A stretch of 39,822 nt of DNA from UHGV virus genome UHGV-0171730; one strand, 5' to 3'. Positions within the stretch are counted from its first letter, which is position 1. Each line of letters opens with the position of its first letter. Of the stretch, positions 1-39,822 are shown one piece after another. Origin of the DNA: a virus. The position numbers were made by a program, and so were the translations under genes. The notes under the pieces were generated by a model that ran no database searches, had not been told where the DNA came from, and saw only the letters and a list, made by a program, of their open reading frames with translations.

Positions 1-33
1 GAGTTGACGAACTCCTGCCATGGAACGTAGTAC

Positions 34-327
34 TCACCAATAAATAAGCGTCAATACGGTGCTCCGTTGACGCTTACCATACATGGGATTAACTTGCACT
101 CCATCTTTTACGCAATATGCCTGCCCTCCACGGTTGATAACCTTGATTTCATCCATAGCGCCAGACTTCAGCCCCGCATTCTCCGCAGCCAGCGCCGCGC
201 ACTTGGCCTCCGCTTCAGCAAATTTACGCACCAGATATTCAGCGTTTGTTTCGTTAACCTTTAAATCGCTTGGGATGCATTTACCTTTCAGGAATCCATC
301 CATCTCAATTAGTGACATTTGTTTCAT
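34..327 (-). CDS. hypothetical early-left operon protein (97 aa)
   Basis: ORF with ATG start; ATGA overlap with upstream ORF stop at 324. Confidence 0.4.
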
Positions 328-488
328 TTCTTCCCACTCCGCAACATCGCATTCAGATATTTGTTTTGATTCACTGACGGAAAAGAATTTCTCTTTAGCA
401 ATTCCTCTCTCGATGGCATTGGCTTTACGCGTTGGCGAATAATCATTTCTGCCGGAAGAATGCCTGGGTTGTATGCAAGTCCTCTCAT
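324..488 (-). CDS. small hypothetical protein (start uncertain; alternatives at 506, 521, 629)
   Basis: ATG at 488 preceded by GAGGAA at 7 nt spacing; longer ORF-track version overlaps the upstream gene by 130 nt. Confidence 0.3.
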
Positions 489-498
489 GGTAAATTCC

Positions 499-795
499 TC
501 AGTCATTACTGATAGCGCCATAGCGTGATCGATAATTACGCAGCCGCGGGTCGATATATTCAGGGAAGTGGGTATATGTGGCTTTGCGGAATGGTCGGAT
601 TGATGTTTCGTTTGTTCGGTCCTTCTCATCTTTTAACGCGAGTTGTATATCGCGTCGGTACATCCGTTCTGCTTTTGTTTCTGGTGGCAGATCGATAAAC
701 GTGTCGAAAATGTTTTTGATATTTTCCAGCACCTCCGCCTTGGAGCTACCGGAGCAATTGCGCGGGTCATCCGCACCATACAGAGGCGCTGGCAT
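499..795 (-). CDS. hypothetical protein (98 aa)
   Basis: ORF in pL operon orientation, ATG start. Confidence 0.4.
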
Positions 796-818
796 AATGG
801 GAGCCTTATTTTCAGTAA

Positions 819-1406
819 TCAGAAAGCAGGGTAATCGTTCTGGCTGTAACCATAATCATCTGCATGATTCTGGCTTACGTTTTTAGAGCGATTGTCTTTA
901 TCTTTGAGATTGGCAACCATGTTGGCGATAGTTTCTGGTTGCTTGCCTTCTACCTTTTCTTTAAGGGTTTGACCTGTTTGTGCAATAAACGGGATGCGTA
1001 TTTCCATCTGGTAGCTGTCTGCGCCAGTCTTTTTGTTTGTGGTTAATACTTTCTGGAGCACTAACCCGATTTTCTTTCCATGAAATTCAGGTGCAACAAA
1101 TTTACTGGCGGAAACCATATGCTGCGTTAATTGTCCAATCCCGGCACACCCCATCATGGCGTGAACGACATTTGCGCCAAATTTGTTTTCCGTTCCGTCA
1201 TTTTTCTGAACACAGACGCTAAGATATTGGATTTTACGTCCGTCGTCGGATTCTCCAGAAAACTCAATAAATTTGGCTCCTTTTTCTGATTGCTTTAGTT
1301 CTGCTTCAGTAATGGTAATGATATGGGCTCCAGTTTCGTTAATAAAACCACCTTGCCCTGCGGTCAGTGCTGCTTCTTCGTTATAAGTAAAAATCACGTT
1401 GCTCAT
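819..1406 (-). CDS. DUF669-like putative ssDNA-binding protein of a Sak4-type recombination module
   Basis: 195-aa ORF with ATGA start/stop overlap with the upstream ATPase gene; assignment by size and synteny. Confidence 0.5.
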   Translation of the reverse strand: MSNVIFTYNEEAALTAGQGGFINETGAHIITITEAELKQSEKGAKFIEFSGESDDGRKIQYLSVCVQKNDGTENKFGANVVHAMMGCAGIGQLTQHMVSASKFVAPEFHGKKIGLVLQKVLTTNKKTGADSYQMEIRIPFIAQTGQTLKEKVEGKQPETIANMVANLKDKDNRSKNVSQNHADDYGYSQNDYPAF

Positions 1407-2083
1407 GCGGCGTTTTCCTTAATTTGATGAACATTATTGATGCCGTAGTAATCACAAACAGTGGCATCGACGAAAGAGAGATCGTTATCAATCTCATTGG
1501 AATCAAACATTCCCATTGGGGATTTGACAGTGTCTGCACCGTTGTTTTTCGTGGTGAAAAAGAACTGGTCATCGCGGGTAAGAGTGCGAAGAACTATAGT
1601 AAACATGCCTTCGACAGTGATTTTCTCGTCCAGCATTTTGCCGATAGTTTTCATTTTCACGCGCCCCATAGGGGTTTCTTCGGTATGTGCAAGAAAATAG
1701 ACTCTCAGGTCATCAGGTGCATCCTGTGCAGCCTTAATCACCTCCCATGCGTGGCGGCCTATCTCAGTAAATTTATCAAACGATTTTTCTTCTGAGCGGC
1801 GCATAAACTCATTGCTCATCACATACTGGAAGTCATCAACAATAACGATTCTTTTTCCGTATTCGTGAGCACGCTTAATTACAGCAACTATTACGTCCCA
1901 TTTGTCAGTGGTAACTACGGTTCCTTTTTTTGCTCTGGCATCCCATGCAAGCCAGTCTTTTGATTTAAATGGTAGCGGCTTGCCTATTGGTTTTATAAGT
2001 ATTGCTTCCTCTGGATTGATATTTCTCATGCTGGTTGATTTTCCGGTGCCAGATTCACCGAGTATTAATGTCGCAGTTCCCAT
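1403..2083 (-). CDS. Sak4-like RecA-core ATPase
   Basis: Walker A GESGTGKST near N-terminus, Walker B-like IVIVDDF; occupies the position of lambda exo/bet. Confidence 0.7.
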   Translation of the reverse strand: MGTATLILGESGTGKSTSMRNINPEEAILIKPIGKPLPFKSKDWLAWDARAKKGTVVTTDKWDVIVAVIKRAHEYGKRIVIVDDFQYVMSNEFMRRSEEKSFDKFTEIGRHAWEVIKAAQDAPDDLRVYFLAHTEETPMGRVKMKTIGKMLDEKITVEGMFTIVLRTLTRDDQFFFTTKNNGADTVKSPMGMFDSNEIDNDLSFVDATVCDYYGINNVHQIKENAA

Positions 2084-2091
2084 AATTTGCC

Positions 2092-2292
2092 TCAGAATGG
2101 TAATTCGGATGGGCAGGAAAGAAATTCGCGCTCATTCATGCGCTCTCTTTGCGCCTGCCATAAACAAAGTTGTTTCTTTGATTTATCTCCCGCTTTACGC
2201 CAGTAACGAGCCTCAGCAATGTGATATTCTCTTTTTAATCGACTTAACTCTGGAGTTTTCGCCAGTTCTACCGGAATCATTTTGACCTCCAT
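2092..2292 (-). CDS. hypothetical protein (66 aa; alternative start at 2280)
   Basis: ORF only; sits where lambda has gam but is unlike Gam. Confidence 0.3.
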   Translation of the reverse strand: MEVKMIPVELAKTPELSRLKREYHIAEARYWRKAGDKSKKQLCLWQAQRERMNEREFLSCPSELPF

Positions 2293-2390
2293 TTTCTGTA
2301 GGCTTCTACGGCTTCACGAAACATCTTTTCATCGCCAATAAAAGTGGCGATAGTGAATTTAGTCTGGATAGCCATAAGTGTTTTATCCAT
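2277..2390 (-). CDS. kil: Kil-like protein (37 aa)
   Basis: Starts MDKTLMAIQTKF, overlapping the 3' end of cIII as kil does in lambda; internal Met43 of ORF 2277..2516. Confidence 0.45.
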   Translation of the reverse strand: MDKTLMAIQTKFTIATFIGDEKMFREAVEAYRKWRSK

Positions 2391-2523
2391 TTTTGGGAAC
2401 TCCTGGCTGATTAAGTATGTCGATAAGGCGTTTCCATCCATCACGTAATTTACGTGTGATTCGTTCAAGTAAAGATTCGGAAGGGCAGCCAGCAACAGGC
2501 CACCCTGCAATGGCATATTGCAT
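2383..2523 (-). CDS. cIII: CIII protease-inhibitor, 46 aa (shorter than the 54 aa remembered for lambda)
   Basis: Hand translation from ATG at 2523 gives MQYAIAGWPVAGCPSESLLERITRKLRDGWKRLIDILNQPGVPKNG then TAA; not in ORF track because under 60 aa. Confidence 0.7.
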   Translation of the reverse strand: MQYAIAGWPVAGCPSESLLERITRKLRDGWKRLIDILNQPGVPKNG

Positions 2524-2595
2524 GGTGTGCTCCTTATTTATACATAACGAAAAACGCCTCGAGTGAAGCGTTATTGGTATGCGGTAACGCCGCGC

Positions 2596-2964
2596 TCAGG
2601 CGGCCTTGATAGTCATATCATCTGAATCAAATATTCCTGATGTATCGATATCGGTAATTCTTATTCCTTCACTACCATCCATTGGAGGCCATCCTTCCTG
2701 ACCATTTCCATCATTCCAGTCGAACTCACACACAACACCATATGCATTTAAGTCGCTTGAAATTGCTATAAGCAGAGCATGTTGCGCCAGCATGATTAAT
2801 ACAGCATTTAATACAGAGCCGTGTTTATTGAGTCGGTATTCAGAGTCTGACCAGAAATTATTAATCTGGTGAAGTTTTTCCTCTGTCATTACGTCATGGT
2901 CAATTTCAATTTCTATTGATGCTTTCCAGTCGTAATCAATGATGTATTTTTTGATGTTTGACAT
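2596..2964 (-). CDS. Ea10-like protein (122 aa)
   Basis: Size and position between cIII and ral match lambda ea10; acidic C-terminus. Confidence 0.5.
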   Translation of the reverse strand: MSNIKKYIIDYDWKASIEIEIDHDVMTEEKLHQINNFWSDSEYRLNKHGSVLNAVLIMLAQHALLIAISSDLNAYGVVCEFDWNDGNGQEGWPPMDGSEGIRITDIDTSGIFDSDDMTIKAA

Positions 2965-2982
2965 CTATTCATATCCTCATAG

Positions 2983-3010
2983 ATAAAAAATCGCCCTCAC
3001 ACTGGAGGGC
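2983..3010 (-). terminator. rho-independent terminator in pL operon (tL-like)
   Basis: Hairpin GCCCTC-ACACTG-GAGGGC at 2993-3010 followed on the minus strand by a T-run (plus-strand A-run 2985-2990). Confidence 0.4.
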
Positions 3011-3146
3011 AAAGAAGATTTCCAATAATCAGAACAAGTCGGCTCCTGTTTAGTTACGAGCGACATTGCTCCGTGTATTCACTCGTTGGAATGAATACAC
3101 AGTGCAGTGTTTATTCTGTTATTTATGCCAAAAATAAAGGCCACTA

Positions 3147-3347
3147 TCAGGCAGCTTTGTTGTTCTGTTTACCAAGTTCTCTGGCAATCATTGCCGTCGT
3201 TCGTATTGCCCATTTATCGACATATTTCCCATCTTCCATTACAGGAAACATTTCTTCAGGCTTAACCATGCATTCCGATTGCAGCTTGCATCCATTGCAT
3301 CGTTTGAATTGTCCACACCATTGATTTGTATCAATAGTCGTAGTCAT
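3147..3347 (-). CDS. ral: Ral-like restriction-alleviation protein (66 aa)
   Basis: 66-aa ORF with CxxC pair (CGQFKRCNGC) at lambda ral position between ea10 and N. Confidence 0.55.
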   Translation of the reverse strand: MTTTIDTNQWCGQFKRCNGCKLQSECMVKPEEMFPVMEDGKYVDKWAIRTTAMIARELGKQNNKAA

Positions 3348-3417
3348 ACGGATAGTCCTGGTATTGTTCCATCACATCTTGAGGATGCTCTTCGAACTCT
3401 TCAAATTCTTCTTCCAT
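3331..3417 (-). CDS. small acidic ORF (28 aa), orf28-like
   Basis: Hand translation MEEEFEEFEEHPQDVMEQYQDYPYDYDY; overlaps ral start by 17 nt; low complexity. Confidence 0.25.
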   Translation of the reverse strand: MEEEFEEFEEHPQDVMEQYQDYPYDYDY

Positions 3418-3560
3418 ATATCACCTTAAATAGTGGATTGCGGTAGTAAAGATTGTGCCTGTCTTTTAACCACATCAGGCTCGGTGGTTCTCGTGTACCC
3501 CTACAACGAGAAATCGGATAAACTCTATTCACCCCTACAGAGAGCAAAAGAGAAACGCCG

Positions 3561-4142
3561 ATGAACAACTCATGGTGGCAGGAACTAATGCATTTTTTCC
3601 TGCAAGGAATGACACTTAAACAGTTGATTCATATGCTAATCATCCTGATCATATTGATTATTGTTATGCCGGTAAGCGTAAAAGAATGGATAAACCTGCA
3701 TAATCCAGAAATCCTTCCTCATTACTGGATGTATTACATCCTGTTGTTTTGCGTTAGCTATGTGCTTAACGGCGTTGTTAATTCCGCTTATCACGCTGTG
3801 ACTGAAAGAATTGAGGTATTCGCTGCTCAGAAGCGCAAATCTAAAGAAGAAAAATATGTGCAAGATTTGTTTGATTCGTTAACTCTTGGAGAAAGAGCGT
3901 ATTTGGCATTCGCTGTAGCCGCTAATAACCAGCTACAAACGGAAAAGGGCGCTCATGAATCAATTTCATTGCTCAAAAAAGGACTCCTCGTTCGAAGGCC
4001 TCCTGCTGTTGGATATCCTGATACCGACCGTTTCGTTATCCCTGAAAGCTATAGACATGAGTGCTACATTAGGTTTGCCGGGAAGGCAGACAGCCTTATG
4101 GATGAACTTATCGCTCAGGATAAGCATGGCAAAAACAAGTAA
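3561..4142 (+). CDS. sieB: superinfection exclusion protein B-like membrane protein (193 aa)
   Basis: Two strongly hydrophobic segments (LIHMLIILIILIIVMPV; YILLFCVSYVLNGVV); size and location next to N match lambda/P22 sieB. Confidence 0.6.
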   Translation: MNNSWWQELMHFFLQGMTLKQLIHMLIILIILIIVMPVSVKEWINLHNPEILPHYWMYYILLFCVSYVLNGVVNSAYHAVTERIEVFAAQKRKSKEEKYVQDLFDSLTLGERAYLAFAVAANNQLQTEKGAHESISLLKKGLLVRRPPAVGYPDTDRFVIPESYRHECYIRFAGKADSLMDELIAQDKHGKNK

Positions 4143-4158
4143 TTAGCAAATGAATTTA

Positions 4159-4431
4159 TCATCTCGCCGTCAGTTGTTTTGATTTCCGGTAGCCTGCCGC
4201 GTAAAGAGCTACGTTCGGAAGACAAGTTGAACCTTCATATTTTCTGGTCAACGTTGTCAGAGTTATCACTTCTGCTCTCATTGCTGGTTTGAGCTTGCAT
4301 TGCAAGACCACTCGTGAAGGGGTTGGCCTGTGTAGCTTGTCGGAGCTGATCGCCTCCTGACTTTGCAGATTTGCGCGACGAGCTCTACGGCGAGAAGCTG
4401 CGGTGCCTTTAAATTCTGTTTTTCTGGACAT
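4159..4431 (-). CDS. N: N-type transcription antiterminator (90 aa)
   Basis: Arg-rich motif TAASRRRARRANLQ near N-terminus; C-terminus LPNVALYAAGYRKSKQLTAR resembles P22 gp24; ATG 4431 preceded by GGGAGG at 5 nt; ORF-track start 4503 rejected. Confidence 0.8.
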   Translation of the reverse strand: MSRKTEFKGTAASRRRARRANLQSQEAISSDKLHRPTPSRVVLQCKLKPAMRAEVITLTTLTRKYEGSTCLPNVALYAAGYRKSKQLTAR

Positions 4432-4529
4432 GGATTCCTCCCGAATAAACTTTGGCGATGCAATCTCGAAGCTCCTCCTGAGACGGTTGCTTCGGCATTG
4501 CATCCCACAGCTTATGTGGTTGGGTGATC

Positions 4530-4574
4530 TGGCTTTTCAGCCACGTAGTCGAGAGTCGACGTTGTTTAAAGAGC
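4530..4574 (-). promoter_or_regulatory. nutL (boxA-like GCTCTTTAAACAACG plus hairpins)
   Basis: Minus-strand GCTCTTTAAACAACG (4560-4574), hairpin GTCGA-CTC-TCGAC (4548-4560), hairpin UGGCU-GAAA-AGCCA (4530-4543); same arrangement at nutR. Confidence 0.5.
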
Positions 4575-4599
4575 CTGCCAGTCTGTTCCATTTGGCTTC

Positions 4600-4700
4600 C
4601 AGCGTCCTGCTGACGGTTAAATAGTACGATATGTACTTTACAAGATCAATACAATTTGTTGTAAGTTGGCGTGGTTTTTTATAACGCTTTGTATTTAATA
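4600..4700 (-). promoter_or_regulatory. pL/oL region with operator-like palindrome
   Basis: AGTACGATATGTACT at 4623-4637 resembles AGTACATATTGTATT at oR (6941-6955); candidate TTGATC-17-TACTAT promoter on minus strand. Confidence 0.4.
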
Positions 4701-4835
4701 GTGTTGTTTTTTAGCGTGGATGTATTGCCTCGGCGATGTAAGGAGAGATCAGAATTGCGTGGTTTAGTGGGTTGCATCTATTTATTTTTCAATAAATATA
4801 ATTGGTTATGTGTTTTTAGGTGGGCGAACGTGAGG

Positions 4836-4862
4836 CAAAGAAAACCCGGCGCTGAGGCCGGG
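4836..4862 (-). terminator. rho-independent terminator ending the cI operon (timm-like)
   Basis: Hairpin CCCGGC-GCTGAG-GCCGGG at 4845-4862 followed on the minus strand by UUUUCUUUG, just after the stop at 4868. Confidence 0.5.
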
Positions 4863-4867
4863 TTGTA

Positions 4868-5620
4868 TTATGCTGCAAGTCTCTTAACCCAAGTCTCTCT
4901 TTTGGAGAATGGTAGAACTTGGCTTGATTCATGGAAGAGTAAGGAGAGTTGTTGCATTTGATCACCAATTGCTTCGCTGTCTATAACAACAAATCTGTTG
5001 TTATACTCCTCACTTGAAGCTTTAAGATCAATTAGTTTCCCAAGCAATGAGTAAGCACTATTCCAGCTTCCTCCGTGTTTCACGCTTGATGTAAAAACGT
5101 ATTTAGGTATGTCGGTTTTTATTGTTACAGGGACGGTAATTTGATGTCCACTCAAGCCATATACGTTTTCACGAAGAGAAAGTGCGTCTCTAAGCTCTGT
5201 GTGATATAGATAATCAATAACCATACTTTCAAACTTTTCAGCTTGAACTGGCTGATACCAGTCTAACGACAAAGTTGATGCGAGTATACCAGCTCTAATT
5301 ATGTTCGATGTAATCGCACCGACATCCTTTTCTGTTGCCCAAGCAATGATTTCTCCTCGAGCATTGAGTTCTGCGCCTTCTTTAAGCAGTAATTGTCGTA
5401 TCTCATCAAGTCGTTTTTTGGTAAGCGAGATCCCTCTTGCCTCCATATTCATTAAGGCATCGCATCTGTCACTAACTAAATACCTACCATTGACTTCACG
5501 GATAAAGGCACCGACATGCTCTCCATCATCACAGTAAGTGAATGGACTGATAATTCTCAAGGTCTTGCCTATTGGATGGCATTCGAAACCTAGTTGTGAG
5601 ATCACTGTTGAGCACATCAT
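4868..5620 (-). CDS. hypothetical protein, 250 aa, second gene after cI (rexB slot)
   Basis: ATG start overlaps upstream stop (ATGATG/TGA at 5615-5620); AT-rich; no motif recognised; no obvious TM segments. Confidence 0.6.
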   Translation of the reverse strand: MMCSTVISQLGFECHPIGKTLRIISPFTYCDDGEHVGAFIREVNGRYLVSDRCDALMNMEARGISLTKKRLDEIRQLLLKEGAELNARGEIIAWATEKDVGAITSNIIRAGILASTLSLDWYQPVQAEKFESMVIDYLYHTELRDALSLRENVYGLSGHQITVPVTIKTDIPKYVFTSSVKHGGSWNSAYSLLGKLIDLKASSEEYNNRFVVIDSEAIGDQMQQLSLLFHESSQVLPFSKRETWVKRLAA

Positions 5621-6174
5621 ATTCCAAACCCCATTTGCCCCGACTCATCTTCAAGCGGTAAAGGTATTCTCCCAGAGTAAGTTATGTTCAGATGTTTACA
5701 GAAGTAATTCCAATACCCTACCAGGTCATCTGGGTTTATGTCATCTTCGATTGGAAACGCTATTCTATCACTATAGTATCCAGCTTCTTCATAGTATACA
5801 TGGTAGTGAGCACCGTAAATGATATCTTGGTACTTCGGATGATCGACCTTGTAACTATTCGTGTGTTTGTCAAAGTGATAGGTATCTACCGCGAAAACCC
5901 TCTTGTTATGATAGAAAGCAATAATATTTATTTTAGGGTAAGAAATCGGGTCATCAGGTTCTGAATCCTGATCTGGTTTCCATTTCAGTTCAAACTTTAG
6001 CCCTTGTATAGGTATACAATCCTCATCCAAGGGGATGATATGGGCTTGTAGCCACATATCAGAGCGACTTGGTTTCTGTTTCCATTTAACGCCAGAAAAG
6101 TTAACTATTTTTTTACAATAAAGTACTTTATCAACTTCTACTTGGCTTGGCTGATAATCATCTATTTTTGCCAA
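5617..6174 (-). CDS. hypothetical protein, 185 aa, first gene after cI (rexA slot); apparent TTG start
   Basis: ORF begins at TTG (6172-6174) immediately after an in-frame TAA; next in-frame ATG is codon 40; Tyr/His-rich segment YHFDKHTNSYKVDHPKYQDIIYGAHYHVYYEE; AT-rich. Confidence 0.5.
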   Translation of the reverse strand: MAKIDDYQPSQVEVDKVLYCKKIVNFSGVKWKQKPSRSDMWLQAHIIPLDEDCIPIQGLKFELKWKPDQDSEPDDPISYPKINIIAFYHNKRVFAVDTYHFDKHTNSYKVDHPKYQDIIYGAHYHVYYEEAGYYSDRIAFPIEDDINPDDLVGYWNYFCKHLNITYSGRIPLPLEDESGQMGFGI

Positions 6175-6213
6175 TGTTTACCGCCCTGTAAATTGTAGAT
6201 AAAAGTGGTTTCA

Positions 6214-6867
6214 TCACCCAAACGTCTCTTCAGGCCATTGGCTGGCGATAACTTTCCCCACAACGGAACAACTCTCATTGCATGGGATCATTGGGTATTG
6301 TGGGTTTAGTGGCTGTAGAAACACCTGACCGCTATCCCTGATCAGTTTCTTGAAGGTAAATTCATCACCACCAAGTCTGGCTATGCAGAAATCGCCGGGC
6401 TCAACAGCTTGCTCAGGGTCAACCAGAATTAACATCCCGTCAGGAAAGCTGGGTTTGGAACCTGTTGGTGCGGTCATTGAGTTACCTTCAACCTCAAGCC
6501 AGAATGCAGAGTCACTGGCTTTTTTGGTTGTGCTTACCAATCTCTCCGCATCGCCTTTGGTAAAGGTTCTGAGTTCTGGAGAGAACATCCCAGCCTGAAC
6601 ATGAGAAAAAACAGGGTACTCATATTGTTTTTTAACTGGGGCCGATGAGTATTCGCCAACAGGTGAAAATGTCCCGTCGTGGTTGAATGATATGTTATCA
6701 ATACCAAGGTATTTAAACACCACACCAATATCACTAAGAGATGGATGACGAGATCCGCGCAACCAGTGTCCAATCCCACCCTGCGTCATACCTAGCTCTT
6801 CGGCTAACTTCTCTTGAGTTATGCCGAGCTCTTTCATTCTGGATCTAGCCAGTTCATACCATTTCAT
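6214..6867 (-). CDS. cI: CI repressor (HTH DNA-binding domain plus LexA/S24-like autocleavage domain)
   Basis: [23 protein letters not shown]; C-terminal half from [12 protein letters not shown] to [10 protein letters not shown] matches lambda cI as remembered; start 6867 chosen for AAGGA spacing (alternative 6873; ORF-track 6915 rejected). Confidence 0.85.
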
Positions 6868-6984
6868 TTTCATGTCCTTATTATTACGCTCTGTACTGGA
6901 ACCATCCATGCACAATGTGTATTTTTACTTGTATTCGCAAAGTACATATTGTATTTTTTTATTCGTGTTTACTATGGAGGGCAT
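6868..6984. promoter_or_regulatory. oR / pRM / pR divergent control region
   Basis: Intergenic between divergent cI and cro; operator-like AGTACATATTGTATT at 6941-6955; AT-rich -10-like elements; GGAGG RBS at 6976-6980. Confidence 0.5.
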
Positions 6985-7200
6985 ATGAGCAACCTACGAA
7001 AATATCGAGAGTCACTGAATATCTCTCAAACAACACTTGCTAAGGCAGTTGGATGCACACAGGGAGCTATCGGACATTGGGAATCTGGTCGTCGCTTCCC
7101 AGACCTTAAAACATGCCGTGCTCTTGTTGCGTGCCTAAACAAGTTAGGCGCAAAAGTCAGTCTTGATGACGTGTTCCCGCCGGAACACAAAGCCGCTTAA
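6985..7200 (+). CDS. cro: Cro-like HTH repressor (71 aa)
   Basis: HTH ISQTTLAKAVGCTQGAIGHWESG; divergent from cI; ATG 6985 after GGAGG. Confidence 0.75.
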   Translation: MSNLRKYRESLNISQTTLAKAVGCTQGAIGHWESGRRFPDLKTCRALVACLNKLGAKVSLDDVFPPEHKAA

Positions 7201-7210
7201 TAAGCGGATC

Positions 7211-7256
7211 CGCTCTTTGTAACAACGGACATTCGTCCTACGTCGCTGAAAAGCGA
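7211..7256 (+). promoter_or_regulatory. nutR (boxA CGCTCTTTGTAACAACG plus hairpins)
   Basis: CGCTCTTT at 7211-7218, AACAACG, hairpin GGAC-ATTC-GTCC, boxB-like UCGCU-GAAA-AGCGA at 7243-7256; mirrors nutL. Confidence 0.5.
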
Positions 7257-7341
7257 GTTCCAAGATATCTGACCAACTAAGGCCATATGCGTTTCCACGC
7301 ATACCTTTCAACTAACTATTCACTATTGGAAATCTTAAGAA

Positions 7342-7638
7342 ATGGAAAGAACAAGTTACAGCAAACTATCACAGCGTGACGTTGATCGCGCAGAAACAGA
7401 TTTACTTATCAATCTGTCAGCTATTACCCAGCGCGGTCTGGCAAAGATGATTGGCTGTCATGAATCGAAGATAAGCAGAACGGACTGGAGATTTATTGCT
7501 TCGGTCTTGTGTGCTTTCGGAATGGCATCAGACATCAGTCCGATTAGCAGGGCTTTTAAGTATGCGCTTGATGGACTCACCAATAAAAAACGCCCGGCGG
7601 CAACCGAGCGTTCTGAACAAATCCAGATGGAATTCTGA
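7342..7638 (+). CDS. cII: CII transcriptional activator
   Basis: C-terminus LTNKKRPAATERSEQIQMEF matches lambda CII as remembered; N-terminal DNA-binding part differs. Confidence 0.85.
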   Translation: MERTSYSKLSQRDVDRAETDLLINLSAITQRGLAKMIGCHESKISRTDWRFIASVLCAFGMASDISPISRAFKYALDGLTNKKRPAATERSEQIQMEF

Positions 7639-7661
7639 GGTCATTACTGGATCAATCCACA
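7585..7661 (-). ncRNA. oop: OOP-like antisense RNA (approximate extent)
   Basis: Minus-strand terminator (stem CGCUCGG/CCGGGCG plus U6) at 7585-7612 in the cII 3' end, as for lambda tO; 5' end inferred from the lambda 77-nt OOP length. Confidence 0.4.
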
Positions 7662-7670
7662 GGAGTCATT

Positions 7671-8570
7671 ATGACAAATACAGCAAAAATACTCAACTTC
7701 TGCAGAGGTAACTTTGCCAAACAGGAGCGTAATGTGGCAGATCTCGATGATGGTTACGCCAGACTATCAAATATGCTGCTTGAGGCTTATTCAGGCGCAG
7801 ATCTGACCAAGCGACAGTTTAAAGTGCTGCTTGCCATTCTGCGTAAAACCTATGGATGGAATAAACCAATGGACAGAATCACCGATTCTCAACTTAGCGA
7901 GATTACAAAGTTACCCGTCAAACGGTGCAATGAAGCCAAGTTAGAACTCGTCAGAATGAATATTATCAAGCAGCAAGGCGGCATGTTTGGACCAAATAAA
8001 AACATCTCAGAATGGTGTATCCCTCAAAACGAGGGAAAATCCCCTAAAACGAGGGATAAAACATCCCTCAAATTGGGGGATTGCTATCCCTCAAAACAGG
8101 GGGACACAAAAGACACTATTACAAAAGAAAAAAGAAAAGATTATTCGTCAGAGAATTCTGGCGAATCCTCTGACCAGCCAGAAAACGACCTTTCTGTGGT
8201 GAAACCGGATGCTGCAATTCAGAGCGGCAGCAAGTGGGGGACAGCAGAAGACCTGACCGCCGCAGAATGGATGTTTGACATGGTGAAGACCATCGCGCCA
8301 TCAGCCAGAAAACCGAATTTTGCAGGGTGGGCTAACGATATCCGCCTGATGCGTGAACGTGACGGACGTAACCATCGCGACATGTGTGTACTGTTCCGCT
8401 GGGCATGCCAGGACAACTTCTGGTCCGGTAACGTGCTGAGCCCGGCCAAACTCCGCGACAAGTGGACCCAGCTCGAAATCAACCGTAACAAGCAACAGGC
8501 AGGTGTGACAGCCTGCAAACCAAAACTCGACCTGACAAACACTGACTGGATTTACGGGGTGGATTTATGA
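7671..8570 (+). CDS. O: replication initiator O
   Basis: Near-identical to lambda O as remembered (MTNTAKILNF...WIYGVDL); contains ori iterons. Confidence 0.95.
   Translation: MTNTAKILNFCRGNFAKQERNVADLDDGYARLSNMLLEAYSGADLTKRQFKVLLAILRKTYGWNKPMDRITDSQLSEITKLPVKRCNEAKLELVRMNIIKQQGGMFGPNKNISEWCIPQNEGKSPKTRDKTSLKLGDCYPSKQGDTKDTITKEKRKDYSSENSGESSDQPENDLSVVKPDAAIQSGSKWGTAEDLTAAEWMFDMVKTIAPSARKPNFAGWANDIRLMRERDGRNHRDMCVLFRWACQDNFWSGNVLSPAKLRDKWTQLEINRNKQQAGVTACKPKLDLTNTDWIYGVDL
8019..8150 (+). repeat. ori-lambda: four ~18-bp iterons plus AT-rich region
   Basis: ATCCCTCAAAACGAGGGA (8019-8036), ATCCCCTAAAACGAGGGA (8039-8056), ATCCCTCAAATTGGGGGA (8063-8080), ATCCCTCAAAACAGGGGGA (8086-8104), then A-rich tract. 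Confidence 0.85.
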
Positions 8571-9268
8571 AAAACATCGCCGCACAGATGGTTAATTTTG
8601 ACCGTGAGCAGATGCGTCGGATCGCCAACAACATGCCGGAACAGTACGACGAAAAGCCGCAGGTACAGCAGGTAGCGCAGATCATCAACGGTGTGTTCAG
8701 CCAGTTACTGGCAACTTTCCCGGCGAGTCTGGCTAACCGTGACCAGAACGAACTGAACGAAATCCGCCGCCAGTGGGTTCTGGCTTTCCGGGAAAACGGG
8801 ATCACCACAATGGAACAGGTTAACGCAGGAATGCGCGTAGCCCGTCGGCAGAATCGACCATTTCTGCCATCACCCGGGCAGTTTGTTGCATGGTGCCGGG
8901 AAGAAGCATCCGTTATCGCCGGACTGCCAAACGTCAGCGAGCTGGTTGATATGGTTTACGAGTATTGCCGGAAGCGAGGCCTGTATCCGGATGCAGAGTC
9001 TTATCCGTGGAAATCGAACGCGCACTACTGGCTGGTTACCAACCTGTACCAGAACATGCGGGCCAATGCGCTGACTGACGCGGAATTACGACGCAAGGCT
9101 GCCGATGAACTGACCTGTATGACAGCGCGAATTAACCGTGGTGAGACGATACCTGAACCAGTAAAACAACTTCCTGTCATGGGCGGCAGACCTCTAAATC
9201 GTGTTCAGGCGCTGGCGAAGATCGCAGAAATTAAAGCTAAGTTAGGACTGAAAGGAGCAAGTGTATGA
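8567..9268 (+). CDS. P: replication protein P (DnaB helicase loader)
   Basis: Near-identical to lambda P as remembered; ATGA overlap with O stop. Confidence 0.95.
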   Translation: MKNIAAQMVNFDREQMRRIANNMPEQYDEKPQVQQVAQIINGVFSQLLATFPASLANRDQNELNEIRRQWVLAFRENGITTMEQVNAGMRVARRQNRPFLPSPGQFVAWCREEASVIAGLPNVSELVDMVYEYCRKRGLYPDAESYPWKSNAHYWLVTNLYQNMRANALTDAELRRKAADELTCMTARINRGETIPEPVKQLPVMGGRPLNRVQALAKIAEIKAKLGLKGASV

Positions 9269-9555
9269 CGGGCAAAGAGGCAATTATTCATTACCTGGGG
9301 ACGCATAATAGCTTCTGTGCGCCGGACGTTGCCGCGCTAACAGGCGCAACAGTAACCAGCATAAATCAGGCCGCGGCTAAAATGGCACGGGCAGGTCTTC
9401 TGGTTATCGAAGGTAAGGTCTGGCGAACGGTGTATTACCGGTTTGCTACCAAGGAAGAACGGGAAGGAAAGATGAGCACGAACCTGATTTTTAAGGAGTG
9501 TCGCCAGAGTGCCACGATGAAACGGATATTGGCGGTATATGGAGTTAAAAGATGA
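9265..9555 (+). CDS. ren: Ren-like protein (96 aa)
   Basis: Size and position after P match lambda ren; ATGA overlap with P stop. Confidence 0.7.
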   Translation: MTGKEAIIHYLGTHNSFCAPDVAALTGATVTSINQAAAKMARAGLLVIEGKVWRTVYYRFATKEEREGKMSTNLIFKECRQSATMKRILAVYGVKR

Positions 9556-9580
9556 CCATCTACATCACTGAGCTAATAAC

Positions 9581-9612
9581 AGGCCTGCAGGTAATCGCAG
9601 GCCTTTTTATTT
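9581..9612 (+). terminator. rho-independent terminator (tR2-like)
   Basis: Stem AGGCCTGC / GCAGGCCT with 8-nt loop at 9581-9604 followed by TTTTTATTT. Confidence 0.5.
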
Positions 9613-9628
9613 GGGGGAGAGGGAAGTC

Positions 9629-10069
9629 ATGAAAAAACTAACCTTTGAAATTCGATCTCCGGCACATCAGCAAAACGCTATTCACGCAGTACAGCAAATC
9701 CTTCCAGACCCAACCAAACCAATCGTAGTAACCATTCAGGAACGCAACCGCAGCTTAGACCAAAACAGGAAGCTATGGGCCTGCTTAGGTGACGTCTCTC
9801 GTCAGGTTGAATGGCATGGTCGCTGGCTGGATGCAGAAAGCTGGAAGTGTGTGTTTACCGCAGCATTAAAGCAGCAGGATGTTGTTCCTAACCTTGCCGG
9901 GAATGGCTTTGTGGTAATAGGCCAGTCAACCAGCAGGATGCGTGTAAGCGAATTTGCGGAGCTATTAGAGCTTATACAGGCATTCGGTACAGAGCGTGGC
10001 GTTAAGTGGTCAGACGAAGCGCGACTGGCTCTCGAATGGAAAGCGCGATGGGGAGATCGGGCTGCATGA
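9629..10069 (+). CDS. ninB: NinB (Orf-family recombination mediator)
   Basis: 146-aa product from ATG 9629 after GGAGAGGGAAG; position after ren; ORF-track start 9611 rejected. Confidence 0.75.
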   Translation: MKKLTFEIRSPAHQQNAIHAVQQILPDPTKPIVVTIQERNRSLDQNRKLWACLGDVSRQVEWHGRWLDAESWKCVFTAALKQQDVVPNLAGNGFVVIGQSTSRMRVSEFAELLELIQAFGTERGVKWSDEARLALEWKARWGDRAA

Positions 10070-10593
10070 CTATCAAATCAAATACGCCAGCACACGACAA
10101 GGACTGCTGGCAAACGCCGCTTTGGCTTTTTGATGCACTGGATATTGAGTTTGGATTCTGGCTGGATTCGGCAGCGAGCGACAAAAATGCTCTGTGCGCT
10201 CACTGGCTAACTGAGGACGACGACGCGCTCAATTCTGAGTGGGTAAGCCACGGTGCAATCTGGAATAACCCACCGTACAGCAATATCAGGCCGTGGGTGG
10301 AAAAAGCCGCTGAGCAGTGTATACAACAGCGACAGACGGTAGTGATGCTTGTGCCAGAGGATATGTCTGTCGGATGGTTCAGCAAGGCTCTGGAGAGTGT
10401 TGACGAAGTTCGCATCATCACTGATGGACGGATTAATTTTATCGAACCATCGACGGGGCTGGAGAAGAAGGGAAACAGCAAAGGTTCCATACTGCTGATT
10501 TGGCGACCGTTCATCAGTCCCCGGCGAATGTTTACTACCGTATCCAAAGCGGCATTGATGGCGATCGGGCAGGGCGTCAGGAGGGCGGAATGA
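10066..10593 (+). CDS. phage Dam-like N6-adenine DNA methyltransferase
   Basis: Motif IWNNPPYS (DPPY/NPPY class); ATGA overlap with ninB stop; ORF-track start 10006 rejected. Confidence 0.7.
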
Positions 10594-10772
10594 GGCGACA
10601 GCAACGAAGTATCACCGACATAATCTGCGAAAACTGCAAATACCTTCCAACGAAACGCTCCAGAAATAAACGCAAGCCAATCCCAAAAGAATCTGACGTA
10701 AAAACCTTCAACTACACGGCTCACCTGTGGGATATCCGGTGGCTTAGAGAACGCGCGAGGAAAACAAGGTGA
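10590..10772 (+). CDS. ninE: NinE-like protein (60 aa)
   Basis: [19 protein letters not shown]...; ATGA overlap with methyltransferase stop. Confidence 0.55.
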
Positions 10773-10939
10773 TTGACCAAAATCGAAGTTACGAACAAGA
10801 AAGCGTCGAGCGGGCTTTAACGTGCGCTAACTGCGGTCAGAAGCTGCATGTGCTGGAAGTTCACGTGTGTGAGCACTGCTGCGCAGAGCTGATGAGCGAT
10901 CCGAATAGCTCAATGTACGAGGAAGAAGACGATGAGTGA
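10769..10939 (+). CDS. ninF: NinF-like Cys-rich small protein (56 aa, GTG start)
   Basis: Hand translation from GTG 10769 overlapping ninE stop: (M)[40 protein letters not shown]... Confidence 0.45.
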
Positions 10940-11144
10940 TTACCTGAAATGGTATCTCTGCCACCGCTGGCTAATTAAGTTTGCTGTAAAAGACTGGATG
11001 ACAGCGGATGCCAACAAACTTAAGCAAAGAAAGGACTATTACTACGCCAGAATGAAGGAAAACTACTGCTCAATTCGCACTCGCATATTTATTAAAAAAG
11101 ACCTTCAGTCAATTCTTCAATTGCGAGGGAAGGTAAATGGCTAA
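10932..11144 (+). CDS. hypothetical protein (70 aa)
   Basis: ATG overlaps ninF end (ATGAGTGA). Confidence 0.4.
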   Translation: MSDYLKWYLCHRWLIKFAVKDWMTADANKLKQRKDYYYARMKENYCSIRTRIFIKKDLQSILQLRGKVNG

Positions 11145-11427
11145 CCTACGCAAAGAAGCGCGCGGCAGAGAATGCCAGGTACGTATTTACGGCGTATGCA
11201 ATGGAAATCCTGAAACTACAGTTCTGGCACATTACCGGATGGCTGGAATTTGTGGAACGGGGATGAAGCCTGACGACCTGATCGGTGCATGGGCTTGTAG
11301 TGACTGCCACGCGGAGATCGACCGACGCACAAGGATTCTCGACAACAAAGACGCCAGACTTTACCACCTCGAAGGCGTGATCAGGACGCAGGCGATACTG
11401 CTGAAGGAGGGGAAGATTAAGTCATGA
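11137..11427 (+). CDS. hypothetical Cys/His-rich protein (96 aa)
   Basis: Motifs CQVRIYGVC and CSDCH; overlaps neighbours; common partner position upstream of rusA. Confidence 0.5.
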   Translation: MANLRKEARGRECQVRIYGVCNGNPETTVLAHYRMAGICGTGMKPDDLIGAWACSDCHAEIDRRTRILDNKDARLYHLEGVIRTQAILLKEGKIKS

Positions 11428-11786
11428 ACGAATATCAGTTTGTGCTTCCATACCCGCCGTCGGTGAACACCTACTGGCGAAGACGGGGAAGCCAATACTA
11501 CATCAGCGATAAAGGAGAGAAATACCGAAAAGACGTTCAGCAAATCATCCGCCAACTCAAGTTAGACATTTTCACTAAATCACGACTCCGCATCAAAGTC
11601 ATCGCAGACGTTCCAGACTCCCGCCGCCGCGACCTCGACAACATCCTGAAAGGTTTACTCGACTCCCTTATCCACGCCGGATTTGCGGAAGACGACGAGC
11701 AATTCGATGACATTCGCGTAATTCGTGGCGTGAAAGTACCAGGCGGAAGGCTTGGAATAAAAATCACCGAACTGGAGAGCGTATGA
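11424..11786 (+). CDS. rusA: RusA Holliday-junction resolvase
   Basis: 120 aa; motifs LPxPPSxNxYW and DxDN matching E. coli RusA as remembered. Confidence 0.85.
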   Translation: MNEYQFVLPYPPSVNTYWRRRGSQYYISDKGEKYRKDVQQIIRQLKLDIFTKSRLRIKVIADVPDSRRRDLDNILKGLLDSLIHAGFAEDDEQFDDIRVIRGVKVPGGRLGIKITELESV

Positions 11787-11926
11787 ACAAAGCATTCGAA
11801 CGATATATGCGCCAGCGTTATGGCAATCGCTACGATCTGACCCGCGATACTGGCGGTTTCTACTGCCGTGAGGTTGTGAAACGAATGTTTGAAGTGTGGT
11901 GTCATTGCAAAGGATGGGAGATCTGA
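11783..11926 (+). CDS. small hypothetical protein (47 aa)
   Basis: Hand-translated ATG 11783 with ATGA overlap to rusA stop; ends with TGATG overlap to next gene. Confidence 0.35.
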   Translation: MNKAFERYMRQRYGNRYDLTRDTGGFYCREVVKRMFEVWCHCKGWEI

Positions 11927-12540
11927 TGCGGTTAACTCCAGTATTCAGCATGGTTAACTTCATTAATGACGCGCACTTTCGCCGCGTATGGAGACACCCG
12001 AAGAAAACCATCAACTCTAGCCAGAAAGCATGGGTTCATTACATGTTACAGGTATGGGGCAAGGTTAATGCCGGAGATTGCTCTCCAGGTGGTGCAATTA
12101 ACGTTATCGGTCGTCTGATGATTCGCAGTCAGTGGAGCGATGACAAGGCTAAGCAGATAGAGTCTGTCGTCATGCGCCTGTACGAAGAAGATGGGCTGCG
12201 CGGAGATGTGCTATACAAGAAAGCTCGCGAACTGGTCATTCCTCAATCATCGTTTAGCCACATCATCACTCTCGCCAAAGAATCAGATGATGCGGCTTTC
12301 GTTGAACGTGTGATGGTCAAGACTTTTCACCGTGAAAGCCCCGTCCGCGATGTAGCTATTAAGCGATATTGCAATCGCAATTGCACGCAAGATATAGCCA
12401 GGATGATTTCTTATATAACAGGTGCTGATATTCAATATTGTCGTAAGCGAGTGGTGTGGTGTGAGAAAGTGCTGGAGTCAGAAATGTTTTATGCAATGAA
12501 ACGAGAATTGGAGAAAGAATTTCCATTGATAGCGGCCTGA
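11926..12540 (+). CDS. putative late-gene antiterminator Q (204 aa) - positional assignment
   Basis: Last gene before pR'-like promoter and lysis cassette; ATG 11926 after GGAG; no sequence motif recognised. Confidence 0.4.
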   Translation: MRLTPVFSMVNFINDAHFRRVWRHPKKTINSSQKAWVHYMLQVWGKVNAGDCSPGGAINVIGRLMIRSQWSDDKAKQIESVVMRLYEEDGLRGDVLYKKARELVIPQSSFSHIITLAKESDDAAFVERVMVKTFHRESPVRDVAIKRYCNRNCTQDIARMISYITGADIQYCRKRVVWCEKVLESEMFYAMKRELEKEFPLIAA

Positions 12541-12563
12541 ACTGAAATAATTTTGTAAATGCG

Positions 12564-12592
12564 TTGCTTCCGAGAAATGAAAGTGGTATTTT
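12564..12592 (+). promoter_or_regulatory. candidate late promoter pR'
   Basis: TTGCTT (12564-12569), 17-bp spacer, TATTTT (12587-12592), about 100 nt upstream of a terminator. Confidence 0.35.
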
Positions 12593-12698
12593 TCGTATAT
12601 GCTCGGAGCAAAAGCGAACTGAGCAGCGAAATTGAAATCCTGATTTCCCCGGTTGCCGATAATATTTAGGGTCGACATACTGGCTAGATTAGGTAAGA

Positions 12699-12727
12699 GC
12701 CTCGGCATAAACGTCGGGGCTTTTTTG
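12699..12727 (+). terminator. tR'-like rho-independent terminator
   Basis: Stem GCCUCGGC / GUCGGGGC (with G-U pairs), loop AUAAAC, then TTTTTT at 12721-12726. Confidence 0.5.
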
Positions 12728-13015
12728 TTTGCACAACAGGTAAGTGCATTTGTAGAGTTCGACTCTCTACCGTGGGCTTTTTCCCGCGATGCGAGCCATA
12801 AGTGCTCTTTCCGTTGTGCTGAATTAAGCGAATGCCGGAAGCAGAACCGGATCACCAAATGCGTACAGGCGTCATCGCCGCCCAGCAACAGCACAACCCA
12901 AACTGAGCCGTAGCCACTGGCTATCCTGAACTCATCAGTGATAGTTACGCTGCGGCCTTCTTTCCCCCTTCCCAATATAAGAACTACGCAATCCGTTACT
13001 GGCGGAGGCGTTGCT

Positions 13016-13231
13016 ATGAAATCAATGGACAAAATCTCAACTGGCATTGCCTACGGAACATCCGCTGGTAGTGCGGGATACTGGTTTTTGCAGTGGTTGG
13101 ATCAGGTCAGTCCATCACAGTGGGCTGCGATTGGAGTGCTTGGAAGCCTTGTGTTGGGCTTTCTCACCTATCTGACAAATCTGTACTTCAAAATCAGAGA
13201 AGACAGAAGAAAGGCTGCGAGAGGTGAATAA
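13016..13231 (+). CDS. S: class II pinholin (phage-21 S-type) with dual start
   Basis: MKSMDKIS... with second Met at 13025; single TM-rich 71-aa product; GGAGG RBS; ORF-track start 12938 rejected. Confidence 0.85.
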
Positions 13232-13728
13232 TGCCTCCATCATTACGAAAAGCCGTTGCTGCTGCTATTGGTGGCGGGGCTATTGCTATAGCATCTGTGT
13301 TAATCACTGGCCCAAGTGGTAACGATGGTCTGGAAGGTGTGAGACATAATCCTTACAAAGACATAGTTGGTGTATGGACTGTATGTTACGGGCATACAGG
13401 AAAAGACATCATTCCCAGTAAAACGTATACCGAAGCAGAATGCAAAGCCCTCCTGAATAAAGACCTTGCCACGGTCGCCAGACAAATTAACCCGTACATC
13501 AAAGTCGATATACCGGAAACAACGCGCGGCGCTCTTTACTCGTTCGTCTACAACGTGGGGGCTGGCAATTTCAGAACATCGACGCTTCTTCGCAAAATAA
13601 ACCAGGGCGATATCAAAGGCGCATGTGACCAGCTACGTCGCTGGACATACGCTGGCGGTAAGCAATGGAAAGGGCTGATGACCCGTCGTGATATTGAGCG
13701 TGAAGTCTGTTTGTGGGGGCAGCAATGA
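13231..13728 (+). CDS. R: SAR endolysin (lysozyme with N-terminal signal-anchor-release domain)
   Basis: Gly/Ala-rich N-terminal hydrophobic segment [16 protein letters not shown]; lysozyme-like body; TAATG overlap with holin. Confidence 0.8.
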
Positions 13729-14162
13729 GCAGGGTAACCGCGATTATCTCCGCTCTGGTTATCTGCATCATCGTCTGCCTGTCATGGGCTGTTAATCATT
13801 ACCGTGATAACGCCATTACCTACAAAGAGCAGCGCGATAAAGCCACATCCATCATCGCTGATATGCAGAAGCGTCAACGTGATGTAGCAGAACTCGACGC
13901 CAGATACACAAAGGAGCTTGCTGATGCTAACGCGACTATCGAAAGTCTCCGTGCTGATGTTTCTGCTGGTCGTAAGCGCCTGCAAGTCGCCGCCACCTGT
14001 GCAAAGTCAACGACCGGAGCCAGCAGCATGGGCGATGGAGAAAGCCCAAGACTTACAGCAGATGCTGAACTCAATTATTACCGTCTCAGAAGTGGAATCG
14101 ACAGGATAACCGCGCAGGTTAGCTACCTGCAGGAATACATCAGGACGCAATGCCTGAAATGA
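13725..14162 (+). CDS. Rz: Rz i-spanin
   Basis: N-terminal TM, coiled-coil body; ATGA overlap with endolysin stop. Confidence 0.75.
13918..14109 (+). CDS. Rz1: Rz1 o-spanin lipoprotein embedded in Rz (+1 frame)
   Basis: Lipobox-like LVVSAC followed by Pro-rich [12 protein letters not shown], entirely inside Rz. Confidence 0.6.
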
Positions 14163-14197
14163 TCGGGCGATGAAAACCAAAAAAACAGGAGCAATAT

Positions 14198-14473
14198 ATG
14201 ACTAAGCTTTATCACCGCATCTCAACTTTTCTCTCTGGGTGCTGGGCGTTTATCACGTCTATTTCGTTCGCCATCTTTAGTTTCGGTAGCACAGCATGCT
14301 CGCTTAGTCGGGGTATGTGGCGTGCTATTTCAGCACTAGCGCCGAAATTTTTACCTGAAAAGGCTGTTTGGCGAATTGTAGAGCGAATGTGTAGTGAGAG
14401 CGTTCGCGAGAAGATTAACGTATTTGGACGTCATCCTCGAAATACAGGCGCATTGTGCAGTTCGTTACTGTAG
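14198..14473 (+). CDS. hypothetical membrane protein (91 aa)
   Basis: AGGAG RBS 7 nt upstream of ATG; hydrophobic N-terminal half. Confidence 0.4.
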   Translation: MTKLYHRISTFLSGCWAFITSISFAIFSFGSTACSLSRGMWRAISALAPKFLPEKAVWRIVERMCSESVREKINVFGRHPRNTGALCSSLL

Positions 14474-14892
14474 TCATTACAAAGCCCATCAATGGGTGGG
14501 CTTGATAATGAAACCGGAATTTATTCTGGGCAACCAGTTACGGCAGTACCGCGAAACAACCCAAGCCAGTAAGTGGGGAAATAACACTGGCAGCCACTGA
14601 AAGATGAACCTCCTGCCTTATGGCAAAAAAGATTCTTTGTGGTGGCGGACTGATGGAAAGACATCCGCTGAATCGATAACGAACAAGTGGAAGATGTTGC
14701 GATGGTTTCCGTAAACAAAGACCAGAAGGAAGGCGTTGAATATATCACTGGTGCTGATGGTGTGAAAAGGCCAATGGCTTATTACAAAGCGGCTGAAGAG
14801 AGGGCAAGAATGGAAAATCCCCCTAAATGCGGATCATTTTTCGACATACTGGACCTTCAATGGAAGTTGTGAACAACTAACAGGTCGCCCAG

Positions 14893-14917
14893 GCGGCCTT
14901 TTTTATTGCTATCACAA
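14893..14917 (+). terminator. rho-independent terminator
   Basis: Stem GGTCGC / GCGGCC with loop CCAG followed by TTTTTTATT. Confidence 0.45.
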
Positions 14918-15011
14918 AAGCCATTCCTTACTGAGTGGCTTTGATAATGGCTTATACCCTACACGGGATAACTTAACTGATATCCCTTTTAACGGATAAA
15001 CGGAGCCAACA

Positions 15012-15254
15012 ATGGCAGAGATTATTCCCATGACTGAAGAACAGAAATTCCAGTTAGAGATTTACAAACTGGTCATGAACCAGAACGCAGCCGCAGAAGA
15101 AGCATTTCAATTCATTGGCACTGACGAACTGAAGCTTGAGCTATTCAAAATTCACTTCCAGTCAGGCGGCGCTAATTCGGATATCACAACCCGCACTATC
15201 GAAGCGGTGCGTAAATCGAAGGAAGCGTTAGACCTGTTCACCACCGGAGCATGA
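15012..15254 (+). CDS. hypothetical protein (80 aa)
   Basis: GGAG RBS upstream of ATG 15012. Confidence 0.45.
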   Translation: MAEIIPMTEEQKFQLEIYKLVMNQNAAAEEAFQFIGTDELKLELFKIHFQSGGANSDITTRTIEAVRKSKEALDLFTTGA

Positions 15255-15460
15255 TGTGAGCCGCGTAATCAATTTGGGTAAGGAGAAGAAATTCCCAATT
15301 ACTCAAGAGCTATACGAGAGGCTGGAAAGCGTCATCCATGATTACGATGGTGAAATCAGTTTATGCGAGGCGATTGGCACACTCGAATTGCTGAAGCAGT
15401 CACTGATTGAAGGCGCGAAAGAGTCCTCAACCTGAAATGACAATTAAGTGAGATGAATAT

Positions 15461-15486
15461 GGCAGCACTCAACATGCTGCCTTTTA
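15461..15486 (+). terminator. rho-independent terminator
   Basis: Perfect stem GGCAGCA / TGCTGCC, 7-nt loop, then TTTTAT. Confidence 0.5.
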
Positions 15487-15498
15487 TCGTTGATTAGT

Positions 15499-15738
15499 TT
15501 AACCGCGAGCTTCACGACCGTTTTCGTCTTCAGGCACACGGAAACGCCAGTACTTATCTGGCTTAACCCAAACAACACTTTCACCGCTATCAACCCTGAA
15601 TTTATTAATCACTTTTGTTGATAGCGCTTGGTTGCCATCCGCATTTTCTTTGAGGTGCTGCTCGTTATGTTGTTTAACGAGATAATCCACAACATCCTGC
15701 TGATAAAGGCAACCCTCTGTTGATAAAACGGACATCAT
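15499..15738 (-). CDS. hypothetical protein (79 aa), antisense to late operon
   Basis: ATG start; second gene of a minus-strand pair. Confidence 0.45.
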   Translation of the reverse strand: MMSVLSTEGCLYQQDVVDYLVKQHNEQHLKENADGNQALSTKVINKFRVDSGESVVWVKPDKYWRFRVPEDENGREARG

Positions 15739-15782
15739 CCATGATGAAATATCATCAAGAGTTAAGGTTGGTGTGTTTGGGA

Positions 15783-15965
15783 CTATGGCTTTGGGGTAAC
15801 GCGCTCAAGAGATTCCGGTTTGAAATATCCTTGCTCAAGCTTCTTGCCAGCAAACCATTGACAAAGAAAAGAGTTACCGTGGGTAGATGAAAATGACCTG
15901 ATAGTCATGTCAGGTCCGCCTGATTTCAGTTTAACAATGTCACCTGTTTTAAAGTCATCGTTCAT
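15783..15965 (-). CDS. DUF2158/YodC-like small protein (60 aa)
   Basis: MNDDFKTGDIVKLKSGGPDMTI...CQWFAGKK pattern typical of YodC-like proteins; AAGGAG RBS 6 nt upstream of ATG 15965; ORF-track start 15998 rejected. Confidence 0.55.
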   Translation of the reverse strand: MNDDFKTGDIVKLKSGGPDMTIRSFSSTHGNSFLCQWFAGKKLEQGYFKPESLERVTPKP

Positions 15966-15991
15966 AACAATCTCCTTATGGGAAGTAAAAA

Positions 15992-16519
15992 ATGGCACTC
16001 ACCGACAAACAAGAAATGTTCTGTCGCGAGTACCTCATCGATTTAAATGCCACGCAAGCGGCTATTCGGGCGGGGTACAGCGCAAAGACAGCTAACCGTA
16101 CCGCATCCGAAAACCTGTCAAAACCTGATATCAAGTTAAGAATCTCCGAACTGAAAGCGCAACGCAATGATCTTGTTGGTATTAATGCAGAATATGTACT
16201 TAATCGCCTTATTGAAATCGACCAGATGGATGTGCTCGACATTCTCCTGCAAAACGGCGAGTTAAAGCCAATTAAAGACTGGCCTAAGGTATGGCGCACA
16301 ACGCTATCAGGAATGGATGTCGTGGAGATGGTATCCGCAGATAGCGCCGCACTTCTGAAGAAAATCAAATGGCCTGATAAGGTTAAAAACCTCGAACTTC
16401 TTGGTAAGCATGTTTCTGTTCAGGCGTTTAAAGAACAAGCTTCTCACGAATTAACAGGCAAAGACGGCGGCGCAATCCAGATTGAAACATCACCGATGAG
16501 CACTCTATTCGGAAAATGA
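15992..16519 (+). CDS. terminase small subunit
   Basis: N-terminal MALTDKQEMFCREYL...NATQAAIRAGYS typical of TerS; immediately upstream of TerL with ATGA overlap. Confidence 0.8.
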   Translation: MALTDKQEMFCREYLIDLNATQAAIRAGYSAKTANRTASENLSKPDIKLRISELKAQRNDLVGINAEYVLNRLIEIDQMDVLDILLQNGELKPIKDWPKVWRTTLSGMDVVEMVSADSAALLKKIKWPDKVKNLELLGKHVSVQAFKEQASHELTGKDGGAIQIETSPMSTLFGK

Positions 16520-17931
16520 CCTCGATTAATCCTATCTTTGAACCGTTCATTGAGGCGCATCGCTACAAAGTCGCCAAAGGCGGTCGAGGTAGCGGTAAGT
16601 CATGGGCAATTGCGAGGCTGCTTGTTGAAGCGGCGCGTCGGCAGCCAGTGCGTATTCTTTGCGCTCGTGAACTGCAAAACAGTATCAGCGATTCGGTAAT
16701 CCGGTTGCTTGAAGACACCATAGAGCGGGAAGGGTATTCGGCTGAGTTTGAAATTCAGCGTTCAATGATTCGTCATCTCGGAACGAATGCTGAATTCATG
16801 TTCTACGGCATAAAAAACAACCCGACGAAGATTAAATCGCTCGAAGGCATTGATATCTGCTGGGTGGAAGAAGCGGAAGCGGTAACGAAGGAGTCATGGG
16901 ATATCCTGATACCAACCATCCGTAAGCCGTTTTCCGAAATATGGGTGAGCTTTAACCCGAAGAACATCCTCGACGATACCTATCAGCGATTCGTCGTAAA
17001 TCCTCCTGATGATATTTGTCTGCTGACGGTGAACTACACCGACAACCCGCACTTTCCTGAAGTTCTCCGTCTGGAGATGGAAGAGTGTAAACGCAGAAAT
17101 CCGACACTGTATCGTCACATCTGGCTTGGTGAGCCAGTAAGCGCAAGTGATATGGCAATCATCAAACGTGAATGGCTTGAAGCCGCAACCGATGCGCACA
17201 AGAAACTCGGATGGAAAGCGAAAGGCGCGGTTGTCTCTGCGCATGACCCGTCAGATACAGGGCCAGATGCTAAAGGTTACGCATCGCGTCACGGTTCGGT
17301 GGTTAAGCGCATTGCCGAAGGCCTGCTGATGGACATCAACGAGGGTGCTGACTGGGCTACTTCGCTGGCGATTGAAGACGGCGCTGACCACTACCTGTGG
17401 GATGGCGATGGTGTCGGTGCCGGGCTACGCAGACAGACAACGGAAGCGTTCTCCGGCAAGAAAATCACCGCCACGATGTTCAAGGGCAGCGAATCGCCAT
17501 TCGATGAAGATGCTCCGTATCAGGCCGGAGCATGGGCTGATGAAGTCGTACAGGGCGACAACGTTCGCACTATTGGCGATGTATTCCGCAATAAGCGAGC
17601 GCAATTCTATTACGCGCTGGCTGACAGGCTGTATCTGACATATCGGGCGGTTGTCCACGGTGAGTATGCAGACCCCGACGACATGCTGAGTTTCGACAAA
17701 GAAGTGATAGGCGAGAAGATGCTGGAGAAGCTGTTTGCAGAACTGACGCAGATTCAGCGCAAATTCAATAATAACGGGAAGCTGGAGCTTATGACTAAGG
17801 TCGAAATGAAGCAGAAGCTCGGTATTCCATCTCCTAACCTGGCTGATGCACTGATGATGTGTATGCATTGCCCGGAGTCGGCTGCGCAACCCGACTATTC
17901 CAGTTACTCAATTCCTTGTGGTGTAGGTTGA
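16516..17931 (+). CDS. terminase large subunit
   Basis: Walker A KGGRGSGKS; 471 aa; between TerS and portal. Confidence 0.9.
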   Translation: MTSINPIFEPFIEAHRYKVAKGGRGSGKSWAIARLLVEAARRQPVRILCARELQNSISDSVIRLLEDTIEREGYSAEFEIQRSMIRHLGTNAEFMFYGIKNNPTKIKSLEGIDICWVEEAEAVTKESWDILIPTIRKPFSEIWVSFNPKNILDDTYQRFVVNPPDDICLLTVNYTDNPHFPEVLRLEMEECKRRNPTLYRHIWLGEPVSASDMAIIKREWLEAATDAHKKLGWKAKGAVVSAHDPSDTGPDAKGYASRHGSVVKRIAEGLLMDINEGADWATSLAIEDGADHYLWDGDGVGAGLRRQTTEAFSGKKITATMFKGSESPFDEDAPYQAGAWADEVVQGDNVRTIGDVFRNKRAQFYYALADRLYLTYRAVVHGEYADPDDMLSFDKEVIGEKMLEKLFAELTQIQRKFNNNGKLELMTKVEMKQKLGIPSPNLADALMMCMHCPESAAQPDYSSYSIPCGVG

Positions 17932-17932
17932 T

Positions 17933-20131
17933 ATGGCAGAAAAAAAGATGACTGACTGGCATCGCAAGGTGCTGTGCAACTTTGATAATGCCTGGTCAGC
18001 AACGCAGGATATGCGTGAGCAGATTATTGAGGCTCAACGTTTCGTCCGGGTGTCCGGCGCACAGTGGGAAGGCAGCACAAACGCTGGTTACTCATTTGAT
18101 GAAGGCAGGTTTGAGCATTACCCGCGCTTTGAACTGAATAAGATTGCCCGTGAATGTGATCGCATCATTGGCGAGTATCGACAGAATCGCATCAGCGTTA
18201 AATTCAGGCCGAAGGACGATAAGGCATCGGAAGCGTTAGCCGAAAAGATGAACGGAAAATTCCGCGCTGACTATCAGGAAACATCCGGTGGCGAAGCGTG
18301 TGATAACGCATTTGATGATGCTGTAACGGGCGGATTCGGTTGTTTCCGCATGTGTGCCGATTACGAAGATGAAATGGATCCGAGTAACGAGCAACGCCGT
18401 ATAAGCCTTCTCCCGGTTTACGACCCAGCGACATGCGTCTTCTTCGATCAGGACAGCAAGCAATATGACCGCTCTGATGCTATGTGGGCTATGGAAATGT
18501 TCTCCATGACGCCTAAAGCGTTCGAGGCTGAATACCCTGATTCCATCGCGGCAAGTCTTTCTCGTGATGACACTGGCACTCAATATGACTGGTCAACTCC
18601 TGATGCTATCTATGTTGGTCGCTACTACGAAGTTCGCATAGAGAAGGTGAAGCTCACAGCATGGCGTAACCCTGTTAGCGGAGAAACGGCAATCTATGAT
18701 GAAGAGCAAATCAAAGATATTGTTGACGAGCTGACCGATGGCGCATTCGAACTGATTGGCGAGCGGACAGTGAAGAAACGCCGCGTTTATTGCGGCCTTC
18801 TGTCTGGCGCTGAATGGCTGGAAGAACCGAAGCGTATTCCGGGCGAACATATTCCTCTCATCCCGGTATATGGGCGTCGTTCATTTGTTGATAATCAGGA
18901 GCGAATCGAAGGCCACGCAGCAAAAGCGATGGATGCACAGCGTCTTGAGAACCTGATGGTTTCCATGATTGCAGATAACGCCACTCAGGCTGGCGGCGAT
19001 GGCATTCCTGTAGTTGATGTTGACATGATTCCTGGCCCTCTCGCCACTCATTGGGCGGAGCGCAACAAAAAGCGCCCGGCGTTCCTGCCGATGGTCAGTC
19101 TGAAAAACAAAAATGGAGATATTACTGCGCAGGCTCAGGTCAGCAGTTATACACCTCCAACACAAATGCCTCCTGCTCTTGCCGGGCTATTACAGTACAC
19201 CGGAACGGCTATTCAGCAAATTACAGGTGCGTCGCAGCTTGAGAACATGCCGAGCAACGTCGCCACCGATACCGTTGATAGCATCTTTAACCGGATGGAC
19301 ACGCAGTCCTATATCTACATGGACAACATGGCTAAATCCATGCGTCGCGCTGGCGTTGTGTGGCTTTCTATGGCGCGTGAGGTCTATGGAAGTGATACGC
19401 CGATGCGTATCGTTAATGAGGACGGCAGCGATGACGTGGCGCTGATGACTGGTGAAGTGGTTGACCGTCAGACAGGGCAGGTTATCGCTCTTAACGACCT
19501 TTCGCAGGGTAACTATGAAGTGACTGTCGATGTTGGTCAGTCGTTTGCTACTCGCCGTGATGCAACGGTTAAGTCGTTACTTTCCATGCTGGCACTTATC
19601 CCACCAGGAACGCAGAAGCACGACCTTGTATCGTCGATGATTCTCGACAATATGGACGGCGAAGGGATGGACGACCTTAAAGAATACAACCGCAATCAGT
19701 TGCTTCTGTCTGGCGTTATCAAGCCGAGAACGCCTGAAGAACAGCAGATGGTTGAACAAGCGAAACAACAACAGGCCAGTCAGCCAGATCCGGCTATGGT
19801 TGCTGCGCAAGGTCAGCTTCTTGCTGGTCAGGCTGAATTGCAGAAAGCGCAGAACGAACAAGCAGCCATTCAGGTTAAAGCATTCCAGGCACAGACGGAT
19901 GCTCAGGTTGCTGCGGCAAATGTTGTGAAAATCCTCGCATCTGCCGATAGCCAGCAAAAATCTGATATCCGTGAGGCGCTGAAACTGCTCGGACAGTTCC
20001 AGCAACAGCAAGGAGACAATGCCCGTGCTGATGCAGAGCTTGTCCTGAAAAGTCAGGCACAGGGCCATGCACAACGAATGGACATCAGCAGCATCCTGCA
20101 AAAATCAACCCAGCAACAACCACAGCAGTAA
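17933..20131 (+). CDS. portal protein (P22 gp1-like, 732 aa)
   Basis: Size and position after TerL; Q-rich C-terminal tail. Confidence 0.85.
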   Translation: MAEKKMTDWHRKVLCNFDNAWSATQDMREQIIEAQRFVRVSGAQWEGSTNAGYSFDEGRFEHYPRFELNKIARECDRIIGEYRQNRISVKFRPKDDKASEALAEKMNGKFRADYQETSGGEACDNAFDDAVTGGFGCFRMCADYEDEMDPSNEQRRISLLPVYDPATCVFFDQDSKQYDRSDAMWAMEMFSMTPKAFEAEYPDSIAASLSRDDTGTQYDWSTPDAIYVGRYYEVRIEKVKLTAWRNPVSGETAIYDEEQIKDIVDELTDGAFELIGERTVKKRRVYCGLLSGAEWLEEPKRIPGEHIPLIPVYGRRSFVDNQERIEGHAAKAMDAQRLENLMVSMIADNATQAGGDGIPVVDVDMIPGPLATHWAERNKKRPAFLPMVSLKNKNGDITAQAQVSSYTPPTQMPPALAGLLQYTGTAIQQITGASQLENMPSNVATDTVDSIFNRMDTQSYIYMDNMAKSMRRAGVVWLSMAREVYGSDTPMRIVNEDGSDDVALMTGEVVDRQTGQVIALNDLSQGNYEVTVDVGQSFATRRDATVKSLLSMLALIPPGTQKHDLVSSMILDNMDGEGMDDLKEYNRNQLLLSGVIKPRTPEEQQMVEQAKQQQASQPDPAMVAAQGQLLAGQAELQKAQNEQAAIQVKAFQAQTDAQVAAANVVKILASADSQQKSDIREALKLLGQFQQQQGDNARADAELVLKSQAQGHAQRMDISSILQKSTQQQPQQ

Positions 20132-20221
20132 TTAACCAATAACGTGCAATGGCTGTCTTTATGAGGCCTGGCACCCTATTGCCTTCCGATGGGCTGAACA
20201 TCGAGTAAACAGGGGTAACAA

Positions 20222-21118
20222 ATGGACCAGATGGCAGAAAACACACCAGAAGTTGAAATCGAAACCGACGCGTCAGAGCAGATTCCTGATGATGTCGAAC
20301 TGGCTGAAGAAGTCGAAACAGAAGATGGCAGTGAGTCCTCCGGCAATGATGCAGAGGAAGCTACTGAAACTGATGACGACGAATCAGAACAGGAATTCTA
20401 CTTTGGTGACGAAAAGCTGGATTCGCCAACCAGCGAAGATGGCGCTGAGCATGGACTGGTAAAACACCTGCGCAAGACGATTAAAGAGAAAGACCGCGAG
20501 CTGAAAGAGCTGATGCGTCAGTCCCAGAAACCCGTCGAGCAGCAGCCGGTAATCACTCAACCACCGCGAATGCCAAAACTGGATGATGAGGACATCGGTT
20601 TTGATGAAGAAATCTACCAGCAACGCATGGCTAAGTGGGCAGAGGATAACGGCAAATACCAGGAGCAAGTACGAGAGCGGAAACGAGAGGAAGAGGCGCG
20701 TACCGCAACGCTTCAGCAGAAAGCAGCCAATTACATGCATAGAGTAAAAGCACTGAAAGTGGCTGGTTACCAGGATGCAGAGCAGGCTGTACGCGAAGAT
20801 GTTCCTGTTCACATTCAGGACATGATCCTTCTTGAGTCAGAGAAGCCGGAAATCGTTGTTCTGGCACTCGGTCGCAACACTGAACTGCGCAAGCAACTGG
20901 CAGAAGCTACCAACCCCGTAGCAATTGGTCGTCTGCTGGAACGTATCGAATCGAAGGCCAGAATCATGCCAAAAGCAAAAACCACGGCAGCCACAACCCC
21001 GACAGTTAAGGGGAGCAACGGCGCAGTAATCAATAACCTCGACAAACTTCTCGAAAAAGCGCGCGACACCGGTGATTACACCGAATACCGGGCGGCGAAG
21101 AACAAAGCTAAAAAATAA
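20222..21118 (+). CDS. scaffolding protein (298 aa)
   Basis: Very acidic N-terminus, helical/charged body; between portal and coat. Confidence 0.65.
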   Translation: MDQMAENTPEVEIETDASEQIPDDVELAEEVETEDGSESSGNDAEEATETDDDESEQEFYFGDEKLDSPTSEDGAEHGLVKHLRKTIKEKDRELKELMRQSQKPVEQQPVITQPPRMPKLDDEDIGFDEEIYQQRMAKWAEDNGKYQEQVRERKREEEARTATLQQKAANYMHRVKALKVAGYQDAEQAVREDVPVHIQDMILLESEKPEIVVLALGRNTELRKQLAEATNPVAIGRLLERIESKARIMPKAKTTAATTPTVKGSNGAVINNLDKLLEKARDTGDYTEYRAAKNKAKK

Positions 21119-21138
21119 TCCATCGGAGCTAAATACCT

Positions 21139-22398
21139 ATGTCTAACCAGTTAACAAAAGACCTCGAAATCCTCTTTGAGAGCGTCATTGATAGTTTTGA
21201 GGCGTCCAATGTCGTTTCCCGCGAGTGCAGCAAGTTCCGACCGGGCGACATTGAAATGCAGCGCGCTGGCGACGTTGTTTATCGCCCTCAGGGCTACCAC
21301 CTGAAAACCGTGAGCGGACTTGATCTGACTTCGGCCACTGCAAACTCACTCGTTCAGCGTCAGGTGCCTGCTCGCTTCCGCGAGCCAGAGAACGTCATCT
21401 ACGAACTGGACGCAAAAGAAATGCGCGATCCGTGGCACAAAGAGCAGGCTGGCAAGGCGGCGGGTCGCCAGTTGGCGGCGTGGGTTGATAACATGATCGT
21501 CGATGAGGTGGTCGCTCGCTCCACCAACGTGGTCACCATTAAATCGGCGTCCACCGGTAGCACTCTCGGCGAAGAACTCTGGAACGCATCGGCTGACGTT
21601 GATGCAATGATGCTGTCCATTGGTGTGCCTCAGGGTGGTCAGCGCAAGGCGTTCTACAACCCGTTCAACTACAAAGACCTGGCTAAGGAGCTTGGCTCTC
21701 GCGCATATGCGGTCGGTGCAACTCTGACAGCCTATGAGAAAGCTCAGATTCCACCTGTGGCATCCTTCGACAGTTTCCGCGTTGATTATGCTGGCGCAAT
21801 GAAGGCTGGTTCAGCTACCGCTGTAACTCTCGGCGGCGCAGTAAAACACAAAGTTACCGCGATGGATTCCAACGGCGCGCCTACCGATAACCGCCAGGGT
21901 GACATCACCGTATCCACTGCTGGCGTACTGGCTGTCGGCGATGCATTCACTATCGCAGGCGTTAACAGTGTCCACATGATCAAGAAGGTGGATACAGGTA
22001 AGCCGCAGGTATTCCGCGTCCTGGCAGTAAATGGCACTACCGTTACCATCAGCCCGAAAATTCTGCCACCAGACAACGCGGATAAGGCGTCTATTCCTTA
22101 CCAGAACGTTACCGCCAATCCGGTGGCAAACGCGGCGATCACCATCCTCAACAAGAAGGCTGCGGCTTCCAACATCTTCTTCGCTGAGGGTTCTGTTGAG
22201 CTGATGTATGGCAAGTTGGCATTCCCTACCGGCCAGGGTCCGCAGGTTATGACCGCAAGGACCGAGCAGGGTGCGACCATCATCATGGCTTACCAGTTCG
22301 ACGCTAAATCTGGCAAAACGTGGACTCGCTTCACCACGCTGGCTGGCGCAAGCGTACTGGTCCCGGAATTCACCGGCCTGGTACTGGCTAACCAGTAA
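21139..22398 (+). CDS. major capsid (coat) protein (419 aa)
   Basis: Position after scaffold, GGAG RBS, strong terminator immediately downstream. Confidence 0.8.
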   Translation: MSNQLTKDLEILFESVIDSFEASNVVSRECSKFRPGDIEMQRAGDVVYRPQGYHLKTVSGLDLTSATANSLVQRQVPARFREPENVIYELDAKEMRDPWHKEQAGKAAGRQLAAWVDNMIVDEVVARSTNVVTIKSASTGSTLGEELWNASADVDAMMLSIGVPQGGQRKAFYNPFNYKDLAKELGSRAYAVGATLTAYEKAQIPPVASFDSFRVDYAGAMKAGSATAVTLGGAVKHKVTAMDSNGAPTDNRQGDITVSTAGVLAVGDAFTIAGVNSVHMIKKVDTGKPQVFRVLAVNGTTVTISPKILPPDNADKASIPYQNVTANPVANAAITILNKKAAASNIFFAEGSVELMYGKLAFPTGQGPQVMTARTEQGATIIMAYQFDAKSGKTWTRFTTLAGASVLVPEFTGLVLANQ

Positions 22399-22401
22399 TC
22401 C

Positions 22402-22428
22402 AAGGGGCTTCGGCCCCTCTTTTTTTTT
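22402..22428 (+). terminator. rho-independent terminator after coat gene
   Basis: Hairpin AAGGGGC-TTCG-GCCCCT followed by a run of 9-10 T. Confidence 0.65.
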
Positions 22429-22438
22429 GGAGATCGAA

Positions 22439-22627
22439 ATGTCTCAAATCATGCTTTATAAGCCGGGATCGATGATCACCTGCGGCCCCCACTCGCTGGA
22501 TTACATCATCGTTGATGACGAAGAAGTTAAATCTCACCTGAAAAAAGGCTGGGTAAAAACTCCTGAAGAAACCGCAACGAAGCAAAAAGTGGCTAAGGCG
22601 GAAGAAGATGGCGAAAACGAAGGGTGA
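22439..22627 (+). CDS. small hypothetical protein (62 aa)
   Basis: ATG 22439 after GGAGATCGAA; ORF-track start 22271 rejected because it runs through the terminator. Confidence 0.4.
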   Translation: MSQIMLYKPGSMITCGPHSLDYIIVDDEEVKSHLKKGWVKTPEETATKQKVAKAEEDGENEG

Positions 22628-23069
22628 TCTCGTTCTAAAGGCTTTACGAAAAGCCGGGCTGTATTCCAATGCCACGTTGACAGATGCTGACCCTCAGGCA
22701 ATTGAAGATGCCATTAATGACCTCGAAGACATGATGGCAGCATGGCAGGCTAAAGGTATCGAGCTTGGATATCAGTTTGCTGATACAGAAAACGGCATCA
22801 TGCCGTTACCTGACGATGATTCAGGTATCCCTGCATGGGCAAATGATGGCGTCGCTTTGAAACTCGCTGTGCAAGTGTGCATGGATAACGTCATTCAGCC
22901 GTCAGACGCTCTCCTTACCGCTGCTGACAGTGCATATCAAACAATCTGTATCGCTTTAACCAAAATACCACCACTTGAGCGGCGAAATGATATGCCTCGC
23001 GGGGCGGGGTTAAAAAACGCGTTTACGTGGAATCGGTTTTACATCGAGAAAGATGATCCGAGTACGTGA
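22608..23069 (+). CDS. P22 gp4-like head-tail adaptor
   Basis: Size and synteny. Confidence 0.55.
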   Translation: MAKTKGDLVLKALRKAGLYSNATLTDADPQAIEDAINDLEDMMAAWQAKGIELGYQFADTENGIMPLPDDDSGIPAWANDGVALKLAVQVCMDNVIQPSDALLTAADSAYQTICIALTKIPPLERRNDMPRGAGLKNAFTWNRFYIEKDDPST

Positions 23070-23078
23070 GGTGAATAA

Positions 23079-24497
23079 ATGCCGATTCAGCAACTTCCGC
23101 TTATGAAAGGTGTCGGCAAAGACTTTCGAAACGCCGACTATATCGACTATCTGCCAGTGAATATGCTGGCTACGCCCAAAGAAATACTCAACAGCAGCGG
23201 ATATCTTCGCTCATTCCCGGGCATTGCCAAACGTTCTGATGTGAACGGCGTATCGCGGGGCGTCGAGTACAACATGGCGCAGAATGCTGTTTATCGCGTA
23301 TGTGGTGGTAAGCTGTACAAAGGAGAAAGTGAAGTCGGTGACGTCGCCGGAAGTGGTCGCGTATCAATGGCGCATGGTCGAACATCACAGGCGGTAGGCG
23401 TTAATGGTCAACTGGTCGAATACCGCTATGATGGCACGGTTAAAACCGTCTCAAACTGGCCTACAGACAGCGGATTCACGCAGTATGAGTTAGGCTCAGT
23501 CCGCGACATTACGCGCTTGCGTGGGCGTTATGCGTGGTCAAAAGACGGCACTGATTCATGGTTTATCACTGACCCTGAAGACGAATCGCATCCTGACCGT
23601 TACAGCGCACAATATCGCGCAGAATCTCAGCCGGACGGCATCATCGGCATCGGAACATGGCGAGACTTCATCGTCTGCTTTGGCTCATCGACGATTGAAT
23701 ATTTCTCCCTGACGGGCGCAACCACTGTTGGTGCCGCTTTGTATGTCGCCCAGCCATCGTTGATGGTGCAAAAAGGAATCGCCGGAACCTACTGCAAAAC
23801 GCCGTTTGCTGATTCGTATGCGTTCATCAGCAATCCGGCAACAGGTGCGCCGTCTGTGTACATCATCGGCTCCGGTCAGGTGTCACCAATCGCCAGCGCG
23901 AGCATTGAGAAAATCCTCCGCTCCTACACTGCTGATGAACTGGCTGATGGCGTGATGGAGTCTCTGCGCTTTGATGCTCATGAGTTGCTGATTATCCACC
24001 TTCCGCGCCATGTTCTCGTGTACGACGCATCTTCAAGCGCCAATGGTCCGCAATGGTGTGTGCTGAAAACAGGCTTGTATGACGATGTGTACCGCGCTAT
24101 CGACTTCATTTACGAAGGCAATCAGATAACGTGCGGAGATAAGCTGGAATCGGTTATCGGCAAATTGCAGTTCGATATCAGCAGCCAGTATGGGCTACAG
24201 CAAGAACATATTTTATTTTCACCATTAATAAAGGCAGATAATGTCATTATTAATGACCTTGAATTAGAAACATCAGGCGGCGTGTGTGATAGAATAGATA
24301 AAATATTTATATCAGCAACAACAGATGGAATAAATTACGGCAGGGAACAAATGGTCGTATTGCAATCTCCATTTGTATATGACAATCGAGTCTTATGGCG
24401 CAGGATTGGAAGAGTTAGACGTCTCATCGGTTTTAAATTCAGAGTTATTGCAAAAGGCCCGGTTACATTATCCGGACTGTCTATTCGTACAACATAA
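23079..24497 (+). CDS. P22 gp10-like tail hub protein (472 aa)
   Basis: Size identical to P22 gp10 as remembered; synteny; AT-rich 3' end. Confidence 0.6.
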   Translation: MPIQQLPLMKGVGKDFRNADYIDYLPVNMLATPKEILNSSGYLRSFPGIAKRSDVNGVSRGVEYNMAQNAVYRVCGGKLYKGESEVGDVAGSGRVSMAHGRTSQAVGVNGQLVEYRYDGTVKTVSNWPTDSGFTQYELGSVRDITRLRGRYAWSKDGTDSWFITDPEDESHPDRYSAQYRAESQPDGIIGIGTWRDFIVCFGSSTIEYFSLTGATTVGAALYVAQPSLMVQKGIAGTYCKTPFADSYAFISNPATGAPSVYIIGSGQVSPIASASIEKILRSYTADELADGVMESLRFDAHELLIIHLPRHVLVYDASSSANGPQWCVLKTGLYDDVYRAIDFIYEGNQITCGDKLESVIGKLQFDISSQYGLQQEHILFSPLIKADNVIINDLELETSGGVCDRIDKIFISATTDGINYGREQMVVLQSPFVYDNRVLWRRIGRVRRLIGFKFRVIAKGPVTLSGLSIRTT

Positions 24498-24518
24498 ATC
24501 GAAACTTAAGGAGTAGAT

Positions 24519-25064
24519 ATGTTAAGTGAAGATATTAGAGATGTAGTTGGTTATGAGGGGCTTTATGCGGTAACTCGTGATGGTAGAGTTTACTCTCACT
24601 CAAGGATAATAAATACATGCCATGGGGCTACTCGATTAATGAAGGGTAGATGGCTGAAGCCAGCAAAGGATGGGGGCGGATATCTATTTGTTGGTCTCTG
24701 TAAGGATGGAGAGGTTAAACCAAAAAAAATACATCGAATTGTTGCTGAGGCATTTATTGAAAACAAAGAATCTAAACCATTCATCAACCATATAGATAAT
24801 AATAATCAAAATAATAATGTAGAAAATCTTGAATGGTGTACGCAACATGAAAACATGCAGCATTGCTCTAGAAGCGGTAGGGTGAAAATACCTCATTATG
24901 TGGGTTCTGAACATCCATCGTCCAAATTAAATGAAGATATAGTTCTGGTCATAAAAAATGATTTGATTACGCCAATTAGCGAGTTAGCTGCAAGATATAA
25001 TGTGACTGTTCAGGCCATACACGCCATTAAAAAAGGGAAGACATGGAGGCATGTGAATGGCTGA
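24519..25064 (+). CDS. HNH homing endonuclease
   Basis: N-terminal [16 protein letters not shown] motif; HNH core HIDNN...NLEW...HEN; AAGGAG RBS; AT-rich. Confidence 0.8.
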
Positions 25065-25758
25065 TCCCAATCTCAACGTGCCAGTAACTATCCAGGCCAC
25101 CCGGCTAGACACATCAATCCTTCCACGCAATATATTCAGCCAGTCTTACCTGCTGTATGTCATTAATCAGGGGGCTGATGTCGGCGCAATTGCCGGGAAG
25201 GCAAATCAGGCTGGTCAGGGCGCTTACGATGCTCAGGTGAAAAACGATGAACAGGACGTCGAACTGGCAGATCACGATTCAAGAATCACCGCAAACACAA
25301 AAGCGATAAATCTCCTTGAGGTCAGGTTAACAACCGCCGAAGTGAAGATAGTCGTACTGCGTAGCGATGTTGATTACTTGCTGGATGAGGTTATCGATAT
25401 TCAGGCGCATCTGGTCACTGTTGACAAAAGACTGGATGGCGTAGAAAGCGATGTATCTGACATTAAGAGTGATTACGTATCGAAAACCGTAACCAAATTG
25501 CAGTCTCTTGCGTCACCGCTGGATGTAAAAACATCATATTCAGTTGATGGAATTCAGGTTGTTGGAGCAAGAAATACCGGATGGACTGCAGCCACAGGTA
25601 CACCTCTTCTTGGCTCATTCAACGCTAACCAGTCATACACGGTCGGCACTACGTACACACAATCCGAAGTCGCAGCTCTCGCTACAGGTTTGGAGCAGGC
25701 GCGGCAGCGTATTCTGGCGCTTGAAACAGCACTTAGATTACATGGGCTGATTGACTGA
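25057..25758 (+). CDS. tail needle (P22 gp26-like, 233 aa)
   Basis: N-terminus [25 protein letters not shown] and C-terminus RLHGLID match P22 gp26 as remembered; coiled-coil body. Confidence 0.8.
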
Positions 25759-26213
25759 TGATTACATTCAAACCAACACGAAACATCGACCTGATAGAAG
25801 CCGTGGGAAATCACCCTGACATTATTGCCGGGAGCAACAACGGTGATGGATACGACTACAAGCCTGAATGCCGTTACTTTGAGGTTAACGTGCACGGACA
25901 GTTCGGCGGCATTGTTTACTATCAGGAGATTCAGCCGCTGACATTCGATTGCCACGCCATGTACCTGCCAGAGATTCGCGGCTTCAGCAAGGAAATCGGG
26001 CTGGCGTTCTGGCGATACATTCTGACTAACACCACCGTTCAGTGCGTCACATCGTTCGCTGCGCGCAAATTCCGCCACGGTCAGATGTACTGCGCAATGA
26101 TTGGCCTTAAGCGTGTAGGAACCATCAAGAAATACTTCAAAGGCGTGGATGACGTGACGTTTTACAGCGCCACACGTGAAGAACTAATCGACTTCCTGAA
26201 TCACGGGAGATAG
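25758..26213 (+). CDS. P22 gp14-like head assembly protein
   Basis: Synteny; ATGA overlap. Confidence 0.45.
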   Translation: MITFKPTRNIDLIEAVGNHPDIIAGSNNGDGYDYKPECRYFEVNVHGQFGGIVYYQEIQPLTFDCHAMYLPEIRGFSKEIGLAFWRYILTNTTVQCVTSFAARKFRHGQMYCAMIGLKRVGTIKKYFKGVDDVTFYSATREELIDFLNHGR

Positions 26214-26215
26214 CC

Positions 26216-26905
26216 ATGTTATATGCATTTAAGCTGGGCAGAAAACTGCGCGGCGAGGAACCTTATTGCCCTGAAAAAGGCGGGAAAGGTGGCTCTGATA
26301 AAAGTGCAAAGTATGCCGCAGAAGCTCAGAAGTATGCCGCAGACCTGCAAAATCAGCAGTTCAATACCATCATGAACAACCTGAAGCCGTTTACTCCTCT
26401 GGCTGGGAAGTATGTCGGCAGCCTTGAGAACTTATCGTCTCTGGAAGGGCAAGGTCAGGCACTTAACCAGTATTACAACTCTCAGCAGTACAAAGATCTT
26501 GCTGGTCAGGCTCGCTATCAGAGTCTGGCGGCAGCGGAAGCAACAGGTGGATTGGGTTCCACCGCAACCAGTAATCAGTTAGCAACAATCGCACCAACGC
26601 TTGGTCAGCAATGGCTATCTGGACAAATGAACAATTACAACAACCTGGCAAATATCGGTCTTGGCGCTCTTCAGGGACAGGCAAACGCCGGGCAGACATA
26701 TGCCAACAACATGAGCCAGATTTCACAGCAAAGCGCGGCTCTTGCAGCGGCAAACGCCAACCGACCGTCAGCATTGCGGCAGGGTGTTAGTGGTGCTGCA
26801 TCCGGTGCGCTTTTGGGTGGTGGCATAGCCAGTGCTCTCGAGCTATCAACTCCGTGGGGTGCTGGTATCGGTGCTGGTCTTGGTCTGCTTGGCTCGTTGT
26901 TTTAA
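26216..26905 (+). CDS. ejection protein (P22 gp7-like, 229 aa)
   Basis: Size and synteny; Gly/Gln-rich. Confidence 0.5.
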   Translation: MLYAFKLGRKLRGEEPYCPEKGGKGGSDKSAKYAAEAQKYAADLQNQQFNTIMNNLKPFTPLAGKYVGSLENLSSLEGQGQALNQYYNSQQYKDLAGQARYQSLAAAEATGGLGSTATSNQLATIAPTLGQQWLSGQMNNYNNLANIGLGALQGQANAGQTYANNMSQISQQSAALAAANANRPSALRQGVSGAASGALLGGGIASALELSTPWGAGIGAGLGLLGSLF

Positions 26906-26915
26906 GGGGTAATCA

Positions 26916-28367
26916 ATGGCTACGTGGCAACAGGGTATTAATTCTGGTGGTTTTCTGGCTGGCATCGGTACGCAAAATGAGAATGCGCCAAAGGCAAGCG
27001 ACATTAACGCAACGCTTGGTCTGATTCGCGAAAACAATGAACTGGCTCGTTCAGGTGCAAATAACGTTGGTCTGACCGCGTTACGTGGTCTGGCTGGAGT
27101 TGCTGATATTTATAAGCAGCAGCAACAGCAGGAACGTAAAGCGGCATTCCAGAAAGGTTATGCGGATGCTTATGCGTCCGGCGACAGGGAGCAGATGCGT
27201 AATCTTATTACAGCATTCCCCGAAGAGTTTGAGGAAGTCCGTAAAGGCATGGGGTATGTCGATGACGCCCAGCGGAATGATTTTGGCAATCTGGCGCTCA
27301 AGGCTCAGGTAGCTTCGTCGCTTGGTCCGGGTGCATTTGGCAGGTTCATGATGGATAACGAAAAGGAGATGCGTCGTTTAGGTATCCCTCCAGAAACTAT
27401 TGCGGAAATGCAGGTTAATGACCCGCAGGGCTTCCAGCACTTCACAGGTAATCTGGCACTATTTTCTCTCGGTCATGAGAAGTATTTCGATATCAAAGAT
27501 CAAATGGAAGGTCGGGATATTGAGCGTGGCAAGTTGGCAGAGACGATTCGCAGCAATAAAGCTGGGGAAGGTTTAAAGGCGCAAAGCATTGCTGTTAGCC
27601 GTGAAAACTCCCTGCGCACTGCTGGAGGTGCTGTTCCTGCATCTGTTAAAGAATATCAATATTTCAACAGCCTGTCTCCAGAGCAACAAAAGACATATCT
27701 TCGTGTTCGAGGTCGTCCTGATGCTGGCGGGGAGAATGTTGTGCAACTGGCAGATGGCAGAACGGTAACGGTTGGTAGGAAGCTTCACGGCGCTGGTGCT
27801 AATGCGTTCTACGAAGGAATAGACAACGAGGGCAATATGATTCGCGTCCCCGCAAGTTCTATTGCTGCTCCGGCTACATCGGCAGCTAATGCACAGAATT
27901 ACGAAATGAAGAAAGATCTTGATGCAATTTCTGGCGCATCAATTGACGATCTTGGCTTCATGACAGGTATTACAGGTTCTTCAGGTTCTTTTGCTCTTGG
28001 TGCAGATATTCGTAGCAGGGCATCTGGTGTTGAGGAGAGGAGGCTATACAACGCTGCACAGCGAATCATGGGCAAAATGCAAAATCAGGGGATTGCAGCA
28101 GCCCGAGATATGGGGGCATCTGGCATCAACACCGAAGCAGAGGCCAATAGGTATTTTCAGGGTATGCCAAAGCCTGATTTCTCAAGTCCTGAAGCGCTGC
28201 AACAATCAATGCGCGACATTCAGCAATATACCGACAATTACAACCAGCAATATAACGTTAATGTTGGTAATGGCGGGAAGAAATCATCAAGGCAACAGTC
28301 AGCTACTCAGCAATCAGCAGGAGGTAGCTACACGTCAAAATCAGGCATTCAATTTACGGTGGAATGA
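26916..28367 (+). CDS. ejection protein (P22 gp20-like, 483 aa)
   Basis: Size and synteny. Confidence 0.5.
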
Positions 28368-30490
28368 TGAAAGTAACTGCAAACGGTAAGACATTTACCT
28401 TCCCTGATGGTACGAGCACCGAAGATATTGGCACCGCCATTGATGAGTATTTTGCTGGTCAGGCTGTTCAGCAACAAACAGTTAATCAGGCCAATAATGC
28501 ACCAACACAGGAAGAACCATCATTGATGCAACAAGCTGGCGATTGGCTCACTGGTGGTCAAAGTGCAGGGCAAATTGCAGAACAGGCTGGTCGTGGTCTG
28601 GTAAACATACCATTTGACGTATTACAGGGTGGCGCAAGTCTGATTAATGCAATCAGTCAGGGGCTTGGTGGGCCAAAAGTATTGGATGATGTCTATCGTC
28701 CAGTCGATCGACCGACAGACCATTACGCGCAAGCCGGTGAAACAATTGGCGGGTATCTCCTGCCAATTGGTACAGCGGCAAAAGCTGCTGGAGCGCCAGC
28801 AAAGCTCGCTGGAGATATCGGTTCCGCAGGAAACATGATTGCAGGCTCTCTTGCTGATGCTGCAAATCAGGAGGGCGATTTTGCACAAAATGCTGCCATT
28901 AACGGTGGTATCAATATTGGTGCTCAAGGCGTTATTTCAGGTGCCGGGCGCGTTATTGCGCCAAGGGTTTCACAGGCTCTTGGTGGTGCAGCACTGAATT
29001 CTGCTAATGATGTTTCCAGGATGGCAAAGTCAGATGCTGGGCGTCAGTCAATTGCCAGTCAGGCCGCTAATGTGTCCGAAGATGTAGCAAAAGCAGCTGA
29101 GTCTGCTGGAATTGATATAAACGCATTAACACCAGGAATGCGATCTGGAAGTCGTGGAATTGCACAAGCCGAAGGCGCATTGGCATCAACACCTGGAATT
29201 GTTCAGGACGCCCATCAGGCAGCATTTAACGAAATATCATCAAAGTTAAGTCGAAACCTTGATGAATTTGGGGCCACATCTGGAACGGCATCAGAAAAAA
29301 GTGCGGCTATAAAACAAAGGATTCTTCAAAATCTTGATCAGATGAAGGATGCCGAGCGCGCGGCATGGGATGACGTGCGGTCAACAATGCCAAATCAAAA
29401 AGCAAGAATGCTAAATGGTAATGCCGTTATTCAGGCAGAGCGATCTGCTGGCATACCGCTTACTCCTGAAATGAAACAGTTTGTTCAGGCAAACAATCAA
29501 GGTGGAGTAACATTTGATGGCATGAAAGCATGGAGAGCGAAATTTGCTGATGCGGAGCAAAAATATAAGCGTAGCGGAGAGGCAAATGCGGCAAGGAGAG
29601 CAGGGGAAATACGCCGGGCAATTACTGATGATATGCGCACAATGGCGGAAAACGGCGGATTTCTTGATGACTGGCAGAAAGCTAATGATCTGTCTAAAGC
29701 GAGGTTATCAGCACAAGAGAGTGCAGAGTCTGTTTTCGGGCGTGATTTGGCAACAGATGCACTGATTACGAATGGAGTAAAATCCCTTCAATCATCGTCA
29801 GCTAAAGGTCTTAATGGTCCTGCTGGATTCCATTCTATGATCCGCGCGCTGCCAGAATCAGAGCGTGTTCCTGCTATATCATCAATGTTGCAAGATGCTA
29901 TCTCGCATGGTGTACGTGGTGGCAAAGCTGATGCAGCAGGAATTAACCATATCGCAGAGATACTGACTCCACAAAATGTAAAAGCCATTAGCCGATATTC
30001 CTCAGAGCTTGGAAGAATTGCTGATGCATATGGCACTCTTGCAAGAGCAGCAGTGAAACCTCAGCAGTATATTGAAAGAACAGGTAGAACTGCCAATGTA
30101 CTACGCGATCTGGATGCTGGTTTATCCAACGTCACATCAACAGTGTTAAATGCAATTGCCAATTCAACATCAGGTGCCATTGTTGGTGGCGCTGGAGGAG
30201 GCATTGCAGGCGCTGCCGCAGGTGCTTTAGTTGGCGCTGGGTTAAAAGGCGCTGTATCTAAAATTGCCACCACACGTAGTGGTCGGTATGCGATAGAGAA
30301 AGCAGTTCAGGAAGCAACTAAAGCAGTAAGAGCAGGCGGAAGCAAAGAAGCATTAGCGGCGGCGGAACGCAGATTTATGGCAAATAAGGCCGCCGTAAAA
30401 GCAATACGCGAGGCACTAGGAAACGAAGAGTTCCAGCGTTTAGCAAGGGCTGGAATTGTGGCATCGCTAAGCGGAATGGCACAGGAGTAA
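28364..30490 (+). CDS. ejection protein (P22 gp16-like, 708 aa)
   Basis: Size and synteny; Ala/Gly-rich; ATGA overlap. Confidence 0.5.
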
Positions 30491-30895
30491 TTAGTCATCC
30501 ATGGATGGATTGAGCTTATCTCGTGTTGATGTGGCAATTTTCCCAACATTTTTCAACCAAGATTTTAAGAAGGATATGTCGTCCTTAATATCATGAATAT
30601 CCTCATTCTTTATACGATCAACCTTATCCTCTAAGCTCTCTATAGAACGCTCAATGCTAGACAGAGAGATTTTTAAGTCCCCTTGCTCACGTTCCAGTGA
30701 GGATTTGAGAGCACAATATTCGTTTTCTAGAATTCCTATTTTTTTTGTTAGAGAGTGCATTCGATACTCATACACCAAACCAGAAACGACTAATGCAGCC
30801 AACAGAAACCATTCAAGCACACCAACCTCCTTAGTTTTGCGCAGGATACCAGATGATAATGTGTAGTTGGAGTAGCGCGGTTGTAATGCAAGCAT
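30491..30895 (-). CDS. hypothetical membrane-anchored coiled-coil protein (134 aa)
   Basis: One hydrophobic segment WFLLAALVVSGLV then heptad-like repeats; AT-rich; weak RBS. Confidence 0.4.
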   Translation of the reverse strand: MLALQPRYSNYTLSSGILRKTKEVGVLEWFLLAALVVSGLVYEYRMHSLTKKIGILENEYCALKSSLEREQGDLKISLSSIERSIESLEDKVDRIKNEDIHDIKDDISFLKSWLKNVGKIATSTRDKLNPSMDD

Positions 30896-30979
30896 TTTGT
30901 TTTGGTTTTATGCTTGCTTGTATGTGTGTACAGTGCATATAATGCAAGCATACATCACAACAAAGGTGCTTGCATTATG
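30885..30979. promoter_or_regulatory. divergent control region with four alternating 11-bp sites and a sigma70-like promoter
   Basis: AATGCAAGCAT at 30885-30895 and 30941-30951; reverse orientation ATGCTTGCTTG at 30910-30920 and TGCTTGCATT at 30967-30976; TTGCTT (30914-30919), 18-bp spacer, TATAAT (30938-30943). Confidence 0.4.
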
Positions 30980-31969
30980 ACTGAAAAGAAAAGTGGCGAA
31001 GGGAAAGCTAAGGGCGGTATCGCTCGCGCAAAGTCGCTGACTAAAGAGCAGCGTTCTGAAATAGCAAAGAAAGCAGCGGCTGCAAGATGGAAGGATAAAC
31101 CATTAATTGCTACGCATAAGGGATCGTTCCAGCATGAATTCGGGATTGATGTTGAGTGCTATGTGTTAAATGATGATAACAAAACTGCCGTTATTAGCCA
31201 GAGAGGCATGGGAGAAGCGATTGGTCTTGGCGAAGGTGGCAGCAGGTTGCCAAAGTTTATTCAGGGGAAAACTATTTCTCAGTATATCGGGCATGAATTA
31301 AGGGCAAAACTTGAAAATCCTCTTATTTTTCAATACAAACAGGCGGGCACGAACACTCCAGCTAATCCTGTAATACATGGCTACGATGTAACAATATTAA
31401 TTGATTTATGTCGAGCAATCTCTAATGCTAAAGCTGAAGGTAAGTTGCTTTCCAGTCAGGAAGGGATTGCTAAGCAAGCCAGAATCATTATTGATGCATC
31501 AGCCAAGGCGGGCATTCAGGGGCTTGTTTATGCTTTGGCAGGGTATGACAGAACAAAAGAAGAGGTAATTCAAGCATATAAGCGATATGTTGCTGAAGAG
31601 GCTCGTGAGTATGAAAGAGAGTTCACCCCTGAACTTTATGAGCATTGGTATCGTCTGTATGGTATAGACAAACCAGTTAGAGGGCGACCATGGGCGTTTA
31701 AATATCTTACGATAGATCACATTTATTACCCATTAGCCAGAAGTGAAGGAAAGGTATTTAATTTAGCAAAAACGTCAAAAGAAGAAAAAGGCAGCAAGAA
31801 CGATAAAATACACCAGTTTTTATCAGAGGTTGGAGTTAAGGCTCTTAGAACCCAAATAGGTAAGGTTACTGGTATTGCAATGGTTTCTGATACTCGAGAA
31901 GAGTATGAGAAATACATAGATGAAAAGGTTATTGGACAAAGAACCATAGACTTAAAAGATAAAGAATAA
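30977..31969 (+). CDS. hypothetical protein (330 aa) with basic N-terminal region
   Basis: ATG 30977 downstream of consensus-like promoter; strong terminator after stop; N-terminal KAKGGIARAKSLTKEQRSEIAKKAAAARW; ORF-track start 30902 rejected. Confidence 0.5.
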   Translation: MTEKKSGEGKAKGGIARAKSLTKEQRSEIAKKAAAARWKDKPLIATHKGSFQHEFGIDVECYVLNDDNKTAVISQRGMGEAIGLGEGGSRLPKFIQGKTISQYIGHELRAKLENPLIFQYKQAGTNTPANPVIHGYDVTILIDLCRAISNAKAEGKLLSSQEGIAKQARIIIDASAKAGIQGLVYALAGYDRTKEEVIQAYKRYVAEEAREYEREFTPELYEHWYRLYGIDKPVRGRPWAFKYLTIDHIYYPLARSEGKVFNLAKTSKEEKGSKNDKIHQFLSEVGVKALRTQIGKVTGIAMVSDTREEYEKYIDEKVIGQRTIDLKDKE

Positions 31970-31998
31970 GAAAAACCCACCGTCAGGTGGGTTTTTTA
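31970..31998. terminator. bidirectional rho-independent terminator
   Basis: Hairpin ACCCACC-GTCA-GGTGGGT at 31975-31992 flanked by A5 upstream and T6 downstream. Confidence 0.6.
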
Positions 31999-32022
31999 TA
32001 AGGAGTAATCATGATTTACCCA

Positions 32023-32559
32023 TCAAACAACCCACCAGTTTGCCTGATTGGATACCAGCCTTGCAGTTTTTATGGAATTAATTATGCCATGCTCAAGAGC
32101 CTTGTTAGCATCCAAAATGGTCGAGTCTGCTATCAGGGATGCCCACCTAATATGGGTTCCGATGTCGATATTGAACGTCTCAACGAAGCGATCAAGATCG
32201 TTATCGAGGCATTTCCCGTACTCTCTCAATCTGGCATGGTCGGCGGCTGGGGAGGCAAAGCACCATAATAGAGGATGTAACAGGAATCTTGATAATGGGT
32301 TTGCGAAACGTTCTGAGCCAGCCAGGAAAACGATATTAGCTATGGATTCAACATTGCTTATGTTGTGAGTTCTAACGGTAACAGGGAGTGACTTAAGAAA
32401 GTTATACGCAGTAAAGCCAGCGGCTGTTTCCCCTCCCTGACTTGATATATGGATATTTAATTCAGTTGCGCCTTGAGATAATGCGGTGAGACAGTGGTTC
32501 TGAAGTTGCCCAACAGTGGCAGTGTTAACGGGGCATAAGAAATGAATTGTGTGCAGCAT
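32023..32559 (-). CDS. ClpP-like serine protease-fold protein (178 aa)
   Basis: ISSQGGETAAGFTAYNFL resembles ClpP INSPGGVITAGMSIYD; AGSERFANPLSRFLLHP resembles [20 protein letters not shown]; start overlaps mnt stop. Confidence 0.55.
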   Translation of the reverse strand: MLHTIHFLCPVNTATVGQLQNHCLTALSQGATELNIHISSQGGETAAGFTAYNFLKSLPVTVRTHNISNVESIANIVFLAGSERFANPLSRFLLHPLLWCFASPAADHARLREYGKCLDNDLDRFVETFNIDIGTHIRWASLIADSTILDANKALEHGIINSIKTARLVSNQANWWVV

Positions 32560-32813
32560 TATTTATCATCCTTGCCATAAATCTTTTTAAGTGTCTCAAA
32601 CACAACGGCCTTGAACTGCTCTGCTTGCTGATCAGCCAAGCGTTCAGCTTCGTCTCGATAGCCTGCAATCGGTGATGGCTTTGAGAGAGCATCCTGAACG
32701 ATTTGTAATAACTCAGAGTTCATTGACCTTCCGTTAGCCTCTGCTCTTAATTTCAATTTTTCTCTTACTTCCAAAGGCATACGGAAGTTAAAGTGCGGAT
32801 CGTTTCTAGCCAT
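32559..32813 (-). CDS. mnt: Mnt repressor (ribbon-helix-helix)
   Basis: MARNDPHFNFRMPLEVREKLKLRAEANGRSMNSELLQIVQDAL matches P22 Mnt as remembered. Confidence 0.85.
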   Translation of the reverse strand: MARNDPHFNFRMPLEVREKLKLRAEANGRSMNSELLQIVQDALSKPSPIAGYRDEAERLADQQAEQFKAVVFETLKKIYGKDDK

Positions 32814-32835
32814 GCCATCACCCCAAGTTAGTGTA

Positions 32836-32887
32836 TTGACATGATAGAAGCACTCTACTATATTCTCAATAGGTCCACGGTGGACCT
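32836..32887. promoter_or_regulatory. immI control region: Pant promoter, Arc operator, Mnt operator
   Basis: TTGACA (32836-32841), 17 bp, TATATT (32859-32864); ATGATAGAAGCACTCTACTAT at 32841-32861; perfect palindrome AGGTCCACGGTGGACCT at 32871-32887. Confidence 0.7.
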
Positions 32888-32903
32888 ATATTGTGAGGTA
32901 AAT

Positions 32904-33062
32904 ATGAAAGGAATGAGCAAAATGCCGCAGTTCAATTTGCGGTGGCCTAAAGAAGTATTGGATTTGGTGCGTAAGGTGGCGGAAGAGAACGGGCGATCTG
33001 TTAACTCTGAGATTTACAAGCGAGTGTTGGACAGCCTGAAGAGAGAGGGGATAACGGTATGA
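32904..33062 (+). CDS. arc: Arc repressor (ribbon-helix-helix)
   Basis: MKGMSKMPQFNLRWPKEVLDLVRKVAEENGRSVNSEIYKRV matches P22 Arc as remembered; ORF-track start 32841 rejected. Confidence 0.9.
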   Translation: MKGMSKMPQFNLRWPKEVLDLVRKVAEENGRSVNSEIYKRVLDSLKREGITV

Positions 33063-33280
33063 GGTTTATTGAGGTTGATGAGATTGGCTATGAGAATGCA
33101 CTTGGTAGAGGTAAATCTTTAGTTAACATTGATGGCATTGAATCGATAAGGAGTGGTGAATTTACGGAGATCAGAATGATGTCAGGCGGAATCATTCCTT
33201 GCCGTGATTCAGTAGAGTCAATCAAATCAAAAATGAGTGGTCAGTGGCTTTATAGCTACAGTGACTTACAAAAACAGTGA
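33059..33280 (+). CDS. hypothetical protein (73 aa) between arc and ant
   Basis: ATGA overlap with arc stop; no motif recognised. Confidence 0.45.
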   Translation: MRFIEVDEIGYENALGRGKSLVNIDGIESIRSGEFTEIRMMSGGIIPCRDSVESIKSKMSGQWLYSYSDLQKQ

Positions 33281-33343
33281 AGCCCCAACTGCGGGAACAG
33301 TCAGGGCTTCGGTATCGTAAAACCACGCATAGGAATTAACGAC

Positions 33344-34267
33344 ATGACGAGTGTAGCAATTGCAGAACATACAATCAACGTTCCATTCCACGGAACAAAT
33401 CTCTTTTTGGTCAGCATTAACAATGAACCTTACGTTCCTATGAAACCCGTTGTAGAAGGCATGGGTATGGTTTGGGCTGCTCAATTTGTTAAATTAAAAC
33501 AGAGATTTGTCAAAGGTATTTCGGAAATCGAAATACCTTCTGCTGGCGGTAAACAGTTAATGATATGCCTTGCCTTTCGTAAGTTTGCGGCTTGGCTTTC
33601 AAGCATTCAGCCAAACAAAGTCCGCCCTGAAATCCGCGACAAGGTAATCCAGTATCAGGAAGAGTGTGACGATGTGCTCTACGAGTACTGGACTAAAGGC
33701 CATGTGGTTAATCCACGCAAAGCTAAAAAGGCGTTGCCGGGGAAAATCACTACTGAACAGCAGGAAGCCATTAAACAACTCGTCATGAGTCGCGGTCAGT
33801 CTCTGCCAAAAGAAAAACAGGCTAAGGCGATGATCACCATGTGGTCGTCACTGAAATCCCATTTTGGATGTTCGTACAAAGAAATCAGTGAGGAGCAGTT
33901 TACAGAAGCACTGTCACTTGCAGCTCGAGTTCCACTTGAAGGTGAGTTCATTGGCAAACAAGAAGAGTTACCAGCGCCAAAACTGGATATTAACTTCCCG
34001 ATTTCATGGTTTGCTGAAAATGCACCTTACGCCATTATCAGGCAGCAATGCGGTGATACTGTTGCTCTTGACCGCAGCGCACTCGTTGAATGCAGTCCGG
34101 CGTATAAACTAATCAATATTCTGACAAAAGCGGGGTATGACGTTTCAGCAGTAAGAGCTGAACTAAAAGCACTTCGCCATTTAATGGCTGAGCAAAGCTG
34201 GGCACTTAAAGAGATAGCTTCATTCGCAGCGATACGTGATAGAGCGTGCCACTCAATTAAACTTTAA
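33344..34267 (+). CDS. ant: antirepressor Ant (307 aa)
   Basis: Position after arc; size close to P22 Ant (300 aa). Confidence 0.7.
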   Translation: MTSVAIAEHTINVPFHGTNLFLVSINNEPYVPMKPVVEGMGMVWAAQFVKLKQRFVKGISEIEIPSAGGKQLMICLAFRKFAAWLSSIQPNKVRPEIRDKVIQYQEECDDVLYEYWTKGHVVNPRKAKKALPGKITTEQQEAIKQLVMSRGQSLPKEKQAKAMITMWSSLKSHFGCSYKEISEEQFTEALSLAARVPLEGEFIGKQEELPAPKLDINFPISWFAENAPYAIIRQQCGDTVALDRSALVECSPAYKLINILTKAGYDVSAVRAELKALRHLMAEQSWALKEIASFAAIRDRACHSIKL

Positions 34268-34305
34268 CTACCTGCACGAAAAGTGTAGGTCAATAACCAA
34301 CGCAA

Positions 34306-34332
34306 CGACCCAGCTTCGGCTGGGTTTTTTTA
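34306..34332 (+). terminator. rho-independent terminator after ant
   Basis: Hairpin ACCCAGC-TTCG-GCTGGGT at 34308-34325 followed by T7. Confidence 0.6.
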
Positions 34333-34389
34333 TGCCCAAAATTCACCGTAGCCATGCTGCGGCGATTCCTTGTGTCTGGAGCAAATTAA

Positions 34390-37335
34390 ATGAGAGACAT
34401 TACAGCCAATGTGATCGTATCGATGCCTTCGCAACTCTTCACTATGGCGCGTTCTTTTAAAGCCGTAGCTAATGGCAAAATTTATATCGGTAAAATTGAC
34501 ACAGATCCTGTAAATCCAGAAAACCAGATTCAGGTCTATGTGGAGAATGAAGACGGTTCTCACGTTCCTGTTTCGCAACCAATAATCATTAACGCTGCTG
34601 GATATCCTGTATATAACGGACAGATTGCCAAATTCGTTACCGTGCAAGGCCATTCTATGGCTGTTTATGATGCGTATGGTGCGCAGCAGTTCTATTTTCC
34701 TAATGTGCTGAAGTATGACCCTGATCAGTTACGGCAGCAATTAGAAGACCCAGATGGAGCGAATAAATACCCAAAACTTCAGATAGCAAGATGGAGAGAC
34801 AGTTATGATGTAAGAGGTTGGGGGGCTATTGGTGATGGTGTTCATGATGATACATCAGCTCTATCAGAATTACTTTCTGTTGCAACAGGTGGTGAAAAGA
34901 TAGATGGGCGAGGGCTTACTTTTAAAGTATCAACTCTTCCAGATGTCAGTCGATTTAAAAATGCTCGTTTTTTATTTGAGAGAATACCGGGTCAGCCTCT
35001 TTTTTATGCTTCTGAAGATTTTATCCAGGGAGAGTTATTTAAAATTACAGATACACCGTGGTACAACGCCTGGACGCAGGATAAAACGTTTGTATATGAC
35101 AATGTCATCTATGCGCCTTTTATGGCTGGAGACCGCCATGGTGTAAATAACCTCCATGTTGCATGGGTTCGCTCAGGAGATGACGGGAAGACCTGGACAA
35201 CGCCGGAATGGCTTACAGATTTACATAAAAACTATCCCACAGTTAACTATCACTGCATGAGTATGGGGGTTGTCAGAAATCGCCTTTTTGCTGTAATTGA
35301 GACGCGGACCGTGAGAGGAAATAAACTGCAGGTTGCAGAGTTGTGGGATCGCCCAATGAGTCGCAGCCTTCGCGTTTATGGTGGTATAACGAAAGCAGCA
35401 AATCAGCAAGTCGCTTATATTCGCATTACTGATCACGGATTATTTGCTGGTGATTTTGTCAACTTCTCAAACTCTGGTGTTACAGATGTTACCGGGAATA
35501 TGACGGTGACTACTGTTATTGATAAAAATACCTTTACAGTTACGACGCAAAATACCCAGGATGTGGATCAGAATAACGAGGGTAGATACTGGAGTTTTGG
35601 TACATCATTTCACTCGTCACCATGGAGAAAAACCAGTCTTGGAACTATTCCTTCTTTTGTTGACGGAAGCACTCCTGTTACTGAGATTCACAGTTTTGCG
35701 ACGATTAGCGATAACAGTTTTGCTGTTGGCTACCATAATGGTGATATTGGTCCACGCGAGCTTGGGATACTCTATTTCTCTGATGCTTTCGGTTCTCCTG
35801 GTAGCTTTGTTCGCAGACGCATACCTGCAGAATATGAGGCGAATGCATCTGAGCCATGTGTAAAATATTATGATGGCATTCTGTATCTGACGACCAGGGG
35901 GACATTAAGTACTCAACCCGGTAGTTCATTGCACAGAAGCTCTGATTTAGGTACATCATGGAATTCTCTTCGCTTCCCAAATAATGTTCATCACTCAAAC
36001 CTTCCTTTTGCCAAAGTTGGCGATGAGCTGATTATTTTTGGCAGTGAGCGCACATTTGGTGAGTGGGAAGGAGGAGAACCTGATAACCGTTATGCAGGAA
36101 ATTATCCAAGAACATTTATGACCAGAGTTAACGTCAATGAGTGGAGTCTGGATAATGTAGAGTGGGTTAATGTTACTGATCAGATTTATCAGGGCGGAAT
36201 AGTTAACTCTGCGGTTGGTGTTGGTTCAGTTTGTATCAAAGACAACTGGCTGTACTACATTTTCGGTGGGGAAGACTTTCTAAACCCATGGAGCATAGGG
36301 GATAACAACAGAAAATATCCTTATGTTCACGATGGTCACCCGGCTGATTTGTATTGTTTCAGGGTGAAAATTAAACAGGAAGAATTTGTTTCAAGGGATT
36401 TTGTCTACGGAGCCACTCCTAACAGAACGCTTCCTACTTTTATGTCGACGTCAGGCGTGAGGACGGTTCCTGTACCCGTTGATTTCACAGATGATGTTGC
36501 CGTCCAGTCACTGACTGTCCATGCAGGTACATCAGGACAAGTTCGCGCGGAAGTCAAACTTGAGGGTAATTACGCCATTATTGCGAAGAAAGTACCGTCT
36601 GATGATGTTACCGCTCAGAGATTAATCGTTAGCGGCGGTGAAACAACGTCTTCAGCAGATGGTGCAATGATAACGTTGCATGGTTCCAGAAGCAGTACTC
36701 CACGTCGCGCGGTATATAACGCACTCGAACATCTTTTTGAGAACGGAGATGTTAAACCTTATCTTGATAATGTAAATGCTCTTGGTGGTCCGGGAAACAG
36801 GTTCTCGACAGTTTATCTTGGCTCCAATCCTGTGGTTACCAGTGACGGAACATTAAAGACAGAGCCGGTCTCTCCTGACGAAACATTGCTGGATGCCTGG
36901 GGTGACGTCAGGTATATCGCTTATAAATGGCTGAACGCTGTCGCTATAAAGGGGGAAGAAGGGGCGAGGATACATCATGGTGTAATCGCGCAGCAACTTC
37001 GTGATGTTCTTATTTCTCACGGACTCATGGAAGAAGAAAGCACAACATGCCGCTATGCGTTTCTTTGCTATGACGATTATCCCGCAGTATATGATGACGT
37101 CATTACTGGCCAAAGGGAAATGCCGCTGACTGATAATGACGGGAGCATCATTGTTGATGAGGATGATAATCCAGTGATGGTAATGGAAGACATCATTGAG
37201 CGCGTTGAAATAACGCCAGCAGGATCTAGATGGGGGGTCAGGCCTGATCTCTTATTCTATATCGAGGCGGCATGGCAGCGCAGAGAAATGGATAAGATAA
37301 AAGCTAGGTTAGACTTAATAGAAGGGAAGCACTAA
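34390..37335 (+). CDS. tailspike: P22-like head-binding N-domain, sialidase-like (Asp-box) body, C-terminal intramolecular-chaperone-like domain
   Basis: N-terminal ~115 aa match P22 gp9 head-binding domain as remembered; Asp-boxes SGDDGKTW (35173-35196) and SSDLGTSW (35938-35961); C-terminal SDGTLK and HHGVIAQQ motifs. Confidence 0.8.
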
Positions 37336-37761
37336 ATGTTTCGTTGGCGTCAAAAATATGAACTGCTCACATAAAGAAGTAAGTACATTGGCAAAAAACA
37401 TTGACGTCAACGAAATTAAATATAAAACATCATGCAGACATATTACCAATATTAATATAAGGTAATAAAAATATAATTTACAAAAAAGGCCCGTTGGAAG
37501 CGACGGGCATTAACCGCGGTAATGGATAAATTATTAATGTTTTTAGATTGTGAACGATATCATATTGTGCGGAAGTAGTGAAGTAACCATGTAAAATGAT
37601 TGTTTCATAGCCTATGAGACACACAAGGCTTTGTGCTCTTCGATAGTTGTTAAGGCGGATCACTCTACCTTCTCATCAATCCAGTCCGCCCCCACTGCAT
37701 CATTTCTCTGCGCTTATCGAGATACTGAGCATGGTTGTAAATTCAACTAACCCAGTTCGTT

Positions 37762-37805
37762 GACAAAAAATTAGCGCAAGAGGACAAAAAATCACCTTGC
37801 GCTAA
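37762..37805 (-). terminator. sib/tI-like terminator in the att P arm
   Basis: Perfect 10-bp inverted repeat TTAGCGCAAG (37771-37780) / CTTGCGCTAA (37796-37805) followed on the minus strand by a T-run (plus A6 at 37765-37770). Confidence 0.5.
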
Positions 37806-37966
37806 TGCTCTGCCTCAGGTCACTAATACTATCTAAGTAGTTGATTCATAGTGACTGGATATGTTGTGTTTTGTAGTATTATGCAGTCTATTATTTAGAC
37901 TAAATCCTTCATAACATATTGATATTTACAGTGTTTTCTGTTTCTCGTTCAGCTTTTTTATACTAA
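37800..37966 (+). other. attR: lambda-type P arm plus 15-bp core GCTTTTTTATACTAA (37952-37966)
   Basis: P arm matches lambda attP left arm as remembered; core followed by CTTGAGCGAAACGGGAAGG, the E. coli attB right arm. Confidence 0.85.
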
Positions 37967-38056
37967 CTTGAGCGAAACGGGAAGGTAAAAAGACAAAAAG
38001 TTGTTTTTAATACCTTTAAGTGATACCAGATGGCATTGCGCCATCTGGCAGAGTGA

Positions 38057-38533
38057 TTAACTAAACATCGCAGTAATCGAGGCACTCGCCAGAGAGTGAA
38101 AATGAACGTTAAACCCGACCATCGCGCCGCTGGCACCTTCATCGACATCAATACGTTCTACATCCAGCGCGTGAACGGTAAAAATGTAGCGATGGGTTTC
38201 GCCTTTCGGCGGCGCTGCGCCATCGTACCCGGTTTTACCAAAGTCGGTACGCGTCTGCAAAACGCCGTCTGGCATAGCTACCAGACCAGAGCCAAACCCT
38301 TGCGGTAATACGCGGGTATCAGCGGGTAAATTAACAACTACCCAGTGCCACCAGCCGGAGCCGGTTGGCGCATCCGGGTCATAGCAGGTGACAACAAAAC
38401 TTTTCGTTCCCACAGGAACATCATCCCACGCCAGATGCGGTGAAATATTATCGCCATCGTAACCCATGCCGTTAAAGACATGACGATGCGGCAGCTTATC
38501 GCCATCGCGCAGATCGTTACTGATGAGTTTCAT
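38057..38533 (-). CDS. ybhB: YbhB, PEBP-family protein (host gene flanking att-lambda)
   Basis: 158 aa, PEBP-like motifs; lies immediately outside the att core as in E. coli. Confidence 0.8.
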   Translation of the reverse strand: MKLISNDLRDGDKLPHRHVFNGMGYDGDNISPHLAWDDVPVGTKSFVVTCYDPDAPTGSGWWHWVVVNLPADTRVLPQGFGSGLVAMPDGVLQTRTDFGKTGYDGAAPPKGETHRYIFTVHALDVERIDVDEGASGAMVGFNVHFHSLASASITAMFS

Positions 38534-38641
38534 TAGAATGCCTCCGGGAAACCTCGGCCTTCAGACCGGGGAGGAAAGGAGGCGGTTTTCCGACTAACTG
38601 TACTTTGCATAATCACATTTTCCTCTTTAGTATGTGAACAC

Positions 38642-39772
38642 ATGAAACGCGCATATAAATACCGGTTTTACCCGACAACTGAGCAGGCTGAGCTTTTAGC
38701 TCAGACGTTTGGCTGTGTGCGCTTCGTCTACAATTCCATCCTTCGTTGGCGTACCGATGCGTACTACGAGCGAAAAGAAAAGATCGGTTATCTACAGGCC
38801 AACGCTCGCCTTACGGCGCTCAAAAAAGAGCCTGAATACATATGGCTGAATGATGTTTCCTGCGTTCCCCTCCAGCAGTCGTTGCGCCACCAACAAGCCG
38901 CCTTTGCTAACTTCTTTGCCGGACGAGCTGCATATCCGGCTTTCAAAAGCAAACGGCACAAACAGGTGGCTGAGTTCACTGCCAGCGCGTTTAAACACCG
39001 TGACGGCGAGTTGTATATAGCAAAGAGCAAGTCGCCGCTGGATGTTCGCTGGAGTCGAGAATTACCATCTGCGCCGTCAACCGTTACCATTTCCAGAGAT
39101 AGCGCTGGCAGGTACTTTGTTTCCTGCCTGTGTGAGTTTGAACCTGTATCAATGCCTGTTACCGCTAAAACGGTCGGCATTGATGTGGGCTTAAAAGATT
39201 TATTCGTCACCGATACCGGATTCAAAACCGACAATCCCCGCCACACCGCTAAATATGCGAAGCGATTAACGCTGCTACAGCGACGTTTAAGCAGGAAGCA
39301 AAAAGGCTCAAGAAACCGTATTAAAGCCCGCTTAAAGGTCGCCCGACTCCACGCGAAAATCGCCGATTGCCGGATGGACAATCTGCACAAGTTGTCCCGC
39401 AAACTGATTAACGAAAACCAAGTTGTTTGCGTCGAATCCCTCAAGGTGAAAAACATGATCCGCAACCCGAAGCTGTCTAAAGCAATAGCTGACGCAGGCT
39501 GGAGCGAACTTGTTCGCCAGCTCCAGTACAAAGGCAAATGGGCCGGGCGGTCAGTGGTCGCCATTGACCAGTATTTACCGTCCTCAAAATGCTGTAGTTG
39601 CTGCGGTTTCACCATGCAAAAAATGCCTCTTAATGTTCGTAAATGGCACTGCCCTGAATGCGGCGCAGACCATGATCGCGACATTAACGCGGCACGTAAT
39701 ATTAAAGCTGCCGGGCTGGCAGTGTTAGCCCACGGAGAGCCTGTAAACCCTGAATCGCAGCACGCGGCTTAG
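38642..39772 (+). CDS. tnpB: IS200/IS605-family TnpB (RuvC-like RNA-guided nuclease)
   Basis: RuvC-I GIDVGLKD, catalytic E in CVESLKVKN, Zn finger CxxC...CxxC, RuvC-III DHDRDINAARNI; no tnpA in window. Confidence 0.85.
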   Translation: MKRAYKYRFYPTTEQAELLAQTFGCVRFVYNSILRWRTDAYYERKEKIGYLQANARLTALKKEPEYIWLNDVSCVPLQQSLRHQQAAFANFFAGRAAYPAFKSKRHKQVAEFTASAFKHRDGELYIAKSKSPLDVRWSRELPSAPSTVTISRDSAGRYFVSCLCEFEPVSMPVTAKTVGIDVGLKDLFVTDTGFKTDNPRHTAKYAKRLTLLQRRLSRKQKGSRNRIKARLKVARLHAKIADCRMDNLHKLSRKLINENQVVCVESLKVKNMIRNPKLSKAIADAGWSELVRQLQYKGKWAGRSVVAIDQYLPSSKCCSCCGFTMQKMPLNVRKWHCPECGADHDRDINAARNIKAAGLAVLAHGEPVNPESQHAA

Positions 39773-39822
39773 GTTCGGCTCGTTGAAGTGGGAATCCCCG
39801 TCATTCAGGGCGGAGAGCCGTC

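What the first reader, a model, noticed from the sequence alone, without database searches (positions are those of the whole stretch)
4868..6174. Two unknown, translationally coupled genes in the rexAB slot directly downstream of cI: candidate lysogen-expressed anti-phage cassette
Two ORFs (185 aa and 250 aa) follow cI on the same strand, 39 nt after its stop, and end at a hairpin terminator (4845-4862) just before pL/N. That is exactly where lambda carries rexA-rexB. The second gene's ATG overlaps the first gene's TGA (ATGATG, 5615-5620), indicating coupled translation. The cassette is visibly more AT-rich than the flanking cI and N sequence, suggesting separate acquisition. Neither product shows a motif I recognise (no Walker box, no membrane helices unlike RexB, no HTH), and the first gene appears to start at TTG right after an in-frame stop. 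Genes co-transcribed with the repressor in a lysogen are typically superinfection-exclusion or abortive-infection systems, so this is my best candidate for an undescribed defence system.
Basis: partly seen in the sequence, partly recalled or inferred. Interest (0 to 1): 0.85.

Follow-up and report, generated by a model that had tools for sequence, protein, structure and literature searches.

The report
Untested two-gene cassette behind prophage repressor
A lambda-like E. coli prophage carries, exactly where phage lambda keeps its rexAB exclusion genes, a conserved pair of coupled genes of unknown function (one with a fold seen in no solved structure, one with a nuclease-like fold) that is most likely an untested anti-phage module found in about 5% of complete E. 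coli genomes, including Nissle 1917.

Summary
On the minus strand, cI (6214-6915) is followed 39 nt later by gene A (5617-6174, 185 aa, TTG start). Gene B (4868-5620, 250 aa) overlaps A by ATGA. A terminator (4843-4864) precedes pL/N. This is the most AT-rich 1.3 kb of the window.

The pair is real and conserved. A sits directly upstream of B in 80/80 viral loci, in 7 other genera, and in relatives only ~22-25% identical. A repressor gene lies directly, or one small gene, upstream in nearly all of them. Gene A never starts with ATG.

Neither protein is related to RexA or RexB, and neither has membrane helices. B combines a DUF1828 domain (type III chaperone-like fold) with a restriction-endonuclease-like domain that lacks the canonical catalytic motif. 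A is confidently modelled but matches no solved structure.

Both proteins weakly match PADLOC's predicted, unvalidated candidate PDC-M24. I found no experimental paper on them.

Best reading: a lysogen-expressed two-protein anti-phage module. The defence role is moderately likely; the mechanism is inferred. It is a good, testable candidate rather than a demonstrated system.

The parts
6214..6915 (-). cI-type repressor (HTH_3 + Peptidase_S24), first gene of the lysogenic operon. GenBank and RefSeq annotate a 231-aa product starting at 6909.
   Evidence: Pfam Peptidase_S24 E 1e-28 and HTH_3 E 2e-10. Annotated cI / LexA family in identical phages and in Nissle 1917.
6175..6213 (-). 39-nt cI-A spacer with no terminator. 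It contains the in-frame TAA (6180-6178) that forces the TTG start.
   Evidence: Sequence. The terminator scan finds nothing here.
5617..6174 (-). Gene A, 185 aa, TTG start. PHROG 2017; divergent DUF6978-like. Confident model with no solved structural relative. Invariant residues: K22, W31, R92, D97, N106, G121, H123, H125, F158, P173. Conserved disordered C-terminal tail (SGQxxhydrophobic).
4868..5620 (-). Gene B, 250 aa; its ATG overlaps A's TGA. PHROG 1960. N-terminal DUF1828 domain (type III secretion chaperone / YbjN-like fold, about residues 1-120). C-terminal restriction-endonuclease-like alpha-beta-beta-beta-alpha-beta domain (about residues 125-250, weakly DUF1829-like).
4843..4864 (-). 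Intrinsic terminator ending the cI-A-B transcript, equivalent to tM of 933W and tImm of lambda.
   Evidence: 8-bp stem, 6 G-C pairs, T-run. 98% identical to the 933W feature annotated 'tM; putative terminator for pM transcript'.
4159..4503 (-). Antiterminator N, first gene of the pL operon and the downstream boundary of the slot. The annotated N is 4159-4431.
   Evidence: Pfam N_peptide E 1e-32; annotation in PhiR57_1.
4620..4700 (-). Presumed oL/pL region. It holds an operator-like 14-mer (about 4625-4638) that is shared with the cI-cro intergenic region (about 6940-6953).
   Evidence: Assignment is by inference only.

Best explanation
The cassette is an accessory ('moron') two-protein module that the prophage expresses together with its repressor in the lysogen. 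It most likely protects the lysogen against other phages, by superinfection exclusion or abortive infection.

Proposed working:
- cI, A and B are read as one transcript, from pRM (and from pRE during establishment) to the tM-like terminator.
- A is translated inefficiently from a conserved non-ATG start. B is made only by coupled re-initiation at the ATGA overlap. The two soluble proteins are therefore produced at low, fixed stoichiometry and act as a complex.
- B is the likely effector. Its C-terminal restriction-endonuclease-fold domain would act on nucleic acid. Its N-terminal chaperone-like DUF1828 domain would bind a partner peptide.
- My candidate for that partner peptide is the conserved, disordered C-terminal tail of A.
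- A has a fold unlike any solved structure and an invariant Asp/His/Asn/His/His cluster. It would act as the sensor or regulator that holds B in check until an infecting phage is detected. Alternatively, A could be a second catalytic subunit.

Shown by tool results: gene structure, coupling, conservation of the pair, position behind repressors, the folds, and the absence of Rex homology.

Inferred, not shown: co-transcription, complex formation, which protein is sensor and which is effector, nuclease activity, and the defence phenotype itself.

My rough split of probability: some anti-phage role about 0.55-0.6; B as a nucleic-acid-targeting effector controlled by A about 0.3.
For: Position:
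- The pair lies between cI and a terminator shared with 933W's tM. There is no intervening terminator and only a 39-nt gap.
- The same slot holds rexAB in lambda (established knowledge) and stk in 933W.

Cargo hotspot:
- The same cI allele (99-100% identical) is followed by variant 1 (this window), by variant 2 (A 40% and B 51% identical; L011), or by an unrelated 173-aa gene in Stx2 phage 1717.
- Base composition is an outlier.

Conservation of the pair:
- A lies directly upstream of B in 80/80 viral loci, with a 4-nt or 13-nt overlap.
- The pair occurs in Izhakiella, Yersinia, Providencia, Xenorhabdus, Pantoea and Thorsellia and in a Pseudomonas phage.
- Nine distant A representatives were looked up. 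Seven have a full-length downstream partner, six of them carrying a DUF1828 hit; in the other two the contig cuts the downstream gene.
- A repressor-type gene lies directly, or one small gene, upstream in all 80 viral loci. The same holds even for the most distant A representative, P0093.

Link to defence:
- B matches PADLOC PDC-M24B over its full length (E 4.7e-10).
- A matches PDC-M24A (E 4.8e-4 for the window protein; 1.5e-6 for family members).
- PDC systems were defined by being embedded in BREX, DISARM or type I RM loci (10.1101/2024.01.29.577857).

Folds:

Expression design:
- A's start codon is TTG or GTG in 79/79 interpretable loci.

Selection and prevalence:
- Both genes are under purifying selection.
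- Variant 1 is in 239 and variant 2 in 61 of 5426 complete E. coli genomes.
Against: - No experimental data of any kind were found for these proteins.
- PDC-M24 is itself only a prediction. The A match to it is weak and partial (residues 104-163), so PADLOC would probably not call this locus.
- B's nuclease-like domain lacks the canonical D...(D/E)xK triad. Across distant homologs only S157, G158, W186 and D198 are invariant, with H159 and R209 nearly so and an acidic residue at position 214. K173 is not conserved. The domain may therefore be non-catalytic or use an unusual active site.
- Complex formation and the tail-docking idea are untested.
- Transcription from pRM is inferred from layout only.
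- A position behind a repressor is also compatible with addiction modules or other lysogenic-conversion functions.
Confidence: 0.5

Rival explanations
1. Addiction or toxin-antitoxin-like module. B (or A) is toxic and the partner neutralises it. The pair stabilises the prophage, or the immunity region, in the host rather than sensing phages. Any phage protection would be incidental.
For: The layout is a two-gene overlapping operon with the smaller gene first and coupled translation at fixed stoichiometry. The weak start codon is conserved, which fits a need to keep levels low. B has a nuclease-like fold. Distant homologs sit beside resolvases and in mobile elements rather than next to repressors.
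Against: A is large for an antitoxin (185 aa) and has no DNA-binding domain. No match to any toxin or antitoxin family appeared in Pfam or NCBIfam, and none at informative significance in PADLOC (the only PADLOC hits are to the candidate PDC-M24). The pair has no evident promoter of its own: promoter-like hits are no more frequent than in shuffled sequence. Many toxin-antitoxin systems are themselves phage defences, so this rival partly overlaps the main explanation.
Confidence: 0.15
2. A lysogenic-conversion or phage life-cycle function unrelated to competing phages. Examples: modulating host physiology or stress responses in the lysogen, or tuning the lysis-lysogeny decision or induction (nucleic-acid processing linked to the repressor circuit).
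For: The link to repressor genes is very tight and evolutionarily deep. It spans many repressor families, including short HTH-only repressors, and it persists in relatives only about 22% identical. That could reflect a functional tie to the immunity circuit rather than mere co-expression. Other morons in lambdoid phages serve host fitness (established knowledge).
Against: The cassette is dispensable and interchangeable. Phages with an identical cI carry a different variant or an unrelated gene, which argues against a core regulatory role. Some distant relatives are not next to repressors. There is the PDC-M24 link to RM/BREX-embedded genes.
Confidence: 0.2
3. A counter-defence (anti-restriction or anti-immune) pair that is expressed early from pRE or by read-through and helps the phage establish itself.
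For: In lambda, genes in this region are also transcribed from pRE during establishment (established knowledge). The chaperone-like DUF1828 domain could bind and block a host protein.
Against: Counter-defence genes are normally in the early lytic operons, not in the operon that stays on in the lysogen. Relatives occur embedded in defence loci (PDC definition), which fits defence rather than anti-defence. No match to a known anti-defence family was seen among the PHROG, Pfam or PADLOC hits.
Confidence: 0.05

Closest known systems
Lambda RexA-RexB exclusion system
   Same: Same genomic slot and expression logic: two genes directly after cI, on the same strand, ending at the immunity-region terminator before pL/N. 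They are therefore expected to be made in the lysogen. It is a two-component design.
   Different: No sequence relationship: no RexA or RexB Pfam hit even at E <= 1. RexB is a polytopic membrane protein, whereas A and B have no hydrophobic segment. B has a chaperone-like plus nuclease-like architecture instead of an ion-channel-type effector.
PADLOC phage defence candidate PDC-M24 (Payne et al., bioRxiv 10.1101/2024.01.29.577857)
   Same: A two-gene A+B system. The window's B matches PDC-M24B over its full length (E 4.7e-10). The window's A matches PDC-M24A, and only those models match. The gene order is the same.
   Different: The A match is weak and covers only residues 104-163, so this is a divergent branch that PADLOC thresholds would probably miss. 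PDC-M24 is a computational candidate (guilt by embedding in BREX, DISARM or type I RM loci) with no published phenotype that I could find. Here the context is a prophage immunity region.
Other cargo genes encoded next to prophage repressors (BstA of Salmonella phage BTP1; Stk of 933W)
   Same: Cargo in the repressor-proximal slot of lambdoid or P22-like prophages. The 933W stk operon ends at the same tM terminator sequence as this cassette. BstA is a prophage-encoded abortive-infection protein (PMC8585504, title and abstract listed). That stk excludes other phages is from my own recollection, not from a paper read here.
   Different: There is no homology. BstA and Stk are single effectors (a DNA-binding abortive-infection protein and a Ser/Thr kinase). 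Here there are two coupled proteins with different folds.
Restriction-endonuclease-fold (PD-(D/E)xK) immune effectors such as Can2/Card1, and type II enzymes such as PspGI, NgoMIV and Cfr10I
   Different: The canonical catalytic residues are absent. There is no CARF or other known sensor domain; the N-terminal domain is DUF1828, chaperone-like. No sequence-level match to any PDB chain was found.

Membership tests
RexAB (lambda) | RexA homolog present | tested here: not met
   Pfam scan of A and B at E <= 1 gives only DUF6978 and DUF1828. The PADLOC scan gives only PDC-M24.
RexAB (lambda) | RexB-type polytopic inner-membrane protein | tested here: not met
   The maximum 19-residue Kyte-Doolittle hydropathy is 0.45 for A and 1.19 for B, so there is no transmembrane segment. 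Both AF2 models are globular and soluble.
RexAB (lambda) | Located directly downstream of cI, on the same strand, before the immunity terminator and pL/N | tested here: met
PADLOC PDC-M24 | Gene B matches a PDC-M24B model | tested here: met
   PDLC04540: E 4.7e-10, residues 2-249 against profile positions 4-254 of 256.
PADLOC PDC-M24 | An adjacent gene A matches a PDC-M24A model | tested here: inconclusive
   PDLC04536: E 4.8e-4, residues 104-163 only. The best E-value among 26 family members is 1.5e-6. PADLOC's own thresholds could not be applied here.
PADLOC PDC-M24 | Demonstrated anti-phage activity | not testable with these tools
   No paper reporting a test was found. PDCs are described as candidates.
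Pfam DUF1828 (PF08861) | Score above the gathering threshold | tested here: met
   33.5 bits against a cut-off of 22, residues 26-110 of B. Distant partners also match.
Pfam DUF6978 (PF22398) | Score above the gathering threshold | tested here: not met
   22 bits against a cut-off of 29.6 for the window's A protein. 18 of 26 family members match at E <= 1 (best 2e-6). A is best described as a divergent relative.
PD-(D/E)xK nuclease superfamily | Alpha-beta-beta-beta-alpha-beta core fold | tested here: met
PD-(D/E)xK nuclease superfamily | Catalytic D ... (D/E)xK motif on strands 2 and 3 | tested here: not met
   The strand-2 position holds S157-G158-H159. Strand 3 has K173 only in close relatives. 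The conserved acidic residues are D198 (following helix) and D/E214 (after strand 4). A variant active site is possible but unproven.
Type II toxin-antitoxin | Antitoxin with a DNA-binding domain and an autoregulated promoter; toxin from a known family | tested here: not met
   A has no HTH, RHH or AbrB hit, and neither protein hits a toxin family. Promoter-like sites are not enriched. Toxicity itself cannot be tested here.

The most novel reading that the evidence does not exclude
A/B is a mechanistically new two-component abortive-infection or exclusion system that lambdoid and other temperate phages carry behind their repressor. A is a sensor protein with a fold not seen in any solved structure and an invariant Asp/His/Asn/His/His site. 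Through its conserved C-terminal tail it controls B, an effector that joins a type III chaperone-like domain to a restriction-endonuclease fold with a non-canonical (His/Asp-based) active site. The system would contribute to phage resistance in about 5% of E. coli, including Nissle 1917, ATCC 25922 and (variant 2) the O104:H4 outbreak lineage.
Probability: 0.3. Interest if true: 0.7.

Novelty: new variant of a known kind. Interest (0 to 1): 0.55.

Why it matters
If the pair is a defence system, it adds a widespread and compact module to the known prophage-encoded immunity repertoire. It is 1.3 kb, made of two soluble proteins, and one of those proteins has no solved structural relative.

It would also help explain phage resistance in strains that matter in practice: the probiotic Nissle 1917, the reference strain ATCC 25922, ExPEC and APEC lineages, and (variant 2) O104:H4. 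That bears on phage therapy and on Stx-phage transfer.

It would give the first phenotype for PADLOC's PDC-M24 candidate and for the DUF1828/DUF1829/DUF6978 families.

The data also document the cI-tM slot of lambdoid phages as a cargo hotspot. The same repressor allele carries at least three different cargoes, so the slot can be mined for further systems.

The claim is directly testable with phages that are already isolated and deposited (ev207, ev017, PhiR57_1, PhiR63_2).

Tried and rejected
- **Homology to RexA/RexB or any characterised protein.** Nothing in Pfam, NCBIfam, PHROGs (unknown-function families only) or PDB sequences.
- **A cupin-like or His-Me reading of A's G-x-H-x-H motif.** I considered it from the sequence, but no fold match supports it. 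Rejected as unsupported.
- **Canonical PD-(D/E)xK motif in B.** I searched the alignment with distant homologs and did not find it. An S-x-K variant (S179-V-K181) is not conserved.
- **Literature.** The terms DUF1828, DUF6978, PDC-M24, WP_000968518, WP_001062368 and the PHROG ids returned no relevant paper. A search for the PhiR57/PhiR63 source paper found nothing.
- **The Nissle 1917 'phage repressor' resistance paper.** It turned out to concern the cII-family ORF, not this cassette.
- **A known RNA in the region.** No Rfam hit between 3000 and 8000.
- **An internal promoter for A or B.** Promoter-like sites are no more frequent than in shuffled sequence.

Full report
**1. The observation**

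On the minus strand, the cI-type repressor (6214-6915; Pfam HTH_3 plus Peptidase_S24) ends with TGA at 6216-6214.

Thirty-nine nucleotides later, gene A begins at TTG 6174. An in-frame TAA two codons upstream leaves no other start before Met39. The N-terminal 38 residues are conserved in homologs, with K22 and W31 invariant, so the TTG start is real.

A's TGA (5619-5617) overlaps B's ATG (5620-5618). B ends at 4868. Three nucleotides further on is a G+C-rich hairpin with a T-run (4864-4843). This hairpin is 98% identical to the feature annotated 'tM, putative terminator for pM transcript' in phage 933W. Next come an operator-like region and N.

No terminator-like site lies between cI and A. 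The cassette has 39.6% G+C, the lowest 0.3% of all 1307-nt windows in the window. For comparison, cI has 46.3% and N has 49.5%. Neither protein has a hydrophobic segment long enough for a membrane helix.

**2. The genes are real, and they are a pair**

Identical DNA occurs in the isolated phages ev207, ev017, PhiR57_1 and PhiR63_2 and in an Stx1a phage. It also occurs in 239 of 5426 complete E. coli genomes, including Nissle 1917 (a prophage next to icd), ATCC 25922 and ATCC 11775.

A second allele (A 40% identical, B 51% identical) occupies the same position in 61 further genomes, among them the O104:H4 outbreak lineage.

Homologs down to about 47% (B) and 41% (A) identity occur in Salmonella, Yersinia, Klebsiella, Providencia, Xenorhabdus, Pantoea, Izhakiella, Thorsellia and Aeromonas.

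- In all 80 IMG/VR loci retrieved with B, A lies immediately upstream. The overlap is 4 nt in 64 loci and 13 nt in 16.
- Non-synonymous divergence is 0.14-0.37 while synonymous sites are saturated, which shows purifying selection on both genes.
- The A family is small. A profile search of 1.84 billion representative proteins found only 21 at E <= 1e-3.
- Nine of those distant representatives (about 22-37% identical) were looked up. Seven have a full-length downstream partner of 231-253 aa. Six of these partners carry a DUF1828 hit. Five overlap A by 4 nt; in L109/L110 the two genes abut or share one base, and in L018 they are 59 nt apart. The other two representatives have a downstream gene cut off by the contig end.
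- A Pseudomonas phage carries the pair too; its A gene is unannotated.
- Gene A starts with TTG or GTG in 79 of 79 interpretable viral loci and never with ATG. This suggests that low, coupled expression is selected.

**3. Position**

In all 80 viral loci a repressor-type gene lies upstream on the same strand. My five cI queries detected it in 66 loci. In the remaining 14 the upstream ORF is an S24-type or short HTH-only repressor-like protein.

The repressors range from 31% to 100% identity to my queries, so many immunity types are involved. These include lambda-type cI with lambda Cro.

The most distant A representative (P0093) and the Pseudomonas phage also show repressor, one small gene, then A and B. 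Other distant relatives sit next to resolvases or inside a primase-bearing mobile element.

The slot is a cargo hotspot. The very same cI allele (99-100% identical) precedes:

- variant 1 of the pair (this window);
- variant 2 of the pair (L011);
- a single unrelated 173-aa gene in Stx2 phage 1717 / VT2-Sakai.

Phage 933W carries L0084-L0083-stk-L0081 before the same terminator.

**4. What the proteins are**

*Protein B.* B has a Pfam DUF1828 domain at residues 26-110 (33.5 bits, above threshold). Its AlphaFold model has pLDDT 81 and pTM 0.67 and shows two domains.

Two distant homologs give weak DUF1829 hits on this half (E 0.012-0.12).

The canonical D...(D/E)xK triad is absent. With distant partners aligned, the invariant and near-invariant residues are:

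| Domain | Invariant | Nearly invariant or conserved in character |
|---|---|---|
| N-terminal | P26, D32, D51, G89, E90 | - |
| C-terminal | W121, F130, V134, S157, G158, W186, D198 | H159, R209; acidic residue at 214 |

The effector assignment is therefore plausible but not secure.

A has a sub-threshold DUF6978 match, which is shared by 18 of 26 family members.

Residues invariant across the family are K22, W31, R92, D97, N106, G121, H123, H125, F158 and P173, with H104 nearly invariant. This looks like a metal-binding or catalytic cluster.

The last nine residues are predicted to be disordered, yet they carry a conserved [S/G]-G-Q-x-x-hydrophobic motif. This is the kind of linear motif that chaperone-like domains bind. 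I offer this link as an inference only.

**5. Link to defence**

In PADLOC-DB the only matches are to the two components of one candidate system:

- PDC-M24B for B: E 4.7e-10, full length.
- PDC-M24A for A: E 4.8e-4 for the window protein, 1.5e-6 within the family.

PDC systems are computational candidates. They were chosen because members were found embedded in BREX, DISARM or type I RM loci. The source paper tested other candidates, not this one (10.1101/2024.01.29.577857).

I found no paper mentioning DUF1828 or DUF6978 in a defence context, PDC-M24, or the RefSeq accessions.

The 2018 study of Nissle 1917 resistance to lambdoid phages cloned a gene it called the 'phage repressor'. Its primers map to 7296-7665, which is the cII-family ORF (7342-7638). 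The cassette was therefore not tested there.

**6. Interpretation**

The best-supported reading is a lysogen-expressed, two-protein anti-phage module. It is analogous in position to rexAB but unrelated to it.

- A and B are made at low, fixed ratio and probably act as a complex.
- B is the likely nucleic-acid-directed effector.
- A is the likely sensor or regulator.

I put about 0.55-0.6 on some anti-phage role and about 0.3 on this specific division of labour.

The rivals are an addiction or toxin-antitoxin-like role (0.15), a life-cycle or host-physiology role tied to the immunity circuit (0.2), and counter-defence (0.05). The deep and repeated association with repressor genes is striking. 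It is the main reason to keep the life-cycle rival alive. The interchangeability of the cargo behind an identical cI argues against that rival.

**7. Novelty and score**

The kind of system is well known: prophage cargo genes in the immunity region that protect the lysogen. The components are not. One fold has no solved relative, and the other is a chaperone-like plus variant nuclease-fold protein.

The family is catalogued only as unknown-function PHROGs 2017 and 1960, and it sits at the margin of an unvalidated PADLOC candidate. I rate it a new variant of a known kind, with interest 0.55.

A specialist would not be astonished, because new defence systems in prophage hotspots are now found routinely. 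Even so, this is a clean, prevalent candidate that can be tested immediately in well-known strains.

Noticed in passing
window 7296-7665 (ORF 7342-7638, + strand): The 'phage repressor (pr, EcN_1294)' that Bury et al. 2018 (PMC5987069) cloned from Nissle 1917 prophage 3, and reported to reduce lambda and Stx-phage plating about 200-fold, maps by its published primers to the cII-family ORF of this phage type. It does not map to the cI repressor.
   Followed up: partly
window 4843-6915; L011, L107 (FJ188381), L106 (AF125520): The cI-to-tM slot is a cargo hotspot. The same cI allele (99-100% identical) is followed by A/B variant 1, by A/B variant 2, or by an unrelated 173-aa gene (VT2-Sap23-like). 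933W carries L0084-L0083-stk-L0081 before the same terminator sequence.
   Followed up: partly
window 6172-6174 and 79 viral loci (L020-L099): Gene A never uses ATG as its start codon: TTG in 27 loci and GTG in 52. A and B always overlap, by 4 or 13 nt. This looks like selection for weak, coupled translation.
   Followed up: yes
L105 (Pseudomonas phage VB_PaD_phPA-G, PP083311) about 3480-4004: An unannotated ORF is a clear gene-A homolog (MAKQK...GQMGFDV). It overlaps the start of the annotated B homolog (4001-4756). It lies downstream of the CI-like repressor and one extra gene.
   Followed up: partly
window 3561-4142 (+ strand): A sieB superinfection-exclusion gene (Pfam SieB E 2.5e-22; PHROG 1301) lies just beyond N, on the opposite strand to the pL operon. 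This prophage therefore already carries one recognised exclusion function next to the cassette.
   Followed up: no
L010 (NZ_JBHSON010000334.1, 518 bp, 'Actinomadura rugatobispora'): A 518-bp contig in an actinomycete assembly encodes an A/B junction whose B part is 82% identical to the enterobacterial type. It is most likely contamination of that assembly.
   Followed up: no
window about 4625-4638 and about 6940-6953: A 14-nt operator-like sequence (AAGTACATAT[C/T]GTA, in reverse orientation at the left site) is shared between the region upstream of N and the cI-cro intergenic region. This fits oL and oR of this immunity type, with the cassette lying between them.
   Followed up: partly
gene A residues 170-185 (window 5617-5667): The C-terminal tail of A is predicted to be disordered (pLDDT below 50 for residues 177-185). 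It nevertheless keeps a [S/G]-G-Q-x-x-hydrophobic motif even in relatives only about 22% identical. It may be a docking peptide. Part of the conservation could instead reflect the ribosome-binding site of B.
   Followed up: partly
3' end of cI, window about 6214-6300: A 2026 paper (PMC12803456) reports a protective sRNA, svsR, encoded at the 3' end of cI in the lambdoid prophage NC-SV of E. coli NC101. I could not determine whether NC-SV is this phage type. Rfam finds no known RNA between 3000 and 8000.
   Followed up: partly

Follow-up and report, generated by a model that had tools for sequence, protein, structure and literature searches.

The tail region of this P22-like genome raises the question of why a structural gene should change composition abruptly within its own reading frame, and what the HNH endonuclease gene immediately downstream has to do with that change. 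A sequence-only reading of the 39,822-nt stretch analysed here (virus genome UHGV-0171730, hereafter the window) had proposed that a homing endonuclease invaded the locus and co-converted its flank. We arrive at a modified account, to which we assign a probability of roughly 0.7: positions 24198 to 25064 are a mobile cassette of ~870 bp belonging to P22-like (Lederbergvirus) phages, in which an I-HmuI-type HNH endonuclease gene is coupled to a recoded gene 10 tail and which spreads by nuclease-driven homing.

All features of the locus lie on the + strand. The gene 10 homologue (tail hub, or 'packaged DNA stabilization protein'; 23079-24497, 472 aa; Pfam Phage_stabilise PF11134, E=2.4e-280) begins with a native backbone part of 373 codons (23079-24197), followed by the left junction of the cassette, CAGCAAGAACAT (24198-24209), whose four codons, QQEH, are conserved in alignments of cassette-bearing and cassette-free alleles alike and are a likely crossover zone. 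Beyond it lies the recoded AT-rich 3' end, delimited by GC content, identity and linkage (24210-24497; codons 378-472 and the stop), which is in frame with gene 10, has a single stop and ends 21 nt from the HNH open reading frame. The 21-nt spacer (24498-24518), ATCGAAACTTAAGGAGTAGAT, carries the Shine-Dalgarno sequence AAGGAG 5 nt before the HNH ATG, and in every carrier examined it consists of ATCGAAAC, a variable tetranucleotide (TTAA here) and GGAGTAGAT. The HNH gene itself (24519-25064, 181 aa) is intact, and its last 8 nt, ATGGCTGA (25057-25064), overlap the start of the tail needle gene, a gp26 homologue (25057-25758; PHROG 1219 'tail needle protein', E=2.6e-111), for which GGAGG in the last HNH codons (25046-25050) serves as Shine-Dalgarno sequence. 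The earlier description of a free-standing HNH gene between gp10-like and gp26-like genes, with its own strong ribosome binding site and an 8-nt overlap with the needle gene, is thus borne out in each particular. The window holds no remnant of the native gene 10 tail between the HNH and needle genes. Since no + strand promoter or terminator is predicted within 23900-25300, expression of the HNH gene probably relies on the late transcript.

The change in composition is sharp and lies inside gene 10. GC content is ~0.52-0.56 up to ~24100 and 0.32-0.42 across 24200-25000, with the drop from 0.52 to 0.36 falling at 24198-24210; codons 1-373 have a GC content of 0.522 (GC3 0.560), codons 378-472 one of 0.361 (GC3 0.253) and the HNH gene one of 0.378. 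The 867-nt module has the lowest GC content among 3,896 windows of its size across the 39.8 kb and differs from the rest of the late operon at z = -6.5, a break far beyond chance. The AT-rich sequence had been placed ~340 nt upstream of the HNH gene, at 24180, and was said to take in the last ~100 codons of gene 10; the break is real, and by our measurement it begins 309-321 nt upstream, at 24198-24210, and covers 95-99 codons, so that the earlier coordinates were right to within ~20-30 nt.

Alignments identify codons 378-472 as being of foreign ancestry, making gene 10 a hybrid, as the sequence-only reading had supposed when it assigned these codons to a different source. The head (codons 1-373) is 94-95% identical in nucleotides and 99% in amino acids to HK620, HZ41 and 683R2 (94% and 99% for HK620), whereas the tail matches HK620 at 54% of nucleotides and 63% of amino acids, with dS saturated and dN at 0.35. 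Gene 10 tails fall into two clades: normal tails are 93-99% identical to one another and cassette tails 84-91%, whereas a normal and a cassette tail share 61-64%. Because dN is much lower than dS, the recoded tail would still appear to encode a working gp10 C-terminus. Between the window and HZ41, dS is 0.22 for the head, 0.56 for the tail and saturated for the HNH gene, and backbone and cassette therefore have different histories. Searching phages with the AT-rich tail by tblastn returned HZ41 (91%) and then nothing above 68%, and a search of 5.8 billion proteins returned short fragments only, at 98% (Salmonella) and 91% (E. coli), and then nothing above 70%. Neither search found a donor lineage whose gene 10 is AT-rich throughout, and the closest non-cassette tail was 68-70% identical; the tail may have been transferred long ago from a low-GC phage that has not been sampled, or may be the product of divergence in place.

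Sequence profiles and a structural model agree in placing the HNH protein close to I-HmuI, the endonuclease of Bacillus phage SPO1. Its open reading frame matches NUMOD4 (PF07463, E=2.6e-8; aa 7-60, 24537-24698), an N-terminal beta-sheet DNA-binding domain, HNH_3 (PF13392, E=9.4e-9, 35.2 bits against a curated cutoff of 24.8; aa 70-114, 24726-24860), the catalytic core, and PHROG 59 'HNH endonuclease' (E=2.9e-52). With phmmer the protein matches I-HmuI (1U3E) at E=5.1e-12, at an identity of only ~26%. The AF2 model (pLDDT 90.8) retrieves the same structure as the top Foldseek match over its full length (E=1.8e-8, probability 1.00, 182 aligned columns, TM 0.56-0.58), with I-PpoI as runner-up at E=0.047. 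The model comprises N-terminal beta strands (E6-E70), a beta-beta-alpha unit (E88-91, E104-107, H109-119) at pLDDT ~95 and C-terminal helices (H139-147, H153-159, H164-172, H177-180) that make up a predicted helical, helix-turn-helix-like DNA-binding domain (aa ~139-180, 24933-25058); sister alleles give weak HTH_23 and HTH_38 matches. The two proteins thus have a common three-part architecture (NUMOD4, beta-beta-alpha-metal HNH core, C-terminal helical domain) in 181 and 174 aa, respectively.

Careful alignment against the I-HmuI core (D74/H75/N87/N96) retains the catalytic motif. The general-base histidine and the asparagine metal ligand are kept, H91 and N112 aligning with H75 and N96; across 54 homologues N90, H91 and N103 show no variation, and N112 is kept in at least 90% (codons of N90-H91 at 24786-24791, N103 at 24825-24827, N112 at 24852-24854). 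The aspartate D74 of I-HmuI, the first metal ligand and the residue before the catalytic histidine, is replaced by asparagine (N90), and this variant is probably functional, since the asparagine is found in 54 of 54 homologues and is invariant across the whole clade. Against alleles that are 76-86% identical, the HNH gene has a pN/pS of 0.13-0.19, which indicates purifying selection and hence a constrained enzyme, and at its 3' end the different classes of allele show 77-88% conservation. DNA cleavage by the protein is a prediction, and our computational analysis identified no target site.

Comparison with related genomes shows an insertion polymorphism. HK620, CUS-3 and most of the ~910 E. 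coli genomes with the locus have an empty slot and a gene 10 tail of normal GC content, and in HK620 and most relatives genes 10 and 26 overlap by 1 nt; related phages therefore do not all carry the gene with identical flanks. The AT-rich tail occurs in 56 of the ~910 E. coli genomes matching the locus, always at the same position, and its linkage to the HNH gene is absolute: an HNH gene lies 21 nt downstream in all 56 and on all 29 IMG/VR contigs with the tail. The adjacent 5' end of the HNH gene is intact in 53 of the 56; in the other three, which looked like exceptions because the match stopped 12-50 nt into the gene, the HNH gene proved to be split by IS3 or IS1. Among the IMG/VR contigs, 27 have an intact HNH gene, one is cut by the contig end and one is disrupted by IS1, as judged by reading the IS1 end sequence (L025). 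Many carriers are prophages, and as some of these have IS-disrupted HNH genes, the element is not under selection everywhere. No carrier was found in a collection of species-representative genomes, where a search of the contigs with the HNH protein gave one locus, an irrelevant match at 31% identity in a soil MAG.

The slot accommodates a diverse set of nucleases in a constant frame. HNH homologues that are 86, 80, 76, 56, 53, 48 and 43% identical to that of the window are without exception flanked by gene 10 and the needle gene, and each follows a 21-nt spacer and has a 3' end overlapping the needle start, by 8 nt in most and by 14 nt in L009. Alleles of the slot range from 43 to 100% identity, sharing the N-terminal 47 aa and differing in their cores, a pattern of domain shuffling. 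The needle genes they adjoin encode proteins of 233-323 aa and at least four different types, and we therefore rejected a pairing of the tail variant with one needle type, the cassette being found with several needle families.

Evidence that the cassette moves comes from carriers with dissimilar backbones. In carriers whose gene 10 heads are 46-86% identical to that of the window, identity rises to 80-96% from 24198 through the spacer, and the tail alone is 80-93% identical in nucleotides. Six other carriers of the exact allele show 0-3 differences over 24198-25097 with flanks that differ by 2-30%: upstream there are 2-11 differences per 100 nt, the last left-hand SNPs falling at 24176-24203, and downstream of 25097-25121 there are at least 28 per 100 nt in five of the six. 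All four E. coli carriers of this allele share one HNH protein accession, and their gp10 and needle accessions differ. A cassette so nearly identical in flanks so diverged indicates, by sequence comparison, that the exact allele spread horizontally and recently. The block identical among these carriers takes in the first ~41-65 nt of the needle gene (25057 to 25097-25121), and within the first 50 nt of that gene the window differs at ~12 positions from HZ41, 683R2 and HK620.

These boundaries also change how co-conversion should be understood at this locus. The insertion polymorphism and the foreign tail uphold the proposal of homing with co-conversion of a flank, but the AT-rich tail cannot be read as a variable-length tract left behind when this phage was invaded once; its distribution marks it as a fixed, old component of the cassette, whose left edge is the same in every carrier. 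The appearance of recent co-conversion comes from the identical island at 24198-25097, which reaches ~40-65 nt into the needle gene. The left edge of this island lies within ~20-60 nt of the edge of heterology, with no variable trailing into upstream homology, and this pattern counts against long co-conversion tracts because such tracts would trail variably upstream. Ordinary recombination at a conserved junction could give the same left-edge pattern.

The homing account that we favour would operate when phages co-infect or when a phage encounters a resident prophage. The endonuclease would nick or cut the cassette-free allele at or near the junction of gene 10 and the needle gene, and the break would be repaired by recombination with the cassette-bearing genome as template. 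Because the recoded tail is ~54% identical to the normal one, no crossover would resolve inside it, and tail and HNH gene would be copied together as one whole unit, the left-hand exchange point lying in the QQEH codons and the right-hand one in the needle gene, within its first ~15-20 codons. Inheritance of free-standing endonucleases includes flanking sequence, which has to extend as far as homology (PMC2988022), and homing endonuclease genes (HEGs) have been found near essential genes and at exchange boundaries (PMC10448857). In carriers the gene 10 tail differs from the normal one at 46% of nucleotides and the gene 10/needle junction is split by the insert; the recoded tail presumably removes the recognition sequence of the enzyme and would render a carrier immune to its own nuclease. 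The cassette leaves the late operon intact: it has no promoter or terminator of its own, brings in a strong ribosome binding site for the HNH gene and, through the 8-nt overlap, provides the ribosome binding site and start of the needle gene from the HNH 3' end.

A second cassette at the opposite end of gene 10 mirrors this arrangement. In other prophages a related HNH gene interrupts gene 10 at 94 nt from its 5' end; it brings a recoded version of the first ~120 nt of the gene, and a frameshifted remnant is left over. This 94-nt native remnant is confined to the 5' cassette, as seen in L018, L004 and L052, and prophage L052 carries both cassettes on one gene 10, with an HNH gene on each side. 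At the two ends of gene 10, at least three different HNH genes have settled independently. We tentatively suggest that gene 10 may be a contested locus with two cassette families, mirror images of each other, in both of which an HNH nuclease is coupled to a recoded, nuclease-resistant gene end. If so, the cassettes would be portable units of 'weapon plus immunity' whose carriers cut and convert, or exclude, co-infecting relatives with ordinary gene 10 ends; the divergence and domain shuffling of the HNH alleles would be the trace of an arms race in which target recoding answers nuclease specificity and vice versa; and a gene 10 with both cassettes would be a small HEG island, open to mobilisation as one piece.

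Could the AT-rich tail and the HNH gene instead have come together from a low-GC relative as a passive mosaic module, moved by ordinary homologous or illegitimate recombination with the nuclease as a passenger whose own drive has been lost or never existed? P22-like genomes are highly mosaic, further mosaic boundaries lie nearby (an abrupt change of gene 4 at the junction with gene 10 in two carriers, and a 28-SNP patch in the needle gene at 25122-25197), and the exchange points of the cassette fall right at short conserved sequences, as this account would have it. Nevertheless, we consider it unlikely. The linkage of tail and HNH gene is without exception in 85 independently sampled tail carriers; an inert passenger would not be expected to remain intact, with an invariant catalytic motif and under purifying selection, in nearly all of them; and the independent presence of at least three different HNH genes at the two ends of gene 10 points to nuclease-related targeting rather than chance.

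Purifying selection on the HNH protein would equally follow if it were a domesticated or accessory factor (in DNA processing, superinfection exclusion or anti-defence), linked to an adaptive gp10 tail suited to the needle or the host because the two work together. Such a role would fit a late-operon gene with a strong ribosome binding site, which we infer to be expressed, and the persistence of the cassette across Escherichia, Salmonella and Citrobacter hosts. In some HK97-like phages an HNH protein is a terminase co-factor. Those co-factor genes, however, adjoin terminase genes and their products fall in another HNH subfamily, and the cassette is combined with very different gene 10 heads and no fewer than four needle types, so that its tail fits no particular partner. 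Its absence from ~94% of related prophages, and slot alleles that differ by up to 57% and show domain shuffling typical of selfish nucleases, make this account quite improbable. An endonuclease encoded in a self-splicing group I intron interrupting the tail gene, suggested by the intron-encoded I-HmuI as closest solved relative, can be dismissed: only 21 nt separate the gene 10 stop from the start codon of the HNH gene, whose own stop overlaps the needle ATG, so that a ribozyme could not fit; both neighbouring genes are complete and align collinearly with genes 10 and 26 of HK620; and Rfam gave no match at E<=1 on either strand of 23800-25400.

Nuclease-driven homing of the cassette would place it among several known systems, from each of which it differs in some respect. 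I-HmuI lies in a group I intron and has aspartate where the window HNH clade has asparagine, whereas the window gene is free-standing between two genes. The T-even endonucleases SegB/E/F/G and MobE (PMC2988022, PMC2790892, PMC2330249) likewise lie between conserved essential genes, are present or absent in close relatives and, like the cassette, generate localized mosaicism through a co-inherited divergent flank ('intronless homing', co-conversion, marker exclusion). In contrast to these, the window cassette resides in a temperate P22-like podovirus or prophage, its flank is a fixed recoded gene end of 285 nt (54% identity) in all carriers rather than a variable tract with few polymorphisms, and its nuclease activity is a prediction. 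The mobile elements of Allomyces macrogynus atp6 (Paquin et al., 1994) and of Glomus atp6, atp9, cox2 and nad3 (PMC3630166) similarly join an endonuclease ORF to a divergent in-frame gene end, producing a hybrid gene in which the inserted end is far more divergent in nucleotides than in protein, as in the window. Their nucleases are GIY-YIG or LAGLIDADG enzymes in mitochondria, not HNH enzymes in phages, and they usually keep the native C-terminus downstream as a duplicate, which in the window has been cleanly replaced. In ICP1 and other phage HEG islands (Barth, Dunham and Seed, 2023; PMC10448857), HNH-3-type HEGs adjoin structural or essential genes, as here, different HEGs occupy one locus across isolates with shuffled domains, and an essential gene can be bracketed, as gene 10 is in L052; that study deals with other lineages, lytic vibriophages among them, and contains no description of the gene 10 cassette, a unit of <1 kb with a recoded gene end. 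A full-text literature search, with the account of P22-like virion genes by Casjens and Thuman-Commike (2011) outside its scope, returned no description of the insert. Homing with co-conversion and endonuclease-linked hybrid genes are already known, and the cassette adds no new mechanism; on the comparisons made here we regard it as a clean, fairly ordinary case of homing-endonuclease-driven mosaicism, in which cleavage and homing are the steps deduced.

The cassette accounts for a sharp mosaic boundary inside gp10, an essential and structurally solved tail protein (PDB 8TVR, 7SG7) of a classic model phage group. Good genetics are available for P22, HK620 and Sf6, and cultured carriers include phage HZ41 as well as inducible prophages of E. 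coli; we anticipate that the locus could serve as a tractable natural system in which to measure how a free-standing homing endonuclease drags a recoded segment through temperate phages, how self-immunity is encoded and how alleles turn over in one slot. Annotators of these genomes should accordingly expect hybrid gene 10 alleles and should take neither the AT-rich tail for an error of assembly or annotation nor the 94-nt gene 10 fragment upstream of the 5' cassette for random decay.

The window carries the late operon of a P22-like (Lederbergvirus) phage or prophage, with homologues of gene 4 (22608-23069), gene 10 (23079-24497; 472 aa; Pfam Phage_stabilise, E=2.4e-280), gene 26, which encodes the needle (25057-25758), and gene 14 (25758-26213). 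Between gene 10 and the needle gene lies a 181-aa HNH ORF (24519-25064; NUMOD4, E=2.6e-8; HNH_3, E=9.4e-9), preceded by a 21-nt spacer, ATCGAAACTTAAGGAGTAGAT, and ending in a stop that overlaps the needle ATG by 8 nt within ATGGCTGA. GC content falls from ~0.52-0.56 to 0.32-0.42 between ~24200 and ~25000. Codons 1-373 of gene 10 have a GC3 of 0.56, compared with 0.25 for codons 378-472 and 0.30 for the HNH gene. The resulting 867-nt block (24198-25064), which comprises the AT-rich gene 10 tail, the spacer and the HNH gene and which we call the cassette, is the GC minimum among same-size windows of the 39.8 kb (z = -6.5 against the remaining late operon). These ORF and composition data place the HNH gene, needle overlap and AT-rich block within ~20-30 nt of where a sequence-only reading had put them. 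As a GGAGG motif lies in the conserved HNH 3' end, 6 nt upstream of the needle ATG, the cassette provides the translation signals of the essential gene downstream. Prediction on the + strand returned no promoter or terminator around the HNH gene, which suggests that it is expressed from the late transcript.

The encoded protein is an I-HmuI-like HNH protein by sequence and predicted fold. I-HmuI (1U3E) was the sole match in a phmmer search of PDB sequences (E=5.1e-12) and the only significant Foldseek match in the PDB (full length, E=1.8e-8, TM 0.56-0.58) to an AlphaFold2 model (pLDDT 90.8) whose N-terminal domain is a beta-sheet, followed by a beta-beta-alpha core and, at the C-terminus, a bundle of four short helices. 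The catalytic motif survives careful alignment: H91, N103 and N112 correspond to H75, N87 and N96 of I-HmuI, N90 replaces D74, and the 54 aligned homologues all have N90, H91 and N103, while at least 90% keep N112. Among HNH alleles 76-86% identical, pN/pS is 0.13-0.19, so the protein is under purifying selection. RefSeq labels it 'HNH endonuclease' or 'NUMOD4 domain-containing protein'. Unlike that of I-HmuI, the gene is free-standing, since an Rfam search of 23800-25400 gave no match and there is no space for a ribozyme, which rules out a location inside a group I intron.

The insert is absent from most relatives. In HK620, genes 10 and 26 overlap by 1 base with nothing between them; where the window spans 2,680 bp, most relatives found by megablast among phages (CUS-3, HK620, IME10, Huey and others) have 2,120 bp; and the junction is empty in most of the ~910 of 5,426 complete E. 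coli genomes that match the locus. The window and HK620 share 94% nucleotide and 99% amino acid identity over gene 10 codons 1-370, but just 54% and 63% over codons 371-472, with a head dS of 0.29 against a tail in which dS is saturated and dN is 0.35 (Nei-Gojobori). Gene 10 tails form two clades, with amino acid identities of 93-99% among normal (cassette-free) tails, 84-91% among cassette tails and 61-64% across. The insert is thus polymorphic and the window's gene 10 tail foreign.

The AT-rich tail is also a fixed component of the cassette. When complete E. coli genomes were queried by blastn with a sequence made up of tail, spacer and the first 150 nt of the HNH gene, 56 had the tail at a threshold of at least 80% identity, and in 53 of these the match continued into the HNH gene; in the remaining three, IS3 or IS1 interrupts the HNH gene and the remainder lies downstream. 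In all 29 tail-bearing IMG/VR contigs the gene 10 stop is followed by the spacer and, 21 nt on, by the HNH start, and the HNH gene is intact with its catalytic motif in 27, disrupted by IS1 in one and truncated by the contig end in another. Conversely, HNH homologues 86, 80, 76, 56, 53, 48 and 43% identical to that of the window, when located on their contigs, all occupy the slot between gene 10 and the needle gene behind a 21-nt spacer. Their 3' ends overlap the needle start (mostly by 8 nt, but by 14 nt in locus L009), the adjoining gene 10 tail has a GC content of 0.35-0.42 against 0.51-0.57 in the head, and the neighboring needle genes, of 233-323 aa, are of various types. Among carriers with unrelated heads (46-86% to the window), identity rises to 80-96% at 24198 and holds through the spacer; the left edge is a conserved CAGCARGAACAT (QQEH) and the right edge the conserved needle start, ATGGCTGA. 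The IS3-family and IS1 insertions, found in ETEC6333/6334, M160133 and one IMG/VR contig, fall within the first ~12-50 nt of the HNH gene (L016 2886-4114, L017 2850-3547, L025 ~2845), so that almost one and the same AT-rich site is hit repeatedly.

Evidence for recent movement comes from near-identical sequence within diverged flanks. Six carriers of the window's own allele (four complete E. coli genomes and two IMG/VR contigs) each differ from it at 0-3 positions across 24198-25097, against 2-11 differences per 100 nt in upstream gene 10 and at least 28 per 100 nt in the downstream needle gene of five of the six; in two, gene 4 is quite different. The four E. coli carriers have a single HNH protein accession in common, while their gp10 and needle accessions vary. 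Because the identical block extends ~40-65 nt inside the needle gene, the first 50 nt of that gene differ at ~12 positions from HZ41 (a carrier phage), 683R2 and HK620. The window and HZ41 are near-identical in backbone (head dS 0.22) but differ in the version of the cassette (tail dS 0.56; HNH proteins 56% identical, dS saturated), so backbone and cassette have separate histories.

This pattern matches the intronless homing established for the T-even Seg and Mob endonucleases, in which the element-free allele is cut by a free-standing nuclease and its repair brings in the nuclease gene along with flanking DNA as far as a region of homology (PMC2988022). By analogy, the HNH nuclease would cut the cassette-free allele, presumably at or near the junction of gene 10 with the needle gene, and repair would transfer the HNH gene and flanking DNA from a cassette-bearing copy. 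The adjoining 285 nt of gene 10 are too divergent from the normal allele to allow crossover, so that tail and HNH gene necessarily pass on as a single block, exchange taking place in the conserved sequence at either edge; the recoded tail presumably lacks the recognition site, conferring self-immunity. Active, nuclease-driven spread of the cassette has, in our estimate, a probability of roughly 70%. The main rival, passive mosaic recombination of a linked tail and HNH module, draws support from the identical island stopping within ~20-60 nt of heterology without trailing into upstream homology, and we consider it unlikely.

The cassette's structure has a close parallel in the mobile ORFs of Allomyces and Glomus mitochondria, where an endonuclease accompanies a foreign gene end to give a hybrid essential gene (PMC3630166, citing Paquin et al. 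1994). The cassette makes the same pairing, with the same outcome, but replaces the native gene end, which is usually duplicated in the mitochondrial cases. A literature search, incomplete in its coverage of comparative work, found no description of the present cassette, which is a tidy, experimentally accessible case and not a new mechanism.

The slot between gene 10 and the needle gene is a hotspot. In vB_EcoP-683R2 and 13 E. coli genomes it holds a different HNH_3 and AP2-like gene beside a normal tail; the 683R2 nuclease (L002 2922-3416; 164 aa; HNH_3 and a sub-threshold AP2-like domain) adjoins a gene 10 tail of normal GC, and its GenBank 'endolysin' label looks mis-annotated. At least five classes of HNH allele occupy the 3' slot, with common N-terminal segments and different cores. 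Across loci L001, L012, L014, L015, L018 and L023 the first ~47 residues are common and the cores and C-terminal domains ~40-50% identical, which suggests recombination within the nuclease genes, the same kind of domain shuffling as described for phage HEGs (PMC10448857).

A mirror-image cassette occupies the 5' end of gene 10 in Salmonella phage UPF_BP1 (L004 1541-2400), E. coli LD39-1 (L018 2392-3200) and the prophage of E. coli isolate 30602_1#64 (L052 1206-1931). The insertion, 94 nt into gene 10, encodes a related 194-aa NUMOD4-HNH protein and has the spacer/RBS and first 47 residues in common with the HZ41-class allele; a frameshifted piece of the native start remains upstream, and a recoded substitute for the first ~120 nt of gene 10 (46-73% nucleotide identity) follows before identity returns to 96-100%. 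Sixteen E. coli genomes, among them LD39-1, the one inspected, match the spacer and the 5' end of the HNH gene more weakly (60-80%) and probably carry this arrangement. The 30602_1#64 prophage (L052 1206-3852) bears both cassettes on one gene 10, with the 5' HNH gene and recoded start on one side and a recoded tail and 177-aa 3' HNH on the other, and is a miniature 'HEG island' around an essential gene.

Smaller mosaic features adjoin gene 10 and the cassette. At 22600-23078, gene 4 differs from that of two carriers, L050 and L020, by 31-68% per 100 nt, gene 10 being ~95% identical; this sharp boundary is the gene 4/gene 10 junction also used by the 5' HNH cassette. Directly 3' of the identical block, a 76-nt stretch of the needle gene (25122-25197) has 28 differences from KE40, PEC011, AF46 and one IMG/VR contig, which are otherwise near-identical there, and 0 from NRZ105822; the second IMG/VR contig, a fifth carrier, differs in the patch and is still divergent downstream, and HK620 is likewise diverged there (29/50 identity at 25160-25210). 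The stretch is a small internal mosaic patch. Elsewhere in the window, 1-8400 and 30600-38000 have a GC content of 0.39-0.46, below that of the virion-assembly block (~0.50-0.54), and the negative AT skew of the first 7 kb suggests genes on the opposite strand.

Follow-up and report, generated by a model that had tools for sequence, protein, structure and literature searches.

A promoter-embedded array of four near-palindromic sites accompanies a P63C gene cassette in a P22-like prophage and in homologous loci across phyla

The four repeated sites upstream of the 330-aa plus-strand gene are embedded in the promoter of a self-contained P63C gene cassette and form its control array. In the window, the whole 39,822-nt stretch of viral DNA analysed here, this cassette is a moron lying between the sieA-slot gene hkcB and a backbone terminator of a P22-like prophage, while in many phyla the same module is found as the internal control region of an IS1-family transposon with three genes. 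The anatomy of the array is conserved, with the −35 element in S2, the −10 element abutting S3, and S4 filling the spacer between the Shine-Dalgarno sequence and the ATG. The comparison covers 80 homologous genome loci from many phyla and 57 IMG/VR contigs with exact arrays.

Architecture of the four-site array

The repeat unit is a 10-bp near-palindrome of the form ATGC-WW-GCAT (aTGCAAGCAt), present in two exact copies and two copies with one mismatch, spaced 24, 32 and 24 bp from centre to centre and confined to a segment of ~88–90 bp (Table 1). The first-pass annotation had described four 11-bp repeats and had named recurrence at similar frequency elsewhere in the prophage as a point that would speak against its reading. 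The repeats are indeed present, as two exact 11-mers (AATGCAAGCAT, 30885–30895 and 30941–30951), one reverse complement with one mismatch (30966–30976) and the S2 copy with two mismatches, and the window holds no further copies. Their alternating orientation reflects the central AA/TT difference only. The number of exact 8-mers in the window is not unusual (3 seen versus 2.9 expected); the clustering of the sites within 88 bp is (p about 1e-5 by simulation).

The near-consensus promoter proposed for this interval stands with respect to its −10 hexamer, which is perfect, but the −35 matches the consensus at only 3/6 positions, the spacer is 18 nt, and a consensus scanner makes no call. Across the family, S2 carries a −35 of the form TTGCAn, the −35/−10 spacer measures 17–18 nt in 44 of the 53 loci with a full array, and a TAnaAT element recurs at an S3-specific offset, matching at 4/6 positions or more in 39/53 loci versus 16/53 at the same offset from S1. 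From the −10, transcription is predicted to start near 30950, at the 3′ edge of S3. The sites had also been said to overlap both flanking start codons; S4 ends one base before the ATG in this copy, and S1 lies clear of the hkcB start codon, as described below.

Table 1. Features of the P63C cassette and its surroundings (window coordinates)
Feature	Position	Strand	Description
hkcB, 109 aa	30491..30820	−	N-terminal hydrophobic anchor and coiled coil; neighbour outside the unit; sieA-slot gene
Leader, RBS and −10-like hexamer	30821..30858	−	Leader and RBS TGGTATCCTGCnCAAAACTAAGGAGGTTGGT, TATCAT hexamer (30858–30853); conserved; backbone, not cassette
S1	30886..30895	+	ATGCAAGCAT, exact
S2	30910..30919	−	ATGCTTGCTT, core TGCTTGCT, one mismatch; holds −35 TTGCTT (30914–30919) of the P63C promoter
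−10 hexamer of P63C promoter	30938..30943	+	TATAAT; last two bases are the first two of S3
S3	30942..30951	+	ATGCAAGCAT, exact
S4	30966..30975	−	GTGCTTGCAT, one mismatch to the 10-mer, 8-mer core exact; occupies the spacer from the Shine-Dalgarno (AAAGGTG, 30962–30968) to ATG 30977
P63C-domain protein gene, 330 aa	30977..31969	+	PF10546, phrog_2384, PGAP name
Basic two-helix N-terminal motif, codons 13–38	31013..31090	+	GGIARAKSLTKEQRSEIAKKAAAARW; conserved, co-occurs with the site array
Bidirectional stem-loop terminator	31971..31996	.	Backbone element, right edge of cassette

Conservation across genomes and viruses

All four sites, with no more than one mismatch each, are found in 53 of the 80 genome loci, spanning Proteobacteria, Acidobacteriota, Firmicutes, Myxococcota and other phyla. 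In these loci the array keeps the order TGCAAGCA/TGCTTGCA/TGCAAGCA/TGCTTGCA in +,−,+,− orientation at about −88, −63, −33 and −7 from the ATG, and the core TGCAAGCA is essentially invariant, the outer TGC/GCA bases being conserved as strongly as TTGCA. Exact 8-mers in these loci fall within 100 nt before the ATG in 179 of 191 cases. In the reverse search of IMG/VR, a P63C homolog abuts the exact array in 57/57 contigs, and 11 of these homologs are only 26–35% identical, retaining the N-terminal motif and the sites. Among complete E. coli genomes, 67 of 5426 carry this control region. Neither array nor cassette is described in Rfam, Pfam or the searched literature, and the literature on ISMhu11, IS1 passenger genes, hkcB/hkcC and the site sequence yielded no functional description.

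The cassette as a moron

The cassette extends from ~30859/30880 to 31971 and comprises, in this prophage, the sites and the P63C gene only. The proposal of an independently regulated insert at the locus where P22 carries sieA is supported, with the P63C gene and its sites present or absent among otherwise near-identical prophages; the same slot lacks the cassette in HK620 and in the AR_0017, B1_2 and STEC346 prophages. Conversely, in E. coli M15 the cassette adjoins an unrelated 140-aa minus-strand gene and a different gene 16. The bidirectional terminator said to end the plus-strand gene is present as a stem-loop, but it belongs to the backbone and is common to phages without the cassette. 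The unit combines the components of a moron: a promoter inferred from the family-wide −35/−10 geometry, a terminator and a presence/absence polymorphism. P22-like phages possess an 'ant moron' region (PMC2629481), and in HK620 the late terminator is annotated downstream of gene 9. In P2-like and Mu-like prophages related cassettes follow terminators, and in ST104 the position is downstream of cI. Additionally, a 29-codon hydrophobic ORF (30853–30942) crosses S1–S2, its RBS serving hkcC in HK620; it was considered as a small toxin and rejected, its upstream part not being conserved beyond the E. coli copies.

The neighbouring gene hkcB

The minus-strand neighbour had been called as a 134-aa protein from ATG 30895, separated from the plus-strand gene by 95 bp. 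The annotations of the HK620 authors and PGAP place its start instead at GTG 30820, behind AAGGAGG, yielding 109 residues; a 109-position PHROG profile covers only residues 26–134 of the longer call, and the HK620 sequence diverges 31 nt upstream of this GTG. The intergenic interval is therefore 156 bp, and S1 is clear of the hkcB start codon. The description of the product as a membrane-anchored coiled-coil protein agrees with its N-terminal hydrophobic anchor and coiled coil.

hkcB directly follows gene 16, opposite to it and on the same strand as sieA, behind an identical leader of ~35 nt and RBS; the leader, RBS and TATCAT hexamer are common to sieA, hkcB and the M15 gene. By position and leader it occupies the sieA slot. 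Homology to SieA is rejected on sequence with respect to P22 SieA, the one SieA type compared, with which BLASTP yields no alignment; two further types exist besides that of P22 (PMC10883804). Matches of hkcB to PADLOC-DB models are confined to insignificant coiled-coil hits.

The P63C protein and its N-terminal motif

The 330-aa ORF is present as annotated. Its product matches PF10546 over residues 202–289 (35.9 bits against a gathering cut-off of 26.1) and phrog_2384, where the function is given as unknown, over its full length (E 4.5e-103); PGAP names it 'P63C domain-containing protein', and 2766 homologs are found at E ≤ 1e-5. The basic N-terminus noted previously corresponds to a conserved basic two-helix motif with the consensus GGxARAxxL(S/T)xExRxEIAxKAAxARW. 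This motif is not covered by any Pfam or NCBIfam model and does not correspond to a recognised DNA-binding fold; it is weakly LEA_5/KGG-like and appears in hundreds of small proteins, often in tandem.

The motif and the array tend to occur together. Homologs lacking the motif (n = 6) also lack the sites, two N-terminal variants carry other inverted repeats instead, and Gordonia phage Petra has the motif without the canonical array; the motif codons begin ~36 nt past S4, and this physical linkage confounds the motif–site correlation. A recombination breakpoint between P63C alleles falls just past the motif, at 31092. In 611R6-type alleles the control region and first 39 codons share 99% nucleotide identity, and the remainder of the protein is ~50% identical.

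Foldseek comparison against viral models returns, among the top 50, Mx8 p63 and many Bro-N, antirepressor and 'repressor domain' proteins, with weak E-values, while Pfam Bro-N and KilA-N models find no match in the protein. None of the defence-system models of PADLOC-DB matches P63C, and the searched literature offers no function for any P63C protein or for PF10546. Exclusion or defence, regulation, and a role as a transposition accessory factor are among the candidate functions.

Transposon-borne relatives

In 40 of the 80 genome loci the array has a divergent IS1-like transposase gene on one side and the P63C gene on the other, and half of the chromosomal loci have the module inside an IS1-family transposon of 2.5–2.8 kb with GGTAGTG ends and 8-bp target duplications. 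The transposon carries a divergent transposase gene, the P63C gene and a small convergent gene sharing the P63C N-terminal motif. Four loci (L027, L060, L072 and L035) display perfect 8-bp duplications around elements of 2.5–2.76 kb. In transposon-borne relatives the bottom strand of S1 (TTGCAT) provides the −35 of the divergent transposase promoter. The prophage copy differs: tblastn finds no transposase homolog in the window, the surroundings of the cassette there contain neither the small motif gene nor GGTAGTG ends, and the copy thus shows neither a DDE transposase nor terminal inverted repeats with a target duplication. Arrays INDEPENDENCE from transposase: the full array is present in 25 of 40 loci with a transposase, in 27 of 40 without one, and without one in 55 of 57 viral contigs, the intact transposase-free arrays spreading over more than 40 sequence clusters.

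Proposed mechanism and alternative readings

The best explanation, to which we assign roughly an even chance, is that the array controls the P63C cassette through autorepression combined with masking of the start codon in read-through transcripts. A cassette-encoded protein would bind the aTGCAAGCAt palindromes as a dimer and repress its own promoter, thereby giving host-independent, self-limiting expression. The best candidate for this binder is P63C itself, acting through its basic two-helix N-terminal motif, its Bro-N-like central domain, or both. As a secondary effect, a transcript arriving from outside, such as the late transcript of the phage, which passes from gene 16 in the direction of gene 9, would fold S3 onto S4 because all four sites are mutually complementary; in this copy one long S1:S4/S2:S3 hairpin may form. 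Such a hairpin would hide the Shine-Dalgarno sequence and the ATG, restricting translation to transcripts from the cassette's own promoter.

Several observations bear on the two components. Protein recognition is suggested by the sites themselves, each of which is a palindrome whose sequence is invariant beyond what complementarity demands, in flanks without covariation. Indirect support for an operator array comes from this invariance, the co-occurrence with the N-terminal motif, and the placement over the −35, −10 and leader. On the RNA side, the predicted read-through RNA (30880–31010) folds at −50.8 kcal/mol (z −6.0), against −4.8 kcal/mol (z +1.4) for an unstructured own-promoter leader. 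Moreover, the strict +,−,+,− orientation, the play of 22–25 bp in S1–S2 and S3–S4 spacing across loci, and the fixed overlap of S4 with the ATG region fit a role at the RNA level at least as well as they fit an operator. No Rfam covariance model reaches its gathering score; the sub-threshold, miRNA-precursor-like matches obtained at a permissive E-value arise from the long inverted repeat.

An RNA-only insulator acting by fold-back, in which the sites are merely complementary arms and no dedicated protein binds them, is an unlikely alternative. S3:S4 pairing in outside transcripts, whether from phage late read-through or from transcription into a transposon, would occlude the Shine-Dalgarno–ATG segment, and own-promoter transcripts, starting past S3, would be translated. 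The exact position of S4 at a fixed offset, the predicted start at the edge of S3, the loop-like variation in spacing, the large folding gap and the location of the cassette in the path of late transcription all agree with this reading, as do two compensated site pairs (L057 S3:S4 and L071 S1:S2) and a slight, non-significant enrichment of doubly changed S1/S2 pairs in IMG/VR at cluster level (Fisher p = 0.08). Yet a stem would be expected to covary, and the 8-mer is invariant across phyla. The cores hardly vary, and most variant sites (~20) lack compensation, among them an S4 G-to-A change that recurs in 5 loci. Covariation of the S1/S2 and S3/S4 flanks does not exceed that of cross-locus shuffles, and spacer complementarity is weak or marginal (p = 0.03). 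Furthermore, a hairpin needs no internal dyad in each site, and the ATG could be masked without S1 and S2.

A function belonging to the transposon is less probable still. Here the IS1-family transposase or the small motif protein would bind the array, as operator of the transposase promoter or as an internal enhancer, and the phage cassette would hold a relic. The location of the array between transposase and P63C genes, the contribution of S1 to the transposase promoter, the bona fide ends and duplications bounding the three-gene unit, and the presence of the motif in the small convergent gene favour such a role; against it, arrays are equally intact where the transposase is missing, the element's ends are unlike the sites, and neither a transposase gene nor a small motif gene nor IS ends occur near the cassette in the window.

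It is very improbable that RNA polymerase alone explains the array, the sites being −35-like elements (TTGCAt) of overlapping divergent promoters read by the housekeeping sigma factor. S1 and S2 do coincide with −35 positions, a weak nAnAAT lies on the S2 bottom strand, and a universal host factor would account for the cross-phylum spread, but −35 hexamers are never so invariant, S4 has no plausible −10 partner, and the palindrome, with its equally conserved outer bases, reaches past the −35. Least credible is the model of the first-pass annotation, a shared region co-regulating hkcB and the 330-aa gene as one unit, which draws on their adjacent, divergent arrangement and on S1 lying ~35 bp upstream of the hkcB −10-like hexamer and is largely refuted by the comparative data: hkcB starts at 30820, the two genes occur independently (HK620 and many E. 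coli prophages have hkcB but no cassette), and the array follows P63C whatever flanks it, in every context examined (80 loci, 57 viral contigs).

Significance

We consider it possible, with rather less than even confidence, that the aTGCAAGCAt array and the N-terminal motif constitute a previously unrecognised cross-phylum protein–nucleic acid recognition pair, forming the regulatory core of the three-gene IS1-family transposon and of P63C morons. If so, P63C proteins would represent a new class of self-regulating mobile-element effectors, serving for instance in exclusion, in defence or in the modulation of transposition. Temperate phages, satellites and chromosomes commonly carry P63C-domain proteins, and the array offers a first concrete, testable handle on the family: an invariant 8-bp site repeated four times at fixed positions, a defined promoter anatomy, a candidate recognition motif and a three-gene transposon with clean ends. 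The reading of the prophage region is likewise corrected: hkcB occupies the sieA slot and follows a conserved leader, and the P63C unit is a moron in its own right. Several deposited genes probably have misplaced starts, among them hkcB of phage 611R6, called there at 134 aa, and orf23 of ST104, annotated to start inside S3.

Comparison with known systems

Like the lambda/P22 OR region and the Arc/Mnt operators, the array places several short palindromes over the −35, the −10/+1 and the leader of the adjacent gene. It differs in that no repressor fold is identified, the spacing shows no phase-locking, the non-palindromic centre keeps a fixed orientation, and the sites are identical from one phylum to the next instead of being specific to a phage. 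In fold-back inhibition of transposase translation in IS10 and IS50, native transcripts lack the 5′ arm, and read-through transcripts pair that arm with the ribosome-binding region. The array shares the promoter placement that, with the predicted start, would leave native transcripts without a 5′ arm, whereas the gene protected here would be an accessory gene rather than the transposase, and the arms are sequence-invariant and present in four copies.

The transposon-borne relatives resemble IS1-family insertion sequences and transporter IS carrying passenger genes: their transposase is a single ORF of HTH+DDE type, in some copies with an InsA-type zinc ribbon, their inverted ends are of the GGTnnTG type, and their target duplications measure 8 bp. 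They differ in forming a three-gene element of 2.5–2.8 kb in which both extra genes are conserved partners. In the prophage copy, transposase, small gene and ends are all missing, either through loss or because they were never there. Compared with morons, the promoter–gene–terminator inserts defined for HK97/HK022, the cassette is likewise an autonomous transcription unit, present or absent between near-identical prophages and located in the stretch from gene 16 to gene 9 that is already known to vary; its cross-phylum four-site array, the identical module in a transposon and the backbone-owned terminator set it apart.

hkcB resembles P22 SieA in position, strand, leader and RBS, small size and N-terminal hydrophobic segment, but shows no detectable sequence similarity to it and has one predicted anchor together with a coiled coil. 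Finally, P63C, whose domain takes its name from p63 of the Myxococcus phage Mx8, is linked to the Bro-N/KilA-N proteins of phages and large DNA viruses by viral-model fold matches dominated by Bro-N, antirepressor and 'repressor domain' proteins, and is distinguished from them by the weakness of those E-values and by having no Pfam match to either domain.

A four-site control array upstream of the P63C gene

Four repeat sites (S1–S4) form an array in the control region of the plus-strand P63C gene, and together with this gene they make up a cassette. The repeats reported in the first-pass annotation are real: the 11-mer AATGCAAGCAT is present in two exact copies, its reverse complement recurs with one mismatch, and a more degenerate copy, ATGCTTGCTT, lies between the exact ones. 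The true unit, however, is a 10-bp near-palindrome, ATGC-WW-GCAT, and the "alternating orientation" ascribed to the sites resides only in a central AA or TT. The site centres lie 24, 32 and 24 bp apart, and the interval as a whole forms an imperfect dyad whose 34-nt arms show 76% complementarity. The window contains three 8-mer cores versus 2.9 expected by chance; the clustering of all three within 88 bp has p ~1e-5. A near-consensus promoter had also been proposed, of which the TATAAT is perfect, but the -35 TTGCTT matches at 3/6 positions with an 18-nt spacer and is not called by a consensus scanner.

Additionally, a 29-codon ORF encoding a cysteine-rich hydrophobic peptide, MIMCSWSSAVVMQAFCFGFMLACMCVQCI, follows an AGGA used in HK620 as the RBS of hkcC, runs across S1 and S2 and stops inside the -10. 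As a gene it is probably fortuitous, its upstream part being conserved in E. coli copies only.

Positions of features in the window and in related loci (L-numbered handles denote fetched genome or phage loci)
Feature	Sequence	Position	Strand	Remark
hkcB	window	30491–30820	-	GTG start at 30820
Shared leader and RBS, TGGTATCCTGCnCAAAACTAAGGAGGTTGGTGTG	window	30821–30858
Shared leader and RBS	P22 (L146)	~2832–2870
Shared leader and RBS	E. coli M15 (L004)	~4008–4045
29-codon ORF	window	30853–30942	+
S1	window	30886–30895		exact 11-mer, 30885–30895
S2	window	30910–30919		degenerate copy
TATAAT	window	30938–30943
S3	window	30942–30951		exact 11-mer, 30941–30951
S4	window	30966–30975		reverse complement, one mismatch, 30966–30976
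P63C gene	window	30977–31969	+	330 aa
Terminator	window	31971–31996
85-aa ORF	window	32011–32268	+
Clp-protease-like gene	window	32023–32559	-
Genes 20 and 16 (ejection proteins)	window	upstream of cassette region
Clp-protease-like gene, mnt/arc/ant, endosialidase-type tailspike	window	downstream of cassette region
hkcB, annotated form	phage 611R6 (L001)	4092–4496
orf23, annotated form	ST104 (L087)	2917–3996
Panacea-domain gene	E. coli B1_2 (L005)	2790–3239
Panacea-domain gene	E. coli STEC346 (L148)	3296–4163		slot cargo: Panacea-domain gene, then 139-aa hypothetical
IS1A insertion	E. coli 2017.18.04CC (L147)	~3021–3800		at about S2
Small convergent gene	L027	4015–4561
Small convergent gene	L031	3973–4519
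Small convergent gene	L060	3009–3534
Small convergent gene	L072	3982–4306

Conservation of the array and promoter anatomy

Comparison across loci shows deep conservation of the array and its association with P63C. Among 80 fetched genome loci of P63C relatives, inspected upstream of each start codon, 53 contain the complete set of four, none of them with more than one mismatch, in the order TGCAAGCA, TGCTTGCA, TGCAAGCA, TGCTTGCA and with start-to-start spacings of 22–25, 30–33 and 22–25 bp. The consensus site of these 53 arrays is aTGCAAGCAt; within the core of eight, six positions are invariant in 51–53 of the 53 copies and the first T is kept in 48–50. S4 usually starts 7 nt 5' of the ATG, so that TGCTTGCATG includes the start codon, and 179 of the 191 exact cores in the fetched loci lie within 100 nt 5' of the ATG. 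In the reverse test, a scan of IMG/VR for the exact S1–S2–S3 pattern, 57 contigs carry the pattern and a P63C homolog abuts the array in all 57. Eleven of these homologs are merely 26–35% identical to the query and retain the four sites together with an N-terminal motif, which in distant homologs reads GGxARAxxL(S/T)PExRxEIAxKAAxARW. A distant copy in ST104-type Salmonella P22-like phages, orf23, lies directly 3' of cI and its terminator, and the Enterobacter and Morganella copies stand behind terminators in P2-like and Mu-like prophages. The ST104 orf23 is annotated from an ATG inside S3; the motif-bearing protein begins just past S4, and the annotated start is probably wrong.

Across the family, TTGCAn lies within S2, and the hexamer whose last base is the first T of S3 matches TAnaAT at 4/6 or more positions in 39/53 loci, compared with only 16/53 at the same offset from S1. 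The -35/-10 spacer measures 17 nt in 26 loci and 18 nt in 18, and this arrangement places the predicted transcription start at the 3' edge of S3. The SD is located in the S3–S4 spacer, and S4 fills the gap between SD and ATG.

The P63C protein

The 330-aa product contains a P63C domain (PF10546, 35.9 bits against a cut-off of 26.1) and matches phrog_2384, a family without known function, over its full length. Homologs number 2766, and proteins of Burkholderia, Ralstonia, Azotobacter, Acidobacteriota, Firmicutes and Myxococcota are 53–70% identical over the full length. The AlphaFold2 model (pLDDT 70.7) comprises N-terminal helices at residues 10–20 and 23–38, a mixed alpha/beta domain at residues 43–137 and a helical C-terminal half. 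A search of solved structures returned no match for the protein; among predicted viral structures the best match is Mx8 p63, followed by Bro-N, antirepressor and "repressor domain" proteins; E-values are weak throughout. PADLOC likewise gave no match, and the searched literature holds nothing on P63C function.

The sieA slot and the cassette boundaries

An E. coli prophage of the P22-like (Lederbergvirus) type makes up the window; its nearest complete match is E. coli MS 21-1 (99.6% identity across 30400–32100). The region as a whole is termed the "ant moron", in which hkcB is listed with unknown function (Villafane et al., PMC2629481). hkcB occupies the same place and strand as P22 sieA. The first-pass annotation gave the minus-strand gene 134 aa, but the HK620 authors and PGAP assign it 330 nt (109 aa) from a GTG located five bases past AAGGAGG. 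A 109-position PHROG profile covers residues 26–134 of the long ORF, and HK620 similarity ends at 30851, so the 25 extra codons cannot be conserved. With this start, the supposed 95-bp interval between the two genes becomes 156 bp, and S1 is clear of the hkcB start, so that the sites do not overlap both start codons as claimed.

P22 sieA and hkcB have an identical ~35-nt leader with its RBS in common with a 140-aa gene of E. coli M15 that is unrelated to them, and comparison of the three proteins reveals no mutual similarity, which makes hkcB an occupant of a backbone "slot". Judged by these alignments, the leader marks a conserved slot for expression, where unrelated small proteins are swapped exactly at the start codon. 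The hkcB of phage 611R6 is annotated in a 134-aa form reading through S1, probably from a mis-annotated start.

Prophages with other slot cargo are identical to the window up to 30858 and loosely similar to ~30879, and on the right side cassette-free phages share sequence from 31972 on, including the terminator, whose presence bears out the earlier prediction. In E. coli M15, both the slot gene and the gene 16 beside the same sites and P63C gene differ from those of the window. These breakpoints and the M15 context delimit a unit from ~30859/30880 to 31971, consisting of a ~100-bp control region and the ORF. The original observation is thus partly confirmed: an independent insert at the sieA locus holds, but the divergent gene pair fails as a unit, since the cassette accompanies a different slot gene in M15 and the array is tied to P63C. 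Other occupants of this slot include hkcC (HK620, AR_0017) and, in B1_2 and STEC346, a Panacea-domain gene accompanied by a partner. The latter looks like a toxin-antitoxin-type pair, which suggests a hotspot for accessory or defence-like genes at this slot.

Over 30400–31092 the window is 99% identical to phage 611R6 and to many E. coli prophages, beyond which the sequences diverge; the 611R6-type P63C protein is identical in its first 39 residues, with 54% identity overall and ~50% over the remainder. The control region and N-terminus occur in 67 of 5426 complete E. coli genomes, and the exact allele in only two or three. A true IS1A is inserted into the control region in E. coli 2017.18.04CC, and an IS5-family element interrupts the P63C gene in E. 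coli GPEC1405 (H19). Downstream, an 85-aa ORF with a full-length phrog_7758 match is antisense to the Clp-protease-like gene (PF00574, phrog_94), the sole PGAP call there, so the family phrog_7758 may rest on antisense ORFs called in error. The first base of the protease-gene ATG is the last base of the mnt-like stop (32559), and both genes therefore look co-transcribed.

A three-gene IS1-family transposon carrying the array

As a control array of the P63C cassette, the four sites are conserved and previously undescribed, and phage morons share them with a three-gene IS1-family transposon; Rfam, Pfam, NCBIfam, PHROGs and the searchable literature yielded no description of array, motif or three-gene element. 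In 40 of the 80 genome loci, the divergent left-hand gene encodes an IS1-family transposase, a single ORF of about 275–320 aa with an HTH and a DDE domain and, in some copies, an InsA zinc ribbon; Pfam DDE_Tnp_IS1 scores just over cut-off and NCBIfam transpos_IS1 under it (E 6e-17). The opposite strand of S1 forms the -35 of the transposase promoter (TTGCAT, 16–17 nt, then TATAAT or CATAAT). Nucleotide similarity between loci spans about -1000 to +1100/+1290 from the P63C ATG. Terminal inverted repeats beginning GGTAGTG are present in five loci, four of them (L027, L060, L072 and L035) flanked by perfect 8-bp target duplications, which together indicate an element length of 2.5–2.76 kb.

A small gene convergent with P63C (67–78 aa in elements with defined ends) sits between the stop of P63C and the right end; it was found in 27 of the 80 loci (within L007–L086), mostly transposase-bearing ones. 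The C-terminus of its product carries the P63C N-terminal motif, GGKARAxxLxxxxRxxIAxKAAxxRW (shared stretch E 2.8e-4). This motif is a portable module, sometimes in tandem, and occurs in 326 representative proteins, mostly of 50–130 aa; neither Pfam nor NCBIfam has a model for it, and its LEA_5 similarity is weak. In the window itself, a transposase gene and a small motif gene are both absent, as are IS ends in the vicinity of the cassette.

In several loci the ATG lies ~7 nt past the transposase -10, so the transcript would be leaderless or nearly so, as predicted for L082, L084, L027, L020 and L044. Moreover, L010, L022, L023, L026 and L036 contain a ~30-nt duplication with a half-site-like ATGCTTGAGCGG, 40–110 nt left of S1 and between the transposase -10 and ATG; Alphaproteobacterial copies have an extra palindrome, ATGCTTAGCGTCAAGCAT, between these two elements.

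Candidate readers of the sites

The invariance of the sequence and the internal palindrome of each site suggest recognition by a protein travelling with the sites, and P63C is the candidate because it is the only gene that always accompanies them. The six homologs lacking the N-terminal motif also lack the sites. In two variants, one with an acidobacterial N-terminus and one of "KIGG" type, the inverted repeats are different ones, TATACTTGCYCGRG and ATGCTTGACA. This motif–site correlation is weakened by physical linkage, the motif codons beginning ~36 nt past S4, and by Gordonia phage Petra, in which the motif is present and the canonical array absent.

RNA pairing alone would predict covariation, for which the evidence is weak: two compensated pairs are present, doubly changed S1/S2 pairs are enriched in IMG/VR at only p = 0.08 after clustering, and spacer complementarity is marginal (p = 0.03), whereas the flanks lack covariation and variant cores, in 20 of 53 loci, are nearly all uncompensated, including a recurrent S4 G-to-A change. 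A host factor acting across so many phyla could only be RNA polymerase, which accounts for the TTGCA of S1 and S2 but leaves S3, S4 and the invariant outer bases unexplained. The transposase is an unlikely reader, as full arrays occur in 25/40 loci with it versus 27/40 without, 55 of the 57 viral arrays lack it, and the IS ends are unrelated in sequence to the sites.

Proposed RNA-level component

Beside the putative recognition by P63C, an RNA role fits the fixed +,-,+,- orientation, the loose S1–S2 and S3–S4 spacing and the position of S4 on the start codon. The leader from the cassette's own promoter (30950–31010) is unstructured (-4.8 kcal/mol, z +1.4), and the four-site RNA (30880–31010) is predicted to fold into a single extended hairpin (-50.8 kcal/mol, z -6.0), in which S1 pairs with S4 and S2 with S3 and the SD and ATG are buried. 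Located between genes 16 and 9, the cassette is on the sense strand, and the HK620 authors placed the late terminator past gene 9; late read-through transcripts should therefore carry the whole array. Fold-back insulation would be a second, non-exclusive function of the array, and the mechanism proposed from sequence, autorepression combined with fold-back insulation, has about an even chance of being correct. Fold-back inhibition is known for IS10, which the putative insulator role of the array resembles.

Follow-up and report, generated by a model that had tools for sequence, protein, structure and literature searches.

A ClpP-like gene translationally coupled to mnt in a P22-like Escherichia coli prophage: a candidate accessory ClpP isoform

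What is a gene for a ClpP-like peptidase doing directly behind mnt, the repressor gene of the immI region, in a P22-like prophage? The window analyzed here, the whole 39,822-nucleotide stretch of UHGV virus genome UHGV-0171730, represents a K1-specific P22-like E. coli prophage whose closest phage is CUS-3. The sequence-only reading described a minus-strand open reading frame of 178 residues that begins on the final base of the mnt stop codon, and its coordinates and the overlap proved exact:

32023..32559, minus strand: the clpP-like gene, encoding a short ClpP isoform of 178 aa with a Ser72-His95 dyad, Ser146 at the Asp position and no N-terminal axial loops
32559..32813, minus strand: mnt, encoding an 84-aa ribbon-helix-helix (RHH) repressor of the Arc/Mnt family, whose stop codon shares one base with the ATG of the clpP-like gene
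32569..32573, minus strand: AAGGA ribosome-binding site of the clpP-like gene, within the 3′ end of mnt and 9 nt upstream of the ATG

On the minus strand the junction reads ...GATGATAAATAATGCTG, with the final A of the TAA stop doubling as the first base of the ATG (TAATG), and the AAGGA site falls inside an mnt end of ~35 nt that is conserved together with the clp cassette across differing mnt alleles. Mnt itself is identified by its profile matches (Pfam Arc, 3.4e-27; Repressor_Mnt, 3.8e-12). When diverged copies of the clpP-like gene (RefSeq WP_000903306) are compared, dN/dS is ~0.08, a value that reflects purifying selection, and hence the reading frame is a real gene.

That the product belongs to the ClpP family had been suggested from its motifs, and both profile searches and structure prediction bear this out. 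Residues 24-165 match Pfam CLP_protease (PF00574) with an E-value of 2.2e-11 and 44.4 bits, where the gathering cut-off is 20.2, and the best match in the PDB by both sequence and fold is 9UXT, over the full length of the protein (E 1.8e-35). The AF2 monomer model (pLDDT 90.7, pTM 0.87) has the ClpP alpha/beta fold with its handle helix, and Foldseek gives TM-scores of 0.90 to 9UXT, 0.74 to E. coli ClpP and 0.73-0.77 across the ClpP proteins of E. coli and Listeria. The previously noted candidate Ser and His residues are Ser72 and His95, which are the counterparts of Ser97 and His122 in E. coli ClpP (MEROPS S14) and are kept in 192/192 and 191/192 family members, respectively, as are the oxyanion residues Gly42-Gly43 in all 192; Arg111 and the handle-helix residues Glu141 and Arg148 of E. 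coli ClpP are conserved as well. The expected catalytic triad is thus present in two of its three parts, since the catalytic Asp171 of E. coli ClpP is replaced by Ser146 (Ala, Gly or Ser family-wide).

Other parts of the E. coli enzyme have been lost in addition to Asp171 and its neighbor Arg170. Aligned with mature E. coli ClpP, the phage protein starts only around residue 25 and lacks ~24 N-terminal residues, those of the axial loops, which form the gate of the pore and make contact with ClpX/ClpA. Moreover, Y60, Y62, F82, I90, L114 and L189 of E. coli ClpP, which we take to form the hydrophobic pocket for the IGF/LGF loops of the unfoldases ClpX and ClpA, correspond to N35, H37, S57, H65, N87 and K164, so that most of the hydrophobic pocket residues are gone. 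The enterobacterial prophage clade also has a conserved C-terminal NWWV motif of its own. As judged from sequence and model, the protein is a ClpP-fold serine peptidase subunit with a Ser-His dyad, and it is predicted to be cytoplasmic.

The structure 9UXT is that of PpClpP1 of Pseudomonas plecoglossicida, the sole characterized member of this family, investigated as a drug target (PMC12900304). PpClpP1 forms a homo-14-mer with a pore of 42.7 Å; on its own it shows weak peptidase activity and no binding to ClpX, while with the canonical ClpP2 it forms a hetero-14-mer that raises ClpX-driven degradation. It requires its Ser and His but can do without the third residue, and blocking it suppressed growth of P. 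plecoglossicida (PMC12900304). The phage protein is 40% identical to PpClpP1 over its full length (E 8e-45), and the two are alike in size (178 versus 183 aa), in the loss of the axial loops, in the retention of Ser and His and in a non-acidic third residue. They differ in that this third residue is Ser146 in the phage protein and Pro in PpClpP1, in the NWWV C-terminus of the prophage clade, and in that PpClpP1 is known as a tetradecamer and the phage protein from its sequence and a monomer model. The Pro is residue 150 when counted on the 9UXT chain and Pro151 in the paper. Because PpClpP1 needs its Ser and His but tolerates loss of the third residue, the conserved Ser72, His95 and oxyanion glycines of the phage protein, together with its dN/dS, favor an active peptidase over a pseudo-enzyme.

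Sequences with PpClpP1-type similarity fall into 519 representative clusters at E<1e-10, most of them of ~180-190 aa, and PpClpP1 thereby takes its place in a broad family, of which the enterobacterial branch is carried by phages. The Pseudomonas orthologues of PpClpP1 are conserved chromosomal genes flanked by KGG general-stress and DUF6555 genes, whereas the gene behind mnt is cargo of a prophage, driven by the promoter of a phage repressor. We also considered whether PpClpP1 itself might be prophage-borne and rejected this, as a scan of viral contigs returned distant relatives only and the orthologues lie in non-phage chromosomal loci.

The setting of the phage gene is the regulatory region of a P22-type immI, in which the following elements lie around the two-gene unit:

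31971..31996, no strand assigned: bidirectional intrinsic terminator AAAAACCCACC-TGAC-GGTGGGTTTTT, a hairpin directly past the stop of the clpP-like gene
32841..32869, minus strand: Pmnt-like promoter, TTGAGA-17-TATCAT, from the sequence and by comparison with the P22 layout
32836..32864, plus strand: Pant-like promoter, TTGACA-17-TATATT, facing Pmnt, also by comparison with the P22 layout
32872..32886, no strand assigned: Mnt operator-like palindrome GGTCCACCGTGGACC, read from the sequence, its position compared with that of P22 Omnt
32841..32862, no strand assigned: Arc operator-like sequence ATAGTAGAGTGCTTCTATCAT, read from the sequence, overlapping both promoters, its position compared with that of P22 Oarc
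32904..33062, plus strand: arc, the Arc repressor gene, with its start taken from the RefSeq annotation of a 99.7% identical prophage
33276..33342, minus strand: sar antisense RNA, matching Rfam RF00262 at 76.6 bits (gathering score 43)
33344..34267, plus strand: ant, the antirepressor gene under Mnt/Arc control, from profile matches

In sequence, GGTCCACCGTGGACC and ATAGTAGAGTGCTTCTATCAT resemble Omnt and Oarc of P22. The order of the unit is Pmnt, mnt, the clpP-like gene and the bidirectional terminator, which also closes a convergent P63C gene. Because the two genes overlap by one base, no terminator was found between them and one follows immediately after the second, the sequence places the clpP-like gene in a single transcription unit with mnt, in agreement with the immI location and co-transcription proposed earlier. 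The P22-type Pant, Pmnt, Omnt, Oarc and sar RNA make transcription in the lysogen the expected state, and the clpP-like gene is thus probably expressed in lysogens, as had also been suggested.

The distribution of the gene shows what kind of resident it is. It is common, being present in 128 of 5,426 complete E. coli genomes (2.4%), including ExPEC/APEC K1 lineages, and is chromosomal every time; relatives of it are found in numerous prophages of Enterobacterales. A cassette made up of the clpP-like gene, its terminator and the final ~35 nt of mnt keeps 95-100% identity whichever of at least four unrelated mnt alleles precedes it, with sharp identity boundaries at ~32590 and ~31977, and the entire immI cassette is also found in a lambda-like siphophage. 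Copies of at least 79% identity are all translationally coupled to an Mnt-type gene beside arc and ant. Relatives of at most 74% identity are instead lone genes on the opposite strand, in tail, lysis/terminase or early modules, at sites such as the tape-measure/baseplate interval, the small terminase/Rz-endolysin interval or the vicinity of erf, and no RHH gene was found at any of these loci. Such lone copies occur in prophages of Pantoea, Erwinia, Proteus and Rahnella and in further viral contigs; they share a short leader, TCGGAATATTCTTAAGGA, in which no clear promoter was seen, most of those examined are followed by a hairpin terminator of their own similar to that at 31971-31996, and their neighbors vary, with no conserved partner gene found beside them.

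The slot behind mnt is equally variable. It holds orf59a/sieA in P22, other cargo in CUS-3 and further E. coli prophages, and elsewhere a gene for a Rap1a/Tai immunity protein or for a YafO toxin. These genes share with the clpP-like gene their slot, orientation, expression from or next to Pmnt, a terminator of their own and exchange by recombination among otherwise similar prophages, but their proteins are unrelated to it and none is a protease. Insertion between genes that lie side by side in related phages, variable presence and its own terminator are features of a moron, and by these comparisons the clpP-like gene is passenger cargo of a variable post-mnt slot, its linkage to Mnt being specific to one lineage. 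The coupling does not amount to a functional pairing with Mnt, because the relatives of at most 74% identity have no RHH gene and the slot carries unrelated, interchangeable cargo elsewhere.

We propose, as a tentative but plausible reading by analogy with PpClpP1, that the gene encodes a prophage accessory ClpP isoform that acts together with host ClpP to re-tune proteolysis in the lysogen. The protein would be translated from the Pmnt transcript and made in the lysogen alongside Mnt, and repression of both promoters by Arc would turn it off together with mnt. By analogy it would assemble into heptameric rings with a wide open pore, which alone would have little activity and recruit no unfoldase; the loss of the docking pocket and axial loops is consistent with a PpClpP1-like failure to bind ClpX. 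These rings might then stack on or mix with the single ClpP of the host to give hybrid barrels with an altered ClpXP/ClpAP output, by which the prophage would re-tune regulated proteolysis in the lysogen; candidate consequences are stabilized lysogeny, exclusion of other phages or stress fitness. The nearest precedent in logic, though in nothing else, is the cI-rexA-rexB operon of lambda, in which an accessory gene of the lysogen is co-transcribed with the maintenance repressor and acts on host Clp. RexB reportedly inhibits ClpP-dependent degradation, yet it is an unrelated membrane protein and an inhibitor, whereas the phage gene encodes a ClpP subunit itself. Hybrid barrels carry the caveat that 40% identity to PpClpP1 is no guarantee of the same partner behavior, and because the PpClpP1 orthologues are chromosomal genes of stress loci, their biology may differ from that of the phage gene.

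A gate-less homo-oligomer acting alone fits the sequence features equally well. In one alternative the protein is an autonomous, sieA-like exclusion peptidase that would break down the unfolded or freshly synthesized proteins of superinfecting phages with no ATPase. The homologue has a wide pore and is independent of ClpX, which would permit unfolded chains to enter without ATP; the gene lies in the prophage-expressed accessory region where P22 holds orf59a and sieA, and it is distributed as a moron at classical cargo sites of many prophages. However, PpClpP1 is weak by itself, the Pseudomonas orthologues are found among stress genes and outside defense islands, and the defense models of PADLOC-DB 2.0, searched at E 0.1, matched neither the ClpP-like protein nor Mnt, nor the P63C protein or the arc-ant open reading frame. 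A literature search found no paper on the phage gene and no link of it to exclusion, and the P22 SieA and phi456 papers make no mention of it. We therefore regard a self-sufficient exclusion function as unlikely, if worth keeping in view.

The stress-gene neighbors of the Pseudomonas orthologues are at the same time an argument that the gene is a conversion factor for host fitness, improving survival of the lysogen in stationary phase or under proteotoxic stress, with phage competition irrelevant. Inhibition of PpClpP1 suppressed growth in its own species, and the regions ahead of two lone copies showed no promoter of the sigma-70 consensus, which an alternative sigma factor might explain. In the present prophage, though, the driver is Pmnt, which is controlled by the phage rather than being a stress promoter, and we consider the host-fitness reading rather improbable.

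More doubtful still is a dedicated regulatory protease of immI, one that would clear Ant (or Arc) in lysogens and so back up repression by Mnt. The invariable coupling of the closest copies to an Mnt-type gene beside arc and ant, even in the lambda-like phage, speaks for it, as do antirepressor-like genes recognized by eye from the sequence near two copies (L005 and L085). Most members of the family, those of at most 74% identity, nevertheless lack a nearby mnt or arc, and no ant was noticed beside them, while sister phages with the same arc and ant carry unrelated cargo behind mnt.

A pairing of another kind, in which the RHH protein Mnt would neutralize a toxic ClpP-like partner and so provide addiction or abortive infection, is suggested by a layout like that of a type II toxin-antitoxin system, with a small, autoregulated RHH gene first and a 1-nt overlap, and by a further Pfam match of Mnt, to FitA-like_RHH, at 33 bits where the cut-off is 27. 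The overlap is, however, a property of the slot, as the Rap1a/Tai gene of another prophage (L135) overlaps mnt by 4 nt, and Mnt retains the Mnt C-terminal domain and a P22-type operator. One clp allele stands behind at least four unrelated Mnt alleles, and such interchangeability means that no cognate pairing is maintained; with the ClpP-like gene of most lineages having no RHH partner at all, we reject a type II pair as very improbable.

Last, a capsid maturation (prohead) protease or its remnant is the function that database names imply, since the protein matches PHROG 94 “head maturation protease” (E 7e-21) and the GenBank record of phage phiv205-1 gives the gene that name, and it is already contradicted by the present data. 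The head maturation proteases share the fold superfamily, a phage origin and the name, but the clpP-like protein scores 49.3 bits with the NCBIfam model NF045542, below its cut-off of 120, and the best viral structural matches reach at most 26% identity, as against 38% for 9UXT. The head module (16516-22398, plus strand), with contiguous genes for large terminase, portal, scaffold and coat, is complete and contains no protease gene, and P22-type heads, as is well established, mature without any protease or proteolysis. The clpP-like gene lies ~10 kb away behind mnt on the minus strand, opposite to the late genes and under Pmnt, with neither scaffold nor capsid as fusion or neighbor, and a tblastn search of 50,697 phage genomes at E 1e-10 returned six records, all bearing this same gene, and no others. 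Score, context, strand and search result together rule out a displaced HK97-type prohead protease and leave a head function next to no probability; the closest relative being a cellular short ClpP isoform, the protein is not a prohead protease. The non-capsid role that had been argued from the P22-like head module is thereby upheld.

We return, then, to an accessory isoform acting with host ClpP. RpoS, components of the SOS response, antitoxins and a number of phage proteins are under the control of ClpXP and ClpAP, and a modified subunit in the Clp machine would be a compact lever on both host physiology and phage-phage competition. Database entries call the phage protein an “ATP-dependent Clp protease proteolytic subunit” or, in error, a “head maturation protease.” It is conceivable, although we advance it as a speculation that may well fail, that temperate phages of Enterobacterales carry a ClpP isoform as a lysogenic-conversion gene, forming hybrid barrels in which one ring is gate-less and blind to unfoldases and so reprogramming the flux through ClpXP and ClpAP. 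If true, this might, for example, stabilize lysogeny or disable competing phages that need Clp proteolysis or are vulnerable to it, and it would represent a previously unrecognized way for a prophage to gain control of a central protease of its host from within.

The gene directly behind mnt encodes a conserved Ser-His ClpP-fold subunit that has no gate, catalytic Asp or docking pocket, and it is mobile prophage cargo that shares a transcript with Mnt in this prophage. As a whole the window is a P22-like, K1-specific prophage of the CUS-3 kind with a tailspike of the endosialidase type, and its relevant features are as follows.

30491-30895, minus strand: small membrane/coiled-coil protein gene (PHROG 5962), in the place of P22 sieA
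30902-31969, plus strand: P63C-domain protein gene (PHROG 2384)
31971-31996: bidirectional hairpin terminator after the ClpP-like stop codon
32023-32559, minus strand: ClpP-like gene, 178-aa ORF directly after mnt
32559-32813, minus strand: mnt, 84-aa ORF, Arc/Mnt ribbon-helix-helix (RHH) repressor
32836-32864, plus strand: Pant-like promoter, TTGACA-17-TATATT, facing the Pmnt-like promoter
32869-32841, minus strand: Pmnt-like promoter, TTGAGA-17-TATCAT
32841-32862: Arc operator-like sequence ATAGTAGAGTGCTTCTATCAT, between or over the two promoters
32872-32886: Mnt operator-like sequence GGTCCACCGTGGACC, between or over the two promoters
33059-33280, plus strand: 73-aa ORF between arc and ant (PHROG 11805, a function-unassigned group, E 3e-53)
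38642-39772, plus strand: transposase gene (PHROG 506), downstream of the tailspike

The sequence-only reading had started the ClpP-like gene on the final base of the mnt stop codon and placed it in the mnt transcript, and both points are borne out. The minus-strand junction is GAT GAT AAA TAATG CTG, the second ATG beginning at the last base of the first TAA, and the ClpP-like start has an AAGGA ribosome-binding site 9 nt before it. The 84-aa protein matches Pfam Arc (3.4e-27) and the Mnt C-terminal domain (3.8e-12). As there is no terminator between the two genes and a hairpin follows the second, the predicted transcription unit is Pmnt, mnt, ClpP-like gene, terminator. The promoters and operators are arranged as in the annotated P22 record, and GGTCCACCGTGGACC and ATAGTAGAGTGCTTCTATCAT are presumably the P22 Mnt and Arc operators, respectively. 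On the plus strand the control region is followed by arc, the 73-aa ORF, the location of the sar antisense RNA (33276-33342, minus strand; Rfam 76.6 bits) and ant; the ATG of the 73-aa ORF overlaps the arc stop codon (ATGA), its 3' end is overlapped by sar, and P22 has no gene at this place. In P22, Mnt bound to Omnt represses Pant while Pmnt stays active in lysogens, and Arc turns off both promoters after infection. By inference from Pmnt activity in P22 lysogens, the ClpP-like protein would be made in the lysogen.

The ClpP-like identity proposed for the 178-aa protein, with candidate Ser and His residues, holds by both profile and structure. It scores 44.4 bits against Pfam CLP_protease (gathering score 20.2), matches PHROG 94 (7e-21) and retrieves ClpP structures from the PDB, by far the best being 9UXT_A (E 1.8e-35, full length). 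An AlphaFold2 model built with 25 homologues as input (pLDDT 90.7, pTM 0.87) has the ClpP fold and superposes with a TM of 0.90 on 9UXT and 0.74 on E. coli ClpP. When 192 relatives are aligned to mature E. coli ClpP, Ser72 (Ser97 of E. coli ClpP) is present in 192/192 and His95 (His122) in 191/192, and neither the oxyanion Gly42-Gly43 nor Arg84 varies among the relatives. In place of the catalytic Asp171 this protein has Ser146, and the family has A, G or S without a consistent acidic residue. The N-terminus of the protein corresponds to about residue 25 of mature ClpP, and the axial loops (pore gate and unfoldase contact) are hence missing. Residues Y60, Y62, F82, I90, L114 and L189, which we take to form the IGF/LGF docking pocket of ClpP, align with N35, H37, S57, H65, N87 and K164. 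Since Ser and His are kept while the axial loops and docking residues are lost, we predict a catalytically competent Ser-His peptidase subunit that should not recruit ClpX or ClpA by itself. The C-terminal motif N-W-W-V (32023-32037) is conserved in the enterobacterial prophage clade (in the 192-member alignment, W175 in 85/192, W176 in 76/192 and V/I177 in 142/192) and is modelled as a beta-strand, which might occupy the degenerate docking pocket. The gene is under strong purifying selection, with dN/dS of ~0.08 in each pair with unsaturated dS.

Coupling to Mnt, as judged from gene arrangement, is a property of the post-mnt slot and not of the protease. Across E. coli prophages identity is 95-100% from the final ~35 nt of mnt, where the ribosome-binding site lies, through the ClpP-like gene to its terminator. 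It falls to 25-60% in the remainder of mnt and the control region, where at least four unrelated alleles occur, and this drop marks a cassette edge within the 3' part of mnt. The complete immI-type cassette (RHH gene, ClpP-like gene, arc and ant) separates tail genes L and K in the lambda-like siphophage PhiR12_1 (locus L002, 4048-6060), and thus the cassette moves between phage types. The post-mnt position holds orf59a before t_mnt and then sieA in P22; an extra mnt copy plus genes for a hypothetical protein and a YafO-family toxin in CUS-3 (L138, 7005-8580) and UTI89 (L136, 2400-3403); and, in E. coli SJC33 (L135, 3160-3495), a gene of the Rap1a/Tai family of type VI effector immunity proteins that shares 4 nt with mnt. 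Among 124 loci surveyed in genomes and viral contigs, all copies at least 79% identical stand behind an Arc/Mnt-type gene, with the one-base overlap in 47 of 48 intact copies; the exception is L085, where the RHH ORF overlaps the clp start by ~35 nt. No locus with a copy at or below 74% identity has an RHH gene. Such copies stand alone, on the other strand from the surrounding genes, in the tape-measure/baseplate-hub gap, in the small terminase-Rz/endolysin gap or near erf, in Pantoea, Erwinia, Proteus and Rahnella prophages and in viral contigs. Most have a hairpin terminator directly 3' of the stop codon, and seven from differing prophage contexts (L100, L106, L112, L004, L005, L105 and L008) share the leader TCGGAATATTCTTAAGGA just before the ATG (25 nt upstream). 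A sigma-70 consensus promoter was not detected upstream in the two lone-copy loci scanned (L100 and L094), so their regulation may involve something besides a standard promoter. The functional link to Mnt implied by the sequence-only reading is not supported, given the lone copies, the varied mnt alleles and the other cargo of the slot, and the distribution has the signature of a moron. The gene is carried by 128 of 5,426 complete E. coli genomes, always on the chromosome and in up to three copies. In the window, the two cargo genes at 30491-30895 and 30902-31969 separate it from a gene-16-like DNA transfer gene, and PADLOC models gave no convincing match for either of their proteins. In the 99.7% identical E. 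coli M15 prophage (L043, 9130-10098) the endosialidase tailspike gene is interrupted by an IS903B element, and this copy is therefore probably defective.

The nearest characterised relative is PpClpP1 (9UXT), the short ClpP of Pseudomonas plecoglossicida (PLoS Pathog 2026; PMC12900304), with 40% full-length identity (E 8e-45). PpClpP1 has a truncated N-terminus and Ser-His-Pro where Ser-His-Asp is canonical, and it assembles as a homo-tetradecamer whose pore measures 42.7 A; its catalytic efficiency is ~13-fold below that of canonical ClpP2, and its activity depends on Ser and His, whereas the third residue is not required (PMC12900304). It does not bind ClpX, and with ClpP2 it forms a stable hetero-tetradecamer in which ClpX-driven degradation is raised (PMC12900304). 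Both proteins are N-truncated and keep Ser and His, while the third residue is Pro in PpClpP1 and Ser146 here. We tentatively propose, as a reading with a little under an even chance, that the ClpP-like protein likewise assembles into rings with an open pore and little activity of their own and that, because it should be unable to dock an unfoldase, it acts through the single ClpP of the host, on which its rings would stack or with which they would mix, so that ClpXP/ClpAP output in the lysogen changes. Lambda rexB, which is co-transcribed with cI and is a reported inhibitor of ClpP-dependent degradation, is a functional analogue in logic.

An autonomous exclusion peptidase is an unlikely alternative that still carries some weight. 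Somewhat less likely is a stress-fitness factor, which the Pseudomonas gene context suggests: PpClpP1 orthologues (65-89% identical, all 183 aa; Pseudomonas, Azotobacter and Stutzerimonas) adjoin KGG (general stress) and DUF6555 genes in two species groups, and in Pseudomonas loci L129-L134 their flanks consistently carry KGG-repeat genes together with a DUF6555 gene, which suggests a stress-response context. These loci are chromosomal and non-phage, which rules out a phage-borne PpClpP1, whereas the ClpP-like gene is prophage cargo. A protease dedicated to Ant or Arc is doubtful, and a TA-like toxin very improbable.

A head protease can be dismissed. The protein scores 49 bits against the NCBIfam ClpP-related head maturation protease model (cut-off 120), tblastn of 50,697 deposited phage genomes gave six records at E 1e-10, each with the same gene, and the best viral structure matches are at most 26% identical. 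P22-type capsids mature without proteolysis, and the P22-like head module already recognised in the window has contiguous large terminase, portal, scaffold and coat genes with no protease gene among them. Hence the 'head maturation protease' label in PHROG 94 and the phiv205-1 GenBank record (L001, 4052-4588; QGF19911.1) looks like a fold-level mis-annotation. An origin from a prohead protease, implied earlier, fails on the same profile score and phage records, and the direction of the earlier proposal, an accessory function in lysogens and not capsid maturation, is supported.

Knowledge of the short-ClpP family and of its biochemistry comes from one 2026 study (PMC12900304), and public annotation already labels the gene as a ClpP subunit (RefSeq WP_000903306.1, 'ATP-dependent Clp protease proteolytic subunit', adjoining 'Arc family DNA-binding protein'); our literature searches found no paper on the phage gene. 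What is apparently undescribed is that a whole enterobacterial branch of the short-ClpP family is prophage cargo, that the gene rides in the Mnt transcript of E. coli P22-like phages, and that it is distinct from the prohead proteases.

Follow-up and report, generated by a model that had tools for sequence, protein, structure and literature searches.

A probable endosialidase tailspike of the CUS-3 type, encoded by an intact gene in a P22-like prophage without neuO

RESULTS AND DISCUSSION

Which capsule, if any, does the tailspike attack?

The viral genome UHGV-0171730, a stretch of DNA of 39,822 nucleotides that was analyzed as a whole and is called the window below, encodes close to its right end a large protein that appears to be assembled from unrelated parts. 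An earlier note on this DNA had read it as a tailspike with a P22-type anchor, a sialidase-like body, and an autoproteolytic chaperone-like tail, and had predicted from these features specificity for a polysialic acid capsule of type K1. In Escherichia coli, the K1 type is the capsule of neonatal-meningitis, urinary-tract, and avian pathogens, and endosialidases are reagents for the removal of polysialic acid and candidate anti-capsule therapeutics. The question was whether the protein is such an enzyme, and whether it may still serve a phage. As judged from its sequence, it is almost certainly the endosialidase tailspike of a CUS-3-type P22-like (Lederbergvirus) prophage and should function as a receptor-destroying adsorption protein.

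The gene is complete and nearly identical to siaK1 of CUS-3

The list of open reading frames of the window contained an uninterrupted frame on the plus strand from an ATG to a TAA, with 981 codons plus stop, and all motifs quoted before, the two Asp-boxes, SDGTLK, and HHGVIAQQ, were found in its product. The reading frame is real and intact. BLAST gave 99.3% nucleotide identity to siaK1 of CUS-3 (CP000711), and 969 of the 981 residues (98.8%) were identical in the CUS-3 protein SiaK1. In the CUS-3 GenBank record, siaK1 is annotated with endo-alpha-sialidase activity under the evidence code IDA (PMID 16689790). The exact 981-residue protein was present in 116 blocks of a public assembly collection, and the chromosomal site was identical in all six of the loci displayed out of these 116 blocks. 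Assemblies GCA_026956895.1, GCA_023871095.1, and GCA_958311545.1 contain a locus with 100% identity. A search of the tailspike against NCBIfam returned no model matches, and a promoter scan around the gene yielded 9 sites compared to 9.0 expected from shuffled sequence, which is no excess, so that no promoter is claimed. The gene and its N-terminal part are as follows:

34390 to 37335, plus strand: tailspike gene, allele of CUS-3 siaK1, complete, 981 aa
34390 to 34728, plus strand: P22-type head-binding (virion-anchoring) domain, aa 1 to 113 (Pfam PF09008, E = 2.3e-66, full length, 1 to 113 of 113)
34729 to 34824, plus strand: linker and fusion junction joining the endosialidase body to the P22-type anchor, aa 114 to 145 (from homology breakpoints)

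A P22 gp9-like head-binding domain had been expected at the N terminus, and this was confirmed by the full-length PF09008 match together with structures matching the same region, which were Sf6 gp14 (PDB 7sg7, E = 4e-64) and the P22 entries 8tvr, 1lkt, and 2vky (E = 1e-44 to 1e-50, with 8.7e-45 for 1lkt). Similarity to the P22 tailspike stopped at about residue 127, and similarity to endoNF, the endosialidase of phage K1F, started at residue 145/146, which corresponds to endoNF residue 245/246. The matches to PDB sequences bear out the proposed chimera, with a P22-type anchor (aa 1 to 127) joined to an endoNF-like body (aa 145 to 817).

The body has the features of an endosialidase

Downstream of the junction, the following features were assigned:

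34825 to 35025, plus strand: endosialidase N-terminal extension, aa 146 to 212 (Pfam PF12218, E = 7.7e-37, 1 to 67 of 67)
35026 to 36375, plus strand: six-bladed catalytic beta-propeller, aa 213 to 662 (Pfam PF12217, 770 bits, E = 4e-232, 1 to 367 of 367)
35173 to 35196, plus strand: Asp-box 1, SGDDGKTW, aa 262 to 269, aligned with SGDDGQTW of endoNF
35359 to 35607, plus strand: beta-barrel inserted in the propeller, aa 324 to 406 (Pfam PF12195, E = 1.6e-45, 1 to 83 of 83)
35938 to 35961, plus strand: Asp-box 2, SSDLGTSW, aa 517 to 524, aligned with SRDIGQTW of endoNF
36376 to 36840, plus strand: stalk domain, aa 663 to 817, up to the predicted mature C terminus Thr817 (Pfam PF12219, E = 3.9e-78, 1 to 160 of 160)

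Alignment to endoNF, which the earlier note had proposed as a check, gave an end-to-end match of residues 145 to 817 to the K1F endoNF crystal structures 1v0e and 3gvl (E = 0, about 1046 bits), with both Asp-boxes and the active-site residues retained. The GH58 body (aa 146 to 817) was 65.2% identical to K1F gp17 (endoNF) over 672 residues. Crystal structures covered residues 145 to 979 at 60 to 65% identity, and those of P22 and Sf6 covered residues 1 to 127. The pattern S.D.G..W occurred exactly twice in the protein, compared to a rough estimate of 0.003 chance matches per 981 residues. In the propeller, H250, R456, E488, R503, and R554 aligned with endoNF H350, R549, E581, R596, and R647, which have been named as catalytic or substrate residues (PMC12632334), so that five of five were conserved. 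The mature endoNF chains in the crystals terminate at the aligned ...GSNPIVT. With its propeller, catalytic and substrate residues, beta-barrel, and stalk, the protein is by sequence a bacteriophage endosialidase (GH58), and its homology predicts endo-cleavage of alpha-2,8-polysialic acid.

Profile matches were obtained for all four endosialidase domains over their full length and, above the cut-off, for the S74 domain. The description of the body as sialidase-like was right with respect to both Asp-boxes but fell short in the word "like", as the full-length endosialidase-specific models point to a true endosialidase. An ordinary exo-sialidase (GH33-type neuraminidase) on a phage anchor, which the two Asp-boxes and a weak match to BNR_2 (E = 0.003) might suggest, has a practically negligible probability. 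The BNR_2 match reached 17.3 bits and was below the threshold of 31.4, so that identity as a generic sialidase was rejected; the 770-bit full-length match to the endosialidase propeller model and the end-to-end alignment with the endoNF structures effectively refute it.

The substrate is probably the K1 capsule

The predicted specificity for polysialic acid (K1) is supported by the identity of the gene to CUS-3 siaK1 and the IDA-coded annotation of the latter. The same holds for the hint at the host serotype. Hosts named for near-identical genes are K1 strains, namely, RS218, CE10 (O7:K1), and records with "serovar:K1", and in strain MS20659, whose complete genome is the closest one at this locus, the kps/neu cluster is present in full (kpsFEDUCS-neuSECABD-kpsTM) and includes the K1 polysialyltransferase gene neuS. 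Among complete genomes, 186 were positive for the endosialidase and 329 for neuS. The K1 prediction fits these data, with the capsule locus being that of the relative MS20659 and not of the window's own host.

A shifted substrate instead of plain K1, for instance, O-acetylated polysialic acid or the K92 mixed alpha-2,8/2,9 polymer, might be considered because the body is just 65% identical to endoNF and because there are 12 substitutions compared to CUS-3, including T555 (A555 in CUS-3), which adjoins the catalytic R554, and D366 in the beta-barrel. Moreover, of three putative polySia-site residues of the endoNF stalk, one differs, with M760 here in place of Q853. However, M760 is also present in the characterized CUS-3 enzyme, the active-site residues are all conserved, the named hosts are K1, and MS20659 possesses the K1 neuS, which makes a shifted substrate highly improbable. 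The gene should be a reliable genomic marker, indicating that a lysogenized lineage is, or recently was, K1-encapsulated.

The C terminus may be an autoproteolytic chaperone

One further domain completes the protein:

36841 to 37332, plus strand: intramolecular chaperone and autoprotease domain (Peptidase_S74/ICA), aa 818 to 981 (Pfam PF13884, PDB 3gw6)

Peptidase_S74 (PF13884) matched residues 818 to 878 with 40.8 bits (E = 3e-10) compared to a cut-off of 22, and the endoNF chaperone structure 3gw6 matched residues 698 to 979 (E = 2e-93) and, in an alignment for the C-terminal domain, residues 790 to 979 (E = 1.5e-63). SDGTLK was located at residues 818 to 823 (nucleotides 36841 to 36858) and HHGVIAQQ at residues 862 to 869 (nucleotides 36973 to 36996). 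Ser818 and Lys823 aligned with endoNF Ser911 and Lys916, with SDGTLK opposite (S911A)-NGERK of 3gw6. A Ser-Lys dyad has been described for S74-type autocleavage, S911/K916 in endoNF and S578/K583 in MYRF (PMC3742443). The bond between Thr817 and Ser818 is the predicted autocleavage point, with Ser818/Lys823 as the dyad, and homology suggests that the chaperone domain would be released autoproteolytically after trimerization. The chaperone-like tail claimed before was thus found again in PF13884, 3gw6, and the dyad, but its size has to be corrected from about 150 to 164 residues.

By homology to characterized proteins, maturation and action may proceed in this way. The 981-residue precursor would trimerize, aided by the C-terminal 164-residue chaperone domain. 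After folding of the stalk, the Thr817/Ser818 bond would be cut by Ser818 and Lys823, setting the chaperone free, and a mature trimer with about 817 residues per chain would then attach to a P22-type tail via its head-binding domain, residues 1 to 113. The propeller site (H250, R456, E488, R503, and R554) would bind and endo-cleave alpha-2,8-polysialic acid, so that the phage could reach the outer membrane by tunneling across the K1 capsule of E. coli. The sequence itself shows the reading frame, the order of domains, the conserved catalytic and cleavage residues, the near-identity to siaK1, and the prophage context; enzymatic activity, self-cleavage, and also inducibility of the prophage are inferred.

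The gene resides in a neuO-less prophage with a lambda-type attachment site

Three features flank the gene:

34307 to 34326, plus strand: hairpin that resembles a terminator and has a T-run, within the intergenic "boundary sequence" separating ant from the tailspike gene (bsq1 of the CUS-3 record)
37410 to 37427, plus strand: empty neuO site, exactly where CUS-3 and CE10 have their 836-bp neuO cassette (BLAST breakpoints)
37743 to 37966, plus strand: prophage right end (attR), followed by ybhB; attP P arm of the lambda/434/HK106 type, core GCTTTTTTATACTAA at 37952 to 37966

Homologues of P22 gp7, gp20, and gp16 were followed by mnt, arc, the sar RNA (76.6 bits), and ant, the latter group being located directly upstream of the tailspike gene. 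Behind mnt-arc-sar-ant, and at the end of a late operon that looks intact, the tailspike gene occupies the position that is canonical for P22. In the BLAST alignment, identity to CUS-3 was 85% in ant and rose sharply to 99.2% at position 34293 and beyond.

The phase-variable neuO O-acetyltransferase cassette, a mark of CUS-3 sensu stricto (RS218 type), was cleanly absent. In CUS-3 and CE10 this cassette is bounded by an imperfect direct repeat, ACGAAATTAAATATAAAA / ACGCAATAAATATAAAA, and no AAGACTC repeats were present in the window. CUS-3 sensu stricto also has its site at argW, with int adjacent to neuO and the tailspike gene; here, a lambda-type attR lies next to ybhB, and ybhB and bioA are annotated in relatives. 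ARAGORN identified no tRNA genes in the window, so that integration at the argW tRNA gene was ruled out for the right end. The region between pgl and bioA is a published alternative insertion site of CUS-3-like phages (PMC9659370). At the other side, an early-region protein (1406 to 2083 of the window) was common to thousands of unrelated lambdoid prophages and uninformative for the left end.

An intact reading frame by itself is no proof of an active phage. CUS-3-like elements are reported to decay often, with tail and coat genes being frequently pseudogenes (PMC9659370), the CE10 homologue is frameshifted, and the window lacks the neuO cassette and retains, downstream of the tailspike gene, just an 84-bp relic of the CUS-3 int. 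The gene may accordingly look intact but belong to a decaying prophage that cannot be induced, and its product would then not serve as a virion protein any more but be a relic, or possibly an enzyme domesticated for trimming the capsule. This is unlikely, as the reading frame is full length with all key residues intact; none of the window's frames for terminase, portal, scaffold, coat, gp4/10/26, and ejection proteins is truncated either; the protein is identical across the 116 collection blocks; and the prophage of the relative MS20659 has int and xis at its other end. A working tailspike is the preferred reading.

Comparison with known systems

The gene is already known. Its exact chimera has been published and characterized as the CUS-3 protein, and chaperone-mediated maturation, K1 specificity, and the pgl-bioA insertion site have also been published. 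Current understanding is unchanged, and the practical value of the gene is modest. Mildly useful additions are the widespread intact neuO-less form, the direct repeat around the neuO cassette, and the occurrence of the enzyme body on a second anchor.

The endosialidase tailspike SiaK1 of CUS-3 was reportedly described by Stummeyer et al. in 2006 (PMID 16689790) and King et al. in 2007 (PMID 17601779). It (ABQ88383.1 / CAJ29292.1) agrees with the protein of the window in its length of 981 residues, start, stop, and three-part architecture, and the two genes share the upstream boundary sequence and their place in a P22-like late operon, behind ant. Precisely this chimera is described for CUS-3 in a review (PMC5380687). 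From CUS-3 to the window, the substitutions are T2R, T43P, T121P, V207A, E280K, S309R, G366D, A555T, I807T, I967M, E968D, and R969K. The CUS-3 gene has neuO and int behind it, in a prophage at argW, whereas the window has no neuO and a lambda-type attR beside ybhB.

K1F endoNF (gp17; PDB 1V0E, 3GVL, and 3GW6) is homologous throughout the catalytic body and chaperone domain and shares the Asp-boxes, active-site residues, and dyad, but it is anchored by a T7 gp17-type N terminus instead of a P22 head-binding domain (PMC5380687). Compared to endoNF, the protein of the window contains a 7-residue insertion (aa 423 to 429) and has D819 in place of N912. The tailspikes of P22 (gp9), Sf6 (gp14), and HK620 are related the other way around: homology covers the N-terminal 113 to 127 residues (E = 1e-44 to 4e-64), and their genes likewise close the late operon behind the immI/ant region, but as bodies they have right-handed beta-helix endorhamnosidases or endoglucosaminidases directed against O-antigen, without an S74 chaperone, compared to a beta-propeller endosialidase acting on capsule here (PMC5380687).

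CUS-3-like prophages between pgl and bioA (CE10 and IAI39; PMC9659370) have the same ybhC/ybhB lambda att site, tailspike, and downstream sequence as the window. They carry neuO between tailspike and attR, however, and the CE10 tailspike gene is frameshifted while that of the window is intact. In E. coli MS8345-type prophages, WP_101408927.1 (1039 aa) is 96% identical in body and chaperone over residues 134 to 980, and near-identical from about residue 175, but starts with another N-terminal module of about 190 residues (MTVSTEVDHNEYTGNG...), and its gene, in another type of prophage, precedes those for holins, a GH19 endolysin, and an integrase. It is conceivable, albeit very improbable, that the neuO-less lambda-att lineage has a distinct, widely spread tailspike allele in which the 12 substitutions (A555T by R554, and E280K, S309R, and G366D within or close to propeller and beta-barrel) might tune activity to non-O-acetylated polysialic acid, coadapted with loss or absence of neuO, with the same body also being shuffled to a second, non-P22 anchor in the E. 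coli K1 prophage pool. Alongside these 12 substitutions, the copy in the window differs from canonical CUS-3 in its context only, which is the absence of neuO and the attachment site.

Identity and domain structure of the tailspike

The tailspike gene is an allele of the already known siaK1, the endosialidase tailspike gene of prophage CUS-3 in Escherichia coli RS218. Over its full length it was 99.3% identical to siaK1 in a megablast comparison, and 969 of the 981 residues of the products agreed without gaps. The annotation of siaK1 in the CUS-3 record indicates endo-alpha-sialidase activity with the evidence code IDA (PMID 16689790). The open reading frame (34390-37335, plus strand) ran from ATG to TAA over 981 codons without interruption, and all four motifs quoted in the earlier note were found in the product.

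Motifs and domains of the tailspike; domains are from a Pfam profile search and form a complete, non-overlapping set
aa 1-113, Head_binding, E=2e-66
aa 146-212, End_N_terminal, E=7.7e-37
aa 213-662, End_beta_propel, E=4e-232
aa 262-269, SGDDGKTW, Asp-box
aa 324-406, End_beta_barrel, inserted in the propeller, E=1.6e-45
aa 517-524, SSDLGTSW, Asp-box
aa 663-817, End_tail_spike, E=3.9e-78
aa 818-878, Peptidase_S74, 40.8 bits with a cut-off of 22
aa 818-823, SDGTLK, C-terminal domain
aa 862-869, HHGVIAQQ, C-terminal domain

A search against solved structures agreed with this architecture. Residues 1-127 matched the N termini of the Sf6 and P22 tailspikes (E=4e-64 to 1e-44), which together with the Head_binding profile bears out the P22-type head-binding domain assigned from the sequence. 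The alignment to endoNF, the tailspike of phage K1F, that had been proposed as a check yielded an end-to-end match of the body (aa 145-817; 1v0e and 3gvl, E=0) and a match of aa 698-979 to the chaperone-domain structure 3gw6 (E=2e-93). The pattern S.D.G..W occurred exactly twice, and these Asp-boxes are not chance matches because each has its aligned counterpart in endoNF. The sialidase-like body of the earlier note is more exactly an endosialidase. The generic sialidase model BNR_2 remained below the Pfam threshold on the tailspike, and the body is therefore specifically that of an endosialidase. A reading as an exo-sialidase was refuted by the Pfam result, BNR_2 below threshold and endosialidase models instead, and by the endoNF structure matches. 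For the C-terminal domain, the motifs and the likeness to a chaperone were confirmed, the latter by an S74 profile well above its cut-off; the length of about 150 aa was not, since the domain comprises 164 residues.

Numbering is offset to endoNF by +100 before a 7-residue insertion (aa 423-429) and by +93 behind it. With this offset, H250, R456, E488, R503, and R554 are the counterparts of the endoNF key residues H350, R549, E581, R596, and R647 (PMC12632334), and all five are conserved. An altered specificity of the tailspike is unsupported: the active site is conserved throughout, and M760, the one stalk-site difference from endoNF, is shared with the characterized CUS-3 enzyme. A relic that has decayed and become inactive is the less probable alternative, as the tailspike frame is intact, like all of the late genes, and the identical protein sequence occurs in 116 blocks of a public assembly collection. 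The interpretation of the gene as a K1-type endosialidase tailspike is supported.

Proposed maturation and function

The end of the mature endoNF chain, GSNPIVT, aligned with GSNPVVT817 of the tailspike, and S818-D-G-T-L-K823 aligned with S911-N-G-E-R-K916 of endoNF, the 3gw6 chain used here being the S911A form. This Ser-Lys pair is the catalytic dyad for auto-cleavage, and the S74-type domain acts as a folding and trimerization chaperone that afterwards removes itself (PMC3742443). By homology, the precursor would trimerize with the aid of aa 818-981 and cleave itself between Thr817 and Ser818. The mature spike would then dock to the P22-type tail via aa 1-113, and it may bind and endo-cleave alpha-2,8-polysialic acid, so that the podovirus gets through the K1 capsule.

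Genomic context upstream of the tailspike

The gene occupies the position of P22 gene 9. Homologues of P22 gp7, gp20, and gp16 and genes for head and packaging functions, in an operon that looks intact, lie farther upstream, and the gene is separated from them by the following features.

32559-32813, minus strand, mnt
32841-33062, arc
33276-33342, minus strand, sar antisense RNA (Rfam, 76.6 bits), just upstream of ant
33344-34267, ant
34307-34326, terminator-like hairpin within the intergenic "boundary sequence" bsq1

Identity to CUS-3 was about 85% in ant and 99.2% from position 34293 onward. The tailspike behaves as an exchangeable cassette because this jump falls inside bsq1.

The interval between gene 16 and mnt, a variable "ant moron" region, contained genes for a P63C-domain protein (30902-31969, plus strand) and a ClpP-like protease homologue (32023-32559, minus strand; PF00574, E=2e-11). 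Further upstream, an HNH/NUMOD4 homing-endonuclease-like frame of 181 aa (24519-25064, plus strand) formed an insertion that separates the gp10-like (Phage_stabilise) gene from the 233-aa gene behind it, for which Pfam gave no match, and a lambda cIII thermoregulator element (2478-2536, minus strand; Rfam, 88.5 bits) was located in the early-left operon.

The neuO site and the attachment site

Downstream of the tailspike, positions 37410-37427 of the window were compared with loci L001 (9021-9892) and L002 of E. coli CE10 (3511-4375). CUS-3 and CE10 possess the phase-variable cassette of the O-acetyltransferase gene neuO, flanked by the imperfect direct repeat ACGAAATTAAATATAAAA / ACGCAATAAATATAAAA. 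In the window, the 836-bp cassette including its AAGACTC heptanucleotide repeats was cleanly absent, with the breakpoint at 37410-37427, which would fit a precise deletion as well as a site that was empty ancestrally. CE10 carries at the same site (L002, 490-3436) a tailspike gene annotated as frameshifted and an intact neuO, the reverse of the situation in the window. A minus-strand terminator hairpin was found downstream of the neuO site at 37489-37508.

From 37428 to 37742 the sequence followed that of CUS-3, and this stretch closed with an 84-bp remnant of the CUS-3 integrase gene, from its 3' end. This remnant of an argW-type integrase suggests a CUS-3-type genome as the source from which the tailspike module was captured. 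The adjoining stretch, 37743-37966, represents the attR of an insertion at the lambda attachment site: it is an attP P arm of the lambda/434/HK106 type, 88-95% identical to lambdoid phages, that ends in the lambda core GCTTTTTTATACTAA (37952-37966), followed by ybhB on the ybhB-bioA side. Because a lambda-type P arm and core adjoin ybhB-bioA, this P22-like phage uses the lambda integration site. Insertion between pgl and bioA has already been published for CUS-3-like prophages (PMC9659370). In the relative in strain MS20659, int and xis were at the opposite prophage end, beside ybhC.

Between ybhB and bioA, a solitary TnpB of the IS200/IS605 family was encoded (38642-39772, plus strand, 376 aa; RNA-guided endonuclease family, NF040570, 369 bits), and no TnpA was visible within the window. 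Strains that carry this prophage differed in this respect: some had the TnpB and others lacked it (comparison loci L004, L006, and L009).

Host serotype

Loci of up to 15.4 kb with 100% identity were present in several assemblies and one metagenome scaffold. Where hosts of near-identical tailspike genes were named, these were K1 strains (RS218, CE10 with O7:K1, and many "serovar:K1" records). Among complete genomes, MS20659 was the closest at the tailspike locus (99.05% over 5.5 kb), and it contained the capsule genes kpsFEDUCS, neuS, neuE, neuC, neuA, neuB, neuD, and kpsTM, with neuS encoding the alpha-2,8-polysialyltransferase and neuE annotated as frameshifted. The endosialidase body was found in 186 of 5,426 complete E. 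coli genomes (3.4%) and neuS in 329. Among the neuS-positive genomes listed, 6 of 10 were also known to have the endosialidase, five being in the endosialidase-positive sample listed and MS20659 known from the separate match; this overlap is far above independence because only 3.4% of the genomes possess the gene. The hint at a K1 host serotype is supported by these indirect data, albeit in a probabilistic way, and the prophage tells of the receptor present at lysogeny.

Comparison with other endosialidases

Relatives of the catalytic body (tblastn against phages)
K1F-like phages, about 65% identity
K1E/K1-5-like phages, about 61%
large (about 150-kb) coliphages, annotated as endo-N-acetylneuraminidase, about 59-60%
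63D/K1H-like phages, about 58%
Mannheimia phages, 37%

On E. coli chromosomes, the body together with its chaperone domain (96% over aa 134-980) was also joined to an unrelated N terminus of about 190 aa, and this anchor-swap breakpoint was present in at least nine sampled genomes. In strain MS8345 (L020, 5303-8422), the other anchor begins with MTVSTEVDHNEYTGNG and the body is near-identical from about aa 175; the gene belongs to a different prophage type and is followed by holins, a GH19 endolysin, DUF2514, and an integrase. The second anchor on the same body further illustrates anchor swapping. The chimera in the window has already been described for CUS-3 in a review, as an N-terminal domain of the P22/Sf6/HK620 type with the catalytic domain of K1F, and the K1F endosialidase carries this catalytic domain on a T7-type anchor instead (PMC5380687).
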